Of a DNA stretch of 64,000 bases, positions 1-64,000 are shown piece after piece. Location of the stretch: positions 3,744,001 to 3,808,000 of the forward strand of contig OZ241362.1 in NCBI GenBank assembly GCA_965200315.1, written 5' to 3'. Made by a program: the position numbers and the translations under genes. The notes beneath the pieces were generated by a model, which was not told the DNA's origin, ran no database searches, and was given only the letters and a program-made list of their open reading frames with translations. Origin of the DNA: Candidatus Latescibacterota bacterium. Lineage in GTDB: Bacteria; Latescibacterota; UBA2968; UBA8231. Within the stretch, counting starts at the first letter, position 1. Each line of letters begins with the position of its first letter.

Positions 1-534
1 CACCCGCTGCGGCCGCGTGGACGCAGAATCCGCGCTCAAGGCCACCAACGTGCGTCGCAACTGGTCCAATCCCTGCCGCCGGTGGGCGCAGATGGGTACC
101 ACTGGCGCACCGAGCGCCTCAGACAAGGCACGGGCGTCGATGCGAATGCCCCGCCGGATGGCTATGTCCCCCATGTTGAGAGCCACGACCAAGGGCAACC
201 CTATTTCCGCAAGTTGAGAAACCAAGTAAAAATTGCGCCGCAGGTTGCTGGCATCGACGACCGCCAAGATGCCATCTATGGGCGGAGCGTCTTGCTGTTG
301 GCCCAAGAGCACATCAATGGCCAGCATCTCGTCGGGAGAATGCGCAGCGAGGCTATAAGCACCGGGTAGGTCAATCAGCTCTAGCGGGGCTTCCCCATCC
401 AGCGTCAGGGTCCCCACTTTGTATTCCACCGTGACGCCCGGGTAGTTGCCAGAGTGCTGAGCAAGGCCGGTCAGCGCGTTAAAAAGCGTGGTTTTGCCCG
501 TATTGGGGTTGCCAATAAGTGCGAGGGTCCGCAC
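1..534 (-). CDS. feoB: Ferrous iron transport protein B, N-terminal GTPase domain (runs off window start)
   Basis: Manual translation of the minus strand from GTG 534 gives VRTLALIGNPNTGKTTLFNALTG...GNYPGVTVE...IDLPGAYSL (G1/G2/G3 motifs). Follows feoA. Confidence 0.95.
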   Translation of the reverse strand, partial: MRTLALIGNPNTGKTTLFNALTGLAQHSGNYPGVTVEYKVGTLTLDGEAPLELIDLPGAYSLAAHSPDEMLAIDVLLGQQQDAPPIDGILAVVDASNLRRNFYLVSQLAEIGLPLVVALNMGDIAIRRGIRIDARALSEALGAPVVPICAHRRQGLDQLRRTLVALSADSASTRPQRV

Positions 535-558
535 GGAGAGTATGCTGAGCAGGAAAAA

Positions 559-810
559 CTAGGGGACGAGGCGGATGGCGGCAGCATCCCGGCGCCGGAG
601 CGCAAGGCGGGTCTGTCCTATTTGGACGATGATCGCGGTCCCGGAGCGCAAAACGCGCAAGTGCTCGCCGGGCAAAAAGCCCAATTCGCGCAGGCGGGCG
701 GCCAAGCGCGCCGGGGCCAAAATTTCGGCGACGACAGCTTCGGCGTGCCGAGGCAGTTGCGACAAGTCGAGCGGGGAGTCTGAGGTGCAGGGGGTTTTGC
801 TAAGTTCCAC
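559..810 (-). CDS. feoA: Ferrous iron transport protein A
   Basis: 83 aa with RLRELGFLPG...LALRR FeoA SH3-like motif, directly upstream of feoB. Confidence 0.9.
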   Translation of the reverse strand: MELSKTPCTSDSPLDLSQLPRHAEAVVAEILAPARLAARLRELGFLPGEHLRVLRSGTAIIVQIGQTRLALRRRDAAAIRLVP

Positions 811-861
811 GAGATAGCTCCGGCTAGATAAGGCGACAATCAGATTGGCTACGGGAATAAA

Positions 862-935
862 TGTTTAATCTACCAACAAGCTGTTCTATATACCAAACTT
901 CTGTAAAGATAGTCAACCGAGGAGCAATACGTCAA
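862..935 (-). promoter_or_regulatory. Putative feoAB sigma70 promoter and tandem metalloregulator operators
   Basis: TTGACG (935-930), 18 nt, TATCTT (911-906) on the minus strand. Two imperfect repeats TGTTTAATCTACCAAC and TGTTCTATATACCAAA start at 862 and 882. Confidence 0.45.
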
Positions 936-1062
936 TGCGTTTTTTATGCAATTAAAAAAATATCAACCGCTAAGTAACGGATTCGACAAGCGATGAGACC
1001 TTATCCATTTTAAGTTCCGAATCTACAAAAACGCGATTTTGCCAAAAGAAAGCAGGGCATCT

Positions 1063-1941
1063 ATGACAAAGTGGATTCTGGGGGTGCTGTTGCTCGGCGC
1101 GGCTCATCTGGGCGCGGTGGATTTTTACGCGCACTGGGCCGACGGGAAGGCCGAGGTCTCTAGCTACGAAGTGGTTCAGCCGCGCTACGGCGAGCTGCGG
1201 CAGGGATACGGGGTGATGATTTTCGTGACCGAGAGCCTGCACCGGCAGACCTTTATCAAGGCCGATCCGCCGACGCCGGAGGCCGATCAATTCTACGCGC
1301 TCAAGCTCAACCATATCCTCGACTTTACGACCGGGATCTACGACTATTCGGTAATGATTTCGGTTTTCAGCCAAGTGGCGGGCGAGCGACATCCTTTTGA
1401 GCTGCGGCGCATTTCGTTCAGCGCACAAGAGTGGTGCGGGCAGGTCTTTGACGAGGCCCTGTTCCGCAACGGACAGATCAACGGGCACATCAGCAGCTAT
1501 TTTGCCAGCGAAGGCCGCGGTCCCTACCAGCTAAAGCAGCCCGAGCACTTTGCCAGCGAGGACCATCTGCTGATCCGCATCCGGGAGCTGCAAGGGACGT
1601 TTATGTCCCTAGGCGAGAGACGGGAAGTGGAAATACTGCCGAGCTTTTGGCAGCTTCGGCAGGCGCATCAGCCCCATGCGACCGTGGCCGGGCGGATCCA
1701 CAAAGCCGCCGAGGAGCAGATCGAGACGGCAGCCGGCGCGTTAGCCAGCCTGCGGTGGGAACTACACATTGGCCAGCGGCAGCGGACGCTGTGGACGGAA
1801 ACAGCCTATCCGCATCGGATTGTGCGCTGGGAGGACAGCGATGGAGGGCGCGGCGAGTTGATGCGGACGATGCGGGTGCCCTACTGGCAGTTGCAGGCCC
1901 ACGCAGACGAGGTGTACCGGCAGGAGTTGGGCATTCCTTAA
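1063..1941 (+). CDS. Conserved hypothetical secreted protein
   Basis: Signal-peptide-like N-terminus, then W-x-DGKAEVSSY...RYGELRQG and SFSAQEWCGQ motifs of a conserved family of unknown function. Confidence 0.75.
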   Translation: MTKWILGVLLLGAAHLGAVDFYAHWADGKAEVSSYEVVQPRYGELRQGYGVMIFVTESLHRQTFIKADPPTPEADQFYALKLNHILDFTTGIYDYSVMISVFSQVAGERHPFELRRISFSAQEWCGQVFDEALFRNGQINGHISSYFASEGRGPYQLKQPEHFASEDHLLIRIRELQGTFMSLGERREVEILPSFWQLRQAHQPHATVAGRIHKAAEEQIETAAGALASLRWELHIGQRQRTLWTETAYPHRIVRWEDSDGGRGELMRTMRVPYWQLQAHADEVYRQELGIP

Positions 1942-2410
1942 GAGGCGGTTGGCGACCGCTCCGCCACTTGATGTCGGTAAAGCGAATGCCTGAATTGGGC
2001 GGAGGAGTGGGTGCGTCGGGGTAGATTTTGCGCATCACTTTGGCAAAGCTGCCACCAGCGATTGTCGGGCCGTACTCCTGCCATGTACGGATAGCCGGTT
2101 CGGCCGCGTCTCGGCGCAAAATTCGGATGGTGCCGAATGTTTTTTCTACCGAGTAGCCGGGGACGGAAGCGGCTGGGTCTGCCGACACAATGTGACTGAC
2201 CGAAGTTACAATCGCTTCCAACTCTGTCTTTTCTTGGGCCGCGAATATGAGACGCCCGGTATTGGCGTCGTAGAACGGAATCTCGCGGTGTAGGTAGTAA
2301 TAACCGGGAAGGTTGATGATGTGACTCCCGCGCTGAGAGTGAACGCGGAAGCCGAATTTTGTTAGGATACGGACGACTTGATCCCCAGAGAGCCGTCTTA
2401 GCCTAGGCAA
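1942..2410 (-). pseudogene. hicA: Truncated HicA-family toxin fused to an unrelated gene fragment
   Basis: MPRLRRLSGDQVVRILTKFGFRVHSQRGSH is the HicA N-terminal half. Similarity stops after GSH, and the frame continues with unrelated sequence and no stop until it is deep inside the opposite-strand gene. Confidence 0.75.
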
Positions 2411-2632
2411 TCGCCGGTTCCAATTCCATGGTGCCTAAGATCGTCGGGTCCGGCACTAGGCAAAAGTCGAGAGGTCTTCGCCTTCTATATGCAAGGCGAC
2501 CGCCTCGCGGAGGTTGGCCAAGGTTTCGTCCAAAGTGATGCCTTGCGTTACAACGGCCAACTCGACGCACTCGGCAATATAGTGAGTCTCGCCCGCCCTG
2601 ATGAACGCTTTGATCGTATGTTGCAGGTTCAT
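2403..2632 (-). pseudogene. hicB: HicB-family antitoxin with a frameshift near the 3' end
   Basis: YIAECVELAVVTQGITLDETLANLREAVALH motif. Premature TAG at 2456. The shifted frame continues LVPDPTILGTMELEPAIA* and overlaps the hicA start. Confidence 0.75.
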
Positions 2633-2672
2633 TTGACCCCTTTCGAGGAACAATACATTAGAAAAAAGCCGG

Positions 2673-3080
2673 TCAATGCCCCTCCTCCCGAAACGTCCAG
2701 TACGAGTTGAGGAAGTAGTTGACCAACGTCCCCGGCGCGATCCCGCATCCTTGCAGCCACACCGGCGCGACTTGCGGCACCAGCACCGACAGCACGAGAA
2801 ACGTCGAATAGCTCACCCCAAGGGCCAGCAGCGACACAATGTGAAACCGCAAACCCCGGATCCGCTTGCGGCTGCTCAGGTCGCGGTCGGCAAAGGTCCA
2901 ATAGTTGTTGAGGAAGAAGTTTGAAAAGACCGAGATTTCAATCGCAATAGGCGAGGCCAGATACTTGTGGACGCCGACTTCGAGCAGCAGATGGAACGAA
3001 CCTAAATTGACCACCACCCCGCTGAGGCCGGTCAGGGAGAATTTCACAAAGGTGCGGGGAGTGCCCAGCGCCGCGACCAT
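2673..3080 (-). CDS. GtrA family membrane protein
   Basis: FVKFSLTGLSGVVVN...SNFFLNNYWTF...VNYFLNSYWTF motifs and 4 TM segments. Confidence 0.9.
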   Translation of the reverse strand: MVAALGTPRTFVKFSLTGLSGVVVNLGSFHLLLEVGVHKYLASPIAIEISVFSNFFLNNYWTFADRDLSSRKRIRGLRFHIVSLLALGVSYSTFLVLSVLVPQVAPVWLQGCGIAPGTLVNYFLNSYWTFREEGH

Positions 3081-3085
3081 TTCAT

Positions 3086-3925
3086 TTACGCCGCGTCGGA
3101 TTCGGCCATCAAGCCGCGCAAGTAGCGCACGGCCTTGGGTATGGCCGTTGCCTCTTTTTCCACGTCCTGCCCTTCGTACACCACCGACAGCCAGCCATTG
3201 TAGTGGACGCCTTTCAAAATCTCGAAAATGCGCGGATAGTTGAGCCACTCCTCAACGCCGCTTTGGATGCGATAGATCTTGCAGCGGACGTGGACGGCCA
3301 ACGGCGCGGTTTCCTCAATGCTGCCGTAAAAATTGAGGGTCGGATCCTCGTGCCCGCGCTGGCCCGAAGCCCCGGGCGAGCCGACGTACTGACCCGTGTC
3401 GAGGATGTGCGAGAAATAGGGATTATTGACACCCTCAATGATGCGGCGCACATCTTTGCCCGTGCGCGTGACGCAGCCGTGGTTGTGGTTGTGCAAGCCG
3501 ACCACCACCCCCTTTTCCTCGCCGTGGGCGGCCACTTCCTCCAAGCAAGGCATCATCCGCGCCCACACGCCCTCCTCGCGCTCTCCTTCGGGAATCCACG
3601 CGGCAAAGACCCGCACCAGCGGAATGCCCATAAACGCGGCCACGTCAATCCACTCCTTGGTAGTGGCCACTTCGGCGGCGAGCTCGTCTTGGGGCTTGCC
3701 GTAATTGGAGCTGACGCCGATATAGGAAAGTGCGAGTCCACGCCGAAAGGCCTGCATGCGAATGCGGCGCAGATAGGCCGGGTCGAGCGAAGCAAAGGCG
3801 CGCGTGTGGATGTCGATGCCGTCGAGACCGAGCTGGTAGGCGCGTTCAATAAACTGCTCCAAGTCGAGCTTGTTCGCGGCGAATTCGTCTTTGTAGCTGA
3901 GGGACATGCAGCCAAGTTTGAGCAT
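3086..3925 (-). CDS. Sugar phosphate isomerase/epimerase (xylose-isomerase-like TIM barrel)
   Basis: LDTGQ, AVHVRCK and YNGWLSVVYEG motifs of the AP_endonuc_2 family. Confidence 0.85.
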   Translation of the reverse strand: MLKLGCMSLSYKDEFAANKLDLEQFIERAYQLGLDGIDIHTRAFASLDPAYLRRIRMQAFRRGLALSYIGVSSNYGKPQDELAAEVATTKEWIDVAAFMGIPLVRVFAAWIPEGEREEGVWARMMPCLEEVAAHGEEKGVVVGLHNHNHGCVTRTGKDVRRIIEGVNNPYFSHILDTGQYVGSPGASGQRGHEDPTLNFYGSIEETAPLAVHVRCKIYRIQSGVEEWLNYPRIFEILKGVHYNGWLSVVYEGQDVEKEATAIPKAVRYLRGLMAESDAA

Positions 3926-4020
3926 TCGAGTTCTCCTTTGGATTAGAGAGGATATTGAGCTTAATTCACAATCGGCAAAATAAGAAAATGCAGCGAGGTG
4001 ACCAAGAAAGGGGCCGTCCT

Positions 4021-6024
4021 TCAGTTTTGGGTAGCTTCCAGTGCCTTCAGTACGGCTTCGCGGTTGGCCTGTGCGGTTTCTAGGGTCGGGTCGATCAAAA
4101 GCGCTTGGTCGAAGTGTTGTAGGGCCTCGTCGCTTTTGCCCAAGTAGAAGAGGGCGATGCCCATGGCATCTAGACCCTTTGCATGGCCGGGCTCGATGCC
4201 GATGAGGTGCTGCAAGAGTTCCAGCGACTCATTGTAGCGCTGCTGCTCAATCCGTAGGGTGGCCAGCGCATAGAGGGCTCCCTTAGTATGGTTTGAACTG
4301 AGCGCGATGGCGCGACGCAGGTGCTGCTCCGCCTCTTCGAAGCGTCCCAATTCCTTGAGAATCAAGCCGAGATTGTGATGTGCCGTATCGTAGTTTGGGT
4401 GTTGCGCTAGCGCGACGCGAGTTGCCTCAAGGGCTGGATCATAGCGTCCCTGTCTGTATAGAGCGACACCTAAGTTGAGATGGGCATTCTGTTCTTGCGG
4501 GTTGAGTGCGATGGCGCGGCGTAGATGTGTTTCTGCCTCCTTGGAGCGTCCCAGCTTATTGAGAGCCTCGCCAAGAGTGGCATAGGCCTTAGAAGAATCA
4601 GGACGTTTTGCTATTGCGACGCGGGCTACCTCAAGGGCCTCTTCATATCGCGCCTGCTCGTACAGGGCCTTGCTCAAGTTGATATGGGCACTCCGCGCCT
4701 GTGGATTGAGCGAGATGATGTGGCGATTGAGGGTCTCATTATCCCGATAGATGCTTGTCTGACGCCAGGTCAGCAACCCTAGCACAACCAAGGCCACCGC
4801 CACAACAACCACACACACCCTTTTGCCACAAGTCTGACCGACGCCATAAGTGGCCGCACCGATAGCGACGGCCATAATCCCAATACCAGCGAGATACTGA
4901 AAGCGGTCAGCGACAAACGAAAACTGCATGTAGCCGTAATCGACAAAACCCAAAACCGGCGACAACGTGACCGCATAAAACAACGCCCCGGCCAGCGGTC
5001 CACGCCCAAGCTGCGGCCGGAAGTGCCAGAGTGCCACCGCCAGCACGACAGCGGCAATCAGATACCCCCAAGCCAGCGGATCGGAGACGCGGATGTCCCA
5101 AAGTGGGTAGATGACGGCCAACTCAGATGGCCACAGTAGCTTCCCCGCATAAAACCACAGAGCACGGGCAGCAATGAGCGTCCGTTCAATGAATGAGTAA
5201 TCGAGGGACAGCGGTTCCACAGACTGGTAAAACGACAAGTCGCCGACCGTGATGACTATCCCTACCACACTAAATGGCACCAACCGCAACAAGTCGATCG
5301 AGGTCACGCGCCCCTGTTTCCACCAATGCCAGATCAAAAGTGCCACCGGCAGCGTAACCACGATGGACTTGCTCAGCATACCCGCCGAATACAACGCTAG
5401 CGAACACACATACCATCCTCGGCGCGGCTTTTCCACAAAGCGCAGCCACGCCAGCACCGCCGCAAGGTAGAACAAGCCCGAAAGCACATCCTTGCGCTCA
5501 ATGACCCATGCCACCGACTCCACGTGCAACGGATGCACAGCAAACACCGCGGCCGCCATCCACGCGCCGGGCACCGCCAACCGACGCAGGAGGTGCCAAA
5601 TTAGCAGCACATTCGCCAAGTGCAGCAACACGTTGACGACGTGATATCCCGTCGGATCAAACTCCCATAACTTGTGCTTCAACCAGAAGGTCGTATAAAC
5701 CAGCGGCCAGTAGTGGGCCTCTTCTGCAATAGCACTGGGGGAGAACCAGATTTGCCACAGACCCGATACTTCCCGAATCGGCTCGGCGTCGGTGAGTATC
5801 CTGTCGTCCCAGACAAAGCCACCCCACAGCATCGCTGGCAAGTAGCTGACGAGTACCAGCAGACCGAGCGCGAAGCTGGACAAGATGTTCTGCCGCGTGA
5901 ACCTGTTCATCGATGGAGGGACGGGCACCTCCCGGTGCTTGGAGGCGTCCTGTTGCGCCTGCCTCCGCTCTCGCCGCGAGGCCCTTTTGTCAGGCATTCT
6001 TGTCGTCTGCTTTCTTTTTGCCAT
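4021..6024 (-). CDS. TMTC-like GT-C membrane protein with C-terminal TPR repeats
   Basis: GFVWDD, FAVHPLHVESVAWVIERKD and ADRFQYL motifs, many TM helices, then about 6 TPRs. Confidence 0.88.
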   Translation of the reverse strand: MAKRKQTTRMPDKRASRRERRQAQQDASKHREVPVPPSMNRFTRQNILSSFALGLLVLVSYLPAMLWGGFVWDDRILTDAEPIREVSGLWQIWFSPSAIAEEAHYWPLVYTTFWLKHKLWEFDPTGYHVVNVLLHLANVLLIWHLLRRLAVPGAWMAAAVFAVHPLHVESVAWVIERKDVLSGLFYLAAVLAWLRFVEKPRRGWYVCSLALYSAGMLSKSIVVTLPVALLIWHWWKQGRVTSIDLLRLVPFSVVGIVITVGDLSFYQSVEPLSLDYSFIERTLIAARALWFYAGKLLWPSELAVIYPLWDIRVSDPLAWGYLIAAVVLAVALWHFRPQLGRGPLAGALFYAVTLSPVLGFVDYGYMQFSFVADRFQYLAGIGIMAVAIGAATYGVGQTCGKRVCVVVVAVALVVLGLLTWRQTSIYRDNETLNRHIISLNPQARSAHINLSKALYEQARYEEALEVARVAIAKRPDSSKAYATLGEALNKLGRSKEAETHLRRAIALNPQEQNAHLNLGVALYRQGRYDPALEATRVALAQHPNYDTAHHNLGLILKELGRFEEAEQHLRRAIALSSNHTKGALYALATLRIEQQRYNESLELLQHLIGIEPGHAKGLDAMGIALFYLGKSDEALQHFDQALLIDPTLETAQANREAVLKALEATQN

Positions 6025-6125
6025 TTGGATTTAAGAAATTAACGCACCAAAACGCGGCGGCCAATTTGTCCGCAGCCGGGGCTTGTGCTATCTTCCGCGC
6101 TCCACCTCCAACGGAAAGCAACGCT

Positions 6126-7229
6126 GTGATCGAAGTAGGAGAATACAAAGTCGCCGAGCCGGACAGCATCGAAACGCCAGCCATGCTGGTCTTTGCCGAC
6201 CAACTCGACCACAACATAAAAACAGTCGGCGAACTAGCCGGCGGCAGCGAGCATCTGTTCGTCCACGTCAAGACCCACAAGTCCATCGACATAACGCGCA
6301 AACAGCTCGCGTCTGGAGTCGCCGGGTTCAAATGCGCCACGCTCAAGGAACTGGAAATGGCCCTCGACGCCGGCGCACAGGAAGCCATTCTGTCCTATCC
6401 GCTGGTGCAAAAAAGCAAAGTGCAGCGCTTCGCCGCGTTGGCGCAAAGAGAGGCGACCGTCAGCGCGATTGCCAGCGCCCCCGCGCACGTGCAGGTCTTG
6501 GGCGACGTGGCGCAAGAGCGGCAGCAAACGCTGCGGGTGATGATCGACCTCAACGTAGGCATGTTCCGCACCGGCGTCCCCTTGGACGCGGCCATCGACC
6601 TCTACCGCCAAGTCGCCCAACATCCCCATCTGTCGCCGAGCGGGCTGCACCTGTACGACGGGCACGATAACCTCTCCGAGCCTAAGTCGCGCCAAGCAGC
6701 GGCCGAGCGGCACATCCGCGATGCCCAACGCCTGAAAGCAGCCCTCGAAGCCGAGGGCTTGGCCGTGCCCCGGGTCGTCGGGGGCGGCTCCTTTTCCTCT
6801 TTGTACTACGCCCGCACCGAGGGGATGCACGGCTCCCCAGGCACCTGCGTGTACTGGGACGCTGGGTACGGCAGCAAAATGGCCGAGCTACCCTTCAAAT
6901 GGGCGGCCCTGGTCCTGACGCAAGTGATCGATCGCTATCCCGAGCACCAGACAATCACCACGGACTTGGGCACCAAGGCCATCAGCGACGATGGCCCCCT
7001 GCCGACCCGGGCCAAGCTCTTGCAGAACCCAAAGGCCGAGCTGACTAGGCAAAACGAGGAACACGGCATCTTCTCTTGGTCGGGTCCTCAACCCGAAGTC
7101 GGTGCCTATCTCCTCGCCGTGCCTTGGCACGTGTGTCCGACGACAATTCGCTACCCAGGTGCCCACATCATCGACGGCCACGGGCAGGTCGACTCCTACT
7201 ACCTGCACTCGGCCCGCGACCGCGCCTAA
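6126..7229 (+). CDS. PLP-dependent D-threonine aldolase / D-serine dehydratase family enzyme
   Basis: HVKTHK (PLP lysine), HLYDGH, QNEEHG and PWHVCPT motifs. GTG start inferred. Confidence 0.88.
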   Translation: MIEVGEYKVAEPDSIETPAMLVFADQLDHNIKTVGELAGGSEHLFVHVKTHKSIDITRKQLASGVAGFKCATLKELEMALDAGAQEAILSYPLVQKSKVQRFAALAQREATVSAIASAPAHVQVLGDVAQERQQTLRVMIDLNVGMFRTGVPLDAAIDLYRQVAQHPHLSPSGLHLYDGHDNLSEPKSRQAAAERHIRDAQRLKAALEAEGLAVPRVVGGGSFSSLYYARTEGMHGSPGTCVYWDAGYGSKMAELPFKWAALVLTQVIDRYPEHQTITTDLGTKAISDDGPLPTRAKLLQNPKAELTRQNEEHGIFSWSGPQPEVGAYLLAVPWHVCPTTIRYPGAHIIDGHGQVDSYYLHSARDRA

Positions 7230-7230
7230 C

Positions 7231-8406
7231 ATGCACCGGCTGGCAGAGCTAGCCGCCAAAAAGCGGCGGCGGGTCGTGGGACTAATGTCCGGCACCTCGG
7301 CCGACGGGATTGACGCCGTGCTGGTCGATCTATGGGGCTATGGCGACTCCATGCGCTACGAAATTTTGGCCTTTAACACCACGCCGCTGCCCAGCGATTT
7401 GCGGCGCGAGGTGTTCGCCCTCTTTGCCGCGGATGCGTCGCTCGACGCGCTGTGCCGGGTCAACTTTGCCCTCGGCGAGGCGTTTGCCACAGCGGCTCTA
7501 GCCGCAGCCGAGCAGGCCAAGCTCAGCCCCGAATCCATCGACCTGATCGGCTCGCACGGGCAGACCGTGCGCCACTTGCCGGCCAGCGGGGCCACCTTGC
7601 AGATTGGCGAACCAGCCGTCATTGCCGTGCGCACGGGCGCGGTGACCATTGCGGATTTTCGCGCGGCCGACATGGCCGTCGGCGGCGAGGGCGCACCGCT
7701 GGTGCCCCTCGTAGATCACCTGCTCTTTGCCCACCGGCACGAAGGGCGTCTGCTGCTCAATATCGGCGGCATCGCCAACATCACGGCCCTGCCGCCCAAC
7801 GCCGACGCCAGCGCAGTACGGGCCTTTGACCTCGGGCCGGGCAACATGCTCATCGACGCGGCTGTGGCGCACTGCACCGGCGGCCGCGAGCCCTTCGACC
7901 GGGAGGGCGTTCGAGCGGCGCGAGGGCGCGTGGATGAAGCCCTGTTGGCCGAGCTGATGCGCGTTGATTTCCTCCAGCGTGAGCCGCCCAAATCCACGGG
8001 GCGCGAGGAATTTGGCGAGCCTTTCCTCGCGGAGATTCTCCGGCGCGGCCCTTGGAACGACGATGACCTGATCGCCACGCTGACCGCCTTTACAGTGCAA
8101 TCCATTGCCGAGGGCATTCGCCGCTTCTGCCTTTCGGCGGAGCTCAAGTCGGAGCCCGGGGAGTTCGCCAAGCTCTGGGTCGGCGGCGGCGGCGTCCACA
8201 ATCCGCGCATTATGGCCGGACTGCGCCACGCGCTGCCGGAGCTGGCAGTGCAGTCGCTGGCCGACTTGGGCGTCGATCCAGACGCGCGCGAGGCGCTCGC
8301 TTTCGCAGTGCTTGCCAACGAGACGCTGATGGGCCGCACCGGCAATATCCCGGCCGCCACCCGCGCCCAGCGCCCGGTCGTCCTCGGCAAAATCGCCCTG
8401 CCGTGA
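7231..8406 (+). CDS. anmK: Anhydro-N-acetylmuramic acid kinase
   Basis: GLMSGTSADGIDA, GSHGQTVRH, GGEGAPLVP, LNIGGIANIT and PPKSTGRE motifs. Confidence 0.95.
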   Translation: MHRLAELAAKKRRRVVGLMSGTSADGIDAVLVDLWGYGDSMRYEILAFNTTPLPSDLRREVFALFAADASLDALCRVNFALGEAFATAALAAAEQAKLSPESIDLIGSHGQTVRHLPASGATLQIGEPAVIAVRTGAVTIADFRAADMAVGGEGAPLVPLVDHLLFAHRHEGRLLLNIGGIANITALPPNADASAVRAFDLGPGNMLIDAAVAHCTGGREPFDREGVRAARGRVDEALLAELMRVDFLQREPPKSTGREEFGEPFLAEILRRGPWNDDDLIATLTAFTVQSIAEGIRRFCLSAELKSEPGEFAKLWVGGGGVHNPRIMAGLRHALPELAVQSLADLGVDPDAREALAFAVLANETLMGRTGNIPAATRAQRPVVLGKIALP

Positions 8407-8489
8407 ACGCAGAGCCATTTTCCTTGATAAGAATCCGCCCCGCGAATATGTTTGCCCGCTAGCTTTTTCGATACCACAAAGGAGACCCA

Positions 8490-11387
8490 ATGGATCGCCG
8501 CGATTTTGAACTCCTGCGCGACGAAGAGATTCCCGAGCTCAATACCCAAGCCTTGCTCTACCGGCACCGCACCGGCTGCGAGATCATCTCGCTGCTCAAC
8601 GACGACGAAAACAAGGTCTTTGGCATCAATTTCCGCACCCCGCCGACCGACTCGACCGGCATTGCCCACATCCTCGAACACTCGGTGCTGTGCGGCTCGC
8701 GCAAGTACCCGGTCAAGGAGCCGTTTGTCGAGCTGATCAAAGGCTCGCTCAACACCTTCCTCAACGCCTTCACCTATCCAGACAAAACCTGCTATCCGGT
8801 CGCCAGCACCAACTTGCAGGATTTCTACAACCTGATTGACGTGTATCTCGACGCCGTGTTCTACCCGCGGCTGACGCCGGAAGTGCTGCAACAGGAAGGC
8901 TGGCACTACGAGCTAGCAGACCCCGGCGCCCCGCTGCGCTACAAAGGCGTGGTCTTCAACGAAATGAAAGGCGCGTATTCCGATCCCGAGCGCATCCTAG
9001 CCGAGCGCACCCAGCAATCCATCTTCCCCGACACCACCTACGGAGTGGATTCCGGCGGCGACCCGCGCCACATCCCGGCCCTCACCTTTGACCAGTTCAA
9101 GCGCTTCCACGACGACTTTTACCACCCGTCCAACGCCCGCATCTACTTCTACGGAGACGACGACCCCCAGCAGCGTCTCGCGCTTTTGCACGACTACCTA
9201 AGCAGCTACGAGGCGCATCCGGTCGACTCTACTATCGGGAGCCAGCCGCGCTTTGCCGCGCCCAAGCGGCAGCAATTTCCCTATGCGGTTGATCCAGCCG
9301 CGGTCGAAGAGCCGAAGTGCTTTGTCGTGCTTACTTGGCTGTTGCAAGACGCGATTGACGCCGATGAGCGCCGCGCCCTCCAAGTACTCGAACACGCATT
9401 GCTCGGGACCCCGGGGTCCCCGCTGCGCAAGGCCCTGATTGACTCCGGGCTGGGCGAGGATTTGACCGGCAGCGGGCTGGAGACCGAGTTGGCGCAAATG
9501 TTTTTCAGCGTGGGTCTCAAGGGTGTGCAACAGGGGGATGTGGACGCGGTCGAGGCCCTGATCTTGCAACGCCTCGGCGACTTGGCAGACGGCGGAGTCG
9601 ACCAAGGGATGGTCGCGGCCGCGCTGCACACTGCGGAGTTCCGGTTTCGGGAAAACAACACCGGGTCTTTTCCGCGCGGCTTGGGACTGATGCTGCGGCT
9701 GTTGACCGACTGGCTCTACGACCGCGACCCCTTCACCCCCTTGCGCTTTGCCGACTCCTTCGCCGCGCTCAAGGCCAAGCTGGCGGCGGACGACCGCTAT
9801 CTCGAGGGGCTGATCCAACGCCACCTCTTAGACAACACGCACCGCACGACCGTGGCCCTTCAGCCTGACGCCGAGCTGGGGACGCGGCTGGAAGAGGAAG
9901 AAACCGCGCGCCTAGCAGAGGCCCGGGCGCGCATGAGCCACGCGGATTTAGAGGAGCTGGTCGCTTCCACCGCAAAGCTCAAGCACCTACAAGAGCAACC
10001 CGACGCGCCCGAGGATTTGGCCAAGCTGCCCCGTCTGCAATTGAGCGACCTCGACCCAGCGGTCAAGAGTGTGCCTCGGCAAGAGGACGAAATCGCCGGC
10101 GTGCCGGTGCTCCACCACGACCTTTTCACCAATGGCATCGCCTATCTCGACGTGGGTTGCGATCTGCGGGTGTTGCCTCAGGAGCTTGTGCCCTATATCC
10201 CGCTCTTTGGGCGCGCCCTGCTGGAGATGGGCACCAAACGCATGAGCTTTGTCGAGCTGCACCAGCGGATCGGCAGCCAGACCGGTGGTCTAAGTGCCCA
10301 TTCGCTGGTGGGGACGCGCCGCGACGGCGGGCCGGCCGCGGCGTACCTGTTTTTGCGCGGCAAGGTCATGGCTGAACGGGTCGCCGACCTGACGGCGATT
10401 GTGCGCGACGTGCTGTTAGAGGGCCGCCTCGACGATCGCGAGCGCTTCTTGCAAATGGCCTTAGAAGAGCGAGCCAGTGCAGAGGCCGGGCTGGTGCCGG
10501 GTGGGCATCGGGTGGTATCCACGCGGCTGCGTGCGCAGTTCGACGAGACTGGTTGGCTCGCAGAGCAGATGCGCGGCTTGAGCTATCTGTTTTTTTTGCG
10601 GCAGCTCATCGAAGACATCCGCCGCGACTGGCCGGCCGTGCAGGCGCGGCTTGAGCAGATGCGCACCCTGCTGGTCAACCGGGCGGGTATGCTGTGCAAC
10701 GCGACCGGGGCCAGCGGCGACCGCGCTGTGTGCGACCAGAGCCTAGCGGCACTGCTAAACGAGTTGCCGCAAGAGGCATCCGCGCCGGCGACTTGGACGC
10801 CGCAGCTAACGGCAGCCGACGAGGGCCTGACCGTCCCGGCCCAAGTCAACTACGTGGGCAAGGCGGCCAACATCTTCGCGCTCGGCTACGAATTGGACGG
10901 GTCGGCGGCCGTCATCACTCGCTACTTGGCCACGACTTGGCTGTGGGATCGGGTGCGAGTCCAAGGCGGGGCCTACGGGGCCTTTTGCTCCTTTGACCCG
11001 TTTGCCGGAGTGCTGGCGTTCGCGTCGTACCGCGACCCCAACTTGCTGGAGACGCTACAAGCGTACGACCAGAGCGGGGCTTTCTTGCGCGACTATCCGA
11101 TCAGCAGCGACGAGCTGACCAAGGCCATCATCGGCACCATCGGCGACATCGACGCCTACCAGCTACCCGACGCCAAGGGCTACGCCTCGCTTGTGCGCTA
11201 CCTGACCGGCATTGACGACGCCTATCGCCAGCAAATGCGCGACCAAGTCTTGGGCACCAAGGCCGAGCACTTTGCGGATTTTGCCGCCGTGTTAGATCAA
11301 GTCGGCTCAGCAGGCCGGGTCGCGGTGCTGGGGTCGGCCGACGCGATTGCCGCGGCGGATTGGCTGACGCCGGTCAAGGTGCTGTGA
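8490..11387 (+). CDS. M16C insulinase-family metallopeptidase (presequence-protease-like)
   Basis: HILEHSVLCGS (HxxEH), GVVFNEMKG, RVQGGAYG and SYRDPN motifs; 965 aa. Confidence 0.95.
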   Translation: MDRRDFELLRDEEIPELNTQALLYRHRTGCEIISLLNDDENKVFGINFRTPPTDSTGIAHILEHSVLCGSRKYPVKEPFVELIKGSLNTFLNAFTYPDKTCYPVASTNLQDFYNLIDVYLDAVFYPRLTPEVLQQEGWHYELADPGAPLRYKGVVFNEMKGAYSDPERILAERTQQSIFPDTTYGVDSGGDPRHIPALTFDQFKRFHDDFYHPSNARIYFYGDDDPQQRLALLHDYLSSYEAHPVDSTIGSQPRFAAPKRQQFPYAVDPAAVEEPKCFVVLTWLLQDAIDADERRALQVLEHALLGTPGSPLRKALIDSGLGEDLTGSGLETELAQMFFSVGLKGVQQGDVDAVEALILQRLGDLADGGVDQGMVAAALHTAEFRFRENNTGSFPRGLGLMLRLLTDWLYDRDPFTPLRFADSFAALKAKLAADDRYLEGLIQRHLLDNTHRTTVALQPDAELGTRLEEEETARLAEARARMSHADLEELVASTAKLKHLQEQPDAPEDLAKLPRLQLSDLDPAVKSVPRQEDEIAGVPVLHHDLFTNGIAYLDVGCDLRVLPQELVPYIPLFGRALLEMGTKRMSFVELHQRIGSQTGGLSAHSLVGTRRDGGPAAAYLFLRGKVMAERVADLTAIVRDVLLEGRLDDRERFLQMALEERASAEAGLVPGGHRVVSTRLRAQFDETGWLAEQMRGLSYLFFLRQLIEDIRRDWPAVQARLEQMRTLLVNRAGMLCNATGASGDRAVCDQSLAALLNELPQEASAPATWTPQLTAADEGLTVPAQVNYVGKAANIFALGYELDGSAAVITRYLATTWLWDRVRVQGGAYGAFCSFDPFAGVLAFASYRDPNLLETLQAYDQSGAFLRDYPISSDELTKAIIGTIGDIDAYQLPDAKGYASLVRYLTGIDDAYRQQMRDQVLGTKAEHFADFAAVLDQVGSAGRVAVLGSADAIAAADWLTPVKVL

Positions 11388-11599
11388 GAATCGCATAGCC
11401 GCGATAACGGTTGCAAAATCCCACGCCACCGGGTGCGGAGGGCTGATCACCACGGCACAACGGAGCGATGTCTCGGACTATCTAGGCTACCTGTTGACTA
11501 CGACCTATGGCTTCGCGGGGCGGCGGAGCGAATTGACAGCGCGGAGTTTTAGCGCGATTTACTCGGGGGGCGAGCAGTAGGAGACATGCCGCAAAAATC

Positions 11600-12946
11600 A
11601 TGGGCTCTGTTCCGAACATCCTCTTTCTCCTGACCGACAACCAGCGCAACGATTTGCTCGGCTGCGCCGGCCATCCAATCGTCCAAACCCCAAACATCGA
11701 CCGGCTTGCCGCAAGTGGCCTCCGCTTCGCAAATGCCTTCTGCACTAGTCCAATCTGCGCCGCCAGCCGGGCGAGCTATCTCACCGGCGTCTATGAAAGC
11801 CGCCACCGCTTCACCTTCCTCACACCACCCCTCCAACGCACGTTCACCGACAGCTCTTACCCGGCGGCTCTCAAAAGGGCCGGCTACCGCACGGGACTGA
11901 TCGGCAAGTTCGGCCTAGCCGCAAAAGGGATTGCCCCTTCCCTTGCAGACGAGGGCGCGATAGGAAAGATGTTTGACGTGTTCGACAACTACGAACACTG
12001 GACTAAAGACGGGTATGAAATCAGGCAGCCGGACGGCCGCGTACGCCACCTGACCGACATTACCGGCGACAAAGCAATCGACTTCCTACGCACCCACCGG
12101 TCAGCCCACCCTAGCCAGCCGTTTTGCCTCTCCGTCAGTTTCAATGCGCCGCACGCGCAAGACAACGACCCGCGCCACTACATCTGGCCGGCTGCTGAAG
12201 ATTCGCTCTATGCAGATGCGAAGATACCAGAGCCCCTTAACGCCCATCCCGACTTCTTCAGGCGGCTGCCGAAATTCCTGCGCGATACGGAAAGTCGCGT
12301 GCGATGGCAGGCCCGCTATGCGACATCTGCGGACTACCAGAGGAACATGCGCGGACTGTACAGAATGGTCAGCGGCGTCGACCGCACCATCGGCAGGATT
12401 CTCACGGCGTTGGAGCAGCTATCGTTAGCCGCCAACACAGTCGTGATCTTCGCCTCGGACCACGGAATGTACTACGGAGATCGCGGGCTTAGCGACTGCT
12501 GGCAGTTGAACGAACAGGCGATCCGCATTCCCTTGATCATCTTTGAGCCACGAGCTGACGAGAACAATCGAGGGGGCGTCCGCGAAGAAATGGTCCTCAA
12601 CATCGATGTAGCACCGACCATCCTCGAACTAGCCGGTGTGGACGCTGTGGACGGAATGCAGGGGAAATCCCTCGTCCCATTGTTGCACGGCAAAGAAGTC
12701 GCGTGGCGCAAAGCGTTTTTTGGCGAGCACCGATTCGATCGCGCCGACATACCCAAGAGCGAAGGCGTCCGCACACAACGCTGGAAGTACATTCGCTACT
12801 ACCAGCAACAGCCCGTCTATGAGGAGCTGTACGATCTCCTCGCCGATCCTCACGAGTCCTGCAACCTCGCAGAAGATCCCAAGTTCTCCGATCAGCGCAC
12901 GCGGCTGAGACGACGATGCGATGCAATGTGCGTTGAATGCGCTTAG
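11600..12946 (+). CDS. Sulfatase (S1 family)
   Basis: PNILFLLTD, CAASRAS (Cys-type CxxxR), SDHG and ELYDL..DP motifs. Confidence 0.93.
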   Translation: MGSVPNILFLLTDNQRNDLLGCAGHPIVQTPNIDRLAASGLRFANAFCTSPICAASRASYLTGVYESRHRFTFLTPPLQRTFTDSSYPAALKRAGYRTGLIGKFGLAAKGIAPSLADEGAIGKMFDVFDNYEHWTKDGYEIRQPDGRVRHLTDITGDKAIDFLRTHRSAHPSQPFCLSVSFNAPHAQDNDPRHYIWPAAEDSLYADAKIPEPLNAHPDFFRRLPKFLRDTESRVRWQARYATSADYQRNMRGLYRMVSGVDRTIGRILTALEQLSLAANTVVIFASDHGMYYGDRGLSDCWQLNEQAIRIPLIIFEPRADENNRGGVREEMVLNIDVAPTILELAGVDAVDGMQGKSLVPLLHGKEVAWRKAFFGEHRFDRADIPKSEGVRTQRWKYIRYYQQQPVYEELYDLLADPHESCNLAEDPKFSDQRTRLRRRCDAMCVECA

Positions 12947-12953
12947 TAACGGT

Positions 12954-14219
12954 TCACGTGCGCTCGTCTGTCAGGCGTTTGGCGTATTCGCCGCGCGGGA
13001 TGCGGAAGTAGCCCTGAAAGCAAAGTACGCCCGCAGCCGTAATCACGGCACTGCTCAAAAACAACGCCCGATAGCCCAGCGCGTCGATTAGCCAGCCGCC
13101 GCCGAGCGAAACGCCGGCACTGCTGATGCCGTAGGCCATGGTCAGGGCCGAACTCATGGTCACCCGCCAGTGCTCGGGGACCAGTTCCTGCTGAAAGACA
13201 ATATAGACCGAGCGGCGAATCGCGCTGAGGGCGACCAAGGCCATACAGGCGGCTCCGGCCACCGCCCAATGGGCAACCAAGGCCAGCGGTATGAGGCACA
13301 GCACCATCGCCCCAGCCCCTCCGGTGATCACCGGCACCCGGCCGAAACGCCGGCTAAGCGCCGGGGCGGCCAGCGCAGTACAGGCGGCCAAGAGCTGGCC
13401 CCCGGCGGTCAGGCTGCCGATCAGCGCCGTGGAGGCCCCGAGACCGTCGTCCATGTACACATTGAAGAAGATGCGGAGACTGTTTTCCGCAGCCATCTGT
13501 AGGAAGGTGACCAAGCCCAAGGCGAGGACGATAGCCAAGGGGAAAGGCGTTGCTTCGCCGCGTTCCCTAGCAGGCGGTTTGTGTGGATGGGAGCGGGTTG
13601 CAGCGATAGCACCGGCGCTGATGAATAGCACGCCGGCGGCCAGCAGCAGCGGATAGCGGTAGGGCGCCGGGTGGTCTGCGGGCAGGCTGAGGAGCGCGGA
13701 GAACAGGCCGGGCAGCAGGCCGCCGCACAGGCTGCCGGCAAAACCCGCCAGCGGCCACAGTGCCACCTGAGTCGAGAACACGTGATTGCGCAGGTGCGGC
13801 GGGCAGATCAGGGTCAGAAAGGGAATCGAGCAGACGAGGAAGAGGGTATTGCCAACGACGCCGAGGGCATACGCCCCCATGATCCAAGTTAGTTGCGCTG
13901 AGGTAGGAGCGAACTCGCCGAGGGGCAACAGACCGAACCCGAAAGCAGCGACCACCATACCGACGATCATGCTCCGGCGCGCACCCCAGCGGTTGGCCAA
14001 CAGGCCCGCGGGCATACTCAAGAGGGCAAACGACAGCGCGCCAACGGCATTGACTTGACCGATCAATTGAGGGCCGTAGCCCAAGCGCAAGAGATAGAGG
14101 TTGAGCAGGACAGTATAGACGCCGCCGAAAATCGTAAAGCCGATCAGGGCTTGGCTGAAGAGCACTAGGCGCACGTCGCGGTTAAAAAGCGCCAGTGCCT
14201 CGCGATGAGTGGAGACCAA
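12954..14219 (-). CDS. MFS transporter
   Basis: About 12 hydrophobic segments and GLLANRWGARR (MFS motif A). Start approximate. Confidence 0.85.
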   Translation of the reverse strand: MVSTHREALALFNRDVRLVLFSQALIGFTIFGGVYTVLLNLYLLRLGYGPQLIGQVNAVGALSFALLSMPAGLLANRWGARRSMIVGMVVAAFGFGLLPLGEFAPTSAQLTWIMGAYALGVVGNTLFLVCSIPFLTLICPPHLRNHVFSTQVALWPLAGFAGSLCGGLLPGLFSALLSLPADHPAPYRYPLLLAAGVLFISAGAIAATRSHPHKPPARERGEATPFPLAIVLALGLVTFLQMAAENSLRIFFNVYMDDGLGASTALIGSLTAGGQLLAACTALAAPALSRRFGRVPVITGGAGAMVLCLIPLALVAHWAVAGAACMALVALSAIRRSVYIVFQQELVPEHWRVTMSSALTMAYGISSAGVSLGGGWLIDALGYRALFLSSAVITAAGVLCFQGYFRIPRGEYAKRLTDERT

Positions 14220-14310
14220 TTTCTTTTTGCTGAAACGGGGGATGGCAATTATGTATGTAGGAAAGTAAATCAACAGCTCGCAACGAAAAAGGCCGGGGAA
14301 CGGAGGCGGA

Positions 14311-15228
14311 ATGGTGCGCAGCAGCCTGTTCTGGTGCTTTTTGCTCTGGGCACCGGGTGTCTTAGCCCAAGAGATAGTCCAAGTGCAGACGTCAGCCGGC
14401 ACAACCCACGAGTTGGCCCGCGTCGCCGCTGGTTATTTTGCGATGGGATCGGCTGCGGGACGAGCGGACGAGCAGCCGGTCCATCAGGTCTATCTCGACG
14501 AATTCTACATCGACCGTTTTGAAGTGCGCAACGACCAGTACGCGGCCTTTTTGAACGACAGCGGCCGCAACGCGGATGGGGCGGGGCATCTGCTGTTCGA
14601 TCTGCGCGACCTCGACGCGCAGATCCGCTACTCCGACGCGGGATACACAGCCGTTCCCGGCACCGAGCAACGGCCAGTCGCCGAGGTCTCGTGGTACGGT
14701 GCTCATGCGTATTGCACTTGGGCCGGCATGCAGTTGCCGACCGAGGCCATGTGGGAAAAGGCTGCCCGCGGCACCGACGGCCGCATCTATCCTTGGGGCC
14801 ATTCCATCGACCGCGGCCGGGCCAACTACGGCCGCGAGGGCTGCTGCCGCGGCGACGACAGCGACGGCTTTTTCGACTCGGCCCCGGTAGGCTCTTATCA
14901 GCGCGGGGTTTCTCCGTACGGGGCCTACGATATGGGGGGCAATGTCTGGGAGTGGGTGGTGGATTGGTACGGCGCGGAGTACTACGCGCAAAGCCCCGCG
15001 CACGACCCACAGGGGCCGGACGCCGGGATCAGCCGGGTGCTGCGCGGCGGGTCGATGAGCAGCGACCCGTATCGCCTGCGCACCACCGACCGCGGCGGAC
15101 TGCCGCCTTCGGCAACCTACATCATCGTCGGGTTTCGCTGCGCGGCGCGCGAACTCCCCGCCACGGCGGTGCAGCCCGCAAGCTGGGGACAAATCAAGCG
15201 CAAGGCCGCGGAAGGCGAGGCGCGATGA
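14311..15228 (+). CDS. Secreted formylglycine-generating-enzyme family (SUMF1/EgtB/PvdO) protein
   Basis: FAMGS, LPTEAMWEKAARG, DMGGNVWEW, RVLRGGS and GFRCA motifs; signal peptide; C-terminal TAVQPASWGQIK. Confidence 0.92.
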   Translation: MVRSSLFWCFLLWAPGVLAQEIVQVQTSAGTTHELARVAAGYFAMGSAAGRADEQPVHQVYLDEFYIDRFEVRNDQYAAFLNDSGRNADGAGHLLFDLRDLDAQIRYSDAGYTAVPGTEQRPVAEVSWYGAHAYCTWAGMQLPTEAMWEKAARGTDGRIYPWGHSIDRGRANYGREGCCRGDDSDGFFDSAPVGSYQRGVSPYGAYDMGGNVWEWVVDWYGAEYYAQSPAHDPQGPDAGISRVLRGGSMSSDPYRLRTTDRGGLPPSATYIIVGFRCAARELPATAVQPASWGQIKRKAAEGEAR

Positions 15229-15251
15229 ACCTACACCCTACACAAATGCAG

Positions 15252-15285
15252 ACAGCCCCTCAGCTTGCACAAGCTAAGGGGCTGT
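15252..15285. terminator. Hairpin terminator between convergent FGE gene and tRNA-Phe
   Basis: ACAGCCCCTCAGCTTG...AAGCTAAGGGGCTGT inverted repeat. Confidence 0.7.
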
Positions 15286-15294
15286 TTATAATAG

Positions 15295-15370
15295 TGGTGG
15301 CTCCTCGCGGAATCGAACCGCGGACACAGAGATTTTCAGTCTCCTGCTCTACCAACTGAGCTAAAGAGCC
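15295..15370 (-). tRNA. tRNA-Phe(GAA)
   Basis: GGCTCTTTAGCTCAGTTGGTAGAGCAGGAGACTGAAAATCTCTGTGTCCGCGGTTCGATTCCGCGAGGAGCCACCA folds as a cloverleaf with anticodon GAA and encoded CCA. TTGACA lies upstream at 15416-15411. Confidence 0.97.
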
Positions 15371-15425
15371 ACCAAAAGAAAGAGTAAAATTAAAGCCCCC
15401 TCATTTGCATTGTCAAGGATTCGCC

Positions 15426-15947
15426 ATGCCCGTCTCGATCATCCCGTTTAACATGCCCGAACCTGCTGAAATTCCTCCGCATATCGCCACAGCACTCAAA
15501 GCCATGTCTCCAGACGAAGCCGTGGTCCAAGGCATGGATTTGCTGCTGGGCATTGAAGCGGCAGATACCATCGTATATGAGCGCGTCGGCCAAGGGGTAG
15601 TCCACACGGCCGGCGCAGGGGCCGAGGTCCTGCAGCGAGCTCTGCAGCAGGGCGGCGCATGCTCCTTTGCCGAGCAGGACCGGGGCGGCCCCTCCGCGTT
15701 GTTGCTGGTGGGACAGGCCCGTGCCGACGAAGAAAGCCCCCTGCCAGCAGGCGTGGTGCGCTTCCTGCTGGAGGGGGCTGAATGCGGGTCTATCGGCTTT
15801 AGCTACGTGTTGCCTTTACAGGCCAGCGACGGCCAGCTATGGGGCGCGTTGACGCTGATTCGCCGAGCGGCGAGCGGGCCGCTCAACCACGATCAGCCCA
15901 ACCTGTGCGAGGGCATGCGCCGCTTGTTGAGCCGGATGTGCGATTAG
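15426..15947 (+). CDS. Hypothetical protein, GAF-domain-like
   Basis: C-terminal YVLPLQASDGQLWGALTLIRR resembles GAF strands. Confidence 0.55.
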   Translation: MPVSIIPFNMPEPAEIPPHIATALKAMSPDEAVVQGMDLLLGIEAADTIVYERVGQGVVHTAGAGAEVLQRALQQGGACSFAEQDRGGPSALLLVGQARADEESPLPAGVVRFLLEGAECGSIGFSYVLPLQASDGQLWGALTLIRRAASGPLNHDQPNLCEGMRRLLSRMCD

Positions 15948-16213
15948 GCCGAGCCCGGCTCGACGACTCCGTTTGCAAGCATCCAAGCCTCGACCTCGTC
16001 GCCATCGACGTCGGCCAACATCTGGCCGTTGATCTCGACACAGGGCGAGAGAGGCTGGCCGCTTTTCTGCACCATCTCAGCGTAAATATCGGGATTGTTG
16101 ATAATGTCTTTGTCTTCGTATGCCAAGCCGTATTTGGCGAAGGTAGTGCGTACGCTAGCGCTCCAGCCGCAAACCGGCTTCAGATAGGCGACGATGTGAG
16201 GGGCTTCAGCCAT
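15944..16213 (-). CDS. Glutaredoxin family protein (monothiol)
   Basis: KPVCGWS and SGQPLSPCVEING motifs; 89 aa. Confidence 0.85.
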   Translation of the reverse strand: MAEAPHIVAYLKPVCGWSASVRTTFAKYGLAYEDKDIINNPDIYAEMVQKSGQPLSPCVEINGQMLADVDGDEVEAWMLANGVVEPGSA

Positions 16214-16392
16214 GATTGGGATTCCTTTCTGGCGTGATAGGGCGATTTTGCACTTGGTGGAATATAGAGCCGCACACCGCTCTGTCAAGCGGCGCATTAT
16301 GTAATTGACGAACTGAATACCCGGCATTACATTTGAGCTACCCCGCTCCCCCCTTTGCGTACCCGCTTGCTCTCTTAACTTCAGGATTGACA

Positions 16393-17664
16393 ATGAGTTC
16401 TACAGAAGTCCTTTCCGTGCGCGGTGGACGTCCACTCCAAGGGGAAGTCGAGGTCCAAGGATCCAAAAATGCCGCTTTGCCCATGTTGGCCGCCTCGTTG
16501 CTGGCCACCGAAGGGCAAACCGTTCTGCACCGAGTACCCCCCGTCAAAGACGTATTGGTCGCCCTAGAAGTGTTGCGTCGGCTCGGCGCACGCGTCGATT
16601 ACGATGCAACCGAAGAAGTAGCCGTCCTAGACACCCGAGATGTCAAAGAGACCCGGCTGCCGGCGGACTTGACCAAGCACTTTCGCGGCTCGCTGCTTTT
16701 CGTTGGTCCGCTGTTGGCCCGCTTTGGTCGCGCTTGGATCCAAGAGGTCGGCGGTTGCACGATTGGCTCGCGACCCACCGACTATCACTATCGAGGCTTT
16801 GCCCGGCTCGGGGCTGAGGTCCAAAGCGTGGCCGGCGGCGGCATCGACGTAGTAGCCAAGCGGCTTTCTGGTGCCTTTATGTACTGCGATTTGCCCAGCC
16901 ATACTGGGGTGGAAAACCTCGTTATGGCGGCCTGTTTAGCAGAGGGCGAGTCCGTGATCGAAAACGCGGCCTCCGACCCGGAGATCGTCGATTTCGCGGC
17001 GCTCCTGCAAAAGATGGGTGCCCAAGTCGAAGGGGTTGGTACGCGGCGCGTCCATATCAAGGGAGTCCATGAGTTGGTAGGTGCTGAGCACTCGATCATG
17101 TACGACCGCATCGACGCCGGCCTCCTGATGATGGCGGGTGCCGTTACCGGCGGCGACCTCGCCCTCAAGGGCGTGGTGCGCGATCACCTGTACGTCTTTG
17201 AATCCAAGCTACTACAGATGGGCGTCGAGATGATAGAGGAAGGGGCTTGGATGCGGGTGCGCGGGCCGGAAATTTTGTCGCCAATCAATGTGGTGACCAC
17301 CTTTTACCCCGGCTTTCCAACGGACCTGCAGCCCGGGATGACGGCCTTGGCGTGCGTGGCCAAAGGCGACAGCTACATCCGCGAGACCGTATTCGAAGAT
17401 CGCCTCGGGCACGTCAAGGCCCTGCGCTCTTTCGGTGCTCGCATCGCGCCGGAAAAGGACCGCTTGGTGTTGGCACACGGACCGGCTCAGCTCAAAGGAG
17501 CCAAGGTCAAGGCCATGGACATTCGCGCCGGGGCTGCCTGCGTACTGGCCGGCCTAGCGGCAGAGGGCTGTACCGAGATCAGCAACCTCTACCAACTCGA
17601 CCGAGGGCACGCCCATATTGAGCGTCGCCTGCGGGCCTTGGGGGCCGACATCGAAAGGCACTGA
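16393..17664 (+). CDS. murA: UDP-N-acetylglucosamine 1-carboxyvinyltransferase
   Basis: GSKNAALP, GGCTIGSRP, YPGFPTDLQ, DIRAGA and LDRG motifs. Confidence 0.96.
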   Translation: MSSTEVLSVRGGRPLQGEVEVQGSKNAALPMLAASLLATEGQTVLHRVPPVKDVLVALEVLRRLGARVDYDATEEVAVLDTRDVKETRLPADLTKHFRGSLLFVGPLLARFGRAWIQEVGGCTIGSRPTDYHYRGFARLGAEVQSVAGGGIDVVAKRLSGAFMYCDLPSHTGVENLVMAACLAEGESVIENAASDPEIVDFAALLQKMGAQVEGVGTRRVHIKGVHELVGAEHSIMYDRIDAGLLMMAGAVTGGDLALKGVVRDHLYVFESKLLQMGVEMIEEGAWMRVRGPEILSPINVVTTFYPGFPTDLQPGMTALACVAKGDSYIRETVFEDRLGHVKALRSFGARIAPEKDRLVLAHGPAQLKGAKVKAMDIRAGAACVLAGLAAEGCTEISNLYQLDRGHAHIERRLRALGADIERH

Positions 17665-17690
17665 GGCGCATTGCACACCCAACGCGAATA

Positions 17691-17724
17691 AGCGGTCGGG
17701 AGCTTGCGGCTCTCGGCCGCTTTT
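17691..17724 (+). terminator. Rho-independent terminator after murA
   Basis: AGCGGTCGGGAGC-ttgcg-GCTCTCGGCCGCT hairpin followed by a T-run. Confidence 0.7.
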
Positions 17725-17754
17725 GCTTGTCTATCACTCTAATAGGAGAGCACC

Positions 17755-18882
17755 ATGCTCGTACACTCCGACGCAGTGTATTTAGCGCACTCGCCCATCA
17801 ACCGCGCCGAAGCTCCTTTTGCGACCTACCAAAAGTTGGCCCATCGCACCCTCTCCGCCCTCCAAGTGCCGCTACCGGCCGCCGGCACCATCTTGCTCAA
17901 GCCCAACGCCACCGTGCTCTATCCACCGGAAAAGCGCGTCATCACCCACCCCGGTTTTGTCGGCGGCCTACTCGACGCCCTGCGCGACCGTGGCGTACCC
18001 GCCGAGCGCATGGTGGTTGCCGATGGCCAGTCTGGGGAAAACGCCGCGGCCGGGCACACTTGGGAACTATGCGGCTATCGCGCCATGGCCGCGGCGCGGG
18101 GCGTACGGCTCGAAGAAATGAACACCGACGAGGATTCTCGCATCGTCGAGGTCGCCGACGGCGTAGTGTACGAGCACTATCCCCTGTACCGGGAAGTGAC
18201 CGATTGCGCCTTCTTTTTTAACGTCCCCCTCGCCAAGTGCCACAACTTGGGCTGCACGACCTTGGCGATTAAAAACCTGATGGGCATCATCGCCAAGCCC
18301 GAGCGGCACCTGTGCGCGATTCAGGCGGTGGATGAGCCTTGCGCTGAGGAGCTGTGGCGGCTGACCGAGAGCGGCCTCAGCTTCTTTGAAGATCGCTTCT
18401 ATCACAAGCTCTGCGATCTATTGGTCGCGCTGCGCGGCTTGGGGATGCCGCGGCTTTCAGTGGTAGATGGCTTGGTCGGCCGCGACGGTACCGCGTTCAA
18501 CGAAGGGGCCAACTACCCTCTCGGTTGGGCTGTGGCCGGTGTCAACGAGGTACACGTAGATGCGATAGCCACCTACCTAATGGGCCTCGATCCGCAGGCC
18601 ACCCCCTATCTGCAATTTGCCCACGCCCGCGGCCTCGGGAGCATTGACCCCGAGGCAATCGAGGTCGTCGATCTCGCGAGCGGCACGGCGCTCACTGGCG
18701 CGGCCCTAGCCGAGCTGCGGCCTGCCGAGCCGCTGATGCCCATCGCCCGCCTCAACCAAGGCGGCTACTACAAGCGCTTTCGCGCCGATGGATCGGCCGT
18801 GCCTTGGCGCTTGAGCGATGTCAATGACCAACGCCAGCAGGACGGCTTGGCACCCGTTACCTATGAGCCAGCCCGCGCCTGA
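17755..18882 (+). CDS. DUF362 domain (putative Fe-S) protein
   Basis: ILLKPN, ITHP, NVPLAKCH, TLAIKNLMG and VVDG motifs. Confidence 0.85.
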   Translation: MLVHSDAVYLAHSPINRAEAPFATYQKLAHRTLSALQVPLPAAGTILLKPNATVLYPPEKRVITHPGFVGGLLDALRDRGVPAERMVVADGQSGENAAAGHTWELCGYRAMAAARGVRLEEMNTDEDSRIVEVADGVVYEHYPLYREVTDCAFFFNVPLAKCHNLGCTTLAIKNLMGIIAKPERHLCAIQAVDEPCAEELWRLTESGLSFFEDRFYHKLCDLLVALRGLGMPRLSVVDGLVGRDGTAFNEGANYPLGWAVAGVNEVHVDAIATYLMGLDPQATPYLQFAHARGLGSIDPEAIEVVDLASGTALTGAALAELRPAEPLMPIARLNQGGYYKRFRADGSAVPWRLSDVNDQRQQDGLAPVTYEPARA

Positions 18883-19210
18883 GCACACCCTCCGCGCCTG
18901 CCAACGGGCGGTGGACGAGTGGATCGCCGAGATCGGTGTGCGCTACTTCTCCGAGCTGACCAATACGGCCGTGCTGATGGAAGAAGTCGGCGAGCTGGCG
19001 CGAATCATGGCCCGCACCTTTGGGGAGCAGAGTTTTAAGGAGGGCGAAGAAGCCGACCTCGGCATGGAGCTGGCCGACGTGCTCTTCGTTCTCATATGCC
19101 TCGCCAATCAGACCGGGGTCGACTTGGAGGAATCCTTCCAGCGCGCGCTGGCCAAGAAGACCCGACGCGACCGCCGGCGTCACGCGGAAAACCCCAAACT
19201 CCAGTCTTGA
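18863..19210 (+). CDS. MazG-like nucleotide pyrophosphohydrolase (YpjD-like)
   Basis: YFSELTN, LMEEVGELAR and ELADVLFVLICLANQTGVDL motifs. Confidence 0.92.
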   Translation: MSQPAPEHTLRACQRAVDEWIAEIGVRYFSELTNTAVLMEEVGELARIMARTFGEQSFKEGEEADLGMELADVLFVLICLANQTGVDLEESFQRALAKKTRRDRRRHAENPKLQS

Positions 19211-19287
19211 TTCAGCAAACAGCCGGCAAGTTGTGCTGCACACCGTGGCGCAACTTGCCGTATCCTCATTTTGCGAAAGGGCTGTCC

Positions 19288-19950
19288 ATGAGTTCTCGCA
19301 ACGGTTTTATCGAAACGCATATTTACGACTACATCCTCGCCAACTCGCTGCGCGACCGAGACGATCTCAAGCGGTTGCGACAGGAAACCCAGGCCATGCC
19401 CATGGGCGGCATGCAGGTCTCGCCCGATCAGGGGCAGTTCATGGGGCTGCTCGTCGAGCTGATCGACGCCAAGCGGATCGTCGAGGTGGGGACTTTTACT
19501 GGCTACAGCAGCATCGCGATGGCGTTGGCCCTGCCAGCGGACGGGCGTCTAATCGCCTGCGACGTCAGCGACGAATTTACCAGCATCGCCCAGCGCTATT
19601 GGCAAGAGGCCGGCGTGGCCGACAAGATCGAATTGCGGTTGGGGCCAGCAGTAGCAACTCTCGACGGAATGCTCACAGCCGGGGAAGCGGGTTGCTTCGA
19701 CATGGCCTTTATCGACGCGGACAAGGAAAATTACGACGCCTATTACGAGCGCTGTTTGCAACTGCTGCGCCCGGGCGGATTGATCCTAATCGACAACGTG
19801 CTGTGGGGCGGACGGCCCGCCGATGCCAACGAGCAGTCCGAGAGCACCGTAGCGATCCGAGCACTCAACGCCAAAATCCACGCCGACGAACGCGTGACCG
19901 CGTCCCTGCTGTCGATTGGCGACGGGTTGACGCTGGCGCGGAAGCGGTGA
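19288..19950 (+). CDS. SAM-dependent O-methyltransferase (caffeoyl-CoA OMT-like)
   Basis: EVGTFTGYS, FIDADKENY and IDNVLWGG motifs. Confidence 0.93.
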   Translation: MSSRNGFIETHIYDYILANSLRDRDDLKRLRQETQAMPMGGMQVSPDQGQFMGLLVELIDAKRIVEVGTFTGYSSIAMALALPADGRLIACDVSDEFTSIAQRYWQEAGVADKIELRLGPAVATLDGMLTAGEAGCFDMAFIDADKENYDAYYERCLQLLRPGGLILIDNVLWGGRPADANEQSESTVAIRALNAKIHADERVTASLLSIGDGLTLARKR

Positions 19951-20028
19951 CGGAGTGTCTCATTCGTTTTATTGGCGAAGAAGGCATGTGGAAGATCATC
20001 CGCTGGATTGACGATCCGCTCGGCGGCT

Positions 20029-20250
20029 TCTGTGGCTTTGGAAAAATCTGGCTGGACGGCTGTTATAGATGACGCTACCGCTAGGGCATGTGCCCGGTCA
20101 TTAGGTGTACCCGTTATCGGAACGTTGGGGGTTGTGTTACGTGCGAAAAGACGAGGGCTAGTCGCGTTTGCCGCCAAGATTATCCGCGAGTTGCGCCATG
20201 CAGGTTTGTCCGATCAGTACTTAAGCAGGTCGTCGGAGAGGATTTCACTC
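20029..20250 (+). pseudogene. C-terminal fragment of a DUF3368 PIN-domain protein
   Basis: AVIDDATARACARSLGVPVIGTLGVVLRAKRRGLV motif with no N-terminus and a frameshift near the end. Confidence 0.75.
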
Positions 20251-20272
20251 ACCCACCGGCCACTCTCCCGAC

Positions 20273-22963
20273 TCAAGTCGAAACCCCTAACAAACCCCGC
20301 GTCAGTTGAAAATCGACGTTGCGCTGCTGCAAAGCACTGGGGATATGACTGCCGCGCGCCACTTGGGCCAACAAACCAGCCAATTGCTCGGCCCAATCGT
20401 CGGCCACACCCGTCAAGGCCAAATCAATATCATCGCCGTAGAGCGCTGCCACCGTCGGATTCGCGCTCACCTGCACCACCGGCATCAGGGGATGCCCCTG
20501 TAAAGGATGCTCGCCGGTATGGGCCAAGATCAGGTCCACGCCCGTCGCACCCAGCCCGGTAGCCGTCTCCACCCAGTGGTCGGTGGGCGTCTCCATGATG
20601 TAAAAACCCGGCTCTACCGCCGCCTCGCCATAGGGCAACGTCGCCGCATCCGACGGCTCGACTAACGCGGATTCCAGATACGCCGGTTCCCGCAGCAGGG
20701 TCGCGTTGTGCGGCACGACCACCGTGCCGCCGGCGGTCACCACCCAGCGCGTCAACTGGGCAAAAGATTGCGCCGCGTCCGCCCCCAGCTCACCGGTCGC
20801 CTGCATCCCCAAGCGCAAGGCGCCCAAGCCGCGTTCTACGGCAACGGGTGCTTCCGTCTCAGCCAGTGCTTGGCAAAACCACGCCTCGACCTTGTCCATG
20901 GCCTTGACAATGCCGCCGTCCAACTGCACAGAAGCCCAGCCGAAAACAGCCGGGTCCAACCCCCATTCCTCAAAGCCGTTGCGCATGTAGTCGTTGTGCG
21001 TCTTTTCGCAGCCGTGCTCCAGCAGCAAAACGCGCTGGGCCAGCGGATGGGCTGCGTAGCCCATCATGGTGCGCAAGTGCATTTGCTCGGTGGCACCGCT
21101 CGACGACAGCCCACAGCCCTCGGTATGGACCAAGGCGACAAAGCGCGACAAGCCCTGCTGGCGGCCCACTTGCCGGGCGTTGAGCCGCTCGGCGCACATG
21201 CGGGCGATCTGGCCAGCGCACAGGCTGGTGGGCAATACCAACCCCACCTGATCGATAGCCGACCCGCGCACTCCGTCCAGCATGGGGAACGACACCGCTG
21301 GCCCGACTGCGGGCCGTACCGGCGCGGGCCGTACCGCAAGCGCGGGAGCGGCCAACAGTTCCTCTAACCGGCTGGTATCGGTCTGTTGCCAGTTGCGCCA
21401 GATGGACACTTGGGCGTGGCCGGCCCGCTCGCCCAGCGAGCGCTCGCCCGAGGCCACCCGCAAGGTGCGCTCGAACAACGCCTCGCCCAACTCGTCCATC
21501 GGCGAGCCATCCAAGTAGGCCCCGGCGTTGACATCGAGATCCGCGGCCAGCAACTGGTAGCGCTCCGAGGTGGTGACGATCTTGATCGTCGGCACAAAGG
21601 GGAAATTGGTGATGGAACCGTTGCCCGTGACAAAGAAAATGGCATTGCAGCCGCTGGCCACCTGCCCGGCAATGCTCTCCAAGTCGTTGCCCGGACTGTC
21701 CATAAAGTAGAAACCAGCCCCTTTGAGCGGCTCGCTGTACTCAATGGCGTAGTCCAAGCGCACGTCCGGGTCGCGCTTGCGCGCCGCGCCAATGGACTTG
21801 AGCGCGATATTGTAGAGGCCGCGAAATTTGTTGCCCCCGGAGGGATTGCCCTCGGCGGAGGCCCCGTGCCACGACACCCGCTCCTTGAAGCGCTCGACCA
21901 TGTGCAAAAAGGTGCGCGCGGTCTCCACATCCTTGACGTTTTGCAACACGTACGGTTCGGCGCCGATCAGCTCGTCGGTCTCGGCGAGGTTGGCTGCGCC
22001 GCCGTAGCGGATCAGTTCGCGCGCCACCCAAGCGGCCAGCGGGTTGCCCGAAATGCCCGAAAAGGCGTCCGATCCGCCGCACTGTAAGGCGATCTTGAGA
22101 TGGCTTAGGTCGTGCTCTCCTCGCTCCTCGCCCGCCATTTCCGCAGCCCAAGCTGCTACTTGCCGGTCTCCCTCTGCCAAACGCGCCTCAAAGGCACCGT
22201 CCAAGCGCATAAAGCAATGCCGGACGTGGTCGAGGGCATAGCCGTGCGCCGCCATGTACTCCCGCAGCATTTCGTTGGTCACGGCTTCGCTGCCGTAGTC
22301 CACCGCCAGCACGGCGCCGACGTTGGGATGGACGACAAAGCCGGCCAGCGTGCGCAATAAGAGTTCGCGGTTGTTGGGAGCGGACTCGCCGCCGCCCTCG
22401 GTGTGGGCAATCGGCACCACGCCATCGCCAGCCGGGCGGCTGCTCCAGCGCTCGGCCAACAGCCGGGCATAACTAGCCGTGCGCGAGGAGGTGCCCAAAA
22501 CGACGATATAATTGCGCGTGCCCACGCCCCGTCCTCCAGAGCGACCGTAGCCGAGAAAGGTCCGCCGCTCCTCATGCTGGCTGAGCGCAACCCCAGGCTG
22601 AAAACTCGTTGGGTCCAGTTGATACGGCTCCATGCGATCGACAAAATTGGCCTGCTCGGGCAGGTCGAAGTCCAACTGCCGGATGCCCAAGGCGTCGAGC
22701 ATACTCTGGTTGCAGGCGTAGTCGCCCGGCTTCAGGGTGCGCTCGGCCACGCCAAAGGGCAGTTGCCACGACAGCAGGAACTGGCCGGGTTCAATCGGCT
22801 CGACGGCAAAGCGATGGCCTTCCATCACCGTGTGGGACAAAGTGAACGACCGTCCCTCGTAGTCGATGTCCGAGCCCGCTTCCAAGCGCCGGGTGGCAAT
22901 GGCCACATTGTCCCCGGGCATGGGCAGCCGGGCTACTTCGCTAAAGGAAAAAACCGCGTTCAT
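20273..22963 (-). CDS. UxaA/GarD family dehydratase with SAF domain and an internal duplication
   Basis: DNVAIA SAF start, GVGTRNY, QCGGSD..SG, GNPSGGN and FVTGNGS motifs, followed by a second degenerate copy; about 896 aa. Confidence 0.88.
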   Translation of the reverse strand: MNAVFSFSEVARLPMPGDNVAIATRRLEAGSDIDYEGRSFTLSHTVMEGHRFAVEPIEPGQFLLSWQLPFGVAERTLKPGDYACNQSMLDALGIRQLDFDLPEQANFVDRMEPYQLDPTSFQPGVALSQHEERRTFLGYGRSGGRGVGTRNYIVVLGTSSRTASYARLLAERWSSRPAGDGVVPIAHTEGGGESAPNNRELLLRTLAGFVVHPNVGAVLAVDYGSEAVTNEMLREYMAAHGYALDHVRHCFMRLDGAFEARLAEGDRQVAAWAAEMAGEERGEHDLSHLKIALQCGGSDAFSGISGNPLAAWVARELIRYGGAANLAETDELIGAEPYVLQNVKDVETARTFLHMVERFKERVSWHGASAEGNPSGGNKFRGLYNIALKSIGAARKRDPDVRLDYAIEYSEPLKGAGFYFMDSPGNDLESIAGQVASGCNAIFFVTGNGSITNFPFVPTIKIVTTSERYQLLAADLDVNAGAYLDGSPMDELGEALFERTLRVASGERSLGERAGHAQVSIWRNWQQTDTSRLEELLAAPALAVRPAPVRPAVGPAVSFPMLDGVRGSAIDQVGLVLPTSLCAGQIARMCAERLNARQVGRQQGLSRFVALVHTEGCGLSSSGATEQMHLRTMMGYAAHPLAQRVLLLEHGCEKTHNDYMRNGFEEWGLDPAVFGWASVQLDGGIVKAMDKVEAWFCQALAETEAPVAVERGLGALRLGMQATGELGADAAQSFAQLTRWVVTAGGTVVVPHNATLLREPAYLESALVEPSDAATLPYGEAAVEPGFYIMETPTDHWVETATGLGATGVDLILAHTGEHPLQGHPLMPVVQVSANPTVAALYGDDIDLALTGVADDWAEQLAGLLAQVARGSHIPSALQQRNVDFQLTRGLLGVST

Positions 22964-22973
22964 CGCTAGCTCC

Positions 22974-24389
22974 TCAATAATTCGTGGACGACGAAGTAAC
23001 AGCGCACCAGCGGGCCGGTTCCAGTGCTGCAAGTAAGGCGCGGCGAGCTTGGGCCGTCCCGATTTTGTGCAAAGCGGTGCTGGCATAGTAGCGCGTATAG
23101 CGATTTGGATCGGCCAGAGCGCGGGCTACCGGCGGTATCAGCTCGTCGTCGGGGGGGGCCATCTTGCTGAGGGCAAAGGCGGCGTTGCGCCGCACCAACT
23201 CCACCTCGTCGCCCATAGCGCGGGCGAGGTCTGGAGCCGCCGACCCGGCCGCCGGACCAATGGTCCCTAAAGCCTCGGCTGCATTGCGCCGCACCCACCT
23301 AGCGCCATCGCTCAAGGCCGCCTGCAACACCGGCACGGCCGCCGCCGCCGCCTCGCCCATAGTCGCCAAGGCACCGAGTGCCGCCGCCCGACCGGGCCAA
23401 GGCCCCTCCTGAGCTGCGGTCAACAGCTCGTCCAAAGCCTCCACACCCAAAGCGGCCAAGGCGTGTACCGGCCCCACTTCGCCCGGATTGCCCCCTTGGG
23501 GATTGGTCGGCGAATGGGCCATATTGGTCTCGGCTTGGGCTTGGGCTTGGCTCTGCATGTCCTCGATCAGCCCTTTTACTTGGTCTCCGCCCAAGTTGTA
23601 GGCCGCTTGCAGGCGAGCCGTTTCCGCATCCGCGCCCCAATTTTCCCAGCGCGCGCTGCCGCTGCTCGCGGCCGGCCGACCGCACAACCAGTCCCACACA
23701 TGCCGCGACAATTCTGGGTGTGGATCGTTGTCGAGTGGCTGCCAGTCGGACACCTCATTATTCCACGTCGGGGCCTCTGGCTCTGCCATGCGGGTGAACT
23801 GGTATTTGAGCATGTAGCGCCTTTTGTCCGAGCGATTGGCCGTGGCTCGGTGCCAGCTATCGAAGTTGACGATGGACACCGTGCCGGCCGGGCCGCACAA
23901 GCCCAGTTCGGTCTCGGTGGCCTGCTCTGGATCGGTACTGGAGATGCCGTTGTACCACTGCCGCCCCGGCATCACGCCGGTGGGACCCATGTCCGGGGTG
24001 ACGTCTTGGGGATAGTAAAAGGCCATGACCCAACGGCAGCGGTGATAGCGGATATTCTGGTCGAAGATATAATCGTCCTTGTGCCAAGTCTGGCCGTCGC
24101 TGCGAGGGGGGTTGAGGTGGCAGTAGCGGTGCGGGTGCATCAGATAGCCCGCGCCTAGCATACTGGTCAAGGCACCGCGCACCGCGGGGTGGGCAAAGAC
24201 TTGGGCGATGGCGGGGATGCGCGGCGCGATATTGTTGCCGGGGTTGCCTTCGGCTTCCAACACGGCGTCGATTTGGCGGCATACTGCGGCGTGAAAGTCG
24301 CCCGGAAAATCCGCCTGCACCTGAACATAGCCCTCGGCGATGAACTGCTGCATCTCAGCGTCGCTGAGCAAGTGTTTTTCTGCTTCCAT
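22974..24389 (-). CDS. Phytanoyl-CoA dioxygenase family protein with HEAT repeats
   Basis: WHKD, MGPTGVMPG and WHRA motifs; C-terminal VRRNAAEALG-type repeats. Confidence 0.88.
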   Translation of the reverse strand: MEAEKHLLSDAEMQQFIAEGYVQVQADFPGDFHAAVCRQIDAVLEAEGNPGNNIAPRIPAIAQVFAHPAVRGALTSMLGAGYLMHPHRYCHLNPPRSDGQTWHKDDYIFDQNIRYHRCRWVMAFYYPQDVTPDMGPTGVMPGRQWYNGISSTDPEQATETELGLCGPAGTVSIVNFDSWHRATANRSDKRRYMLKYQFTRMAEPEAPTWNNEVSDWQPLDNDPHPELSRHVWDWLCGRPAASSGSARWENWGADAETARLQAAYNLGGDQVKGLIEDMQSQAQAQAETNMAHSPTNPQGGNPGEVGPVHALAALGVEALDELLTAAQEGPWPGRAAALGALATMGEAAAAAVPVLQAALSDGARWVRRNAAEALGTIGPAAGSAAPDLARAMGDEVELVRRNAAFALSKMAPPDDELIPPVARALADPNRYTRYYASTALHKIGTAQARRALLAALEPARWCAVTSSSTNY

Positions 24390-24401
24390 GCTCTTCGCCT
24401 C

Positions 24402-25703
24402 CTAAAAGCGTCGGTCCAACGCCCATTCGGCCCAAGACCGCACGTATTCGTTGCCCTGCTGGCGCGCCCGTTGCAAGGCGGTTCCTGCCCGCCATTTGGC
24501 CAGCGTCATAGCTGCGTTTTCGCGCAGCGGCGCGTCGGACAGAGACCAAGGCGTCATCGCACGGCTATCGTCTAGGGCCTGTGTCAAAGCCGGCACCGCC
24601 GCCGGCACCCGGCCCATATTGCCCAAGGCGTCGGCGGCATTGCGGCAGACCCATTCGCTGTCGTCCTGCAATGCGGCGGCAAGGGCCGTGGCCGCTTCCT
24701 CAGCCTCGGCCCCCATGCAGCCCAAGGCCGTGGCCGCCCCGGCGCGCAGCCACCAATCCCCATCCTGCAACGCCTCGATGAGCGCGGGCACCGCGACAGC
24801 ACCAGCCGCCGCCAGCCCGTAGGGGCTCTCCAACTGGCTGGGATTGGTAAAATCGCCGCGCTCGAGATTGGTTTGCCAACGCCGGGCGGACTCGTCTTTT
24901 AGCGCCGCCATTAACACCGGCACCCCTTCGGCTCCCAGTGCCCCCAAGTCGTAATAGGCATCCAACCGCACTCGTTCATCGGAATCCTGCAAAGCCGCCT
25001 GCCAGGCTTCCACCGATCTATGCGGCCTCAAGGCAGGAGCCTGCCCCCCATACCAGCGCCACAGTGTGCGGTACAGTGCCGCGTGGCGTCCCGTGGGCAC
25101 CCACCGACTGCGCTGTTCTGGCGCACTCTCCTCGGTGCGGGCAAAGAGGAATTTCAGCATGTAGCGCGTCTGGGTCGAGCGATTGGCCGTGGCCCGATGC
25201 CACAATTCGTAGTGGGTGATAACCACGGTGCCCGCCGCGCAAGTAAGGGCCAGCCCTTCGACCTCAGCTTCGGGGTCATCCATATAGTACTGAGTCCCGG
25301 GCACCAGCGCCGTAGGACCCATATCCGGTGTTACCTCGTGCGGATAGTACAGCAGCAGGGCATAGCGCGGGCGGTGGTAGCGCATATTGCCGCCAAAGGG
25401 ATAATCCTTGTGCCAATTCTGGGCTTGGTTGCCCGGTGCGAGATCGTGGCAGTGACAATGGCGGCAGAGAGCGTACCTAGGCCCCAGAATGCCGGTCAAG
25501 GTCGCATCTACTGCCGGATCGGCGAACAACTGGTGCAATAGGGGAATGCGATCTATCAGGCCGTTGCCCGGATTGCCCGCGGCGAGCACGCGTTCGACTT
25601 GGCGGTGCAGTTCGCGGTGCAGATCCGCACTCGCGGTCGGTTGCACCACGCGGTATCCCCCGATGATAAAATCCTGCAGGTCTGCATCGCTTAGATGGGT
25701 CAT
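24402..25703 (-). CDS. Phytanoyl-CoA dioxygenase family protein with HEAT repeats (paralog)
   Basis: WHKD, MGPTALVPG and LWHRA motifs; HEAT repeats; clearly similar to the neighbouring gene. Confidence 0.88.
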   Translation of the reverse strand: MTHLSDADLQDFIIGGYRVVQPTASADLHRELHRQVERVLAAGNPGNGLIDRIPLLHQLFADPAVDATLTGILGPRYALCRHCHCHDLAPGNQAQNWHKDYPFGGNMRYHRPRYALLLYYPHEVTPDMGPTALVPGTQYYMDDPEAEVEGLALTCAAGTVVITHYELWHRATANRSTQTRYMLKFLFARTEESAPEQRSRWVPTGRHAALYRTLWRWYGGQAPALRPHRSVEAWQAALQDSDERVRLDAYYDLGALGAEGVPVLMAALKDESARRWQTNLERGDFTNPSQLESPYGLAAAGAVAVPALIEALQDGDWWLRAGAATALGCMGAEAEEAATALAAALQDDSEWVCRNAADALGNMGRVPAAVPALTQALDDSRAMTPWSLSDAPLRENAAMTLAKWRAGTALQRARQQGNEYVRSWAEWALDRRF

Positions 25704-26797
25704 CCGCTTATCCTCACTTCCCGGCCCTCGGCGGCCGAGCGGTATAGGCCATCGAGAGCGGCTATGACGTTGAGCACTTCCTCTTTTGTGACCAGCAACT
25801 CGGCCCGTCCTGCGAGCACTTCGACAAAGTGGGCCGCCGCTTTCCAGTGGCCCGAGAAGGGCACCGAGGGGTCGGGCGGCACGTTGAGCTGGGTGTCGGC
25901 CTGATAGCGGCCCAAGGTGCCGATAAAGGTGAGCGGATTGAAGGTGAGGCCGCCCTTGGTGCCCATGATGAGGGTGCCGCCGGTGCCATCGGGCACGTTG
26001 GCCGCCCAACTGGCCCTAATGCTGATGGTGGCGTCGTTTTCCAAGCGCAAAAAGCCAGCGGCCATATCCTCGACATCGTACTCGCCCATGTCGTAGTCTC
26101 GGGGCGCAAACACGCCCTCTGGTGCGCCGCTGTCGGCCAGCGACGTGACCACGTCTTCGCGCTGGTCGGCCAGCTTGGTATAAGTCGCGCCCGAAGCGGC
26201 CACCACTTGGGGGTTGCCCATGATCCACAGCAGGGCGTCGAGCGCGTGGACGCCAATGTCGTAGAGGGGGCCGCCGCCCGAGGCTTCTTTCAGGTGGAAG
26301 CGGCCCCAAGTGGGTACGCCGCGGCGGCGGAAGGCCGAGGTTTCGGCGTAGTACATCTCGCCTAGATGACCGCTGGCGGCCAGTTGCTTGGCAGCCGTAT
26401 TCGCGCCCGAGAAGCGGCCCGTCTGGGTTACAAATAGATGGCGGCCAGCGGCCTCGGCCGCCGCGTACATGGCTACGGCATCGGCGTGGCTGGCGGCGAC
26501 GGGTTTTTCGCACAAGACGTGGGCACCGGCTTGGAGGGCGGCTTCGGTGTAGGCGCGGTGTGAGACGTTGGGGGTGCAGACGGAGACGATATCCGGGCGC
26601 AGCTCGTCCAGCATGCGCCCACAGTCGTCGTAGGCGTGGGGGATGCCGTGGCGGTCGGCGGTCTGTTGGGACTTGGCCAAGGTGTGATTGAACGCGCCGA
26701 CCACTTGTACGGCCGGGGCCAACGCCAGCCAAGCGGGGATGTGCCCGACGTTGGCAATCATGCCCGTGCCGACGATGGCTACTTTGTATGGGGCCAT
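25700..26797 (-). CDS. Gfo/Idh/MocA family oxidoreductase
   Basis: GTGMIA, HVLCEKP and GGGPLYDIGVH motifs. Confidence 0.93.
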   Translation of the reverse strand: MAPYKVAIVGTGMIANVGHIPAWLALAPAVQVVGAFNHTLAKSQQTADRHGIPHAYDDCGRMLDELRPDIVSVCTPNVSHRAYTEAALQAGAHVLCEKPVAASHADAVAMYAAAEAAGRHLFVTQTGRFSGANTAAKQLAASGHLGEMYYAETSAFRRRGVPTWGRFHLKEASGGGPLYDIGVHALDALLWIMGNPQVVAASGATYTKLADQREDVVTSLADSGAPEGVFAPRDYDMGEYDVEDMAAGFLRLENDATISIRASWAANVPDGTGGTLIMGTKGGLTFNPLTFIGTLGRYQADTQLNVPPDPSVPFSGHWKAAAHFVEVLAGRAELLVTKEEVLNVIAALDGLYRSAAEGREVRISG

Positions 26798-26844
26798 GTT
26801 TTTTTATCCTTTTGCGGCGGTGCGATGCGAACGACGTACCAGGG

Positions 26845-27249
26845 TCACAGGCGGAGGAATTGGCGCGGTGAATAGGCCGTTTGAGGAAAGTCCCGAATAA
26901 TCTGTTTGTCGGCAGTCACCAAAGGGCTATCCAGCACTTGTGCCAAAGCCACGAACTCGCAGTCGTAGGCCGAAAGCGAAGAAGCCGCGACCAAACTCAA
27001 TACCTGGACAGAAGGTACCTCGAATTCGTTTTCTTGCAGGAAATCCTCGGCCTCTTGTTGGATGGCTAACGCCTTTTCTATACTGATGATCTTTTTTTTG
27101 AGATAGAGAGCCAGTACACTTCTGAATTCACTCCTCCACAACAGCGGTGCGGCCCAATGGCTGTCTTTTCGCAGCACCTGCTCGACGAGGACTGTCTGCT
27201 TGGTGGACAGATACAGATAGCTGATGATGTTCGTATCTACGACAATCAC
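26845..27249 (-). CDS. vapC: VapC-type PIN-domain toxin
   Basis: IVVDTN, EFRSVL, SAYDCEFVALA and LVTAD PIN motifs. Confidence 0.92.
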   Translation of the reverse strand: MIVVDTNIISYLYLSTKQTVLVEQVLRKDSHWAAPLLWRSEFRSVLALYLKKKIISIEKALAIQQEAEDFLQENEFEVPSVQVLSLVAASSLSAYDCEFVALAQVLDSPLVTADKQIIRDFPQTAYSPRQFLRL

Positions 27250-27488
27250 GGTCTGCCGGTGGCAATGGCCCGTTCGATTTCCTCGGCTTGCATCGGGCTC
27301 GCTCCTATTTGAACCCGCAGGGCCCGGGCACGAATCAGGCGCTCTTCAGGCGCAACGCGCCGGGCGAGAAAGGCGTGCTCCAAGCAGGCGATGATTTCAC
27401 TGTTGAGGCTGCGGCGGTGCGTTTGGGCGGCTGTTTTCAACTCTGCATAGAGCTTGGGTGGGATATTCTTTACGGTAATTGCTGGCAT
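27246..27488 (-). CDS. Arc/FitA-like ribbon-helix-helix antitoxin
   Basis: ITVKNIP..LY..LK..AQ..RRSLNSEII motif; 4-nt overlap with vapC. Confidence 0.9.
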   Translation of the reverse strand: MPAITVKNIPPKLYAELKTAAQTHRRSLNSEIIACLEHAFLARRVAPEERLIRARALRVQIGASPMQAEEIERAIATGRP

Positions 27489-27513
27489 GAGTACGCTCTT
27501 TCCTGAAGATTGT

Positions 27514-27553
27514 ATTTTGGTATCAAAATGGTTTACTCTTGTCTAGTGGTCAA
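27514..27553 (-). promoter_or_regulatory. vapBC promoter/operator
   Basis: TTGACC (27553-27548) and a near-palindrome ATTTTGGTATCAAAAT (27514-27529). Confidence 0.6.
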
Positions 27554-27587
27554 GAGGCTACGAAAAAAATCGTTTTTTTTGACCCAA

Positions 27588-27604
27588 CGGACATTCCCTG
27601 TCCG
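27588..27604. promoter_or_regulatory. Putative WYL/HTH regulator operator
   Basis: Perfect inverted repeat CGGACA-N5-TGTCCG upstream of the HTH gene, next to TTGACC at 27579. Confidence 0.5.
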
Positions 27605-27641
27605 CTTGGAGAACATCTTTAATTCCGTGGAGAACCAAGCT

Positions 27642-27854
27642 ATGCCCATAACCGATGCGATTCACAAGACGGATCGACTTGAAGAAATCAAAATACTGTT
27701 CCTGCGACGGCCCGAAGGGGTAGGGACTAGAGAAATCGCCCAGCTTTTGCGCGTGAGCCAACGGACGGCCCGGCGCTATGTACTGGAATTGTCGGAGAAG
27801 GGGCGGCTGCCGGTGTACCAGGAGGGCCGGGTCTGGAAGCTAGTGGAGGGCTGA
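27642..27854 (+). pseudogene. Winged-HTH protein, probably the N-terminal remnant of a WYL-domain regulator
   Basis: DRLEEI..L......G....EIAQLLRVSQRTARRYV..L motif. After the TGA the frame continues QIDLRRIQLNLSHA, which resembles a WYL-regulator linker, and then breaks. Confidence 0.65.
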
Positions 27855-27907
27855 CAAATCGATCTGCGTCGTATCCAGTTAAACCTATCGCACGCGGGTA
27901 AGAAAAC

Positions 27908-27949
27908 GCCTTGCAATGCCTTGCATAGTGAACAAAGTTGCACTATAAT
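27908..27949 (+). promoter_or_regulatory. cas operon sigma70 promoter
   Basis: TTGCAT (27921-27926), 17 nt, TATAAT (27944-27949). A direct repeat GCCTTGCA x2 overlaps the -35. Confidence 0.7.
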
Positions 27950-28150
27950 TTGAGTATGATAACAGCAAAACCAACTCAGAAGGAGAACTGACGTGGGCGC
28001 GACCTATCGGACTCAAACCGAGGGGCCGCCGCGAATACGTGCTTTCGGACGGAAAACCCATCGCCGAGATTGAGTTCGAGGGAGAAACGGAGAACTGAAG
28101 CGGTTGCCGGCGGTTTTGTTGAAGGCTTACCAATAAGTCTGGAGAAGAAC

Positions 28151-28798
28151 ATGAAATCCTATACAGTCCAATTTGAAATCGCTGGCCCAACAGCCATGTG
28201 GACCCGGCCCGATACTGGTGATGCACCAGTTAGCTATCTAGTGCCGACGTTTTCAGCGGTCAAGGGGATGTTTGAATCTATCTGCTGGCTCAAGTCAGCT
28301 AACGTTAAGCCCGTAAAAGTCGAAATATGCGCACCACTTATCTTTCACACGTACTCGACAAACTATGGAGGACCTTTGCGCAAGAGCAAGATAATGAAGA
28401 AGGGAAGCAGCTACCAACTGCTATCGACGGTGTTGATCAATGTCAACTATCGACTGTATGCGGAAGTGGAAACCGTAGATTCCAGAATGCGGCAACTATC
28501 AGAACGTGCGGAGCGATCTCCTACTCTTTCTAGAAACGGGGCGCACGCATATCGGGATATGTTTGAACGTCGTCTGACACGCGGCCAATGGCATTCCGTT
28601 CCTTGCCTAGGCTGGAAAGAGTTTACGCCAAGCTACGTAGGCCCGTTTCGCGACGAGACTAAGATCTGCAAAAAAATTAACACAGTCATTCCAAGCATGC
28701 TACACTCCGTCTTTTCCGAACCCAAATTTGGTACTTATCAGCCAACATTTCGACAAAATGTCGTGATCGAAAATGGAGTCCTAATCTATGATAAATGA
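28151..28798 (+). CDS. cas5: Type I-C Cas5 (Cas5c/Cas5d)
   Basis: GPTAMWTRP, SYLVPTFSAVKGMFESI and PCLGWKEF motifs. Confidence 0.92.
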   Translation: MKSYTVQFEIAGPTAMWTRPDTGDAPVSYLVPTFSAVKGMFESICWLKSANVKPVKVEICAPLIFHTYSTNYGGPLRKSKIMKKGSSYQLLSTVLINVNYRLYAEVETVDSRMRQLSERAERSPTLSRNGAHAYRDMFERRLTRGQWHSVPCLGWKEFTPSYVGPFRDETKICKKINTVIPSMLHSVFSEPKFGTYQPTFRQNVVIENGVLIYDK

Positions 28799-30920
28799 GC
28801 TCTTTCTTCTCTCCGAAAGTCTGAAACAGGCTAAAGTTAAATCTCAACCTTGGCACCGGCACTTAAAAGGTCTTCCGAGTGGGAAAGCATTCTACGTCGA
28901 ACTCGACCGTCAAGGACATGTTGCCAAAGTTTCACCTATTATCGACCCGCAAATTCGAGCAGAATTGCGGAAATACGAAAAAGCTGCTGGTTACTCATTT
29001 CCATCATTCAACGTGCCGCCGTTGCTACAGTTCGTAAACGATGAGGAAAAGGAACGCGCAGCCATATTAAAAAAAAGGCTTGGATCGAAGAAGCCGCCAG
29101 AGGCAACGGATCGTGACGAAGAACTCAAATATCTGCTCTCAGTGAGCACATCGGGCTGGGATCAGCCTAACAAGGGTGTGCGTGGCAAAGACGAAATGGA
29201 CAAAGTGAATGATTGTCTATCTTCAGTAGCTCAAAATCTGGCTACGATGATGGGTGATTGCACAGATGAATCACAATCGTTTTTTGAATTGCTGCGCCGA
29301 GCCCAACTAACAAAAGGGCACACCTTTCATAAACAGTTGGAAGAGAGAGCGGTGCAAGGGATAAAGTCCGAACCACCCGAAGCTACTGAATGGATGGATA
29401 TTTTGTTCTTTCATTCGGGGAAGACACCAAAGAAGATCGCGATCGTCTTAGAACTCGTTGATCAATCGCAATTTGAGTATCCGGCGAACCATCCTGAGGT
29501 CCAAGCTTGGGTAAACAAGCACCTCCTGAGAACGGAAACCGTTGGGGAAGCAAAGCAGAAGAACGCGGACACACCGGATGCCTTTGCGATGAAAGGCGGC
29601 GGTACGAATGACAGCTTTCCAGAAGTCAAAATCCCGAAGCTGGGAAAGGTCAAGCTGCGCGCGATGTCTAAAGAACAGCCGTGTCAGCGGCGGTATGGTT
29701 CGGCCGACGCCCAATCGTTCCGAGTCTCGCAGTCAGTACGTCAAACCATGAAGAACGCTCTGGAGTGGATCACAGAGGACGAACGACGCGGAAAAACATG
29801 GTGCGACGTATCTTCGCTAGGCGGCACGTCTGCAATATTGATTGCCTATCCCTCCGAACTGCCTCCAGAAGCACCAGAGCTCGCGGGGTTGTTCGGTGGT
29901 GAAAGAAACCAACCTGACCCTGATGGTTCACGCTTCGAGGTCTGTGCGAGTCGTGTTACTGAGACTCTTAAGGGACAAACAGCGTCGTCACAAAATGCTG
30001 ACGTGCGCGTTTTTGTTCTGACCAAGCCCGATGGCTTTCGGACCAAGGTGCTGCACAGCAGTCGCTATACTGTTCAACACTTGCTCGACAGCGCTGACGA
30101 ATGGCAAGAGCTTTGTCGCAACTCGCCACCAGTAATGATTCGTCAATTTGGTCCAAAGAAAGGTGACAAACCCGTTTGGCAGCGTCCTCGCACGCCCTAC
30201 CCGGCTGAGGTGGTGTGGTGCCTAAACACGGTTTGGCAGCAAATGGGAACGCATCCCAAGACTACTTTCGATTTCCAGATTTCGGATGGCCTGTCTTTAC
30301 TACTGTCAGACGGTCCGGTGTTGCAAACGGTTACGAGGAGGGCAGTTCGGGCTATCACCAGTAATTCGTTATCGCTGCTGCTAGCGATCGGCCAAGCTGG
30401 CCATCAGGAAAAGGTTCACTCGATGAGTAAGGTTTATGGCAAACAAGCCTTGTTGCTTCCCCAGATTCTCGGATTGCTACTTGGAAAACTCGACTATAAG
30501 AAAGGAATTTATATGAAAAATGCACCTTATCTGATTGGTCGTCTCCTGAGTTTGGCCGACCAGTTACACATGCAGTATTGCCGTGAAGTACGCAAGGGCC
30601 AAGTGCCACCTCAATTAGTAGGTAATGCCCTCATGACAAGTGCGATGGAAACACCCGAAAAGGCACTCGCCTTATTTTGGCAGCGCATCAAGCCCTACTA
30701 CGCTTGGGCACAAACTGTCCAAGGTGGCGAGGAAGTACGTCTCACCAAGTACTTCCTCGGCGAGATAGGGCGCATCTGCGAATCCCTTTCCGAGCCGGAG
30801 CTACCAAGCCGATGCTCGGATACCGATAAGGTCGCTATGCTGCTTGGGTACCTCGCCCGTTCTGAAAAGGAAAAATCCGACGATTCGTCGAAAACTTCAA
30901 ACGAAGGAGAGCAGGAATGA
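28788..30920 (+). CDS. cas8c: Divergent type I-C large subunit Cas8c
   Basis: Lies between cas5 and cas7. C-terminal YLIGRLL...MLLGY helical bundle. Confidence 0.8.
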   Translation: MINELFLLSESLKQAKVKSQPWHRHLKGLPSGKAFYVELDRQGHVAKVSPIIDPQIRAELRKYEKAAGYSFPSFNVPPLLQFVNDEEKERAAILKKRLGSKKPPEATDRDEELKYLLSVSTSGWDQPNKGVRGKDEMDKVNDCLSSVAQNLATMMGDCTDESQSFFELLRRAQLTKGHTFHKQLEERAVQGIKSEPPEATEWMDILFFHSGKTPKKIAIVLELVDQSQFEYPANHPEVQAWVNKHLLRTETVGEAKQKNADTPDAFAMKGGGTNDSFPEVKIPKLGKVKLRAMSKEQPCQRRYGSADAQSFRVSQSVRQTMKNALEWITEDERRGKTWCDVSSLGGTSAILIAYPSELPPEAPELAGLFGGERNQPDPDGSRFEVCASRVTETLKGQTASSQNADVRVFVLTKPDGFRTKVLHSSRYTVQHLLDSADEWQELCRNSPPVMIRQFGPKKGDKPVWQRPRTPYPAEVVWCLNTVWQQMGTHPKTTFDFQISDGLSLLLSDGPVLQTVTRRAVRAITSNSLSLLLAIGQAGHQEKVHSMSKVYGKQALLLPQILGLLLGKLDYKKGIYMKNAPYLIGRLLSLADQLHMQYCREVRKGQVPPQLVGNALMTSAMETPEKALALFWQRIKPYYAWAQTVQGGEEVRLTKYFLGEIGRICESLSEPELPSRCSDTDKVAMLLGYLARSEKEKSDDSSKTSNEGEQE
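30513..30920 (+). CDS. cas11: Cas11c small subunit from an internal in-frame start in cas8c
   Basis: AAAGGAA followed by an AT-rich spacer and in-frame ATG 30513, just before the YLIGRLL motif; 135 aa. Confidence 0.7.
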   Translation: MKNAPYLIGRLLSLADQLHMQYCREVRKGQVPPQLVGNALMTSAMETPEKALALFWQRIKPYYAWAQTVQGGEEVRLTKYFLGEIGRICESLSEPELPSRCSDTDKVAMLLGYLARSEKEKSDDSSKTSNEGEQE

Positions 30921-31774
30921 CAGCTACTATTGCCAACGGCGTGAAACGATTCACGGGACTTCTGGTCATCGAAGTCATCAACTCCAATCCCAACGGTGAC
31001 CCAGACCGCGAGAGCGACCCACGGCAGCGCCCTGATGAGCGCGGAGAAATTTCTCCTGTTTCGTTCAAACGCAAAGTGCGCGATTTGATCGAATCGAAGG
31101 ATGGGGCTGTCTGGCAAGAAATGCGGACGGAAATGGACCTGAGCGACGAGCGATTTATGATCCTCGAGTCGCGTGGACGAGATCGCAAGCAGATTGATCA
31201 GGAATTAAAAAATGGATCGTTTCAAGGGAAATACTGGGACGGTCGGGTATTCGGAAACACCTTCTTGGAAGAAGGAGCCGCTGATACGATTAAGACAGGC
31301 GTAGCCCAGTTTGGTCTTGGGCTAAGCGTGGCCCCGATCGAAATCAGTCGCCATACCAACACAAACAAAGCCGGGGTGCAAGAAGGCAAAGATCGTGGTA
31401 TGGCCCCGATGGGCTATCGCTTTGTGCCACATGGAGTCTATTGCATGCCATTCTTTATAAATCCCTCTATGGCTCATAAATCGGGTTGTACGCAACAAGA
31501 TATCAACTTGTTGTTCAAAGTTATACCATACGCCTACGCACATACTCGGTCTCACGCCCGACCACTTGTCGATCTACGTCATGCTTGGGTGGTCGAGCAT
31601 AAATCAGTGCTGGGGTCGTGCTCCGATTTCGAGATTATCGAGGCATTGACACCAAGCAAGGATGGTGATCCCAACTCACCCTCAAACGCATGGTCCGATT
31701 ACACTGTGCCGACGCAGTTATCGGACGCATTGGTTGCTCGTGTCGCGAAAGTTCGGGATTTGGTGGCAGAATGA
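30917..31774 (+). CDS. cas7: Type I-C Cas7 (Csd2)
   Basis: NSNPNGDPD, SFKRKVRD, DGRVFG and GVAQFG motifs. Confidence 0.93.
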   Translation: MTATIANGVKRFTGLLVIEVINSNPNGDPDRESDPRQRPDERGEISPVSFKRKVRDLIESKDGAVWQEMRTEMDLSDERFMILESRGRDRKQIDQELKNGSFQGKYWDGRVFGNTFLEEGAADTIKTGVAQFGLGLSVAPIEISRHTNTNKAGVQEGKDRGMAPMGYRFVPHGVYCMPFFINPSMAHKSGCTQQDINLLFKVIPYAYAHTRSHARPLVDLRHAWVVEHKSVLGSCSDFEIIEALTPSKDGDPNSPSNAWSDYTVPTQLSDALVARVAKVRDLVAE

Positions 31775-33993
31775 TGTTGCTTGCGCACAGTCCGCAACCA
31801 GAGAACGAGATTCCCGCTCAACCATATGCCGAACACATTGAGAACGTCATCGTGTCAGCAGTTCGGCATGCCAATGATCTGACTGCTACCGCTACTGATA
31901 GTCAATTGTTCAAGTTCGCTGTTCAGTTGGCAGCCGAATTTCACGATCTCGGCAAACTTGACCCGGAGAACCAAGCTGTCCTTTCAGTCGGTGGCAGTGG
32001 ACATCTGCCGGTGAATCACGTCGATGCGGGTGTCGCACATCTGTTAAAGCCCTCTTCTCAACCGGCCGCACAACTGGCTGCAATTCTCGTCTTCTCGCAC
32101 CACCGTGGCCTGCCGGCTATCGCCGAACACCGAACTCTAAAGTCCGGATCGCCGTTCCGCGATCTGGAGCCGGATGAATCTGGACGCAAAACGAAAGACC
32201 ACACGGATAGACACCTAGAAGAATACCTGCGGTTACACCTCTCAACCGTCGCTCGCGCGGTACAATCAACGTGCTCGAACGAGCAACGTCAGAGCGACAT
32301 GTCTGTATTGCTTCGTTTGGCGTTGTCCTGCCTCGTTGATGCCGATCATTTTGATACAGCGCGGAATTATGGACAGGCTTTTTTTTCAAGTCCGAAACTT
32401 GAGCCAGCCGTGCGGCTTGAACTTCTAGATCGATATGTCGCTGGGTTGGCAGAGAACAAAAAAGACGAGCGGACACGGCTTAGGCAGGACGTTTATCGCG
32501 ATTGCCGCAATGCCGATCCGTCAAGTGAATCAGTGTTAGCCTGCGATTCTCCCGTTGGGTCTGGGAAGACAACGGCAATTATGGCACACCTGCTGAACGT
32601 AGCGGCTGAGCGTAAACTACGACGAGTCTTTGTCGTCTTGCCTTACACCAATATCATTGACCAATCGGTACAAACTTATCGTAAGGCACTTGTCAAAGCG
32701 GACGAAGACCCAGAAGGCGTCGTCGCAGCTCACCATCATCGAGCGGAATTCGACAGTCTCGCGGCTCGACATCTGACTTACTCGTGGAACAGCCCCATAG
32801 TTATTACGACTGCGGTCCAGTTCTTTGAAACTCTCGCTGCCTGTCGAACTGGGGCACTGCGAAAGCTCCATCAAGTCGCTGGCTCCGCGATCTTTATCGA
32901 TGAGGCCCACGCCGCGTTGCCAGCACACTTGTGGCCAATCGCATGGAAGTGGCTCCAAGAACTGAAGACCAATTGGGGCTGTTACTTCGTTATGGGGTCG
33001 GGATCGTTGAGTCGCTTCTGGGAACTGCCTGAGTTCGTCGATTCACCCCCGAAGGTGCCTAATCTAGTGAACGTGCGGGACCTTGAGTCAACGCGCGTCA
33101 CCTATCAATCTCATTCGGAGCCCATGGGTCTGGCGACGCTGGAATCATGGCTGCTCCAATTGCCGGGTCCGCGGCTGCTCATTGTGAACACCGTGCAATC
33201 GGCGGCTGTCATCGCACGGCATCTTGCCTATTGGAAGAGCCGAGACAACTGGCAATCGGATCATCCTCAAGTCGAGCACCTTTCAACTGCACTCACCCCG
33301 ACTGACCGGGCGAGTACTCTAAATCGAGTCATTAAACGTCTCACAAACAAAGATGATCGAGATTGGACACTCGTGGCAACCTCCTGCGTTGAGGCTGGCG
33401 TTGATTTTTCATTTCGGACGGGCATCCGCGAACGCGCTTGCTTGAACAGCCTCTTGCAAATAGCTGGCCGGGTGAACCGTGGAAACGAGTACGAGTCTGC
33501 CGACGTTTGGGACATTCAATTGGTCCATGACTCATGGCTTCGGCCACACCCAACGTTTGAGCATTCATCCGTCGTATTGGGAGAGCTGTTCAACGAAAGG
33601 CGAGTTGATGTGAGTTCCTGCACCGAGGCTCTACGACGTGAGATTCGTCGCTCGCGACCGAAGCGACTGAAGGATGAGTTAGTCAAGGCCGAATGCGCAC
33701 TGAATTTTCCGAAGGTTGCTGAATTATTTCGCGTCATCGACTCGCCGACACTGACAGCCGTGGTTAATGAGACCCTAAAAGAAAAGATCAAATCAGGCCA
33801 ACATTTTCCAAGCCAAGAGCTCCAGAATGGAAGCGTACAGATATACGGATCACGCGCCAGTGAGTGGGCACTACGCGAGTTTGAGCACAGGCCAGGGCTA
33901 TTCGCGTGGGAATTAGATTACGATCCCTTCTTAGGATTCATGGAGGGCGTACTTCCACTCGTAGATGGCGGCGCAAAGGGGTACATAGTATGA
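31771..33993 (+). CDS. cas3: Cas3 HD-nuclease/helicase
   Basis: FHDLGK, LVDAD, PVGSGKT, DEAH, EAGVD and QIAGRVNR motifs. Confidence 0.95.
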   Translation: MMLLAHSPQPENEIPAQPYAEHIENVIVSAVRHANDLTATATDSQLFKFAVQLAAEFHDLGKLDPENQAVLSVGGSGHLPVNHVDAGVAHLLKPSSQPAAQLAAILVFSHHRGLPAIAEHRTLKSGSPFRDLEPDESGRKTKDHTDRHLEEYLRLHLSTVARAVQSTCSNEQRQSDMSVLLRLALSCLVDADHFDTARNYGQAFFSSPKLEPAVRLELLDRYVAGLAENKKDERTRLRQDVYRDCRNADPSSESVLACDSPVGSGKTTAIMAHLLNVAAERKLRRVFVVLPYTNIIDQSVQTYRKALVKADEDPEGVVAAHHHRAEFDSLAARHLTYSWNSPIVITTAVQFFETLAACRTGALRKLHQVAGSAIFIDEAHAALPAHLWPIAWKWLQELKTNWGCYFVMGSGSLSRFWELPEFVDSPPKVPNLVNVRDLESTRVTYQSHSEPMGLATLESWLLQLPGPRLLIVNTVQSAAVIARHLAYWKSRDNWQSDHPQVEHLSTALTPTDRASTLNRVIKRLTNKDDRDWTLVATSCVEAGVDFSFRTGIRERACLNSLLQIAGRVNRGNEYESADVWDIQLVHDSWLRPHPTFEHSSVVLGELFNERRVDVSSCTEALRREIRRSRPKRLKDELVKAECALNFPKVAELFRVIDSPTLTAVVNETLKEKIKSGQHFPSQELQNGSVQIYGSRASEWALREFEHRPGLFAWELDYDPFLGFMEGVLPLVDGGAKGYIV

Positions 33994-34012
33994 ACAGATA
34001 TCAGCCTGCGTT

Positions 34013-34633
34013 ATGAATCTGCCCGACCCCATGCCCCTCTCGCTTCTCAACGACTTTCTCTATTGCCAACGCCGGGCGGTGCTAAAGGCGATTGAAGGAT
34101 GGCGCGGGACCAACGAGCACACCGTGATCGGCGATGGTGTCCACGAGCAAGCGGACGTCTCCGGCTACGAAACCATCAAGGGCGTGACTTTGCTGCGTAC
34201 TCTGCCCGTCTGGTCGGAACGGCTCCGGCTCAGCGGCAAGTGCGACATCGTCGAGCGCCATTCCGATGGATCGTTGGTCCCGGTCGAATACAAAAAGGGC
34301 CGACGCCGCAAGTTCGACAACGACGACGCCCAGCTTTGCGCACAAGCGTTGTGCCTCGAAGAAATGTTCGGGCAGGACATTCCCCAGGGTGCCATCTTCC
34401 ACGCCAAGAGCAAGTGCCGCCGAGAGGTGGAATTTACCGAGGATTTGCGCCGCCTCACCGAACAGGCCATTGAAGCCATGCACCGGCTAATTAAAGAGGA
34501 AACGGTCCCAAACGCCGTGCATAAACCCCAGTGTTCTGAGTGTTCGCTTTTTGACCATTGCCTTCCCGAGATTACTAGCGTTCCGCCCGTGCTGGCGCGG
34601 GCCTATCGGGCCGTGTTCGATATCACCGACTAG
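34013..34633 (+). CDS. cas4: Cas4 exonuclease
   Basis: YCQRR, GKCDIVE, PVEYKKG, QLCAQALCLEEM and CxxCS...C motifs. Confidence 0.96.
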   Translation: MNLPDPMPLSLLNDFLYCQRRAVLKAIEGWRGTNEHTVIGDGVHEQADVSGYETIKGVTLLRTLPVWSERLRLSGKCDIVERHSDGSLVPVEYKKGRRRKFDNDDAQLCAQALCLEEMFGQDIPQGAIFHAKSKCRREVEFTEDLRRLTEQAIEAMHRLIKEETVPNAVHKPQCSECSLFDHCLPEITSVPPVLARAYRAVFDITD

Positions 34634-34643
34634 AGATTTCTAG

Positions 34644-34680
34644 GCTTTCTTCTTGCTTCGGCACGGGACCGGACTGAAAA
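34644..34680 (+). repeat. Solitary degenerate CRISPR repeat ending on the cas1 ATG
   Basis: GCTTTCTTCTTGCTTCGGCACGGGACCGGACTGAAAA, 37 nt. Keeps the TTCG-loop hairpin and matches the repeat 3' end at 13/16 positions. Confidence 0.7.
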
Positions 34681-35741
34681 TGGCCATTACTCAAAATACC
34701 CTCTACTTGACGACACCCGGCACCGTAGTGCTCAGGGATCACTTGACGCTGCGGGTCGAGATCGAAAAGCAAACTCGCTTGACCGTGCCGATTCACCACT
34801 TGGAAAGCGTCTGTGTGTTTGGGCAGGTCGTGGTTACGCCGCCGGCTATGGCCTTGTGCTGGGACCATCAGGTGGCAGTCCATTACCATACGGAGAGCGG
34901 CTACTTGCTGGCGCAAGTCTTGGGAAGCGGCGACACCCGCTACTTGCTGCGCCGTGCTCAGTATGCGACGGCGGACAGCCCACAGGAGGCATCGCGCATT
35001 GCCCGGCAGTTTGTCGCTGGAAAGCTGCAAAACGCACGTTCCAATCTCTTGCGTTCTGCCCGGGAAGCCGATGACGATGCCGACCAAGGAAAACTGGCGG
35101 ATACCGCAGCCGAACTGGCCCGGCTGATCCGCCGGCTCGGCGATGCTCCGCCCATTGCTCCAAGTTGCGAGCTCCGGGATGCGCTCGACCCAATCAGGGG
35201 CTTAGAGGGCTTGGGCACCAAAGCGTATTTCTCAGCGTTCCTACACATGCTCAAACAACAGCGAGAAGACTTCAGATTTGTAACCCGCACCCGGCGTCCG
35301 CCCCGGGATCGAATGAACTGCCTGCTTTCCTTCGTCTACGCCTTGGTTCGCCACGACTGCTTGGCCGCGTTGACGACCGCTGGGCTGGACCCTTATGTCG
35401 GCTGGCTTCATGCAACGCGGGCGGGAAGGCCGGCTTGTGCCTTGGACCTAATGGAAGAGTTTCGCCCCTGTTTGGCAGAACGGCTGGCATTGACTTTGAT
35501 CAACCGTCGGCAGATCGAGCCCAAGCATTTTCGCGAACGCGAGGGCGGTGCTGTGGAGTTTACTGAACGGGGGCGGAAAGAGGTCATTCAGGCTTGGCAA
35601 CGGCGCAAGCAAACAGAAGTAAAGCACTCCTTGTTCAAGCAGAATATCCGCCTAGGGCAAGTGTTCAGTATTCAAGCCAAATTGTTGGCCCGAAAGCTCC
35701 GCGGCGATATTCCCGACTATATCTCGTTTATCTCAAAATAA
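34680..35741 (+). CDS. cas1: Type I-C Cas1
   Basis: NTLYLTT, RGLEG, RRPPRDRMNCLLSFVY and LDLMEEFRP motifs. Confidence 0.97.
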   Translation: MAITQNTLYLTTPGTVVLRDHLTLRVEIEKQTRLTVPIHHLESVCVFGQVVVTPPAMALCWDHQVAVHYHTESGYLLAQVLGSGDTRYLLRRAQYATADSPQEASRIARQFVAGKLQNARSNLLRSAREADDDADQGKLADTAAELARLIRRLGDAPPIAPSCELRDALDPIRGLEGLGTKAYFSAFLHMLKQQREDFRFVTRTRRPPRDRMNCLLSFVYALVRHDCLAALTTAGLDPYVGWLHATRAGRPACALDLMEEFRPCLAERLALTLINRRQIEPKHFREREGGAVEFTERGRKEVIQAWQRRKQTEVKHSLFKQNIRLGQVFSIQAKLLARKLRGDIPDYISFISK

Positions 35742-35745
35742 CGCA

Positions 35746-35770
35746 GTCTTCTGCCGGTAGGGATTGAAAT
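35746..35770 (+). repeat. Collapsed CRISPR-repeat-like unit abutting the cas2 ATG
   Basis: GTCTTCTGCCGGTAGGGATTGAAAT has a repeat-like 5' GTCT and 3' GGATTGAAA. Confidence 0.65.
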
Positions 35771-36061
35771 ATGTTTGTTCTAGTCGCATACGACGTTTCC
35801 ACAACTGACCGGGCTGGGCAAAAGCGACTGCGCCGAGTGGCAAGAGCCTGTAAAGATTACGGCGTTCGAGCGCAAAAATCGCTTTTTGAATGTCAGGTGA
35901 GAAAGACGGAATGGGCTGCCCTCAGGAATCGTCTGCTAAAGGAAATCGATCCTAAACAGGATTCCCTCAGAATATATCACCTAGACGAAAACTCCAAAGA
36001 CAAGACGGAGCATCACGGGCTCAACGAACCTGTGGACCTCAATGAGCCACTCGTCTTATAG
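35771..36061 (+). CDS. cas2: Cas2
   Basis: LVAYDV, RLRRVA..C..YG.RAQKSLFEC and DSLRIY motifs. Confidence 0.97.
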   Translation: MFVLVAYDVSTTDRAGQKRLRRVARACKDYGVRAQKSLFECQVRKTEWAALRNRLLKEIDPKQDSLRIYHLDENSKDKTEHHGLNEPVDLNEPLVL

Positions 36062-36241
36062 TGTACGCGAATGCAAAGTAACGGCGTTTTGCGCTTACTT
36101 TCGCACAGTTGGCAACTCTATGACTAACAACAAGTTACAGCGAGGCATCAGCCTGCGCTTTGTCAGCAGGATGCGGATGAAAGGAGGTTCGCGCATCCGC
36201 CTGTGTAATCTTTTGGTATTCCGCTGGTTACAATAACACGC
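36062..36241 (+). promoter_or_regulatory. CRISPR leader
   Basis: Non-coding 180 nt between cas2 and the first repeat, with I-C-type GCGAA...TTCGC motifs and an IHF-like TAACAACAAGTTA. Confidence 0.75.
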
Positions 36242-38213
36242 GTCTCCCCTCGTTTCGGCGGGGGGAGCGGATTGAAACGAATACAAGCTCTCGCGGGCGC
36301 GTGTTCGGCGCCAGTCTCCCCTCGTTTCGGCGGGGGGAGCGGATTGAAACGAAAGCGGCTTCCCTACTTCGTACGTGATCCCCATGTCTCCCCTCGTTTC
36401 GGCGGGGGGAGCGGATTGAAACCAACGTCCACAACGGCCGTATGGCCCCTTACAGCGTCTCCCCTCGTTTCGGCGGGGGGAGCGGATTGAAACTTAGGGA
36501 TGTACCGGGTCCGTAGTGGGTACTACATGTCTCCCCTCGTTTCGGCGGGGGGAGCGGATTGAAACACATAGCGCGCAACTATACGGATGAGAACAAGCGG
36601 TCTCCCCTCGTTTCGGCGGGGGGAGCGGATTGAAACTACGTGGACGCCCGTCGGGTCATGGACCGACTTGAGTCTCCCCTCGTTTCGGCGGGGGGAGCGG
36701 ATTGAAACAGCCACAACCCGAGAGGATAGGAGATTGATATGCCGTCTCCCCTCGTTTCGGCGGGGGGAGCGGATTGAAACTACATCGAGCAGGGGATTAA
36801 AGAGCACCAACCTAGTCTCCCCTCGTTTCGGCGGGGGGAGCGGATTGAAACAGACAGCACTTGCCCGATTTAAAACGGCTAACGCGTCTCCCCTCGTTTC
36901 GGCGGGGGGAGCGGATTGAAACAAGTACGGCTACCACCCATAGGAAGGAGATTGAAGTCTCCCCTCGTTTCGGCGGGGGGAGCGGATTGAAACACCTCGG
37001 CGGTAGCCGCCCAGCGCATAGCCGAGGCGTCTCCCCTCGTTTCGGCGGGGGGAGCGGATTGAAACGAGGATGCTAACTACATCATCCGTTGCCCGATCAC
37101 GTCTCCCCTCGTTTCGGCGGGGGGAGCGGATTGAAACATACGTCAGCCCCGACGCCTTCAACTCCTTGAAGGTCTCCCCTCGTTTCGGCGGGGGGAGCGG
37201 ATTGAAACTATCAGCGGTCGATTGTCCACCTGCTGGATATCGGTCTCCCCTCGTTTCGGCGGGGGGAGCGGATTGAAACTCCCTAGTATCCAACTAGCTG
37301 TACTCTCGTGCCCATGTCTCCCCTCGTTTCGGCGGGGGGAGCGGATTGAAACCTATGTCCTACTACTCCCTACCTCCCATTATTAGGTCTCCCCTCGTTT
37401 CGGCGGGGGGAGCGGATTGAAACGTAGCGTGGTGGGCCTCATCGACGACGATCAGCCGTCTCCCCTCGTTTCGGCGGGGGGAGCGGATTGAAACCCTAGC
37501 TCCCATTCATTAGGCCGCGCCGACAGCGCGTCTCCCCTCGTTTCGGCGGGGGGAGCGGATTGAAACCGCACACGCGCATACATGCACGTGCACACGCACA
37601 GTCTCCCCTCGTTTCGGCGGGGGGAGCGGATTGAAACCGTTGGAGCAGGCCGAGCGTGCGGCGTATGCCGCGTCTCCCCTCGTTTCGGCGGGGGGAGCGG
37701 ATTGAAACGCATACGAGCGGATGGCTAGCAACCGAGACCCTAAGTCTCCCCTCGTTTCGGCGGGGGGAGCGGATTGAAACGCATACGAGCGGATGGCTAG
37801 CAACCGAGACCCTAAGTCTCCCCTCGTTTCGGCGGGGGGAGCGGATTGAAACGCATACGCCGCGGCCGTTGACGCTATGTCGACCATGTCTCCCCTCGTT
37901 TCGGCGGGGGGAGCGGATTGAAACCATGCGCTCGGCGATCTCCAAAGCCTCGGCGCAATGGTCTCCCCTCGTTTCGGCGGGGGGAGCGGATTGAAACTAT
38001 GGCGGACCTTGCCGGCGGCGATGTGCGCGCGGGTCTCCCCTCGTTTCGGCGGGGGGAGCGGATTGAAACATCGTGTCGCGGAAGCTCTCGCCTACGCCCT
38101 GCCTGTCTCCCCTCGTTTCGGCGGGGGGAGCGGATTGAAACTATCAGGGGGTGCTTTCGGATGCGGCCCAAGCACTGGTCTCCCCTCGTTTCGGAGGAGG
38201 CAGTGTACGAAAC
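36242..38213 (+). CRISPR. Type I-C CRISPR array: 27 identical 37-nt repeats, 1 degenerate terminal repeat, 27 spacers of 34-36 nt
   Basis: Repeat GTCTCCCCTCGTTTCGGCGGGGGGAGCGGATTGAAAC (10-bp stem, TTCG loop, 11-nt 3' tail), counted manually. The terminal repeat 38178-38213 is degenerate. Confidence 0.99.
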
Positions 38214-38218
38214 GAAAC

Positions 38219-38551
38219 CTAAGTGAGGTTTAGCCAATTTTGCAAAGATAAAATCAGTGTCGGTTGATCTTTCTGCGTGAGGTGCCCCACTTTCTTGAGG
38301 ATCAAGTTCTGATGGATAGTATAGATCCCTCGTTTAACAGCCGACGCGACATTGAGCCCTGATTGTTCCCAATTCTCAAGCACAAACTCACTTGGCAGCA
38401 GGTTCGTTATTTTACTGGTGAGAGGAACGATAAAAACATCTTGAGAAATATGCGGCGCACTTACAATAATAGCCGGACGTACTTTGAATGCACTCAAATC
38501 AGAAAAGGGATAACGAACAAGCACAACATCATTCGTCGAGTAATCGGGCAT
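38219..38551 (-). CDS. PemK/MazF family toxin
   Basis: DVVLVRYPFSD...KVRPAIIVS, IVPLTSK and GLNVAS motifs; AT-rich. Confidence 0.9.
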   Translation of the reverse strand: MPDYSTNDVVLVRYPFSDLSAFKVRPAIIVSAPHISQDVFIVPLTSKITNLLPSEFVLENWEQSGLNVASAVKRGIYTIHQNLILKKVGHLTQKDQPTLILSLQNWLNLT

Positions 38552-38729
38552 ACACATCGCCCTCTTTATTGTCCCAAATCTGTTTCAGAGTTTCCTCGCT
38601 AGCTTCCTGCCAGAAAGTATCATCGTCGGGCAACATAGTTATCAGCACCTTTTTTCCCTCGGGTAACTCAATGTGCTCTAAAGTTTCGATTTTGCCGTTT
38701 TTAACAATGGCCAAAGCAGTATTGAGCAT
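38529..38729 (-). CDS. Cognate antitoxin (AF2212/DUF104-like)
   Basis: AIVKNGKIE.LE.IELPEG.KVLIT motif and acidic WDN..GDVY tail; overlaps the toxin start. Confidence 0.75.
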   Translation of the reverse strand: MLNTALAIVKNGKIETLEHIELPEGKKVLITMLPDDDTFWQEASEETLKQIWDNKEGDVYARLLDE

Positions 38730-38773
38730 AGCAGCTCCTTCTCTGTGTCCAAACTACTGTTAGTATTAAAATG

Positions 38774-38871
38774 GTTTCCTGTCGTTTGGTAGTCAAAGAG
38801 GGGCCCTCCAAGGTCTCCCCTCGTTTTCTCGCCTAAAGGCGAGGTAAAGCGACAAGGAATCGGATTGAAAC
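38774..38871 (+). repeat. Orphan structured CRISPR-repeat derivative
   Basis: Contains the exact repeat 5' 14-mer (38813-38826) and the exact 3' 11-mer CGGATTGAAAC (38861-38871), plus extra hairpins. Confidence 0.8.
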
Positions 38872-39767
38872 TATACCTTCCGATCCTCTTCCTGTTGCAA
38901 CGCGTACAAAGACGTATAGCCCCCCGACCAATCCGGCGGGATGAGACAAGGCCGCGGGTCGTGATAGGCCCAACGCGCCGCTTTGCCCCGCACAATAGCC
39001 CCCGAATACTGCGGGCTGTTCAAAGGGTTGACCGTATAGGGAAAAGCGTCGGCTGCCGAGTAGATGTTGAGCAACAAGGGACGCCCCTTGGGCGATAAAT
39101 TCTTCTTAGACCCATGCACGGTGCGGCAATTGTGGATGGTGATGGAGCCAGCCGGCCCGGCCATGTACTCGACGCGGTCGAGATCAACTTGGGGCATATC
39201 CTGCCCGGCGATACAGCCGACCCATTGCCCAGCGGCATTGTACTGATCGAACAAAGGCCCGTTGTGGCTGCCGGCGATCCCGGCCAAAGGCCCTTGATCG
39301 TCGCCGACGTCATAGAGGTACGTGCCGATGGTCAAGGGGCTATAATTGGTATGCGGCCAATACGTTATATCCTGGTGCCACTTGACCTCTTCGCCGCCTT
39401 CGGACCACTTGAAATTCAATTTGGAATGGTGGTACTTGACGTCCGGGCCGACCAGATCGGCGGCCACGTCAGCCACAACCGACTGAGCGGCAAATTCCCA
39501 ATAGACCGGATGTTGGTCCACCGGGCTGGTAAGGCGTCGCAGGCGGGGCTTGTCGGCCGTGTGGTCGGGCTCCAGATCGAAGACCGCGTCCGATTGGCTC
39601 AGGCCGCGACTGCGCTCGACCATTTCGTCGGTGACGGCCAACAAGCGATCAATCCACTCCGGCCCGATGAGATTTTCGACCAACAGAAAGCCCTTGTCGA
39701 AGTAGGATTGCCGCTGCTTTTGGGTGAGGATCTTGGGAGGGTGCTCCAGAATTTGTTCGGGCGTCAT
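38871..39767 (-). CDS. Phytanoyl-CoA dioxygenase family protein
   Basis: KLNFK, WHQD..YWPHTN and HGS motifs. Confidence 0.92.
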   Translation of the reverse strand: MTPEQILEHPPKILTQKQRQSYFDKGFLLVENLIGPEWIDRLLAVTDEMVERSRGLSQSDAVFDLEPDHTADKPRLRRLTSPVDQHPVYWEFAAQSVVADVAADLVGPDVKYHHSKLNFKWSEGGEEVKWHQDITYWPHTNYSPLTIGTYLYDVGDDQGPLAGIAGSHNGPLFDQYNAAGQWVGCIAGQDMPQVDLDRVEYMAGPAGSITIHNCRTVHGSKKNLSPKGRPLLLNIYSAADAFPYTVNPLNSPQYSGAIVRGKAARWAYHDPRPCLIPPDWSGGYTSLYALQQEEDRKV

Positions 39768-39971
39768 GGTCCTGTCTCCTCTGCGTTGTAACAACTCAAT
39801 GGGTTCGGCGAGCACGTAATGCTAGCGAATTCGCACACACGGCTCAAGCAAAGAATCCTACCCAATACGCAATTCGGTAGGGCCTAATGGCGGTTTCGCT
39901 GCGGAAGCGCTAGTTTTTAATTGGAACTTCTGAATACGTCATTTAAGTAGGGTCACCCGTTGGATTGAAAC

Positions 39972-41267
39972 ATGAACTCAGAACACCACACCGTCATCGT
40001 CGTCGGCGGCGGCCCCGCGGGCCTGCCTTTAGCGGTCGTCTTGGGCGGCTGGCATCCTTTCTTCCGCAACAGCCGCATGTTTGCCACACGCTACGCGCCC
40101 CTAGCCGGATACTTGCAGCAGTTCGACCGCACCCTGTTGGGGCTAGACATGCAGTATCTCGTGCAGAGCGGCATCAAGCCCGTCGATCTGTTTCGCACCT
40201 TGCACCACCCGCGCCAGCTCTTTGAGGAACTGGACCAAGTCGCCATGGACTTTCGGCGCGGCGAGCCGCTTGATGTGCTGCTCATCAGCCGCGAGCCGGT
40301 CGGCGGCTTGTGGAACCGAGCGCCGCAAAACCTGCTGACCTTGTCGCCGGGCCAGTGGATGGAGTTTGCCTTTTATCCGCTGGCGCAACACGCCGCAGAA
40401 GTCGGGCGCACCTTAGACGTCAACGCCCTAATCCTCAAGACCGATCTGATTGACTACTATCACCGTGTGCCTGAGCGCTTTGGGGTGGCAGAGCGCATTC
40501 GCACCTTTGAGGAGGTCGAGCGGATTGAACCGCACGAAAGGGGCTTTCAGCTTGCCAGTCGGCACGTGCAAACGGGCGTTGAGCAGCACTACACTTGTAA
40601 GTACCTCGTCTTAGCAACCGGCCAGCGCGGTCGGTTGCGCTCCCTCGGCGTGGAGGGCGAGGACTGGCCTTTTGTCACCGCGCACTACGACAAGCCCGCA
40701 GACTTCCCCGGCGAGCGGGTGTTGGTCGTCGGCGGCGGGCGCTCGGGCGATTGGGCCGCGACCGAATTGCACGACGCCGGCAAGCAAGTGTACTACGCCA
40801 TGCGCCAAGGGCCAGCGGTCCATTGGCAGCTCATCAACGACAGCCGCCACGGGCTGCCCTATTACCAGCGCATCGCCGCAATCCTCGAAAGCCGCTCGCC
40901 CCGGCTCAAAACCTTGTATCACACCCATCTGACGCAGATTGCAGAGGACGGACGGGTCGGGCTGAAAAGTCCCGAGGGAAGCCAAGTGGTGGAGGTCGAT
41001 CACGTAATCAAGGAAATCGGCGGCACGGCCGACTATTCGATCTTGCAGGGCTTGGCACCGCTGACCCTGACGCCCATGCGCGACAACTACCGATTCCAAG
41101 TCGAGCAAGCCCAGACCCACGCCCACAGCTACGAGTCGATTGACGTTCCCAATCTCTATCTCGGCGGCTATCTCGCGGCCGGGATCGGACTCGTCGTCAT
41201 CGCCATGCACGGGACGACTTATGCGATTGCCGGGGATATTCTCCAAAAAGAGGGGCGGTGCTTGTAA
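39972..41267 (+). CDS. FAD/NAD(P)-dependent oxidoreductase, OSGIN-like
   Basis: Two Rossmann motifs (VGGGPAG, VGGGRSG), plus GGLW...LTLSPGQWM and ATG motifs. Confidence 0.85.
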   Translation: MNSEHHTVIVVGGGPAGLPLAVVLGGWHPFFRNSRMFATRYAPLAGYLQQFDRTLLGLDMQYLVQSGIKPVDLFRTLHHPRQLFEELDQVAMDFRRGEPLDVLLISREPVGGLWNRAPQNLLTLSPGQWMEFAFYPLAQHAAEVGRTLDVNALILKTDLIDYYHRVPERFGVAERIRTFEEVERIEPHERGFQLASRHVQTGVEQHYTCKYLVLATGQRGRLRSLGVEGEDWPFVTAHYDKPADFPGERVLVVGGGRSGDWAATELHDAGKQVYYAMRQGPAVHWQLINDSRHGLPYYQRIAAILESRSPRLKTLYHTHLTQIAEDGRVGLKSPEGSQVVEVDHVIKEIGGTADYSILQGLAPLTLTPMRDNYRFQVEQAQTHAHSYESIDVPNLYLGGYLAAGIGLVVIAMHGTTYAIAGDILQKEGRCL

Positions 41268-41397
41268 CTTTTCCCCGCCGCTGTCACTGCCCGAAGCGGG
41301 TGGTGCAGGTGCGCGAACCAGACCAGCGAGTGCAGTTTTAAGGGCGCACCGAAATTGTTGACGCGCAAAAATTGGGAGATGCAAAGGTTCATAGCTT

Positions 41398-42546
41398 TCA
41401 CTTTGCGGATGTTTGATAGGGCAATGGTTTTGGATCGAGCCATTCTACAATTCGATCTTTTATCGCCCAAGCAAAGAAGAAATTCCCGCGCGGCGTGTGA
41501 TGCCCGATATAATACGGTGCCAAAAACGTCTGTACATCCCCTCGATATGTCGCGTATTCTTCCCGAAAAGCATCGCGCAAATCGATCATTGGTACGTCCT
41601 TTGTCGCCAACCAATCCAAAAACGTCTGATCAAAAAGCGGCTCGCCCTTCAGGGCATTCGCTACATTGTGCGAACCAAATGACAAAATTACCAGCAGCTT
41701 TTTTCCATTGGCCTTTGTAAACGCCTCGGCCTTTTCAATCACAAACCGCGTTGCAAACAGAGCCGCTTCGGTATGCAGGCTATAAACCTCGGCATCTGAT
41801 CCCGCATTCTCCAGCTCTCCCCCCATACTTTGCGCCATTGCCGACGCATCTTCCACACTGCCCTTGCGCGCCATGACCGCGTGCAAAATCGGATCGTCGC
41901 CAAAAGTCTCCCACACCCAATCCGCATCGCATAACCGATAAAGTTCTTCGGGAGTCTTACACAAATTCTCGCGCTCTTCCACAGTTCCGCTTTCCAGATT
42001 CACGCACAAATGCGGCAGCGTAAACCGCCCCTGTCGTCCCATGCGAATGGACCGCCACGCATCCAAATTGCGAAAGTGATCGTCGTCCCACACGTTCAAA
42101 ATTACGTATTCGGCCGGATATTCCCTCTCCACAATTAACATTCGCCGATACGCCTGATACACACTGTGCCCGCCAATGCCGTAATTGCGAACGGGCTCCA
42201 GCAAATGCGCGGCCAAATACTCCTGCCATGTCTCCCCATTGCTAACCTGATCGCAATGCGTAAAGCTATTTCCATACGTATGGATGCGACACGGACGATC
42301 CGCGTAATTGACCGCTTGCCGCGCACCGTCTTTCTCGTACGCGTAAAACCCGCGCGAATCATCTACACCTCCACCGCGAAACCCATCACAAACCACCCAT
42401 CCGATCTCGGGATCAAACGCCGACTGTGCATTATTACACATAATCCTCGCCAACCCTGCCGGCACATCGGTCTTCTCAGGCGTCACAAAATGATCCACCA
42501 TCTGGCGAGTTGGCATAATCGATTCCAAATATTCGCGTCTTGGCAT
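41398..42546 (-). CDS. Hypothetical SGNH/GDSL-hydrolase-like protein
   Basis: GNSFTH, NYGIGG and GHHTPRGN blocks; lower GC than its flanks. Confidence 0.7.
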   Translation of the reverse strand: MPRREYLESIMPTRQMVDHFVTPEKTDVPAGLARIMCNNAQSAFDPEIGWVVCDGFRGGGVDDSRGFYAYEKDGARQAVNYADRPCRIHTYGNSFTHCDQVSNGETWQEYLAAHLLEPVRNYGIGGHSVYQAYRRMLIVEREYPAEYVILNVWDDDHFRNLDAWRSIRMGRQGRFTLPHLCVNLESGTVEERENLCKTPEELYRLCDADWVWETFGDDPILHAVMARKGSVEDASAMAQSMGGELENAGSDAEVYSLHTEAALFATRFVIEKAEAFTKANGKKLLVILSFGSHNVANALKGEPLFDQTFLDWLATKDVPMIDLRDAFREEYATYRGDVQTFLAPYYIGHHTPRGNFFFAWAIKDRIVEWLDPKPLPYQTSAK

Positions 42547-42728
42547 CGCGAGCTCCTTTTCCCTATTCCGGTTGCGGTTTGGTTCCCGCCAAAACCGCTG
42601 CCGGAGTCGTGCCAACAACGGTGTCATATTATTGTCTAGCGACTTGAGAGAGGACCCAAATGGTGCCTAATTTTTCCCATCCATTTGCTTTATTGCTGCC
42701 CGGAACTCGAAAGGAGATCCTCACTTCC

Positions 42729-43277
42729 ATGAATAATCTCAGGTATTCTCTCGCAGTCTTCTGCACACTTGCCCTGTTGCCCGCCCGCGGCTCCGCCGAC
42801 GAAGAGAGTGTACGGTCTGCCGTGATGGATCATTATCGAGCTTTTGCCGCCAAAAATCACGAAATACTGGGGCGCAGTTTTGCGCCGGGCTATACCATTT
42901 TCTCCTCATCTGGCGGTCTGCTCCGCGAAGGGTTCGATGGGGACCGCATGAAGTCCGGGTTCAAGGCCGGACTCACGTTCAACCTCAAACCCCGGCATAT
43001 CGAGGTGCAACTCTTCGAGAATACCGCTGTGGTGACAGGGTATCTGGATGCCAGAATCTCTAAGAAAAAAGAACGCAGTCGAATGCATACACTTCGTCTC
43101 TCCAGCGTGTGGGTCAAGCAGGCAGGAGGATGGCACCTTGCCCACGAGCACTTGTCGAGGTTGGTGCTGCGTTCCACATCTCCACCTGCTCGGCAGTCAG
43201 AAACAGTGGTTCAGGAGGATAAGCAAGGTATTGACTTTGAGACTTGGCTACTGACGTTTGCTGATATTCTGTTCTGA
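42729..43277 (+). CDS. Secreted NTF2/SnoaL-like (DUF4440) protein
   Basis: Signal peptide; NTAVVTG and SSVWVKQAGGWHLAHEH motifs. Confidence 0.8.
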   Translation: MNNLRYSLAVFCTLALLPARGSADEESVRSAVMDHYRAFAAKNHEILGRSFAPGYTIFSSSGGLLREGFDGDRMKSGFKAGLTFNLKPRHIEVQLFENTAVVTGYLDARISKKKERSRMHTLRLSSVWVKQAGGWHLAHEHLSRLVLRSTSPPARQSETVVQEDKQGIDFETWLLTFADILF

Positions 43278-43304
43278 TGCAGCACCCAATGGGCTACGTG
43301 CCAG

Positions 43305-43557
43305 TCAATATGAGAACGGCATCCGCAGCGGCGCCGTCCTTGCCGCCCTGTCGTACCACCCCTGAGCTGCGTAGTCGCTCATGTGGAGGTAGCACTTGAT
43401 GTTGACCTCCACCGTCCCTTCCGAAAACGTCAACAACCGGCTCATCGAAACATTCCTGTGGCCGTGCTCGAAATGGCCGCCACATTGACGAATTGGCACG
43501 AGCCAGATCCGTACCCACGTGTGCATCCCCACCCGCCCACAGCTTGAACGTTTTCAT
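43305..43557 (-). pseudogene. Internally deleted metallophosphoesterase-like gene
   Basis: N-terminus MKTFKLWAGGDAHVGTDL (DxH motif) is joined out of frame to a C-terminal stretch SRLLTFSEG...CYLH...QGWY. Confidence 0.6.
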
Positions 43558-43559
43558 CC

Positions 43560-45293
43560 TCACACCTGCGGCCGCAAGTTCAGCAGCACCAACAGCCAAG
43601 TGCGGCTCCAGTAAGCGCTGTTGATATAGGGGTTTTCCGCGCTGGGCCAGTTGGTCCAATAGGTCTCGTTGTGCGGGATGCGGTGCGGCCATTGGACGAG
43701 GGGGATGGAGGGCAACTCGGCCAGCCAAAGGTCCATGGCTTGGCGGTAGAGCTCGTCCATCTGTGGGGCGTCGGTTGGGGTCTGGCCCATCTGATCGAGC
43801 AGCGCGTCGTAGGCCGGGTTTTGCCAGCGCCAAGGCATGTCGGCTGGTTCGCCGGTGGGCTGGACAAAGCGGCTGTGGTACTGGCGCAGCACAAAATAGG
43901 GGTCGCGCATGGAGCTGAAGTTGCCGATTAGGTACGCCCGGGCCGTACCCTGGCGCAGGCGCGTGGTAAAGTCCGAGGTCATGCGGAAGGAGGCGTCAAT
44001 GCCGGCCTTTTTGAGCTGGGCGATGAGCACCGGCGTCAAATCCTGAAAGTGAGAGAAAATGTCGATGACCATGCGTAGAGGCTGCCCGTCCTTTTCCCAG
44101 AAGACCCCGTTGTGTTCGTAGCCTTTGCGGGCGAGAATCTCCGCGCTCTTTTCCAAATCAAAGACGCCCACTTGGTGCTTGGCGACCAAGTCATCGGCGA
44201 GGGTAAAATACCGACGCATCTGCGGGAGATCGGGCAAGGGCAGCAGGGTCCATGCACCAGAGTTTTGCCAGCCTATGGCTACGAGCTGTTCGCGGTTGAT
44301 GGCATAGTTGACCGCACGGCGCATCTCCGGGTCGGACCAAGGGGGCTCCAGCCCATTGAACCCCAGCGATATGGGCCACCAAGTGATGTAGCTGTATGGA
44401 GGCTCGCGGCCGGTCCAAGTCGTGATGTTGCGATTGCGCTCCAAGAGAGAGACTATGTTGGCCGGACGCAGCTCCAAGCAGGTGTCGATGTTGTTGGCGA
44501 TCAGGTTTTGTACGCGCTTGTGTTCCTCCATATAGGTCAGGTAGATCAGCCGCTCGACCTCGGGTAGATCCTGAAAGCCGAGCTTCTCAGCCCACCAGCC
44601 CTCGCGCAGATCCCAGATTCGTTGGGCCGGCTCCGAGCGCACAATCTGGTAGGGGCCGGTCAGTACCGGCCAGCCTTTTTGCAAGTCGAAGTTGGAAAAA
44701 GTCAGCGGGTCTTGGCCTTCCCAGATGTGCTTGGGCACAATGGGGACTCCTTGGTCGCCGCTGTGGACGAAGTAGCTGAAAAGGAAGCGCGGGTTGGACT
44801 TCTTGAGCGCGACGCGCGCCGTCAAGCTGTCGAGGGCGACCGCCTCTTGGACCCAAGTCGCCATATCCGTCGAGTACACGAGCTGGGGGGCGTGCTCCAC
44901 CAGCATGTTGATGGTAAAGGCAAAGTCGTGCGCCGACCAAGGATGCCCGTCGCTCCACTCGACGCCCGGACGAATTTTGACCACGAGTTCGGTGTAATCC
45001 TCGTTGAAATGGTGGCTCTCGGCGATCCAAGGTATGAGCTCGGAATTTTCCTCGTAGGCGTTGAAGAAGTAGAGCGGCTCATAGAGAAAGTTATATCCTA
45101 TGCGCGAAATGCTGCCCGGGATGAAGGGGTTGAAGGAGTTGTAATCTTGGATCTGGCCAGAGCAGGTATTGGCCTCGGCGCAATCCATGATCAAGGTCCG
45201 GTTGCGCGGCACCTTTTTGAGAGCATATCCGCCCTCCCCGCCACTACAGGCGATAAAGGGTACGGTCGCTAAAAGCAGGATATAAATAGGCAT
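43560..45293 (-). CDS. ABC transporter substrate-binding lipoprotein (family 5, OppA/DppA-like)
   Basis: Lipobox FIAC; LYEPL, WSDG.P.SA.D..FT, TGPY and RRAVNYAINR motifs. Confidence 0.92.
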   Translation of the reverse strand: MPIYILLLATVPFIACSGGEGGYALKKVPRNRTLIMDCAEANTCSGQIQDYNSFNPFIPGSISRIGYNFLYEPLYFFNAYEENSELIPWIAESHHFNEDYTELVVKIRPGVEWSDGHPWSAHDFAFTINMLVEHAPQLVYSTDMATWVQEAVALDSLTARVALKKSNPRFLFSYFVHSGDQGVPIVPKHIWEGQDPLTFSNFDLQKGWPVLTGPYQIVRSEPAQRIWDLREGWWAEKLGFQDLPEVERLIYLTYMEEHKRVQNLIANNIDTCLELRPANIVSLLERNRNITTWTGREPPYSYITWWPISLGFNGLEPPWSDPEMRRAVNYAINREQLVAIGWQNSGAWTLLPLPDLPQMRRYFTLADDLVAKHQVGVFDLEKSAEILARKGYEHNGVFWEKDGQPLRMVIDIFSHFQDLTPVLIAQLKKAGIDASFRMTSDFTTRLRQGTARAYLIGNFSSMRDPYFVLRQYHSRFVQPTGEPADMPWRWQNPAYDALLDQMGQTPTDAPQMDELYRQAMDLWLAELPSIPLVQWPHRIPHNETYWTNWPSAENPYINSAYWSRTWLLVLLNLRPQV

Positions 45294-45303
45294 CGACTAC
45301 TCT

Positions 45304-46068
45304 TTATTTGGTCGCTTGCAGGGCACAAGCGCGGCTTTGGGTTAAGGCGGCCACAGGGTCGGGAAGCTGGGGGCTAAGCTCAATGCTCGCTGGGCCGGCG
45401 TATGGGCTTAGGGCGAGAGCGGCGAACGTCGCAGCGAGCGACTCCTCGGTCAGCACTCCTTCCAGCAAGGACCAGTGCAAATCGGCCTCCCCGTCGTTGT
45501 CATCTAAATGCACGTATCCGAGCCGGTCTCCGGCGGCAGCTATGACCGCGGCCGGGTCTTCCTTGGACATCTGTAGGTGGCCGGTGTCGAGGAGCAAGTA
45601 GAGGTTGGGGTGATTTAGGCGAGACAGGAACTCCAAGGTCCCGGCCGCGGTCGGCAGTGCCTTGCCGGGGAAGTGCTCAACCCCTACGCGGATCGCGCAC
45701 GCGGCCGCGAAGTCCGCCACTTGCCCCAGGGCCTCCCCAAACTGGGGCAGAGCGGCTAGGTCAATCCCCGGGACTACGTACGCAGTGCCAGCACCGCGGT
45801 CGGCAGCGTGGTCCAGGGCCTCCCGGCAGTGGTCGAGGGCTGCTTGTTGCGCGGTGGCCGCGCCGTCGAGGGCCGCGCCGTCTTCCATGTTAAAGCACAG
45901 CGCGAGGCAGGACACCGACAGGCCGAGGTCGTCGATGCGCGCTCGCGACGCCGGGCTAACAAAGGTCTTCGCCTGCACGTCAATGGAGCGAAAGCCAATA
46001 GCGGCTAGCGCAGTAAGGGCGTCTTCTTCCGAGCCAGTCAAGGACCAAGCACAACAGGATAGCTCCAC
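45304..46068 (-). CDS. Sugar phosphate isomerase/epimerase
   Basis: VEH, LDTGH, YVHLDDNDG and SIEL motifs. Confidence 0.85.
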   Translation of the reverse strand: MELSCCAWSLTGSEEDALTALAAIGFRSIDVQAKTFVSPASRARIDDLGLSVSCLALCFNMEDGAALDGAATAQQAALDHCREALDHAADRGAGTAYVVPGIDLAALPQFGEALGQVADFAAACAIRVGVEHFPGKALPTAAGTLEFLSRLNHPNLYLLLDTGHLQMSKEDPAAVIAAAGDRLGYVHLDDNDGEADLHWSLLEGVLTEESLAATFAALALSPYAGPASIELSPQLPDPVAALTQSRACALQATK

Positions 46069-46102
46069 GATTCGTTCCTTCCGGTAAGCGGATAAAACGT
46101 CT

Positions 46103-46911
46103 CTACCAAGCCGGTAGCGCGCCGTAGCACACGCGGCGGCTCTCCTCGACTTTGGCGAAACCGAGGCGAGCAAGGGCGTGGCCGGGCCGGCGGTCCTTCA
46201 TCACCACGCGGCGGCGGGCGACGCGACGGGCCTCGCCCAAATCCGCAGGCGATGGGCTGCCCCCCGGGCCAAGTAGCGGACCAGCTCTAAGCCCTGAGCG
46301 TCGGCAATAGTTTCGCTAAACATGGGGTCAAAGTAAACCACGTCCCAAGCGTCGTCGGCTTCGCGGCGCAGATAGTCAGCATAGTCGGCGTTTAGGACTT
46401 CGACGCGGCGCATGGCAGGGGCGAGGGTGGGTGGGGCGTCAATCACATAACCGGCCATGCCGCGCTCGACCAGCAGGGCCAACAGCGGCGAGGCTTCGAG
46501 GGTGCGAACGCGACCGGTTGCGCCAACTTTACAAGCGGCCACGATGGCGTCCGCACCCAGACCGCAGGTACAGTCGAGGACGCGGTCGCCTAATTTGAGC
46601 TGTAAGGCGTCAACCAAAATGTCGTGCTTGCCTTGTTCTAAAGCGAGGATCCGCAACTTGGCCATGTTGGGATGGTAGCGGAGGCACCGTCCGGCGATCC
46701 AAAGGGCGAGATTACCGCGCTCGACGACGATCAGGCCCGCGAGCCCCTCGTCTGCAGCCATTCCAGCGAGCGAGCGGTGGGCTCGAGGCACATAGCGATA
46801 GCCGGTTTCGCCGGCAAGGCAATGCACACTTGCAAGCTCCCGAGGGCTGGGACGCGAAGAGGTGGTTACGGCGAAGGCAAGCTGTGGTTCCGGTTTGCGG
46901 TTAGTCTGCAT
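46103..46911 (-). pseudogene. RsmJ/YhiQ-like SAM methyltransferase with a frameshift in a G6 run
   Basis: YHPNMA, DCTCGLGADA and DVVYFDPMF motifs. The conserved EARRVARRRVVMK tail lies in another frame after 46260-46265. Confidence 0.75.
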
Positions 46912-46972
46912 ACGACGCTCTATCCGGCGCAACGGCCTTCAATCGTCGATAGTAGGACTGAGCCGTTGGGAC

Positions 46973-48271
46973 TTAGGCGGGGACAAAGCGCTCTAGTCGC
47001 CAGCGCTTGGCCCAAGTCTTTTCCAAGCGCACACACAGGCAGACGTCGTTGCCCCTATAAGTCTCTGTGAGGACCTGACCCTGCTGGTGCAAATAGGCCA
47101 AGAGCCGGCCTTCGGCTTGGGGAACCTGCAACTCCAAGGTGATGTCGCCAGCGACGCTGTATGTGCGGATTTTGTCGCGCAGTGCGTCGAGGTTGATGGC
47201 TCGGCGGGCCGAGACGGCGATGGCGTCTTCGCGGGCTGCGTACGCGGCCACGATCCGCTCTTCTTCGCCAGGGGCTGCTTGGTCGATTTTGTTGTACACC
47301 AGCAGGGTGGGGCTATCTGCAAGCCCGAGGCTGTGGAGAACTTCCTCGACCGTGGCGATCTGCGACTCGTAGTACGGAAAACTCAAGTCGATCACGTGGA
47401 GCAGCAAGTCGGCCTCTACGGCCTCTTCGAGGGTAGCGCGGAAAGAGGCAAACAGGTGGTGGGGCAGGCGGTTGATGAAGCCGACCGTGTCGGTGAGCAG
47501 AATCTTGTGGTTGCGGTCGAGGTCAACGGCGCGAGTGGTCGAGTCCAAGGTGGCAAAGAGCTGATCCTCAACTAGCACCTCTGCGCCGGAGAGCATCCTC
47601 ATCAGGGTGGATTTGCCGGCGTTGGTATAGCCTACGAGAGCTACCTTAAAAACATCCGCGCGATTTTTGCGGTTGGTCGCCATCTGCACGCCGATTTTGT
47701 CGAGCTTGGCCTCTAGGGAGTTGATCTGACGGCGAATCAGGCGGCGGTCGATTTCCAATTGGGTTTCGCCTGGGCCGCGGACGCCGGCTGCTCCCATGCC
47801 GCGGATGGCTCCGCCGCCGGCTTGGCGCGACAGGTGGGTCCAGTAGCGAGTCAGGCGCGGCAAGAGGTAGTTGAGCTGGGCCAGCTCGACTTGGAGCTGA
47901 GCCGTGTGGGTGCGAGCGTGGCGCGCGAAGATGTCCAAAATCACGGCGCTGCGGTCGAGAATGCGTCGCTTGGTGATGTGCTCCAAGTTGCGCATCTGGG
48001 CTGGCGAGAGGTCGTTGTCAAAGACGATCACATCGGCTTGGCACTGGGCTGCAAGCTGCTTGAGAGCGGCGGCCTTGCCCTTGCCGACGTAGTGGGCCGG
48101 ATCGATGTGGTCGCGCCGTTGGATCTGGCGCTCGGCCTCGACGAGGCCAGCGGTGGCGGCTAAGCGGCCGAGCTCGTCGAGGGAATGTTCGGCTTCCCAA
48201 GCCGGCATCGTGGGCAGGGCGACGCCGACGAGGATGGCGCGTTCTTGGCTCAGCGTGTGATTTACTTCCAT
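46973..48271 (-). CDS. hflX: Ribosome-associated GTPase HflX
   Basis: GYTNAGKST, LFATLD, DTVGF, NKID and RGPGETQLE motifs. Confidence 0.97.
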   Translation of the reverse strand: MEVNHTLSQERAILVGVALPTMPAWEAEHSLDELGRLAATAGLVEAERQIQRRDHIDPAHYVGKGKAAALKQLAAQCQADVIVFDNDLSPAQMRNLEHITKRRILDRSAVILDIFARHARTHTAQLQVELAQLNYLLPRLTRYWTHLSRQAGGGAIRGMGAAGVRGPGETQLEIDRRLIRRQINSLEAKLDKIGVQMATNRKNRADVFKVALVGYTNAGKSTLMRMLSGAEVLVEDQLFATLDSTTRAVDLDRNHKILLTDTVGFINRLPHHLFASFRATLEEAVEADLLLHVIDLSFPYYESQIATVEEVLHSLGLADSPTLLVYNKIDQAAPGEEERIVAAYAAREDAIAVSARRAINLDALRDKIRTYSVAGDITLELQVPQAEGRLLAYLHQQGQVLTETYRGNDVCLCVRLEKTWAKRWRLERFVPA

Positions 48272-48475
48272 GCGGGCTTCTTTGGTGATGGTACAGCGCA
48301 TCAAACACAAACAGAACGCATCACTTTGTCAACACTGCCAAGGCGTTTCTGCGACTCCAATACACGGAATGAACTGTTGAGATAAAATAGTCGCCTTTGG
48401 AGTAACCATCGCCAATTTTGTCGTCCCTGTGGGCAAACGAGGTGCAGCGGTGTGTTTCTAACTCGTCGTTTAACA

Positions 48476-48504
48476 TTGACTTTTTAAAAAGTTAAACTTA
48501 TGGT
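48476..48504 (+). promoter_or_regulatory. sigma70 promoter with overlapping palindromic operator
   Basis: TTGACT, 17 nt, TATGGT. Perfect palindrome ACTTTTTAAAAAGT at 48479-48492. Confidence 0.6.
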
Positions 48505-48738
48505 AGTAGCCTTGTTTTGCAAACGATTGCTTTCTATCGAAATACGGGCCACCTCCCAACGCCTGCTCTGCCTTTACACCTAGTCTATTCGCATTCCCAA
48601 TAACATAGCCTACCCATTTAGCCCCGTGGACTTGCCGATGAGTCTGCGGGTCGCAATCATCTCTACGTCTTGGGGAAGCGGTGATGATGATGGCCCAAAT
48701 TTTTATTGCCGTCTGTCAGAGGCAAAAGAGGACTGACC

Positions 48739-49962
48739 ATGGGCAAACACCGCGGCGGAAATGCTAATGAGGACCTGTTGCGAGACTTGCGGCTCGCGGT
48801 TTGGCGGCACAAAAAACCAGAGGGCGAATTCATAATCCTGGCTCAGATTCGTCAGACTTTGGACCGCGCCGGAGTCGCTTACGACGATTGCCGGTTGTAC
48901 CGAGTGCAAGCTGACAGCGGCGAATGCGCGATGCGCGTCCATCCCTTGACAGCCGATGGGCATTGGTCCTCGCTAACCCAAGGACAGCAGTGGGTGCTGG
49001 GAGCGTGGAAATCAGCCGCGACCTGCTATCGAGCGCCGAGCCGCCACGGCGAATGCGCTTGGCTAGCCCAGCAGATGCGTTGCAATGTCAAAGCCATCCT
49101 CGAAACGACCTTTGATCAAGGCGTCCTAGCCGTTTATCGCAAAGAAGCTATCGCCTGTAGCAACGCGGACATCAACTTGTTCAAGGGCTTAGGCGAAGTC
49201 CTCAGCGGGCTATACTACCGACAAGAAGCCCTAGCGCAGTTGCAGACCAAAGAAGCCCAGCTACGCCAAGCGCAGAAATTGCAGGTGATGGGACAATTGA
49301 CGACCGAGTTCGCCGGCGAAATCAACCAACACTTAGAGGTGATCATCGGCGAGACCAGCCTGCTGCGCAAAGGCGACTTAGCACCCGCTGTCGGCGATGG
49401 CGTACAAGCCGTGTACGAGGCCGGCCTCCAAGCGCACAGTACCAGCGAGCGGCTGTTGACGTGTACGCGCCAGCAGAAGCCCCGGAAAGAGTGGATCAAC
49501 TTCACCGGCCTCGTACAGGAGACAGTCCGGCTGCTGCGCCGCACGCTCCTGCAAGACCAAATCAAAATCGCCGAGGACCTAGCCCCGAACTTGCCCCATA
49601 TCAAGGCTCACGCCGGCCAGCTCCAACAGGTCGTCCTCAATCTCATCCAAAACAGCCGCGACGCCATCAAGCAGACGCACGGCACCGGGCGGATCGCGCT
49701 GCGGCTATCGACCCGCCAAGGGTGGCTCTTGTTGAAGGTCGAGGACAATGGGTCGGGCATTCCCGAGGGAATCCGGGCCGATATTTTTGCGCCGTTCTTC
49801 ACGACCAAGGCGTCGAGCCAGCACAGCGGATTGGGACTGAGCGTATGCGCGGGCATTGCCCGCGAACACCGCGGCCACCTATTCGTCGAAAACCGCACTC
49901 AAGGCGCCTGTGTAGTCTTGGAACTGCCCATCAATCCGCGCACCGCCTTAGTAAACGACTGA
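48739..49962 (+). CDS. Cytoplasmic histidine-kinase-like protein with an atypical H-box
   Basis: N box QVVLNLIQNSRDA, G1 DNGSG, F box IFAPFFTTK and G2 GLGL. The H-box reads EFAGEINQHL. Confidence 0.85.
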   Translation: MGKHRGGNANEDLLRDLRLAVWRHKKPEGEFIILAQIRQTLDRAGVAYDDCRLYRVQADSGECAMRVHPLTADGHWSSLTQGQQWVLGAWKSAATCYRAPSRHGECAWLAQQMRCNVKAILETTFDQGVLAVYRKEAIACSNADINLFKGLGEVLSGLYYRQEALAQLQTKEAQLRQAQKLQVMGQLTTEFAGEINQHLEVIIGETSLLRKGDLAPAVGDGVQAVYEAGLQAHSTSERLLTCTRQQKPRKEWINFTGLVQETVRLLRRTLLQDQIKIAEDLAPNLPHIKAHAGQLQQVVLNLIQNSRDAIKQTHGTGRIALRLSTRQGWLLLKVEDNGSGIPEGIRADIFAPFFTTKASSQHSGLGLSVCAGIAREHRGHLFVENRTQGACVVLELPINPRTALVND

Positions 49963-50019
49963 CCTTGTTGCAACGGACCCACTCCTATATGTTCAGGCCC
50001 GCAGCGCATAACTCGGGAG

Positions 50020-50514
50020 ATGAAGCGCATGGTCATCGTACTAATGGGCGTAACGGGCAGTGGTAAGACGACGGTGGGCGAACAGCTCGCCCAACAGCTC
50101 GGATGGGCTTATTACGACGCCGACGACTTCCACCCGGCAGCCAACGTACGCAAAATGGCCAGCGGCACGCCGCTTACCGACGAAGACCGCTGGCCTTGGC
50201 TGGAGACCCTCTCTGCGGCCATCAGTCAATGGCTCCAAGCCGAGCAAGGCGCGATACTCGGCTGCTCGGCGCTCAAGCAGAGATACCGCGATATCTTGGT
50301 TAGCGGGCGGCTCGGCGTGCAGATCGTCCATCTCAAAGGCCCCAAGGCACTCATCGCCCAACGGCTTAAAACGCGCCAGCACCGCTACATGCCGTCCAGC
50401 CTGCTCGACAGCCAGTTTGCAACCCTCGAAGAACCGCACGACGCGCTGAGCGTGGACATCGGCCCTTCGCCCGCAGCCATTGCCGCGACCATCCGCACGG
50501 CCTTAAAGCTCTGA
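50020..50514 (+). CDS. gntK: Gluconokinase
   Basis: MGVTGSGKTT, DADDFHP, PLTDEDRWPWL and LLDSQFATLE motifs. Confidence 0.95.
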   Translation: MKRMVIVLMGVTGSGKTTVGEQLAQQLGWAYYDADDFHPAANVRKMASGTPLTDEDRWPWLETLSAAISQWLQAEQGAILGCSALKQRYRDILVSGRLGVQIVHLKGPKALIAQRLKTRQHRYMPSSLLDSQFATLEEPHDALSVDIGPSPAAIAATIRTALKL

Positions 50515-50527
50515 TTAAGAAGCAGCG

Positions 50528-52216
50528 TCACCCCAAGTACACAAACAAGTACACCGCCAAGAAAATCGTCACCAACAACACGCTGCTACTGATAGGCCAC
50601 GCCCGCGCAAAAACGCCCGTTGGGTCGTGGTAGTGGCGCACCTGATCTATTAGAGCGAAGACCTGTCGCTTGCCCCAAGCGATCAATCCATCCCACAGCG
50701 GCGCACCCACCTGCACACACAACCGCGCTGCGCCAGGCAGCAGCTTGCGGTAGGTCCAGTCCACGTCGATGTTGGCCGAGCGCAGTTCCGGCGGATAGCT
50801 GCCCGTCAGCTTGAGCGCGACAAAGGCCAGCGCCGAAAAGAACAACAACTGGAGCTGTAGGACGATGTGGGTCGCATCGTACGGCTCGTAGGCAACCGGA
50901 TAGGGCAGGAGCTGGTACAGATAGTGCGGGAACGAGCCGATGCCAATGCACAGCGCGGCCCCAATCCCCATTGCCAAGAGCATGTTGCGCGGTGCTTCGC
51001 GGCAGCGGATCCCCGCGTCGTGAGCGAAGAAGGCAAAGAAGGGGATTTTGATGCCGGCGTGGTGGAAGACGCCAGCCGAAGCAAACAGCAACAGCAGCCA
51101 GACCGCGAGGTGTCCCTCGTTGGCCGCAGCCTGCATGACCATCGACTTGCTGACAAAGCCGCTAAAGAGCGGGAAGGCCGAAATCGACGCGGCCCCGACC
51201 ATGCAGAAGCCGCAAGTCCACGGCATGGATTTGTACAGTCCCCCGAGATCCGAGCCGTTGATCCGGCCGGTGCGGTAGAGCACGGCCCCCATCGACATAA
51301 AGAGCAGGCCCTTGAAGAGCACATCGTTGAAGGCGTGGGCCACTGCGCCATTGACGCCCATGCCTGGCCCCAAGCCGACGCCGACGACCATAAAGCCTAT
51401 TTGGTTGATCATGCTGTAGCCCAACACGCGGCGCAGGTCGTTTTCAATAACCGCATAGAAGATGGGGAACATCGCCATGGCCGCGCCGATGTAGAGCAGG
51501 CATTCGGTGCCGGCAAAACTGCGCGCCAACACATAGACCGCGGTCTTGGTGGTAAAGGAGCTTAAAAAAACCGCGCCGGTGGGGGTGGACTCTGGGTAGG
51601 CATCCACTAGCCACGAGTGCAAGAGGGGGAAGGCACATTTAATGCCAACGCCGAAAAAGATCAGCCGCGTGGCCCAGCTATCAATGCCCAGATGCCCCAG
51701 CGCCAAAGAGCCGGTCTGCTGGTAGTGCCACGCTGTGCCGACCAAGAGCAGCAATCCAGAGCTGATGTGGATCAGCAGGTAGCGCGTGCCAGCGGCAATG
51801 GCCCTGTCGCTTTGGTTGGCCCAGATTTGGAAGACCGAGGTAATCGCCAATAGCTCCCAGAAGACGAAGAGCACAATGAGATCGCCGGCAAAGACTGCGC
51901 CCACGGCCGCGCCCGCGTACAGGAAGCCGGTCGCCTGTTGCAGCCGGTCGCGCAGGTGCAGCGAGAAGAGCGCGGCGAGGAAGGCGGCCAAGTGGAAGAG
52001 ATAGCCAAAAAGCAGGCTGAGTTGGTCGACGCGCACCCAGTGCAGCTCGTAGCCGGCTAGCGAGCCGACCTGGCCGGCACCTAACTGGTAGCCGAGGAGA
52101 TTGTAGAATCCAGCCAACGGCAAAAGGAGCAACGCCACTCGCCGCACGGCCAGCGGCAAAAGAGGCAGCAACAGCCCGCCTAACAACAGGAAGGCCGCTG
52201 GGTGCAGGCTAGTCAT
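50528..52216 (-). CDS. mrpD: Na+/H+ antiporter subunit D-like (Mrp)
   Basis: FWE, IKCAFPLLHSWLVDAYP and HAFN..LFKGLLF motifs. Confidence 0.85.
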   Translation of the reverse strand: MTSLHPAAFLLLGGLLLPLLPLAVRRVALLLLPLAGFYNLLGYQLGAGQVGSLAGYELHWVRVDQLSLLFGYLFHLAAFLAALFSLHLRDRLQQATGFLYAGAAVGAVFAGDLIVLFVFWELLAITSVFQIWANQSDRAIAAGTRYLLIHISSGLLLLVGTAWHYQQTGSLALGHLGIDSWATRLIFFGVGIKCAFPLLHSWLVDAYPESTPTGAVFLSSFTTKTAVYVLARSFAGTECLLYIGAAMAMFPIFYAVIENDLRRVLGYSMINQIGFMVVGVGLGPGMGVNGAVAHAFNDVLFKGLLFMSMGAVLYRTGRINGSDLGGLYKSMPWTCGFCMVGAASISAFPLFSGFVSKSMVMQAAANEGHLAVWLLLLFASAGVFHHAGIKIPFFAFFAHDAGIRCREAPRNMLLAMGIGAALCIGIGSFPHYLYQLLPYPVAYEPYDATHIVLQLQLLFFSALAFVALKLTGSYPPELRSANIDVDWTYRKLLPGAARLCVQVGAPLWDGLIAWGKRQVFALIDQVRHYHDPTGVFARAWPISSSVLLVTIFLAVYLFVYLG

Positions 52217-52469
52217 AGTAATCCTCGCGGCGCATCAGCACCTTGCGCAGCTCGGTAGCCGCCAAAACCAAAAGTACGCAAGCGACAAATCCGTATATCG
52301 CGTAAAAGCCGAACCAGCCCTCAACCGGGAAGACGCCTTCGGCAAAGCTCAAGTGCCGATGGAAGAGCAAGTCCACGCTCAAGAGCAAGGCACAGAGGGC
52401 GAAGAAGATCCATATCAGTCGGAGGACGTTCCGCGGCTGGTCGAACAGGTGTTTTTTTTCTGGAGACAT
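52209..52469 (-). CDS. Small Mrp-associated 2-TM membrane protein
   Basis: FGFYAIYGFVACVLLV...LMRREDYYD, embedded in the mrp operon. Confidence 0.8.
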   Translation of the reverse strand: MSPEKKHLFDQPRNVLRLIWIFFALCALLLSVDLLFHRHLSFAEGVFPVEGWFGFYAIYGFVACVLLVLAATELRKVLMRREDYYD

Positions 52470-52473
52470 GGCC

Positions 52474-53925
52474 TTATCCTCCGATCTGGCGGCAGAGGTC
52501 GAGAAGCGGGTCGGGATAGAGGAAGAGCACCAGCCCGCCCAGTGCCGTGCAAAGCAGCGGCAGGACGCAAGCGAGCGGGGCTTCCACGCGGCTTTCCCCG
52601 TCGGGCGCGGCGTAGAAAAAGGCGTTGACGGCCACTGGTAACAGGTAGGCAATGTTGAGCAGCGAGCTTACCAAGAGGACGCCAATGGCCACGTACTGTC
52701 CTGCCTCTAGCCCGGCGAGGATGAGATACCACTTGCTCCAAGCCCCTCCCAGCGGCGGCAAGCCGATGATGCTGAGCGAGCCGATGAGAAAGGCCCCCAT
52801 CGTCCACGGCATTTGCCGGCCAATTCCCTTCATCTCGCTGATCTCGGTCTTGTGCAGGGCCACCGCGATGGCCCCAGCGCAGAAGAAGAGGGTGATCTTG
52901 CCGAAGGCGTGCATGGCGATGTGCAGGCTGCCGCCGAGGATGCCCCAGCTATTGGCTAAGGCCGCGCCGAGCACGATGTAGGAAAGCTGACTGACGGTGG
53001 AATACGCCAAGCGCGCCTTGAGGTTGTCCTGAGTCATGGCGACCAGCGAGCCAATGAGAATCGTGGCGCAAGCGGCGTAGGCCAGATACGTGCCCAAGCC
53101 CGTGTCGGCGAGCAGGTCAATGCCGAAGATATAGACGACCACCTTGAGGATGGTGAAGACGCCGGCCTTGACCACGGCCACCGCGTGTAGCAGGGCGCTA
53201 ACCGGCGCCGGGGCCACCATGGCCGCGGGGAGCCAGCGGTGGAAGGGCATCAGCGCGGCCTTGCCCGTGCCGAAGGCGTAGAGAAAGAGCAAGACGCCGA
53301 GGATCCACGTTGAAGCCTTGCCGACGAGGATGCCCCCCGGGACGAAGTCCAGAGTGCCGGCGAGGTGATAGGTGGCGATCACGCCGGTGAGCAGGAAACC
53401 AATCGAGGTTGCAATCAGGATGCCCAAATAGATGCGGCCTCCAGCTTGGGCCTCCGCACTGCGGTGGTGCGTGACCAGCGGATAGGTCGACAGCGTCAGC
53501 GCCTCGTAAAAGAAGAACAGCGTCAGCATGTTGCCGGCGAATGCCGCGCCCAAGGCAGCGGCGATCGCCAAGGCGAAGAAGGCGAAAAAGCGGGTCTGGT
53601 TTTCCTCGTGGTGCCCCCGCATGTAGCCGATGGAGTACACGGAGGTCGCCATCCACAGTCCAGAGGCGATCAGCGCAAAAAGTGCGCCGAGCGGCTCGAC
53701 CTCAAAGGCTAGGGACAGACCCGGGAAAACCTCTACTATATGCACGGCCGGCCGGGCTCCTGCGGAGACCTTGGGCACCAAGGTACAGACCGTGGCAAAG
53801 GTGCCGAGCGCGGCGAGCAGGGTTGCGGTCTCGCGCAGGTTGGGGCGGCGGCCCAAAAGGGCGATCAACGGCGCAGCACTCAGCGGCAGCAGCACAGCCG
53901 CGATAAGGGCGGTGGGGCCGCTCAT
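52474..53925 (-). CDS. mrpD: Monovalent cation/H+ antiporter subunit D family protein
   Basis: KAALMPFHRWLP.AMVAPAPVSALLHAVAVVKAG and LAYSTVSQL motifs. Confidence 0.88.
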   Translation of the reverse strand: MSGPTALIAAVLLPLSAAPLIALLGRRPNLRETATLLAALGTFATVCTLVPKVSAGARPAVHIVEVFPGLSLAFEVEPLGALFALIASGLWMATSVYSIGYMRGHHEENQTRFFAFFALAIAAALGAAFAGNMLTLFFFYEALTLSTYPLVTHHRSAEAQAGGRIYLGILIATSIGFLLTGVIATYHLAGTLDFVPGGILVGKASTWILGVLLFLYAFGTGKAALMPFHRWLPAAMVAPAPVSALLHAVAVVKAGVFTILKVVVYIFGIDLLADTGLGTYLAYAACATILIGSLVAMTQDNLKARLAYSTVSQLSYIVLGAALANSWGILGGSLHIAMHAFGKITLFFCAGAIAVALHKTEISEMKGIGRQMPWTMGAFLIGSLSIIGLPPLGGAWSKWYLILAGLEAGQYVAIGVLLVSSLLNIAYLLPVAVNAFFYAAPDGESRVEAPLACVLPLLCTALGGLVLFLYPDPLLDLCRQIGG

Positions 53926-55403
53926 GGCGCAACTCCGAGCAGCCAGTGCGCGGCCTGGCGGGCGACCCCAGCCGTCAGCGAGGTCTGCACCCCCAAGCCA
54001 ACGGTAAGGGCGATGAGCAGCCATACGGGGATCTGCATGGAGCGGGGAGCTTCGGCAACGGGCGCGGCCTCTTCGGGCACCGGGCGGAAATAGGCGATCT
54101 CGACAAAGCGCCAGATATAGACCAGTGCCATGAGCGAACTGACCACCACCAGCGCGGCCACCGGCCACCACCCGCGTTCCAGCGCACCCAAGATCAAGTA
54201 CCACTTGCTGATAAAGCCCACGGTAAACGGCATGCCGACCAGCCCCAAGCCGGCGAGGACAAAGGCGCACGAAGTCAGCGGCAGGCGCTTGCCTAGCCCG
54301 CTGAGGTCGGCCAGTTGCAGGGAGTTGATGCGGAGGAAGATGCAACCAGCGGCCAAGAAGAGCGCCGCCTTCATCAGCGCGTGATTGAACAGGTGGACGA
54401 TGCCGGCCGTCAGCCCAGTGGCCGAGCCTAAGCTAACGCCGAGCATCACATAGCCGATCTGCGCCACGCTCGAATAGGCCAAAAGCCGCTTGAGATCGGT
54501 TTGGTAAATGGCCACGGACGAGGCGACGAAAATGCCCAAGAGCACCAACGGCAAGAGCAGAACATCGAGGTGCATGGTCCCAAAGGCGAAATCCGCGCCA
54601 AAGATCGCGAAGACGAAGCGCAGGAAGGCGTACACTGCGATCTTGGTCGCGGTCGCCGCGATAAAGGCGGTAACGGCTGAAGGAGCATAGGTGTAGGCGT
54701 TGGGCAACCAGATATGCAGCGGGAAAAGCGCCATTTTGAGGGTGAAACCAACGCTTATAAAGGCAAAGGCCGCGTGGATGGTGCGGGTGTGGGCAACGGC
54801 TTTGAGCCGTGCGGCGAGATCGGCCATGTTGAGTGTGCCGGTCATGGCGTACATCAGGCCGATGCCGATCAAGACAAAGGTCGCGCCGATAGTGCCCAAG
54901 ATCAGGTAGTTATAGGTCGCCATAAGGGCGCGGCGATCCCGGCCGAGGCTGATCAGCCCATACGCCGAAAGCGACGCGATCTCCATAAACACGAAGACGT
55001 TAAAGGCGTCGCCGGTGATGGCAATGCCCAGCAAGCCCGCTAGACAAAGCAGGAAGAGCGCGCAGAAATGCGGGCGGCGGGCGGCGGCGACTTCGCGCGC
55101 GGCACTCGCTGGCGCGTAGGTCAGGACCACGGCGCCAATCAGTGCCACCAGCAGGAGCAAATACGCATTGAGGACATCTACTCGGAACTCGATACCCCAA
55201 GGTGCGCTCCAGCCTCCCAAGGCATAGGAGATGGGGCCGGAGGAGAGGATGTGACTCAATAGCAGCGCGGCCAGCACCAGCGTACCCCAGCCGACAGCCA
55301 CGACGAACGGCCATAGCAAGCGCTGCGGACGCAGCAATAGGCAAAGAGGCGCAGCGACCAGCGGCAAGACGATCTGTAGGGCGGGTAGATGAGCGGCGAT
55401 CAC
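53922..55403 (-). CDS. mrpD: Monovalent cation/H+ antiporter subunit D
   Basis: DAFNVFVFMEI, KMALFPLHIWLPNAY and LAYSSVAQIG motifs. Confidence 0.9.
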   Translation of the reverse strand: MIAAHLPALQIVLPLVAAPLCLLLRPQRLLWPFVVAVGWGTLVLAALLLSHILSSGPISYALGGWSAPWGIEFRVDVLNAYLLLLVALIGAVVLTYAPASAAREVAAARRPHFCALFLLCLAGLLGIAITGDAFNVFVFMEIASLSAYGLISLGRDRRALMATYNYLILGTIGATFVLIGIGLMYAMTGTLNMADLAARLKAVAHTRTIHAAFAFISVGFTLKMALFPLHIWLPNAYTYAPSAVTAFIAATATKIAVYAFLRFVFAIFGADFAFGTMHLDVLLLPLVLLGIFVASSVAIYQTDLKRLLAYSSVAQIGYVMLGVSLGSATGLTAGIVHLFNHALMKAALFLAAGCIFLRINSLQLADLSGLGKRLPLTSCAFVLAGLGLVGMPFTVGFISKWYLILGALERGWWPVAALVVVSSLMALVYIWRFVEIAYFRPVPEEAAPVAEAPRSMQIPVWLLIALTVGLGVQTSLTAGVARQAAHWLLGVAP

Positions 55404-55756
55404 GACTCATCTTCCCGGCGTTGGATTTCGTCTTCTTCGATGGTTCCGTAGGCCGCGCGAATGCGCACCACCAGTGCCAATCCCACGGCGGTAGTGGCGA
55501 TGCCGACGACGATGGCGGTGAGGATAAGGACGTGGGGTAGTGGGTTGGAGTACGTCGTCGCGCCTTCGGCGAGGATGGGCGCGGTCCCCCCCTTGACCTT
55601 GCCTAGGCTAATGTAGAGCAAAAAGACCGAGGTCTGGAAGATATTGAGGCCGACCAGCTTCCTGAGTAGATTGCCGCGGGCGATGACGTTGTAGAAACCG
55701 GCCATCATCAGGAAAATGACGATCCAGTAGTTGTACAGACCGAGGAACGAACTCAT
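55400..55756 (-). CDS. mrpC: Cation/H+ antiporter subunit C
   Basis: NPLPHVLILTAIVVG motif. Confidence 0.93.
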   Translation of the reverse strand: MSSFLGLYNYWIVIFLMMAGFYNVIARGNLLRKLVGLNIFQTSVFLLYISLGKVKGGTAPILAEGATTYSNPLPHVLILTAIVVGIATTAVGLALVVRIRAAYGTIEEDEIQRREDES

Positions 55757-56736
55757 GGTCGCCCCCGACCGGCGAAGTGGCAGAAGATGCTGATTACCAC
55801 AGCGGCGACGGTAATGCCAACCCCTAGCTCAATCAGCAAGATGCCGTAGTGCTCGCCGCTAGTAGGCTCGCTGGCCAGCACCTTGTATTCGAGGAAATTG
55901 CCCCCGGCCAACAGGCAGGCCAAGCCCGTGCCGATGTAGAGCAGCAGCCCCAAGGCGAAAAAGACTTGGACGCGACCAGTAGGGGCCACCCGGCGCGCCT
56001 GCTCGACCCCGTAGATCAGGGCGTAGAGGATAAAGGCCGCGGCAAAGATCACGCCCGCTTGAAAACCGCCACCCGGACCGAAGTCGCCGTGGAACTGCAC
56101 GTAGAGGGCAAAGAGCAGAATCAGCGGGATGAAGAGCTTGGAGACGACGCGGAGGATCATCGCGTGGCGCATAGACTCGCTGTCGTCGGCTGCCGGCGCG
56201 GAACGGCTGCCGGACAAAAGCAAGAGCACCGCCAACCCGGCTGTGAAGATCACCGTCACCTCGCCCAAGGTGTCGTAGCCCCGGTAGCTAGCCAGTACGG
56301 AGGTGACCATGTTGGGTACGCCGATTTCCGCGGGAGACTCATTGATATAGCGGGGAGCTACGTGCTGGTGGATTGGGGCCGCCGGGTCGCCAAAGCGCGG
56401 CAGGTCCAAGGTGCCATAGACGAGCGCACCGCCGGTCAGGAGACAGACGCAGAGGCCGCTCCAGCTCAGTCGAGTCGCATGCTTGGAGCGGATTTTTTCC
56501 ACCGGCCCGGTTGAGGAGAGCGCGGCCAGAAAGAGCACCGTTGCCAAGCCGGCACCCACCGCCGCTTCGGTAAAAGCCACATCGACCGCGTCGAGGGTGG
56601 TAAAGATACAGGCCGAGAGCAGGCTGAAGATGCCGGTGAGCACCACCGCGGCAAAAAGGTCTCGCACTTGGATGATGGCCACGGCGATGATGGCGAGGAA
56701 CGTCAGCAGCGCGATGTTTACTAGTTCGATAGTCAC
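55753..56736 (-). CDS. mrpB: Antiporter subunit B (DUF4040 + MnhB fusion)
   Basis: DVAFTEAAVGAG, YRGYDTLGE and PGGGFQAG motifs. Confidence 0.88.
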   Translation of the reverse strand: MTIELVNIALLTFLAIIAVAIIQVRDLFAAVVLTGIFSLLSACIFTTLDAVDVAFTEAAVGAGLATVLFLAALSSTGPVEKIRSKHATRLSWSGLCVCLLTGGALVYGTLDLPRFGDPAAPIHQHVAPRYINESPAEIGVPNMVTSVLASYRGYDTLGEVTVIFTAGLAVLLLLSGSRSAPAADDSESMRHAMILRVVSKLFIPLILLFALYVQFHGDFGPGGGFQAGVIFAAAFILYALIYGVEQARRVAPTGRVQVFFALGLLLYIGTGLACLLAGGNFLEYKVLASEPTSGEHYGILLIELGVGITVAAVVISIFCHFAGRGRP

Positions 56737-57047
56737 TGTTTTTCCGCCGTGCCTTGAGGCACGAGCCCACTGTGCCGCGCCGCCCGGGCAATGGCGTGGG
56801 TGGCGACGGGGCTGGCCAGCAGCAGGAAGAGCGCGATCATCACCAGCTTGATGGTCGCCAGCGACAAGCCGCTCTGGAACATAAGCCCCAAGAGGACTAG
56901 ACTGGCGCCCAGCGTATCGGTGACACCGCCGCCGTGTAGGCGGCTGTAGAAGTCGGGCAGCCTCAGGAGGCCCAAGCCGCCGACGAAGCAAAAGCCGGCC
57001 CCCAACAGCAGACAGGCCCAGCTAGCATAGTAGAGCAGTGCTTCCAT
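56733..57047 (-). CDS. mrpG: Antiporter subunit G
   Basis: GLLRLPDFYSRLH and PVATHAIARAA motifs. Confidence 0.93.
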   Translation of the reverse strand: MEALLYYASWACLLLGAGFCFVGGLGLLRLPDFYSRLHGGGVTDTLGASLVLLGLMFQSGLSLATIKLVMIALFLLLASPVATHAIARAARHSGLVPQGTAEKQ

Positions 57048-57313
57048 CAGGCTTGGGCTTCCTCCTCACCGACAGTCGATACGTATTTGAGGATGGCGAT
57101 GGTGCCGATGAAATTGATTAGCGCATAGACCAGCCCCAAATCGAGGAAATCGGGCCGGCCAGTCAAAAAGCCGATGACCGACAAAAGCAACACGGTCTTG
57201 GTGCCAAACATGTTGACGGCGAGCACGCGGTCGTACACGGTGGGTCCCTTCAGGGCGCGGACCAAGGCCAGCAACATAGTGGCTAACACCCCTACCATCG
57301 CAGCGGCGAACAC
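57047..57313 (-). CDS. mrpF: Antiporter subunit F
   Basis: GPTVYDRVLA and FIGTIA motifs. Confidence 0.93.
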   Translation of the reverse strand: MFAAAMVGVLATMLLALVRALKGPTVYDRVLAVNMFGTKTVLLLSVIGFLTGRPDFLDLGLVYALINFIGTIAILKYVSTVGEEEAQA

Positions 57314-57801
57314 TAGTGCTCCCCCTCCAAGTCGGTTACGCGGCCATCCATGTCCCCAGAGCGCACGTCCTCGGCAGTTTCGCGGGTCAAGGCGTGGACA
57401 TCAATGATGCCTTCGTCGGTCTCAACGGCGACCGTGCCCGGCGTCAGGGTGATGGAGTTGGCGTAGATGACTTGTCCCAAGTGGGTCTTTTGGCTCGCCT
57501 CAACTCGGATTACGCGGGGCGACATCGGCAGCCGAGGATGCAATATCCGCCGGGCGACATCGATATTGGCTTTGGTTATCGCCCAGAGGAGCCAAGGTAT
57601 ATAGCGCATCATGCCGAGAGCCAGATGGATGGGATGCCCTTCGGGATCGACTATCTGCATGCGGCGGCAGACGGCGACGACCCCAAGGCAAGAGAGCACG
57701 CCCAAGCCCAAGAGCAGAGCCGTGTAAATGCCCGACAAAAGCAGCCAGATCAAAAACAGCAGGACGAAAAGACTAAGCGTTCTACGCAGCGTGTTCGGCA
57801 A
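57313..57801 (-). CDS. mrpE: Antiporter subunit E
   Basis: ANSITLTPGT and VHAL motifs. Start approximate. Confidence 0.92.
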   Translation of the reverse strand: MPNTLRRTLSLFVLLFLIWLLLSGIYTALLLGLGVLSCLGVVAVCRRMQIVDPEGHPIHLALGMMRYIPWLLWAITKANIDVARRILHPRLPMSPRVIRVEASQKTHLGQVIYANSITLTPGTVAVETDEGIIDVHALTRETAEDVRSGDMDGRVTDLEGEH

Positions 57802-57921
57802 AATAGGCCTCAATTCTTCTTGCAACGAGCGGACATAATTTCTGCATTTGCAGGTTTGGATGCAAGCTGTTGGGCGGCGCACCAGTAACCAATTTCAGAG
57901 GCGTTTATCATCTTGATACGC

Positions 57922-58716
57922 TCAGCGATCGACGACCCAGTACGTCGCTCCGATCTCTTTTGCACCTGCGTACGGCTGGCCGTCGTGGGTGCCAAAAAGC
58001 TGCCAGCGGCTAAATCCTGCTAGGCGCAGCAATAGCTGAAACTCTTCTTTGTAGATCCACCGCGCCGTCATGGACTCTACCGCTGTTTCTCCGTCGTAGG
58101 CAAAAAACCACTGATAGTGCTCAGTCTGCTCGCCCAGATCGACGGTCTTTTTGAACCGGACGCTGATTTGGCGACCTGTTTGGGGATGGGGAAATTCGCC
58201 GAAGGCCTCCAGCGACGGGGACGGCCTGACGTGAACCAGCAGATCATCGGCGAGCGACGGGATGTAGAAGTTCATCAGTAGCCGCCCGTTAGGCACCAGA
58301 TGGGCGCGGATGCGTTCGAGACAAGTGATTTGGGCTGCTTGGCTGGGCAAGAGCATGAACGAGCTGGCCGGAATTAGGATAGCCGCAAAGGATTGATCGT
58401 AGCAGAAATCAATTAGGTCCTGACAGCAGACGCGGCGGTCAATATCGTCCAGCCCCAGAGTCGCTGCCTTGCGCCGCAAAACGGCCAGCATCCCTGCGGC
58501 GCAGTCGAAACCCCTGATGTCAACGCCTTGGCGCAAAAGGCGGAGCAGAATCGAACCAGTACCACAAGCTGCTTCGAGGACCGGGCCCGCCTCTCCGGCG
58601 AGCTGCATGCTGTAGAATTGGAACTCGCGCTCGTGCGTCTGCTGCCTGTCGCCCCGCTCGTTCCACTGGTCGTATATCAGCGGCCACCAGGGATTGTCGT
58701 AATTGGCGTCAGTCAC
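57922..58716 (-). CDS. Class I SAM-dependent methyltransferase
   Basis: VLEAACGTG and HLVPNGRL motifs. Confidence 0.88.
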   Translation of the reverse strand: MTDANYDNPWWPLIYDQWNERGDRQQTHEREFQFYSMQLAGEAGPVLEAACGTGSILLRLLRQGVDIRGFDCAAGMLAVLRRKAATLGLDDIDRRVCCQDLIDFCYDQSFAAILIPASSFMLLPSQAAQITCLERIRAHLVPNGRLLMNFYIPSLADDLLVHVRPSPSLEAFGEFPHPQTGRQISVRFKKTVDLGEQTEHYQWFFAYDGETAVESMTARWIYKEEFQLLLRLAGFSRWQLFGTHDGQPYAGAKEIGATYWVVDR

Positions 58717-58881
58717 AAGTGCAGGGCCTCCATTGGGTCGCGGCGCGGTCGGCTGCTTGCCCCATCGCCCGGCAAGGGACAATTTCTTGTTTCATGCGCT
58801 AACCGCTAGCGCCCATTCAATAAAGGGATGATGATAGGCACTAATCGCGAAAAAGTGCAACACCAGCAAAGGGAAAACGCC

Positions 58882-59622
58882 GTGGACGCTCAACAACAGT
58901 ACCTCTTCGACCTACAGGGCTACATCGTACTCAAGGGCGTCGTGCCCTCAGCAGTGGTCGCCGCCTGCAATCAGGTTCTGGACCGCTTCGAGACCATGGA
59001 CGAGGCCGATTATCCACCGCCGCTGTGTTTGGGCGACCAGCGCACACAGCAGAACCTCTATATTTCAAACATTCTCGAAGGCGACGAAGTCTTCCGCGCG
59101 TTGATTGATATCCCCGCCGTCTTAGACGTCGTCGCCACCGTCACCGGGGGGCCATACCGACTCAACCACACCTATGCGATCTATCGCTGGGGCGGCTACA
59201 CTGGCCTGCACATGCACGGTACGCCCATCATTCCCAAGTGTCAGTATCACTGCCGCAACGGGCAGATGGTTTCGACCCTAACCAAGGCGGTCTTTCCCCT
59301 GCTCGATTGCGCCGAGCAAGACGGCTGTTTCGCCGTGATCCCCGGGGCTCACAAAAGCAACTTTCCTAGGCCCTGGGGCCATCATCCAGACGAAAATCCG
59401 GCGCTGCAAGCCGTGCCAGCCGCCGCCGGGGACGCTATCATCTTTACCGAGGCGTTGACCCACGGCTCGCTGGTCAATACTTCCGATCGCCCTCGCCGGA
59501 CCCTATATTATTGCTACAGCACGGGATATATGCCCGACTGGGGCGGACAGCACCTGCGCTTCAGCAACGAAATCTACGAGGCATTGCCCGAGCAACAGCG
59601 CGAAATACTCAGGCTAAAATGA
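58882..59622 (+). CDS. Phytanoyl-CoA dioxygenase family protein (atypical metal motif)
   Basis: YLFDLQGY, IPGAHKSNF and FTEALTHGS motifs. Has LHMHG in place of HxD. Confidence 0.85.
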   Translation: MDAQQQYLFDLQGYIVLKGVVPSAVVAACNQVLDRFETMDEADYPPPLCLGDQRTQQNLYISNILEGDEVFRALIDIPAVLDVVATVTGGPYRLNHTYAIYRWGGYTGLHMHGTPIIPKCQYHCRNGQMVSTLTKAVFPLLDCAEQDGCFAVIPGAHKSNFPRPWGHHPDENPALQAVPAAAGDAIIFTEALTHGSLVNTSDRPRRTLYYCYSTGYMPDWGGQHLRFSNEIYEALPEQQREILRLK

Positions 59623-59629
59623 CGGAGAA

Positions 59630-60511
59630 ATGGTCATGCTGACTCAGGAACAAATCGCCAGCTACCAAGAAAAGGGCTACCTCGGCGTTGAGGGGGTACT
59701 AGACTCAGGGGAGGTCGAGGCGCTGCGGCAGGTCACCGACGAGTTCGTGGCCCAGTCGCGGGCCGCGATCGCAAGCGATGCCGTATTCGACTTGGAGCCG
59801 GGGCACGCGCCCGACAGCCCCAAGCTGCGGCGGCTCAAAAGCCCGGTCGCCCAGCACGAGATTTACCGCAGTATGCTGCGCCACGAGCGGATTGTGGCCA
59901 TTGTCGCCCAGTTGATCGGCCCGCGCATCCGCACCAACGGCGACAAGCTCAACATGAAATCCGGCGAGTTCGGCAGTCCGGTGGAGTGGCACCAAGACTG
60001 GGCCTTTTATCCGCACACCAACGACGACCTGCTCGCCGTGGGCGTGTGCATCGACGATATGAACGAGACAAACGGCTGCTTACTCGTCATCCCTCGGTCG
60101 CACAAAGGACCGATCTACAACCACCACCTCGACGGTCATTTCGCCGGCGCAGTGACCGCGACGGATTTCGACGACTCCGCGGCCGAAAAGGTCGAACTAA
60201 AAGCTGGCGGCATCTCCATCCACCACGTCCGCGCCCTGCACGCCTCCCTGCCCAACATCTCGCCCCATCCGCGCCGGCTGCTGCTCTTGCAGTATTGCGC
60301 TGGCGACTCTTGGCCCTTGGTGCCGGCGACCGATTGGGAGGGCTATTGCCGAAGCTTTGTGCGCGGCGAGCCGAGCCGCCACATCCGCGTTGCCGACGTG
60401 CCCGTGAGTATGCCGATGCCCGCAGCCAAGGTCGGCGGCTCCATCTACGCCACCCAGACCGTATTGCGCCAATCGACCTTCGGATCGGCGAAAGCCGCGC
60501 AGCCCACCTAA
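59630..60511 (+). CDS. Phytanoyl-CoA dioxygenase family protein
   Basis: KLNMK and WHQDWAFYPHTN motifs; paralog of 38871-39767. Confidence 0.92.
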   Translation: MVMLTQEQIASYQEKGYLGVEGVLDSGEVEALRQVTDEFVAQSRAAIASDAVFDLEPGHAPDSPKLRRLKSPVAQHEIYRSMLRHERIVAIVAQLIGPRIRTNGDKLNMKSGEFGSPVEWHQDWAFYPHTNDDLLAVGVCIDDMNETNGCLLVIPRSHKGPIYNHHLDGHFAGAVTATDFDDSAAEKVELKAGGISIHHVRALHASLPNISPHPRRLLLLQYCAGDSWPLVPATDWEGYCRSFVRGEPSRHIRVADVPVSMPMPAAKVGGSIYATQTVLRQSTFGSAKAAQPT

Positions 60512-60535
60512 CACTACGCACGGCGCGTTGCGCCC

Positions 60536-61459
60536 ATGAACCTGCAACACCTGCGCTACTTTCTCGCCGTGGTGCGCACGGGCAGCTTTACCCAAGCGGC
60601 GCGCCAGATGAACGTGACCCAGCCGACGATTTCCAGCGCCGTTTTGGAGCTGGAGAAGAGCATGGGGGTCCAGCTTTTCAACCGCGACAATCGGCACGTG
60701 GCCCTGACGACCGAGGGCCGTCTGCTGCTGAGCTATGCCGTCCAAGTCGAGGACTTGCTGGAGGAGGCGAGCGAGCGGCTACAGAGGAGCGACCTAGAGC
60801 CGGGAGGAGGCTTTCAGTTCGGGGCGGTAGATGCGGCTGTCATCTATCTCCTGCCGGAAATTCTCAAAGAGTACATGCGCCGCTATCCGGGCGTGGTGCT
60901 CAAGACCCAAGTCGCCCCCTCGCGTTACCTCATTGACGACCTGCTGATGCAGCGCTCTGAATTCGCGCTGGTTCACCTGCCCTATACCCATCCCAAAATC
61001 GACGCCGTGTCGATTTACCGCGACGACATGCCCTTGGTCGTAGGGCCAGCCCATCGCTTTGCCCGGTGCGGGGCCGTCGCCCTCGCCGAAGTGGTGGAAG
61101 AGCCTCTGATCCTCTTTCACGCCGACTCAATCTCGCGCAAGGTGATTGACGAGCAACTCGCCGAAGCCGGCCTAGTGCCGGGCGCGGTAATGGAGCTGCA
61201 CAGCCCAGAGGCCATGCGCAAGTTGGTGGAGACCGGCGTGGGCATCTCGTTTTTGCCGCGGCTGACCATCCGCGCGTCGCTGGCGAGCGGCGCGCTCAAA
61301 ACAGTGGATGTGCGCGGCGTGGCCTTTGAGCGCGAAATCGGCGTAGCTTGGCGTCGGGGCCGCTACTTTGGCCAAGCCGTGCGGCTCTTGCTCGATGCCG
61401 TATTCGCCTCCTACGGCGGGCGGGACGAGTGGCTGGTGAAGAGCGCCGCCAAGGGGTAG
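60536..61459 (+). CDS. LysR family transcriptional regulator
   Basis: GSFTQAARQMNVTQPTIS..V..LE...G..LF.R HTH motif. Confidence 0.95.
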   Translation: MNLQHLRYFLAVVRTGSFTQAARQMNVTQPTISSAVLELEKSMGVQLFNRDNRHVALTTEGRLLLSYAVQVEDLLEEASERLQRSDLEPGGGFQFGAVDAAVIYLLPEILKEYMRRYPGVVLKTQVAPSRYLIDDLLMQRSEFALVHLPYTHPKIDAVSIYRDDMPLVVGPAHRFARCGAVALAEVVEEPLILFHADSISRKVIDEQLAEAGLVPGAVMELHSPEAMRKLVETGVGISFLPRLTIRASLASGALKTVDVRGVAFEREIGVAWRRGRYFGQAVRLLLDAVFASYGGRDEWLVKSAAKG

Positions 61460-61563
61460 TTGTATGTCGGCATGGTCCGCTTGTATTTGCTTTCTAGCAG
61501 CCCTTGCTGCGGCCTTTTCCCATCTTGCTATAATCCACCTCAGCGGCGTTTTTATTTTTGAAC

Positions 61564-61654
61564 AGAAGCCGTCTGAAAACCCTTAATGAGCCCTGAGTTC
61601 GAGCGAAAAGGCGACAGCTAGGCGAAGGCCGCTAGGAATTTCCAGACAGCTTCT
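61564..61654. mobile_element. MITE-like element with 16-bp imperfect terminal inverted repeats
   Basis: AGAAGCCGTCTGAAAA ... TTTCCAGACAGCTTCT. The same left end recurs at 63969. Confidence 0.6.
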
Positions 61655-61688
61655 TATCCACTGTTTTACTCACTGGAGAATAACGATT

Positions 61689-63050
61689 ATGATCGACCCC
61701 AAGACCGTGCGCGCCCATCCCGATGCCATGCGCGAGGCGATAGAAGCGCGGAAAGTTGACCCGGCCAAAGCCAATGTGGATGACTGGTTGGCCCTTGACG
61801 GGAAGCGGCAAAAGCTGCAACGGAAGATTGACGCGCTCAACAGCGAGAAAAAGCAACTAGCGCAACTCGGCCGTACCAACCCGGACGCAGCGCGGGAAAA
61901 GGGGCGGGAGTTGCGCAAGCGCGGGCGGGATCTGGAGCAATATTTGGGAACCGTCGTCGCCGAGTGGCAGCAAATCATGGATTGGTTCCCCAACTGGCCG
62001 CATCCCGACATGCCCGCCGGTGAGGACGAGGCAGACAACGTCGAGGAGAAAGCCTGGATTCCGGGGCAAGGCTACCTAGCAGGCGATAAACTGGGGCGCG
62101 GAAACACCAGCGCCCAGTACATGCCCACGCGACCCCTGCACGCCCCAGACGATGACTTTGCTCCCCTCCATCACGCGGACCTCGGCGTCAAATTAGGCGG
62201 CATCAACACCTTGCAGGGCGGCCAAGTTTCCGGCTCGCGCTTTGCCTATTTGCGCGGCGATGTCGCGCGGATGCAATATGCCCTGAGCCAACTCCTCATC
62301 GACGAGCTTTTAGCGCGTGGGTACGAGATGTTCGTGCCGCCGCTCCTCGTGCGGGAGCGCTCGCTGTACGGCACCTCGCACTTTCCCGAAGGCCGCGACC
62401 AAGTCTATGCCATCAAGACCGACAACGTGGAAGAAAGAGCCGAGCTTTTCTTGGTGGGGTCGTCCGAGCCGGCCAATTTCAGCTACTTCATGGACCAGAC
62501 CTTGGACTCAGCCGAGCTGCCCGTCAAGATCTTTGCCTATACGGCTTGCTTTCGCTCGGAAGCCGGGTCTTGGGGCCAAGACGTCAAGGGCATCAAGCGC
62601 ATGCACCAATTCGACAAAATCGAAATGAACGCCGTGTGCCTGCCCGATCAGTCTGAAGCCCTGTACGAGGAATTCGGCCAAATCAACGAATGGCTCCTGC
62701 AAAAGCTGGCCCTGCCCTACCGGGTCGTCGATAAGTGCCACGGCGACGCCGGCTATCTGGCCAGCCATCGGCAGCGGGACGTGGAAGTGTGGATGTCTGG
62801 GACGGGCGAGTTCATGGAGGTGATGACCGACACCAACGCCACCGACTATCAGGCCCGGCGCTTGAACATCCGCTACAAGGGCGCAGCCGGGCGGGGATTT
62901 TGCCACCTCGTCAACGACACGGGGTGCGCGATGGGGCGGCTGCTGATCGCCATTTTGGACAACTATCAACAGCCCGACGGCGCTGTGCAGGTCCCCGAAG
63001 CCTTGCAACGGGTCGTGCAGAAGAGCACCCTGCAACCGAAAGGCGCGTGA
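61689..63050 (+). CDS. serS: Serine--tRNA ligase
   Basis: Coiled-coil N-terminal arm; CFRSEAGS, RMHQFDKIE, TDYQARRLNIRY and LDNYQQPDG motifs. Confidence 0.96.
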   Translation: MIDPKTVRAHPDAMREAIEARKVDPAKANVDDWLALDGKRQKLQRKIDALNSEKKQLAQLGRTNPDAAREKGRELRKRGRDLEQYLGTVVAEWQQIMDWFPNWPHPDMPAGEDEADNVEEKAWIPGQGYLAGDKLGRGNTSAQYMPTRPLHAPDDDFAPLHHADLGVKLGGINTLQGGQVSGSRFAYLRGDVARMQYALSQLLIDELLARGYEMFVPPLLVRERSLYGTSHFPEGRDQVYAIKTDNVEERAELFLVGSSEPANFSYFMDQTLDSAELPVKIFAYTACFRSEAGSWGQDVKGIKRMHQFDKIEMNAVCLPDQSEALYEEFGQINEWLLQKLALPYRVVDKCHGDAGYLASHRQRDVEVWMSGTGEFMEVMTDTNATDYQARRLNIRYKGAAGRGFCHLVNDTGCAMGRLLIAILDNYQQPDGAVQVPEALQRVVQKSTLQPKGA

Positions 63051-63946
63051 TGGGCGAGCGACTCGATGGCCGGGCGATTGCGGCTCAAGTGCGAGAAGAG
63101 CTGCGGGCGGACATCACGCGCCTGAAGCAGGAGCACGGTTTGGTGCCGGGCTTGGCGGTTGTGCTGGTAGGGGACAACCCAGCCTCGCAGTCTTATGTGC
63201 GCGCCAAGGGCCGCGCCTGTACAGCCCTCGGCATTCACTCCGTGCAAGTAGATTTGCCGGCCAACGCTACCACCGAAGACTTGCTAGCCACCGCCGAGCG
63301 GCTCAACGCCGACGACGCGATCCACGGCATCTTGATACAGCTACCGCTGCCGGGCCAAGACGAGCAGCAAGTCCTCAACGCCATTGACCCGAATAAGGAT
63401 GTCGATGGCTTGCATCCGGTCAATTTGGGCCGCCTCGTGCGGCAGGAGGAGTGCTTTTGGCCCTGTACGCCGCACGGGGCCGTGCAGATTCTCAGTCGCA
63501 GCGGGATCGAGGTAGCAGGCCAGCACGTAGTCGTGGTCGGCCGCAGTACACTCGTGGGTCGGCCCGTAGCCATTTTGCTGGGGCACAAGGCGGCCGGGGC
63601 CAATGCCACGGTGACCCTGTGCCACACCGGCACCCGCGACCTCGGGCACTTTACGCGCCAAGCGGACATCTTAGTGGTGGCGGCTGGGGTTCCGCGGGGG
63701 ATCACCGCGGATATGGTCAAAGAAGGGGCCGTGGTAATCGACGTGGGCATCAACCAAATCGACGATCCTTCGCGCGAACGCGGCTGGCGGCTCGTCGGCG
63801 ACGTGGACTACAAACAAGTGCGCCCGAAGGTCCGTGCGATTACGCCCGTGCCCAACGGGGTTGGGCCGATGACGATCGCGCTGTTGCTCTACAACACCGT
63901 GTGGGCGGCCCAGCGGCAGGTGGGGCTGAAAGGGGGGCTTACTTAG
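63050..63946 (+). CDS. folD: Methylenetetrahydrofolate dehydrogenase/cyclohydrolase
   Basis: QLPLP, KDVDG, PCTP, GRS..VG.P and TPVPNGVGPMT motifs. Confidence 0.97.
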   Translation: MGERLDGRAIAAQVREELRADITRLKQEHGLVPGLAVVLVGDNPASQSYVRAKGRACTALGIHSVQVDLPANATTEDLLATAERLNADDAIHGILIQLPLPGQDEQQVLNAIDPNKDVDGLHPVNLGRLVRQEECFWPCTPHGAVQILSRSGIEVAGQHVVVVGRSTLVGRPVAILLGHKAAGANATVTLCHTGTRDLGHFTRQADILVVAAGVPRGITADMVKEGAVVIDVGINQIDDPSRERGWRLVGDVDYKQVRPKVRAITPVPNGVGPMTIALLLYNTVWAAQRQVGLKGGLT

Positions 63947-63968
63947 AATGACGACAGAAAAAGCTCTT

Positions 63969-64000
63969 AGAAGCCGTCTGAAAACGCCAAGTTCGGCTCC
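63969..64000. mobile_element. Left end of a second copy of the MITE-like (or parent IS) element, truncated by the window end
   Basis: AGAAGCCGTCTGAAAAC is identical to 61564-61580. Confidence 0.55.

What the first reader, a model, noticed from the sequence alone, without database searches (positions are those of the whole stretch)
34644..35773. Solitary CRISPR-repeat units sit on the start codons of cas1 and cas2: possible Cas5c-mediated control of the adaptation genes
Seen: the cas4-cas1 gap holds a 37-nt repeat-like unit. It keeps the TTCG tetraloop hairpin through compensatory changes (TTCTTGC-TTCG-GCACGGGA), and its tail CCGGACTGAAAA ends on the A of the cas1 ATG. The cas1-cas2 gap is almost entirely a collapsed repeat, GTCTTCTGCCGGTAGGGATTGAAAT, directly followed by the cas2 ATG. 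Known: in type I-C, Cas5c (Cas5d) cuts at the 3' base of the repeat hairpin and stays bound to the 11-nt handle. Inference: Cas5c could cut the cas mRNA at these junctions and occlude the ribosome-binding sites, or nucleate Cascade on them. That would be a post-transcriptional feedback loop tuning spacer acquisition, distinct from the DNA-level CreR/CreA mini-arrays.
Basis: partly seen in the sequence, partly recalled or inferred. Interest (0 to 1): 0.82.

Follow-up and report, generated by a model that had tools for sequence, protein, structure and literature searches.

The report
Eroded CRISPR repeats before cas1, cas2
Two worn-down copies of this locus's own CRISPR repeat sit directly in front of cas1 and cas2 and most likely now serve simply as their ribosome-binding sites, one case of a wider habit in this bacterial group of repeat copies sitting at gene starts.

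Summary
The window alone does not show this. The cas4-cas1 unit (c1, 34645-34680) scores 10.9 bits, E 0.14, against a repeat covariance model. The cas1-cas2 unit (c2, 35746-35770) scores 7.3 bits, E 2. Relatives settle it: of 37 loci with Cas1 75-90% identical, 12 carry a clear repeat unit at the cas4-cas1 junction and about 9 at the cas1-cas2 junction. These share flank and signature bases with c1 and c2.

The claimed hairpin is not kept. The cas4-cas1 units diverge about as fast as synonymous sites. Only the 11-nt handle next to the start codon is well conserved. It supplies the GGA Shine-Dalgarno element and spacer, and in some relatives the TTG start codon itself.

Best reading: inherited ectopic repeats, eroding, whose handle serves as the translation-initiation region. 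Cas5c control is untested and not favoured for this locus.

The same genome holds about 10 further solitary units, mostly at start codons of housekeeping genes. Some persist in same-genus genomes that lack this Cas5. That pattern is the more interesting lead.

The parts
28070..28798 (+). cas5 (divergent Cas5c-like)
   Evidence: NCBIfam TIGR01876 Cas5c at 43.2 bits, below the cut-off of 85. phmmer to Cas5c/Cas5d structures: 3vzi E 2.7e-12, 8dex E 9e-9. The catalytic Tyr is aligned; the Lys/His position is ambiguous.
28788..30920 (+). cas8c-like large subunit
   Evidence: TIGR01863 Cas8c/Csd1 E 1.5e-10, C-terminal part only, below the cut-off.
30917..31774 (+). cas7 (Csd2-like)
   Evidence: TIGR02589 E 5.1e-35, below the cut-off.
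31690..33993 (+). cas3 (HD nuclease plus helicase). The start codon is uncertain because the listed ORF overlaps cas7.
   Evidence: cas3_core E 3.5e-22 and cas3_HD 46.6 bits, above its cut-off.
34013..34633 (+). cas4
   Evidence: TIGR00372 at 124.4 bits, above the cut-off of 65.
34645..34680 (+). c1: eroded solitary repeat unit. Its 3' handle CGGACTGAAA lies at -10..-1 of cas1, and the last aligned base is the A of the ATG.
   Evidence: 25 of 35 identities to the repeat. Covariance model 10.9 bits, E 0.14. Orthologous to the full units of L020, L035 and L036. Hairpin -3.7 kcal/mol.
34680..35741 (+). cas1 (Cas1c)
   Evidence: TIGR03640 at 411.6 bits, above the cut-off of 385.
35746..35770 (+). 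c2: collapsed solitary repeat unit, roughly GTCT plus the 3' arm remnant plus the handle GGGATTGAAAT, abutting the cas2 ATG.
   Evidence: Covariance model 7.3 bits, E 2. Aligns with the full units of L004, L007, L009, L014, L005 and L021, sharing the TAACGCAG flank with L004 and L014.
35771..36061 (+). cas2
   Evidence: TIGR01573 at 69.4 bits, above its cut-off.
36062..36241 (+). CRISPR leader
   Evidence: Lies between cas2 and the first repeat. Its last ~30 nt recur upstream of cas1 in locus L010.
36242..38213 (+). CRISPR array: 27 identical 37-nt repeats plus a degenerate last one, with 34-36-nt spacers.
   Evidence: The repeat folds at -18.8 kcal/mol into a 10-bp stem with a UUCG-type loop and an 11-nt tail.
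39962..39971 (+). Exact repeat handle GGATTGAAAC abutting the ATG of a 431-aa flavoprotein gene (39972-41267).
   Evidence: Covariance model 12.9 bits for 39959-39971.

Best explanation
c1 and c2 are eroded copies of the locus's own 37-nt CRISPR repeat. A repeat unit entered the cas4|cas1 junction and the cas1|cas2 junction in an ancestor of this divergent I-C-like clade, whose gene order is cas5-cas8-cas7-cas3-cas4-cas1-cas2. The units were then inherited with the locus. This much is shown by comparison.

The hairpin half has since drifted at about the neutral rate. The 11-nt 3' handle stayed recognisable because it lies exactly where the ribosome must bind. Its GGA sits at -9..-7 of cas1 and -10..-8 of cas2, inside the zone where this genome places its Shine-Dalgarno G's, and an A/T-rich spacer follows. 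This much is shown from sequence.

So today the two units most likely work as ordinary translation-initiation regions of cas1 and cas2 on a polycistronic cas mRNA. That step is inferred. No involvement of Cas5c or Cascade is needed to explain what is seen.
For: Orthology:
- 12 of 37 related loci, plus the window, have a cas4-cas1 gap scoring at least 26 against their own repeat. That score is reached by 0.33% of genome windows.
- About 9 related loci have a unit in the cas1-cas2 gap.
- Shared derived bases and flanks tie c1 and c2 to these units.
- The units cluster on the Cas1 tree: 13 of 17 rows in the window's clade carry the cas4-cas1 unit. The cas1-cas2 unit is in 4 of 5 and 5 of 6 rows of two clades (quick tree).

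Erosion:
- Folds are -6.7 and -2.2 kcal/mol for c1 and c2, against -18.8 for the array repeat.
- There is no covariation.
- Unit identity is about equal to four-fold-site identity of cas1: WIN-L020 0.67 vs 0.62, WIN-L035 0.67 vs 0.66, L001-L002 0.68 vs 0.79.
- The handle is 87% (cas4-cas1 units) and 82% (cas1-cas2 units) identical to the array repeat. The arms are 58-60% and 41-49%.

Role in translation:
- The genome's Shine-Dalgarno is AAGGAG, with G enriched at -12..-8.
- In L004, L005, L007, L009, L014 and L021 the cas2 frame reads TTG-AAA-CTG from inside the handle, with AGGAG of the 3' arm upstream.
- In L001, L002 and L010 cas1 likewise starts at the handle TTG.
- For a 563-aa proteasome-ATPase-like gene of this genome, the handle TTG is the first possible start after an in-frame stop. 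That unit is kept in 5 same-genus genomes.
- No promoter-like or terminator-like site lies in either gap.
- Contigs from RNA libraries bridge both gaps.
Against: Cas5c is reported to read mainly the cut site and the handle downstream of it (passages of PMC8524198). Handle conservation therefore fits Cas5c binding as well as ribosome binding, and the two cannot be separated by sequence alone.

An ordinary ribosome-binding site does not need the exact handle letters. Yet the exact 10-mer abuts a start codon in 3 of 4214 crude genes, against about 0.02 expected (my own product of the frequencies).

The cas1-cas2 units are more conserved than four-fold sites: L005-L021 0.83 vs 0.51, L004-L014 0.67 vs 0.38. 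Something constrains them.

Several relatives keep a decent hairpin: L002 -14.9 kcal/mol, z -3.7; L035 -11.9, z -2.1.

Translation start sites are inferred, not measured. The gene calls behind the genome-wide statistics are crude.
Confidence: 0.6

Rival explanations
1. Cas5c, alone or nucleating Cascade, binds or cuts the cas mRNA at c1 and c2. This leaves an 11-nt leader with the protein sitting on the Shine-Dalgarno element, and so tunes Cas1 and Cas2 synthesis after transcription.
For: The units derive from the repeat, lie in sense orientation and are in register with the start codon. The handle, which Cas5c reads, is the best-kept part (PMC8524198 passages). In other I-C systems, single repeat-like units are cut by Cas5c 11 nt before the 'spacer' (passages of bioRxiv 10.1101/2024.12.27.630466). 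Some relatives keep the hairpin. The locus's Cas5 is a Cas5c homologue with the catalytic Tyr aligned.
Against: In this window the stem is nearly gone. There is no covariation. The cas4-cas1 units diverge at a near-neutral rate. 23 of 37 related loci have no cas1-cas2 unit and 24 of 37 have no clear cas4-cas1 unit, so the feature is dispensable. Same-genus genomes G021, G002 and G010 keep 5, 2 and 2 solitary units, yet this Cas5 was not found in them. The catalytic Lys/His position of this Cas5 is ambiguous.
Confidence: 0.12
2. Pure scar. The units are neutral debris of ectopic repeat insertion. Their resemblance to a ribosome-binding site is incidental, and any sequence in these short gaps would do.
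For: Near-neutral divergence of the cas4-cas1 units. Presence/absence polymorphism across loci. Published evidence for dynamic gain and loss of ectopic repeat copies (PMC10120712 section 20). The solitary units before pdxS and aceE are insertions about one CRISPR period long, seen only in G000 and G008 among the same-genus genomes read.
Against: The handle is kept better than the arms. The cas1-cas2 units are more conserved than four-fold sites. Units lie at start codons far more often than chance allows: 5 of 9 within 60 nt upstream of a crude gene start, against 2.4% of random positions. In several genes the only candidate start codon lies in the handle.
Confidence: 0.17
3. crlRNA/CreR-type guide. 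Each unit plus the 35 nt that follow is processed into a crRNA-like RNA. That RNA steers Cascade to a partly matching, PAM-flanked promoter and represses transcription at the DNA level.
For: This is the known function of solitary units in I-C loci (passages of bioRxiv 10.1101/2024.12.27.630466) and of mini-arrays generally (PMC10120712 abstract).
Against: The sequence following c1, c2 and 12 other solitary units was searched against the genome for TTN followed by at least 14 of 20 matches. None of the pseudo-spacers gave clearly more hits than 5 shuffles of itself, and none hit the cas region. Here the pseudo-spacer would be the coding start of cas1 or cas2. The known units sit upstream of cas5c, where the covariance model finds nothing in this window.
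Confidence: 0.03
4. Chance. c1 and c2 are ordinary GGA-type ribosome-binding regions that merely resemble the repeat's tail.
For: Taken alone, c2 is at chance level and c1 is marginal. GGA is the core of the Shine-Dalgarno element.
Against: Full-length units lie at the same junctions in relatives, with shared flanks. GGATTGA is rare before genes: 9 of 4214. GGATTGANNNATG occurs twice in the window against 0.07 expected.
Confidence: 0.05

Closest known systems
[quoted passage not shown] 2023, PMC10120712; abstract, sections 20-21 and passages read)
   Same: Repeat-derived sequences outside the array, in intergenic regions of a type I cas locus. They are often partly degraded, conserved among related loci, and attributed to the recombinogenic nature of repeats.
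   Different: The reported hot spots are long gaps beside cas3, cas8 or cas6, usually as two-repeat mini-arrays with a promoter-matching spacer. Here single units fill very short gaps (46 and 29 nt) and abut the start codons of cas1 and cas2. No target was found. I-C is mentioned once in that text. Its supplementary tables, which could list cas1- or cas2-adjacent hits, could not be opened.
Type I-C solitary repeat units giving crlRNAs (bioRxiv 10.1101/2024.12.27.630466; passages read)
   Same: A single repeat-like unit inside a I-C cas operon, in sense orientation. In those systems Cas5c was shown to cut it, leaving an 11-nt 5' handle.
   Different: Those units precede cas5c, keep the hairpin, and are followed by a guide that matches a TTC/TTA-flanked promoter of a neighbouring defence gene. 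c1 and c2 have lost the hairpin, are followed by coding sequence, and no target was found.
CreR/CreA degenerate mini-CRISPRs (10.1101/2023.03.10.532045 and PMC8501985; search listings and abstracts only)
   Same: Degenerate repeats co-opted within cas loci for control of cas or toxin expression.
   Different: They work at the DNA level through Cascade binding to a promoter, and they have two flanking repeats. Neither holds here.
Racr RNA anti-CRISPRs (PMC10651486; abstract in listing only)
   Same: Solitary repeat units that mimic the array repeat.
   Different: Racrs are encoded by viruses and other mobile elements. c1 and c2 lie in the cas operon. The best solitary unit elsewhere in this genome lies among metabolic genes, not in a prophage.
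Engineered Csy4/Cas6 hairpins in mRNA leaders (PMC4604432; abstract in listing only)
   Same: A CRISPR repeat hairpin placed in front of a coding region, so that a Cas endoribonuclease sets the mRNA 5' end and the translation level.
   Different: It is a synthetic device. No natural counterpart turned up in my four searches.

Membership tests
Solitary (ectopic) CRISPR repeat unit | Sequence similarity to the cognate array repeat beyond chance | tested here: inconclusive
   c1: local score 32.5, matched by 28 other non-array windows of 357,280, but covariance model E 0.14. c2: chance level on its own.
Solitary (ectopic) CRISPR repeat unit | Homologous position in related loci holds recognisable repeat units | tested here: met
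   12 of 37 loci at the cas4-cas1 junction and about 9 of 37 at the cas1-cas2 junction, with shared flank and signature bases.
Solitary (ectopic) CRISPR repeat unit | Lies outside the array, on the same strand as the array repeats | tested here: met
Cas5c (Cas5d) processing substrate | Stable stem-loop whose 3' base is the cut site | tested here: not met
   c1 stem -3.7 kcal/mol, ensemble probability 0.003. c2 has no stem. The array repeat folds at -18.8.
Cas5c (Cas5d) processing substrate | 11-nt handle downstream of the cut, including the first three bases | tested here: inconclusive
   c1 CGGACTGAAA(A) and c2 GGGATTGAAAT each match 9 of 11 handle positions. Tolerance of this Cas5 to such changes is unknown.
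Cas5c (Cas5d) processing substrate | Cas5-dependent processed 5' end in vivo or in vitro | not testable with these tools
   The four RNA runs are kept as contigs only. Contigs bridge both gaps.
crlRNA / CreR regulatory guide | Pseudo-spacer partly complementary to a PAM-flanked promoter target | tested here: not met
   No excess of TTN plus at least 14/20 matches over shuffles, and no hit in the cas region.
Type I-C CRISPR-Cas locus | Cas1c, Cas5c, Cas8c and Cas7c signature proteins | tested here: inconclusive
   Cas1c is above its curated cut-off. Cas5c, Cas8c and Cas7 hits are below theirs. cas3 lies after cas7, and its best partial hit is I-G Cas3g. This is a divergent I-C-like variant.
Shine-Dalgarno translation-initiation region | Purine-rich GGA(G) core 5-10 nt before the start codon, as in the genome's other genes | tested here: met
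   GGA lies at -9..-7 (cas1) and -10..-8 (cas2). Genome G enrichment is at -12..-8, and the top words are AGGAG and AAGGAG.

The most novel reading that the evidence does not exclude
In this clade the I-C repeat acts as a portable translational switch. Its 3' arm GGGGAG is a Shine-Dalgarno element that is sequestered by the anti-Shine-Dalgarno-like 5' arm CUCCCC, and its handle carries the spacer or the TTG start codon. Spacer-repeat units shed from arrays land at gene starts: cas1, cas2, pdxS, aceE, sdhA, a proteasome-ATPase-like gene and others. Where the hairpin is intact, Cas5c cleavage or binding at the stem base couples translation of those genes, the adaptation genes among them, to the level of free effector. 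This would be an RNA-level regulon or addiction circuit, distinct from the DNA-level CreR/crlRNA control.
Probability: 0.1. Interest if true: 0.85.

Novelty: new variant of a known kind. Interest (0 to 1): 0.5.

Why it matters
Ectopic repeat-like sequences in cas loci are known, chiefly as DNA-level regulators. This locus and its relatives show a different fate. Single repeat units become fixed exactly at start codons, where the repeat's handle becomes the ribosome-binding site or even the start codon of cas1, cas2 and several housekeeping genes.

If that is all, it is a tidy example of exaptation. It is also a warning that repeat-like motifs at cas gene starts need not be regulatory.

If the intact units are Cas5c substrates, it would be the first natural case of a CRISPR endoribonuclease setting mRNA leaders. 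It would also tie spacer acquisition to effector abundance. The material to test this exists: intact and eroded versions of the same junction in close relatives.

Tried and rejected
1. Rfam at gathering thresholds on 27000-41000 found nothing.

2. A crlRNA-type DNA target was sought for c1, c2 and 12 other solitary units, as TTN followed by at least 14 of 20 matches. None gave clearly more hits than 5 shuffles, so this reading was rejected.

3. The promoter and terminator scan found no site in either gap. An internal promoter or attenuator reading was dropped.

4. Hairpin covariation on 13 cas4-cas1 units plus the array repeat was not above shuffles. The MAFFT alignment used is not structure-aware, so this is a weak negative.

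5. RNA evidence: four metatranscriptome runs from one study hold the stretch, but only as contigs. Contig 27877-35317 of X1 bridges the cas4-cas1 gap, and 35300-36271 bridges the cas1-cas2 gap. This shows that unbroken molecules exist. DNA carry-over is not excluded, and the data say nothing on ends or processing. Parts without cover, including the array interior, carry no meaning.

6. In 19 distant canonical I-C loci (Cas1 37-46% identical) no unit was seen at either junction, with all scores at or below 21. For 4 of these loci the query was a fall-back repeat, not their own, so those 4 rows should be disregarded.

7. The idea that the near-perfect unit at genome 226.2 kb is a prophage Racr was rejected. 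Its neighbours are SDR, MBL-fold, GHMP-kinase, epimerase and chaperonin genes.

8. The careful Cas1 tree did not finish in 288 s, so only the quick tree is used. L036, L037, L044 and L056 (truncated or frameshifted cas1) and L045-L058 were left out of it.

9. In one search my peptide pattern failed to locate the aceE start in 9 of 14 loci. The aceE count therefore rests on 5 readable loci.

11. Complex prediction, structure prediction and the large protein searches were not used. They would not bear on an RNA-protein question.

12. "Not in print" rests on four searches and on reading parts of three papers. Supplementary tables were closed.
Full report
**What is there**

The window holds a complete type I-C-like locus in an unusual order. 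The genes are cas5 (28070-28798), a cas8c-like gene (28788-30920), cas7 (30917-31774), cas3 (31690-33993), cas4 (34013-34633), cas1 (34680-35741) and cas2 (35771-36061). A 180-nt leader follows, then 27 identical 37-nt repeats plus a degenerate last one at 36242-38213.

Only Cas1c, Cas4, Cas2 and the Cas3 HD domain pass their curated cut-offs. Cas5c, Cas8c and Cas7 match below theirs, so this is a divergent I-C-like variant. The repeat folds at -18.8 kcal/mol into a 10-bp stem with a four-base loop, followed by the 11-nt tail CGGATTGAAAC.

**The observation**

c1 aligns to repeat positions 2-36 with 25 of 35 identities and one gap. I chopped the genome into 357,280 overlapping 60-nt windows on both strands. 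Only 28 other windows outside the array reach c1's local score of 32.5, and 14 of those are themselves solitary repeat units.

A covariance model was built from 23 distinct repeats of related loci. It finds c1 at 34645-34680 with 10.9 bits, E 0.14, and c2 at 35746-35770 with 7.3 bits, E 2, in a 16-kb unfiltered search. So c1 alone is marginal and c2 alone is at chance level. Its local score of 22 is reached by 2.6% of windows.

The claimed hairpin does not hold. The minimum-energy fold is a different structure at -6.7 kcal/mol, z -0.41. c2 has z +0.55.

**Relatives decide the origin**

A Cas1 search of species-representative genomes gave 58 loci. In 37 of them Cas1 is 75-90% identical. They are metagenome-assembled genomes with inconsistent phylum labels. 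Their arrays carry the same 37-nt repeat family.

At the cas4-cas1 junction, 12 of 37 loci score at least 26 against their own repeat. In L035, L036, L020, L008 and L023 the unit abuts the ATG. In L010, L029 and L030 it lies 8-23 nt before the start.

At the cas1-cas2 junction, L004, L005, L007, L009, L014 and L021 carry a full unit. L017, L029 and L030 carry partial units. In 23 of 37 loci cas1 and cas2 overlap or lie at most 5 nt apart, with no unit.

c1 shares the derived GGGAC-CGGA junction with L020 and lacks one final base relative to it. c2 shares the TAA-CGCAG flank with L004 and L014 and lacks about 16 nt of the hairpin.

On a quick Cas1 tree, the cas4-cas1 unit occupies 13 of 17 rows of the window's clade. 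The cas1-cas2 unit is in 4 of 5 and 5 of 6 rows of two clades. In 19 distant canonical I-C loci neither junction holds a unit (4 of those rows used a fall-back query and should be discounted).

Conclusion: c1 and c2 are descendants of real repeat units, inherited with the locus.

**Is the structure under selection?**

It is not. Thirteen cas4-cas1 units plus the array repeat give 72.7% paired cells against 70.0 +/- 1.9 in shuffles, with 67 of 500 shuffles at least as high.

Folding the units of relatives gives repeat-like hairpins in some loci: L002 at -14.9 kcal/mol (z -3.7), L035 at -11.9 (z -2.1), L030 at -12.5 and L029 at -10.1. L008, L023 and most cas1-cas2 units have none, with z near 0.

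Pairwise identity of the cas4-cas1 unit region is about that of four-fold degenerate sites of cas1 in the same pair. Examples: L001-L002 0.68 vs 0.79, L020-L023 0.56 vs 0.73, WIN-L020 0.67 vs 0.62, WIN-L035 0.67 vs 0.66. This is near-neutral drift.

The cas1-cas2 units are better kept than four-fold sites: L005-L021 0.83 vs 0.51, L004-L014 0.67 vs 0.38.

Within units the handle is 87% and 82% identical to the array repeat. The arms are 58-60% and 41-49%.

**What the handle does**

The genome uses a canonical Shine-Dalgarno element. AGGAG and AAGGAG are the top upstream words, and G is enriched at -12..-8 in 2163 start-constrained genes. The GGA of c1 lies at -9..-7 and that of c2 at -10..-8.

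In six relatives the cas2 frame can only start at the TTG inside the handle (TTG-AAA-CTG-ATC..., giving MKLIAYD), with AGGAG of the 3' arm upstream. In L001, L002 and L010 cas1 starts the same way.

Neither gap holds a promoter-like or terminator-like site. Contigs from RNA libraries run unbroken across both gaps. That fits one polycistronic RNA, though contigs cannot show ends and DNA carry-over is not excluded.

The simplest account is that the repeat's tail is the translation-initiation region of cas1 and cas2.

GGATTGA is not an ordinary ribosome-binding context. It occurs before 9 of 4214 crude genes, rank 67 of 249 GGANNNN words, and 7 of those 9 read CGGATTGA like the handle. The exact 10-mer abuts a start codon in 3 of 4214 genes, where I expect about 0.02 from the positional frequencies (my own arithmetic). 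The murA example exists at 16383-16395. So the resemblance is not a generic ribosome-binding-site effect. It reflects repeated descent from repeats.

**The wider pattern (partly followed)**

All three arrays of the genome end in GGATTGAAAC. Outside them the exact 14-mer of the 3' arm plus handle occurs 5 times, against about 0.03 expected by my arithmetic.

The covariance model finds 10 solitary hits, at genome 226.2, 2726.0, 5233.2, 4440.4, 4091.1, 2279.1 (two hits), 103.3, 4166.7 and 4318.7 kb, scoring 54.6 down to 18.9 bits. Five of nine sites lie within 60 nt upstream of a crude gene start, against 2.4% of random positions.

The genes behind them include pdxS-, aceE- and sdhA-like genes, a lipoprotein gene, a PhyH-like gene, an 81-aa ORF heading an SDR operon, and a proteasome-ATPase-like gene. 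For the last of these, the first possible start after an in-frame stop is the handle's TTG.

The pdxS unit is present in 2 of the 11 same-genus genomes that could be read (G000 and G008). It is an insertion of about 67 nt, roughly one CRISPR period. The aceE unit is in the same two genomes, of five read. A two-repeat mini-array of a different, canonical I-C repeat abuts the sdhA GTG in 4 of 14 genomes.

Genomes G021, G002 and G010 are single contigs, 93-94% complete. They hold 5, 2 and 2 solitary units, yet this locus's Cas5 was not found in them, nor an intact ortholog of its Cas1. G002 keeps a 116-aa Cas1 fragment. The unit before the proteasome-ATPase-like gene is kept in five genomes, and further units abut ATGs by 0-1 nt.

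Units that persist without the cognate Cas5 argue that Cas5c is not needed for whatever they do.

**Compared with what is known**

Standalone repeat-like sequences are enriched in cas loci, mostly beside cas3, cas8 or cas6 in long gaps, often as promoter-targeting mini-arrays (PMC10120712, sections 20-21). In I-C systems, single units before cas5c give Cas5c-processed crlRNAs that repress neighbouring defence genes (bioRxiv 10.1101/2024.12.27.630466, passages). [quoted passage not shown]

No target fitting a crlRNA role was found for any unit here. I found no paper describing repeat units fused to the start codons of cas1 or cas2, or natural Cas-nuclease control of mRNA leaders. Supplements were closed.

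**Verdict**

The regulatory mechanism is untested and disfavoured for this locus. The best explanation is inherited, eroding ectopic repeats whose handle serves as the ribosome-binding site (confidence 0.6).

The finding is a new variant of a known kind. Its value lies in the clade-wide and genome-wide association of repeat units with start codons, which deserves a proper survey and a simple Cas5 cleavage and reporter test.

Noticed in passing
window 39962-39971; genome (G000:C1) 103.3, 226.2, 2279.1, 2726.0, 4091.1, 4166.7, 4318.7, 4440.4, 5233.2 kb: About 10 solitary copies of the I-C repeat lie outside arrays. Most are in sense orientation 0-25 nt before start codons of chromosomal genes (pdxS-, aceE-, sdhA-like, a proteasome-ATPase-like gene, a PhyH-like gene, a lipoprotein gene, and an 81-aa ORF heading an SDR operon). 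For the ATPase-like gene the handle's TTG is the first possible start codon.
   Followed up: partly
L059/L067 (pdxS), L071/L079 (aceE): The pdxS and aceE units are insertions of about 67-80 nt, roughly one spacer plus one repeat. They were seen only in G000 and G008 among the same-genus genomes read. The aceE insertion begins with TTGAAAC, and the empty site reads TTGTAAAAC. This hints at array-derived spacer-repeat units entering at handle-like microhomology.
   Followed up: partly
L085, L087, L088, L096 (sdhA upstream): A mini-array of two canonical 30-32-nt I-C repeats, a type for which this genome has no array, has a 14-17-nt spacer and abuts the GTG start of sdhA in 4 of 14 same-genus genomes. 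The other 10 have an unrelated upstream sequence without a Shine-Dalgarno element.
   Followed up: partly
G021, G002, G010: Same-genus genomes keep 2-5 solitary units of this repeat. This locus's Cas5 was not found in them, and Cas1 is absent or reduced to a 116-aa fragment. The cas locus seems to come and go while solitary units stay.
   Followed up: partly
window 38813-38871: A split repeat: the first 14 nt of the repeat, then about 34 nt holding a different small hairpin, then the exact handle. It lies about 600 nt past the array end, beyond two small overlapping minus-strand ORFs (38219-38557 and 38529-38729) that were not examined.
   Followed up: no
window 37672-37887: Two consecutive repeat-spacer units (37672-37743 and 37744-37815) are identical, so the spacer is duplicated. 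The next spacer starts with the same 8 bases.
   Followed up: no
window 36709-36743 and 36923-36956: Two spacers contain GGAGATTGA, one of them followed by TATG. These look like ribosome-binding regions captured from a target.
   Followed up: no
L010:2900-3010: Between cas4 and cas1 this relative carries a copy of the last ~35 nt of its own CRISPR leader, plus a repeat, plus a second bare handle that holds the cas1 TTG start. This is a duplicated leader-repeat junction inside the operon.
   Followed up: partly
L030 gap 1, L017 gap 2, L002 gap 1, L112: The handle (GGATTGAAAC-like) is tandemly duplicated two or three times in several units.
   Followed up: no
genome 129.1-147.7 kb and 592.8-601.2 kb: Two further very large arrays (about 248 and 110 repeats) have different 37-nt repeats that end in the same GGATTGAAAC.
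   Followed up: no
genome 4318.7 kb; L102, L104: One conserved solitary unit lies antisense to its neighbour. The complement of its 5' arm (GAGGA) sits 6 nt before the ATG of the opposite-strand gene, so either end of the repeat can offer a Shine-Dalgarno-like word.
   Followed up: no

Follow-up and report, generated by a model that had tools for sequence, protein, structure and literature searches.

Type I-C CRISPR repeats at gene boundaries in a Latescibacterota genome: probable relics of array insertion and decay

Related systems

The current view of solitary CRISPR repeats is that they guide gene regulation or act as decoys for phages. Type I-C repeat units which lie outside arrays, some of them in cas operons, have been described (bioRxiv 10.1101/2024.12.27.630466; bioRxiv 10.1101/2023.03.03.530964). 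The units which we report here resemble CreA/CreR, crlRNA and the type I-C 'CRISIS' elements, as far as the cited accounts go: they are single repeat-like units outside the array, some are found in the cas operon and the 11-nt tail is conserved. They also differ. No partially matching target flanked by a PAM was found for them, they are flush with start codons, so that the 'spacer' is the gene itself, and many of them are far from cas genes, beside housekeeping genes.

Ordinary decay of an array trailer, or recombination between repeats, shares with our locus the degenerate or truncated repeats at the leader-distal end and the presence at one chromosomal site of very different array lengths, or of a single repeat, across sister genomes. 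It does not share the complete toxin-antitoxin module found here between the last two repeats, nor the palindromic element inserted in the last one. This element is comparable to REP/REPIN sequences: it is about 22 nt long, reaches 42 copies in one genome and is intergenic in the copies examined. Toxin-antitoxin modules abound in defence islands, and in our case mazEF and vapBC flank the block of cas genes and array. In CreTA-type modules the toxin is an RNA under repression by Cascade, whereas mazEF is a protein type II pair; it gave no sign of Cascade control in a search for 12-nt seed matches of six units (window 24000–44000). As in integrons, genes alternate with short structured repeats of the same orientation, but here some of the 'cassettes' are backbone genes, and the orientation of mazEF and of PhyH is opposite to that of the repeats. 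In synthetic biology Csy4/Cas6 cleavage sites are used as engineered 5'-UTR insulators. They also have a CRISPR repeat directly upstream of the coding sequence, although a natural counterpart is putative.

The island and its backbone

The DNA belongs to an uncultured Candidatus Latescibacterota bacterium (GCA_965200315.1, contig OZ241362.1, positions 3,744,001–3,808,000, forward strand). The window is this whole stretch of 64 kb. Its relevant features are:

25700–26797, minus strand: GFO/IDH/MocA oxidoreductase gene (Pfam PF01408, PF22725, PF02894), the conserved left flank of the island
26845–27488, minus strand: vapBC-like pair, with a PIN toxin at 26845–27249 (PF01850) and a FitA-like RHH antitoxin at 27246–27488 (PF22513)
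27642–27854, plus strand: small HTH protein gene (Pfam HTH_11 and others), upstream of the cas operon
28151–36061, plus strand: type I-C cas operon with cas5d, cas8c (Csd1), cas7 (Csd2), cas3, cas4, cas1 and cas2 (Pfam Cas_Cas5d, Cas_Csd1, Cas_Cas7, Cas3-like_C_2/DEAD, Cas_Cas4, Cas_Cas1, CRISPR_Cas2)
34644–34679, plus strand: degenerate repeat-like unit recognized by sequence, flush with the cas1 ATG (34680)
35741–35770, plus strand: 30-nt insertion with a short repeat-like unit ending in GGGATTGAAAT, flush with the cas2 ATG
36242–38141, plus strand: I-C CRISPR array of 27 identical 37-nt repeats, period 71–73 nt
38178–38194, plus strand: truncated last-but-one repeat, of which only the first 17 nt are left; the sequence after them has its homologues in the flank of toxin-antitoxin modules from genomes free of CRISPR
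38195–38729, minus strand: mazEF module (3' flank 38195–38218, mazF 38219–38557, putative antitoxin 38529–38729)
38813–38871, plus strand: terminal I-C repeat with a multicopy palindromic element in its loop; the 14-nt 5' part and the 11-nt 3' part are exact
38871–39767, minus strand: PhyH-family dioxygenase gene (Pfam PF05721), a resident backbone gene
39918–39971, plus strand: 54 nt which stand in place of the native flavoprotein leader and hold a 34-nt degenerate repeat-like unit (39938–39971) ending in TGGATTGAAAC
39972–41267, plus strand: flavin-dependent oxidoreductase (flavoprotein) gene (Pfam Pyr_redox_3, Pyr_redox_2), the conserved right flank

The system is type I-C: all seven cas genes have Pfam matches, in the order cas5-8-7-3-4-1-2, the hairpin repeats of the array end in ATTGAAAC and its leader adjoins cas2. 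Each array repeat forms a 10-bp hairpin (-18.8 kcal/mol, z -2.6); its Rfam matches to CRISPR-DR9 are below threshold, with 21–23 bits vs a cut-off of 45. No integrase-like protein was found among those scanned with Pfam in window 25700–42627. The small HTH gene also follows a mazEF copy in two other genomes (G014 and G008).

The island has 12 kb (26798–38871) and comprises vapBC, the HTH gene, an aspartyl-protease remnant, the cas operon, the array, mazEF and the last repeat. In sister genomes PhyH is found either beside GFO or beside the flavoprotein gene; in 7 out of 11 the GFO start is 5–6 nt from the PhyH stop. Where this adjacency is present the PhyH stop codon is TAA, while it is TAG in the window genome and in G006, both of which have the island between GFO and PhyH. 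On the right the island ends with an exact repeat 3' end; the last base of this repeat is also the third base of the PhyH stop codon, within which the junction lies. We also considered PhyH as a captured cassette and rejected it: PhyH is a backbone gene in the sister genomes and the island has been inserted beside it. In three genomes (G013, G022, G001) the island is on the other side of PhyH, so that one insertion does not explain all layouts. In a further locus (L040) the last repeat is fused into the neighbouring ORF at GAAAT. In the PhyH region RNA contigs end at 39799–39805.

We consider it probable that the repeat relics are mostly scars left by the insertion and decay of arrays in this backbone, and that the solitary units reflect a wider habit of the lineage. 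Type I-C CRISPR-cas islands would have repeatedly entered, decayed in and left the GFO–PhyH–flavoprotein backbone of the genus; in the window genome the 12-kb island would have been inserted between GFO and PhyH. At this locus one can follow base by base how a CRISPR-cas island and its addiction modules may be inserted, moved and eroded in a conserved neighbourhood.

Three gene boundaries

The initial annotation of the window had placed three consecutive gene boundaries on a repeat-type GAAAC end. Repeat-type sequences are indeed present at the positions which it gave, but the three boundaries are three different things: the flank of a toxin-antitoxin module at mazF, the repeat at the end of the island at 38871 and a solitary unit at 39971. 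Only the last two are repeat ends. In relatives the breakpoints are found at 38872 and 39972, exactly after both GAAAC ends. Outside the array of 27 repeats, exact copies of GGATTGAAAC are found in the 64-kb window only at 38862–38871 and 39962–39971; with one mismatch or less there are 32 matches vs 3.31 expected from shuffles. In the whole genome this 10-mer has 399 copies (its reversed control has 1), 383 of them inside three arrays and 16 single, which is not the behaviour of a common and randomly placed word.

The end at 38861–38871, reported to overlap the PhyH stop by one base, is a true I-C repeat 3' end. The first 14 nt of the repeat, GTCTCCCCTCGTTT, are also exact at 38813–38826, which had been overlooked; 38813–38871 is thus a whole repeat, with a 34-nt middle replacing the usual 12 nt. 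The same loop-expanded form, of 60 nt, is one of the repeats of an array in G006. The motif inserted in the loop is a hairpin of roughly 22 nt, with 42 copies in G007, 17 in G005 and 2 in the window genome, in unrelated contexts (0–2 per genome for the reversed control). It is short, palindromic, multicopy and extragenic, as REP/REPIN sequences are, all copies examined being intergenic. The RAYT transposase (Y1, PF01797) is present in G000, G005 and G008 and was not found in G007 (42 copies) or G019. Since G007 is the genome richest in the motif, we do not assign it to REP/REPIN. This element would have invaded the loop of the last repeat at a later time.

The GAAAC beside the mazF stop belongs to the own flank of the toxin-antitoxin module. 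Homologues of mazEF with 82–84% DNA identity are found in three genomes of another family (G025, G037, G034); they have the same flank (GAAACGAAAT followed by CTA, AAAGAAAT followed by CTA) and no ATTGAAAC within about 5 kb, and their homology to the window begins at 38204–38210. On the mazF side only the 17 nt at 38178–38194 are repeat, fused to this flank. The toxin matches PF02452 (PemK_toxin, E 4.2e-08). The putative antitoxin is a 66-aa ORF which overlaps the toxin start by 29 nt and gave no match in family searches. With a toxin of the PemK/MazF fold and a small antitoxin gene which precedes and overlaps it, the module is predicted to be a type II mazEF pair. It is nested between the truncated repeat and the full loop-expanded repeat in the window genome and in G006, and in G011 a remnant of the repeat-mazEF-repeat layout adjoins the PhyH stop. 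It would lie in the decayed trailer of the array, where general toxin-antitoxin biology suggests that it is most likely an addiction module which stabilises the island. The alternation of repeats and genes proposed for the locus is therefore real for mazEF and for the units flush with the ATG of cas1, cas2 and the flavoprotein gene, and does not extend to PhyH as a captured cassette.

The solitary unit before the flavoprotein gene is as had been described, with TGGATTGAAAC directly followed by the ATG. In the alignment, six sister loci of the PhyH type have 43 other bases, ending in cacaagata before the ATG, where the window has 54 nt. The flavoprotein gene is 90–93% identical in 23 genus-level loci, which show a variety of states: 6 have PhyH, an intergenic region, the ATG and no repeat; 4 have an I-C array which ends at +1, +1, +10 or +18 nt from the ATG; in 3 a repeat, single or degenerate, lies at +16 to +22; in 9 a truncated antitoxin is fused to the ATG. 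The junction in these nine loci has AACAT in common with window positions 38632–38636 and with GAAAC followed by AT, as would result from a deletion in a layout similar to that of the window. The TGGATTGAAAC unit may be the remnant of an earlier array which collapsed there, or a separate insertion of a single unit.

Solitary units before start codons and their possible origin

At least eight solitary I-C repeat units are found in this genome at 25 nt or less from start codons (cas1, cas2, sdhA, pdxS and others). Many are flush, and most are missing at the same sites in sister species. Two of them are insertions of one spacer and one repeat (67 and 71 nt). The start codon of an ORF of 81–569 aa directly follows 4 of the 16 single 10-mers. 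For the 8-mer ATTGAAAC, 5 of the 94 copies outside arrays directly precede the start of such an ORF; permuted 8-mers have a mean of 0.76 flush copies, and 5 are reached by 3 out of 150.

The distribution of the units is variable. The unit before cas1 is found in all four related operons compared and that of cas2 only in the window genome, the other three operons having aaata before the ATG. At pdxS 33+35 nt are present at +16 (2 of 25 loci), a small ORF at genome position 226222 has an exact 71-nt insertion at +0 (2 of 24), and at site 103289 14 nt are replaced by 92 nt at +0 (2 of 21). Two repeats precede sdhA at +0 or +4 in 7 of 25 loci; site 4440433 has a unit at +25 in 1 of 20. At site 5233223, 17 of 30 loci have a unit in place of cgggaggatgcc, and in the window genome a TTG within the repeat is in frame and open. 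The unit at 4318662 is antisense to its neighbours. G008 has three units in common with the window genome, but neither the sdhA unit nor the same 5233223 allele. Such disagreement between loci means that either interspecies recombination or repeated events must be assumed.

In the history which we favour, copies of spacer-plus-repeat units, or of mini-arrays, would have reached non-CRISPR sites a short distance upstream of start codons, and the G-rich half of the repeat stem together with the AUUGAAAC tail would now be the gene leader. The best support for this last step comes from 5233223, where the native Shine-Dalgarno sequence appears to be replaced and an in-frame TTG start supplied. The G-rich tract is 11 nt from a flush ATG, vs 5–8 nt in the native sites examined, and 15 nt in the +4 variants of sdhA. 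Scars and their survivorship do not by themselves explain the flush placement of so many units in the orientation of the gene. Some targets are operon junctions of 12–14 nt; flushness is nearly forced there, yet it is odd that such small targets are hit.

These units suggest a third setting for solitary repeats, as recurrent lineage-specific insertions which become ordinary gene leaders, one of them supplying a start codon. Sister species provide clean before and after states at the same sites. Two questions are raised: how array fragments leave the array, and whether a CRISPR nuclease or Cascade touches host mRNAs through these leaders.

The leaders might also be working substrates of Cas5c, cut at the base of the hairpin to leave an 11-nt handle before the start; expression would then depend on the CRISPR nuclease or be insulated by it, or Cascade would be loaded. 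Type I-C solitary units are described as cut by Cas5c at the same position (bioRxiv 10.1101/2024.12.27.630466). In our genomes 226222, pdxS, sdhA and some 5233223 alleles keep the hairpin and the 11-nt tail in the orientation of the gene, and the lengths of the C-run and G-run in the sdhA stem co-vary between species. The initial annotation had proposed retained Cas5c sites. However, the cas1, cas2 and flavoprotein units of the window are no more stably folded than shuffled sequences (z -0.01 to +1.35), and at 5233223 three genomes (G007, G009 and G019) keep the 3' part but have the hairpin half lost or replaced. RNA contigs of two runs have their starts at 39937 and 39940 instead of 39961, and contigs of two runs cross 38861, a weak hint, as contigs are no proof of RNA ends. 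Working Cas5c leaders are unlikely; the intact units elsewhere in the genome are the candidates for them. The units of the window itself are probably degenerate relics rather than elements which act in crRNA processing or guidance.

It is rather improbable that single I-C array periods (one spacer and one repeat, 67–71 nt) are mobile in this lineage, are copied from arrays and are set at or just before start codons in gene orientation, with intact copies cut by Cas5c or bound by Cascade, and with CRISPR-dependent leaders in sdhA, pdxS, cas1 and cas2. If true, they would be a natural form of the synthetic repeat 'insulators' and a route for Cas1-Cas2 junction chemistry to reshape genes outside the array.

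Capture of mazEF and PhyH between repeats, either by Cas1-Cas2 or by recombination between repeats, like integron cassettes or giant spacers, is in our opinion very unlikely. Same-orientation repeats do enclose mazEF in two species, the module is horizontally mobile, as its homologues in another family show, the junctions are exactly at repeat 3' ends, where Cas1-Cas2 acts, and the 67- and 71-nt insertions elsewhere have the bounds of a single array period. Against it, PhyH is a backbone gene and the left 'repeat end' of mazEF is the toxin-antitoxin flank. A Cas1-Cas2 product, an insert between two copies of the same repeat, was not found at mazEF: on one side it has a 17-nt stump or, in G006, another variant of 37 nt, and on the other side the loop-expanded form, so that its flanking repeats are not duplicates. 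No junction examined has a target-site or repeat duplication, and no pair of empty and filled sites was found for mazEF within an array among the loci examined. Capture of gene-sized cassettes by Cas1, as first proposed, has no positive evidence.

The units could be regulatory crRNA-like genes (crlRNA, CreR or CreA type) which guide Cascade to promoters by partial pairing. Such units have been described for type I-C in cas operons (bioRxiv 10.1101/2024.12.27.630466), and the cas1 unit is conserved in 4 of 4 operons, although it has no hairpin here; the cas2 unit is found in 1 of 4. The 'spacer' position is the coding sequence of the downstream gene, and for 13 units it has no PAM-flanked partial match above background in the genome (up to 2 mismatches in 15 positions plus TTC/TTT/TTA; 0–2 matches, equal to shuffled controls). 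Neither did six units show a 12-nt seed match in window 24000–44000. This reading is highly improbable.

Chance placement of short GAAAC-type words at gene ends applies to the mazF boundary, where the 5-nt GAAAC is mazF flank, and to the flush ATTGAAAC copy at 4533273, one of the five, which has no repeat-like context; otherwise it can be practically discarded, as the exact 10- to 15-mers and the 14-nt 5' part greatly exceed what chance would give, and the breakpoints of relatives, which coincide with repeat ends, refute it for the PhyH-stop and flavoprotein-ATG boundaries.

The locus and its place between conserved genes

The repeats at gene boundaries in this region form a real pattern which is not due to chance. 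The best interpretation is a footprint left in a conserved neighbourhood by four kinds of event: insertion of a CRISPR-cas island, nesting of a toxin-antitoxin module, insertion of a palindromic element and microhomology deletions. The genome has 5.36 Mb in a single contig, with 59% G+C. The relatives which we retrieved with the flavin oxidoreductase (flavoprotein) gene are Candidatus Latescibacterota MAGs by record title, a few of them labelled Gemmatimonadota or similar.

Features of the locus (window coordinates)
25700-26797, - strand: GFO/IDH/MocA oxidoreductase gene (GFO)
26845-27488, - strand: vapBC-like pair
27642-27854, + strand: small HTH gene
about 27975-28130: remnant of an aspartyl-protease gene, with an intact counterpart in the related genome G006 (Pfam)
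28151-36061, + strand: cas5d-cas8c-cas7-cas3-cas4-cas1-cas2
36062-36241, + strand: leader
36242-38141, + strand: I-C array with 27 identical 37-nt repeats
38178-38194, + strand: 17-nt repeat stump
38219-38729, - strand: mazF and putative antitoxin
38813-38871, + strand: 59-nt repeat-like element
38871-39767, - strand: PhyH-family gene
39768-39971: divergent intergenic region with 3' end TGGATTGAAAC
39972-41267, + strand: flavin oxidoreductase gene

An Rfam search over 33900-40300 gave sub-threshold CRISPR-DR9 matches on the 27 array repeats only; the solitary units, which are repeats or repeat-like sequences outside arrays, had no match. Within the array one spacer-repeat unit is duplicated in tandem: two adjacent spacers at 37709-37815 have one and the same sequence (GCATACGAGCGG…CCCTAA).

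The initial annotation considered that PhyH might be a gene block captured at repeats, which was not borne out when the flank of its stop codon was read in 11 genomes. In seven of them GFO starts 5-6 nt past the PhyH stop, which is TAA. The stop adjoins the aspartyl-protease gene in G023 and a mazEF remnant in G011, while in G006 and in the genome of the window a repeat adjoins PhyH and the repeat end supplies the last base of the stop, which is TAG. At the left, 47 nt separate the GFO start from vapC. As GFO and PhyH are otherwise neighbours, 26798-38871 makes up an island that was inserted between them, and PhyH is a backbone gene. Three other genomes (G013, G022 and G001) carry the island, or what is left of it, on the opposite side of PhyH, before the flavoprotein gene; therefore both sides of PhyH have been occupied within the genus.

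Several loci hold further remains. In G001 (L022, about 9290-9310) the PhyH-flavoprotein intergenic break holds half of a 37-nt-type repeat, the 3' one (GGGGGAGCGGATTAAAAAC). In G002 (L031, 8845-9281) fused fragments of cas4 (residues 87-117) and cas1 (residues 9-124), found ~0.7 kb upstream of the flavoprotein gene, are a decayed cas operon. An ORF of 319 aa with tandem GIEQ repeats is found between array and toxin-antitoxin remnant in L033 (1714-2673), L040, L071, L022, L031 and L041; in L040 its 5' end is joined to the last repeat. We rejected an assignment to Rpn-type nucleases: there is no Pfam match, and the NCBIfam score is sub-threshold (26.8 bits, cut-off 52.1). Repeats of the 32-nt and 37-nt I-C types stand side by side in one array in L037 (~3250-3360) and in L002 (G006:C35, 1270-1640), which suggests hybrid arrays derived from two I-C lineages.

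Origin of the three boundaries

A repeat-type GAAAC had been described at the mazF stop. The words are indeed present, but this GAAAC is not of repeat origin. Three genomes of another family have mazEF modules with 82-84% identity and no ATTGAAAC within about 5 kb. Their alignment to the window begins at 38204-38210, and ahead of the stop they have GAAACGAAAT/CTA or AAAGAAAT/CTA. Because these homologues carry the same flank with no ATTGAAAC nearby, GAAAC belongs to the toxin-antitoxin module. In the supposed degenerate terminal repeat before mazF, repeat sequence is limited to the first 17 nt. The regions upstream of the vapBC pair (27500-27560) and of the mazEF pair (38745-38805) contain a similar sequence (…AAAATGGTTT.CT..TC.T..GT.GTCAA.GAGG). 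In G014 and G008 a mazEF copy, ahead of the HTH gene, occupies the place which vapBC has in the window.

The repeat at the PhyH stop is confirmed: the element at 38813-38871 has the exact first 14 nt and last 11 nt of the repeat, with a middle part of 34 nt instead of the usual 12 nt. The related genome G006, with 93% identity across mazEF and PhyH, has this same form, there of 60 nt, within an array, with a spacer on both sides, and a second copy between mazEF and PhyH, as in the window. The additional sequence is one instance of a short hairpin motif, CACGCCTAAAGGCGCGGTGAAGC. This motif, when up to two mismatches are allowed, has 42 copies in G007, 17 in G005, 7 in G019, 6 in G023, 5 in G001 and 2 in the genome of the window; the copies inspected are intergenic, in unrelated contexts. 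The insert is also found, at the identical position in the loop, in a third repeat-derived unit, which G001 and G023 have at their orthologues of genome position 5233223. The element is REP-like in form. No Y1 transposase (RAYT) was found in G007, which has the highest copy number; therefore we do not class it as REP, and a link with RAYT was dropped.

For the flavoprotein start we compared the 130 nt that precede the ATG across 23 genus-level loci. In six of them PhyH and the intergenic region reach the ATG with no repeat. Four have an I-C array whose last repeat, of the 37 or 32 nt type, ends 1, 1, 10 or 18 nt before the ATG; three have a single repeat, intact or degenerate, at +16 to +22 from it, and in L037 the array ends 313 nt upstream. 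Several array-bearing loci keep the native proximal leader (…cacaagata or …tagaacga before ATG) behind the last repeat, so the arrays first ended ~18-22 nt upstream of the ATG. The native bases between the former array end and the ATG are missing in G007, G019 and the genome of the window; the latter has 54 other bases (39918-39971) in place of the last 43 native bases of the leader. In nine of the 23 loci a truncated antitoxin is joined straight to the ATG. AACAT, found at this junction, is also present in 38632-38636 and in GAAAC/AT, and the fusion agrees with a deletion at microhomology that started from an arrangement like that of the window. A comparable fusion in L040 runs from the repeat end into an ORF at GAAAT.

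Solitary units as probable gene leaders

The 3' end GGATTGAAAC occurs 399 times in the genome: 383 in three arrays and 16 as single copies, 4 of which are flush with an ORF start. Two of these arrays are huge and have another repeat type, which shares only GGATTGAAAC with the I-C repeat; they lie at G000:C1:129109-147678 (246 repeats) and 592812-601234 (110 repeats), with a period of about 76 nt. Outside the I-C array the 15-mer GGAGCGGATTGAAAC is found exactly at five genome sites.

Solitary units before genes (genome coordinates; frequency last)
pdxS: 33 nt and a 35-nt repeat replace CTC, 16 nt before ATG, just upstream of the native AGGAG; 2/25 (G000, the genome of the window, and G008)
226222 (81-aa ORF): exact 71-nt insertion (36 + 35 nt, one array period) between …gccact and ATG; 2/24
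103289: 92 nt in place of 14 nt with the native GAGGGA, flush with ATG; 2/21
4440433: 44 nt in place of 2 nt, 25 nt before ATG; 1/20
sdhA (G000:C1:2279040-2279150, L089): two 32-nt-type repeats and a 16-nt spacer for a 40-nt leader, flush or +4; 7/25
5233223: unit in place of cgggaggatgcc; 17/30 loci (12 native, 1 other)
cas2: 30-nt insertion, flush with the start; 1/4 related operons
cas1: repeat-like unit, flush with the start; 4/4 related operons

The sdhA mini-array is flush with the GTG start in the present genome, and its stem C-run and G-run lengths vary in step between species. At 5233223 (G000:C1:5233186-5233223, L093:137-174) the unit has taken the place of the Shine-Dalgarno region native to a conserved gene and is flush with ATG in 8 of the 17 carrying loci. 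The present genome and four others have lost the ATG together with seven further bases, and a TTG within GGATTGAAAC is in frame and open; in the present genome it is a candidate start. Apart from these sites and their orthologues, an exact-pattern scan of all 31 genomes gave no further flush units outside arrays.

All units point toward the downstream gene except 38813-38871 and 4318662 (G000:C1:4318625-4318662, L091), which is antisense to its neighbours. There the TAG stop of the opposite-strand gene gets its G from the repeat end, as in PhyH. The surrounding segment is patchy: six other genomes have it with 94-97% identity, and most lack it or have only part of it; ARAGORN found no tRNA in it, and a tRNA-linked island was rejected.

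In addition to the footprint of the island, I-C repeat units in this lineage specifically tend to become gene leaders. This tendency, above all in the one-period insertions flush with start codons, is only partly explained and is the feature that deserves pursuit. The loci disagree as to which genomes carry the units. Our literature searches gave no paper describing CRISPR repeats directly adjoining start codons, CRISPR repeats as ribosome-binding leaders or a toxin-antitoxin module within a CRISPR array, but for all three the supplements of the solitary-unit preprints could list similar cases.

Folding, origin and transcription of the units

When compared by blastn-short with the whole genome and all retrieved loci, the flavoprotein leader and the spacer-like segments of the inserted units gave self-matches only, which is evidence neither for nor against an array origin of these segments. 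Another reading took the units as retained sites for Cas5c. The array repeat folds with -18.8 kcal/mol (z -2.6) and 38813-38871 with -18.6 (z -2.2); the units ahead of cas1, cas2 and the flavoprotein gene have no strong fold (z -0.01 to +1.35). These three units lack the hairpin required by Cas5c, which argues against retained sites at their places. A model of crRNA-like regulators was rejected: for the sequence after 13 units, no PAM-flanked partial target above shuffled controls was found in the genome and locus searches.

Coverage by RNA contigs assembled from four metatranscriptome runs of one study, which are uninformative on strand, processing and the ends of RNAs, extends over mazEF, the last repeat, PhyH and the flavoprotein gene. 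Three runs have a gap from 39800/39805 to 39937/39940. While contig limits are no proof of RNA ends, those of PhyH stop at 39799-39805 in three runs, and those of the flavoprotein gene start at 39937 and 39940 in two runs, at the first bases of the 34-nt unit and not at the handle, the 11-nt 3' tail of the repeat.
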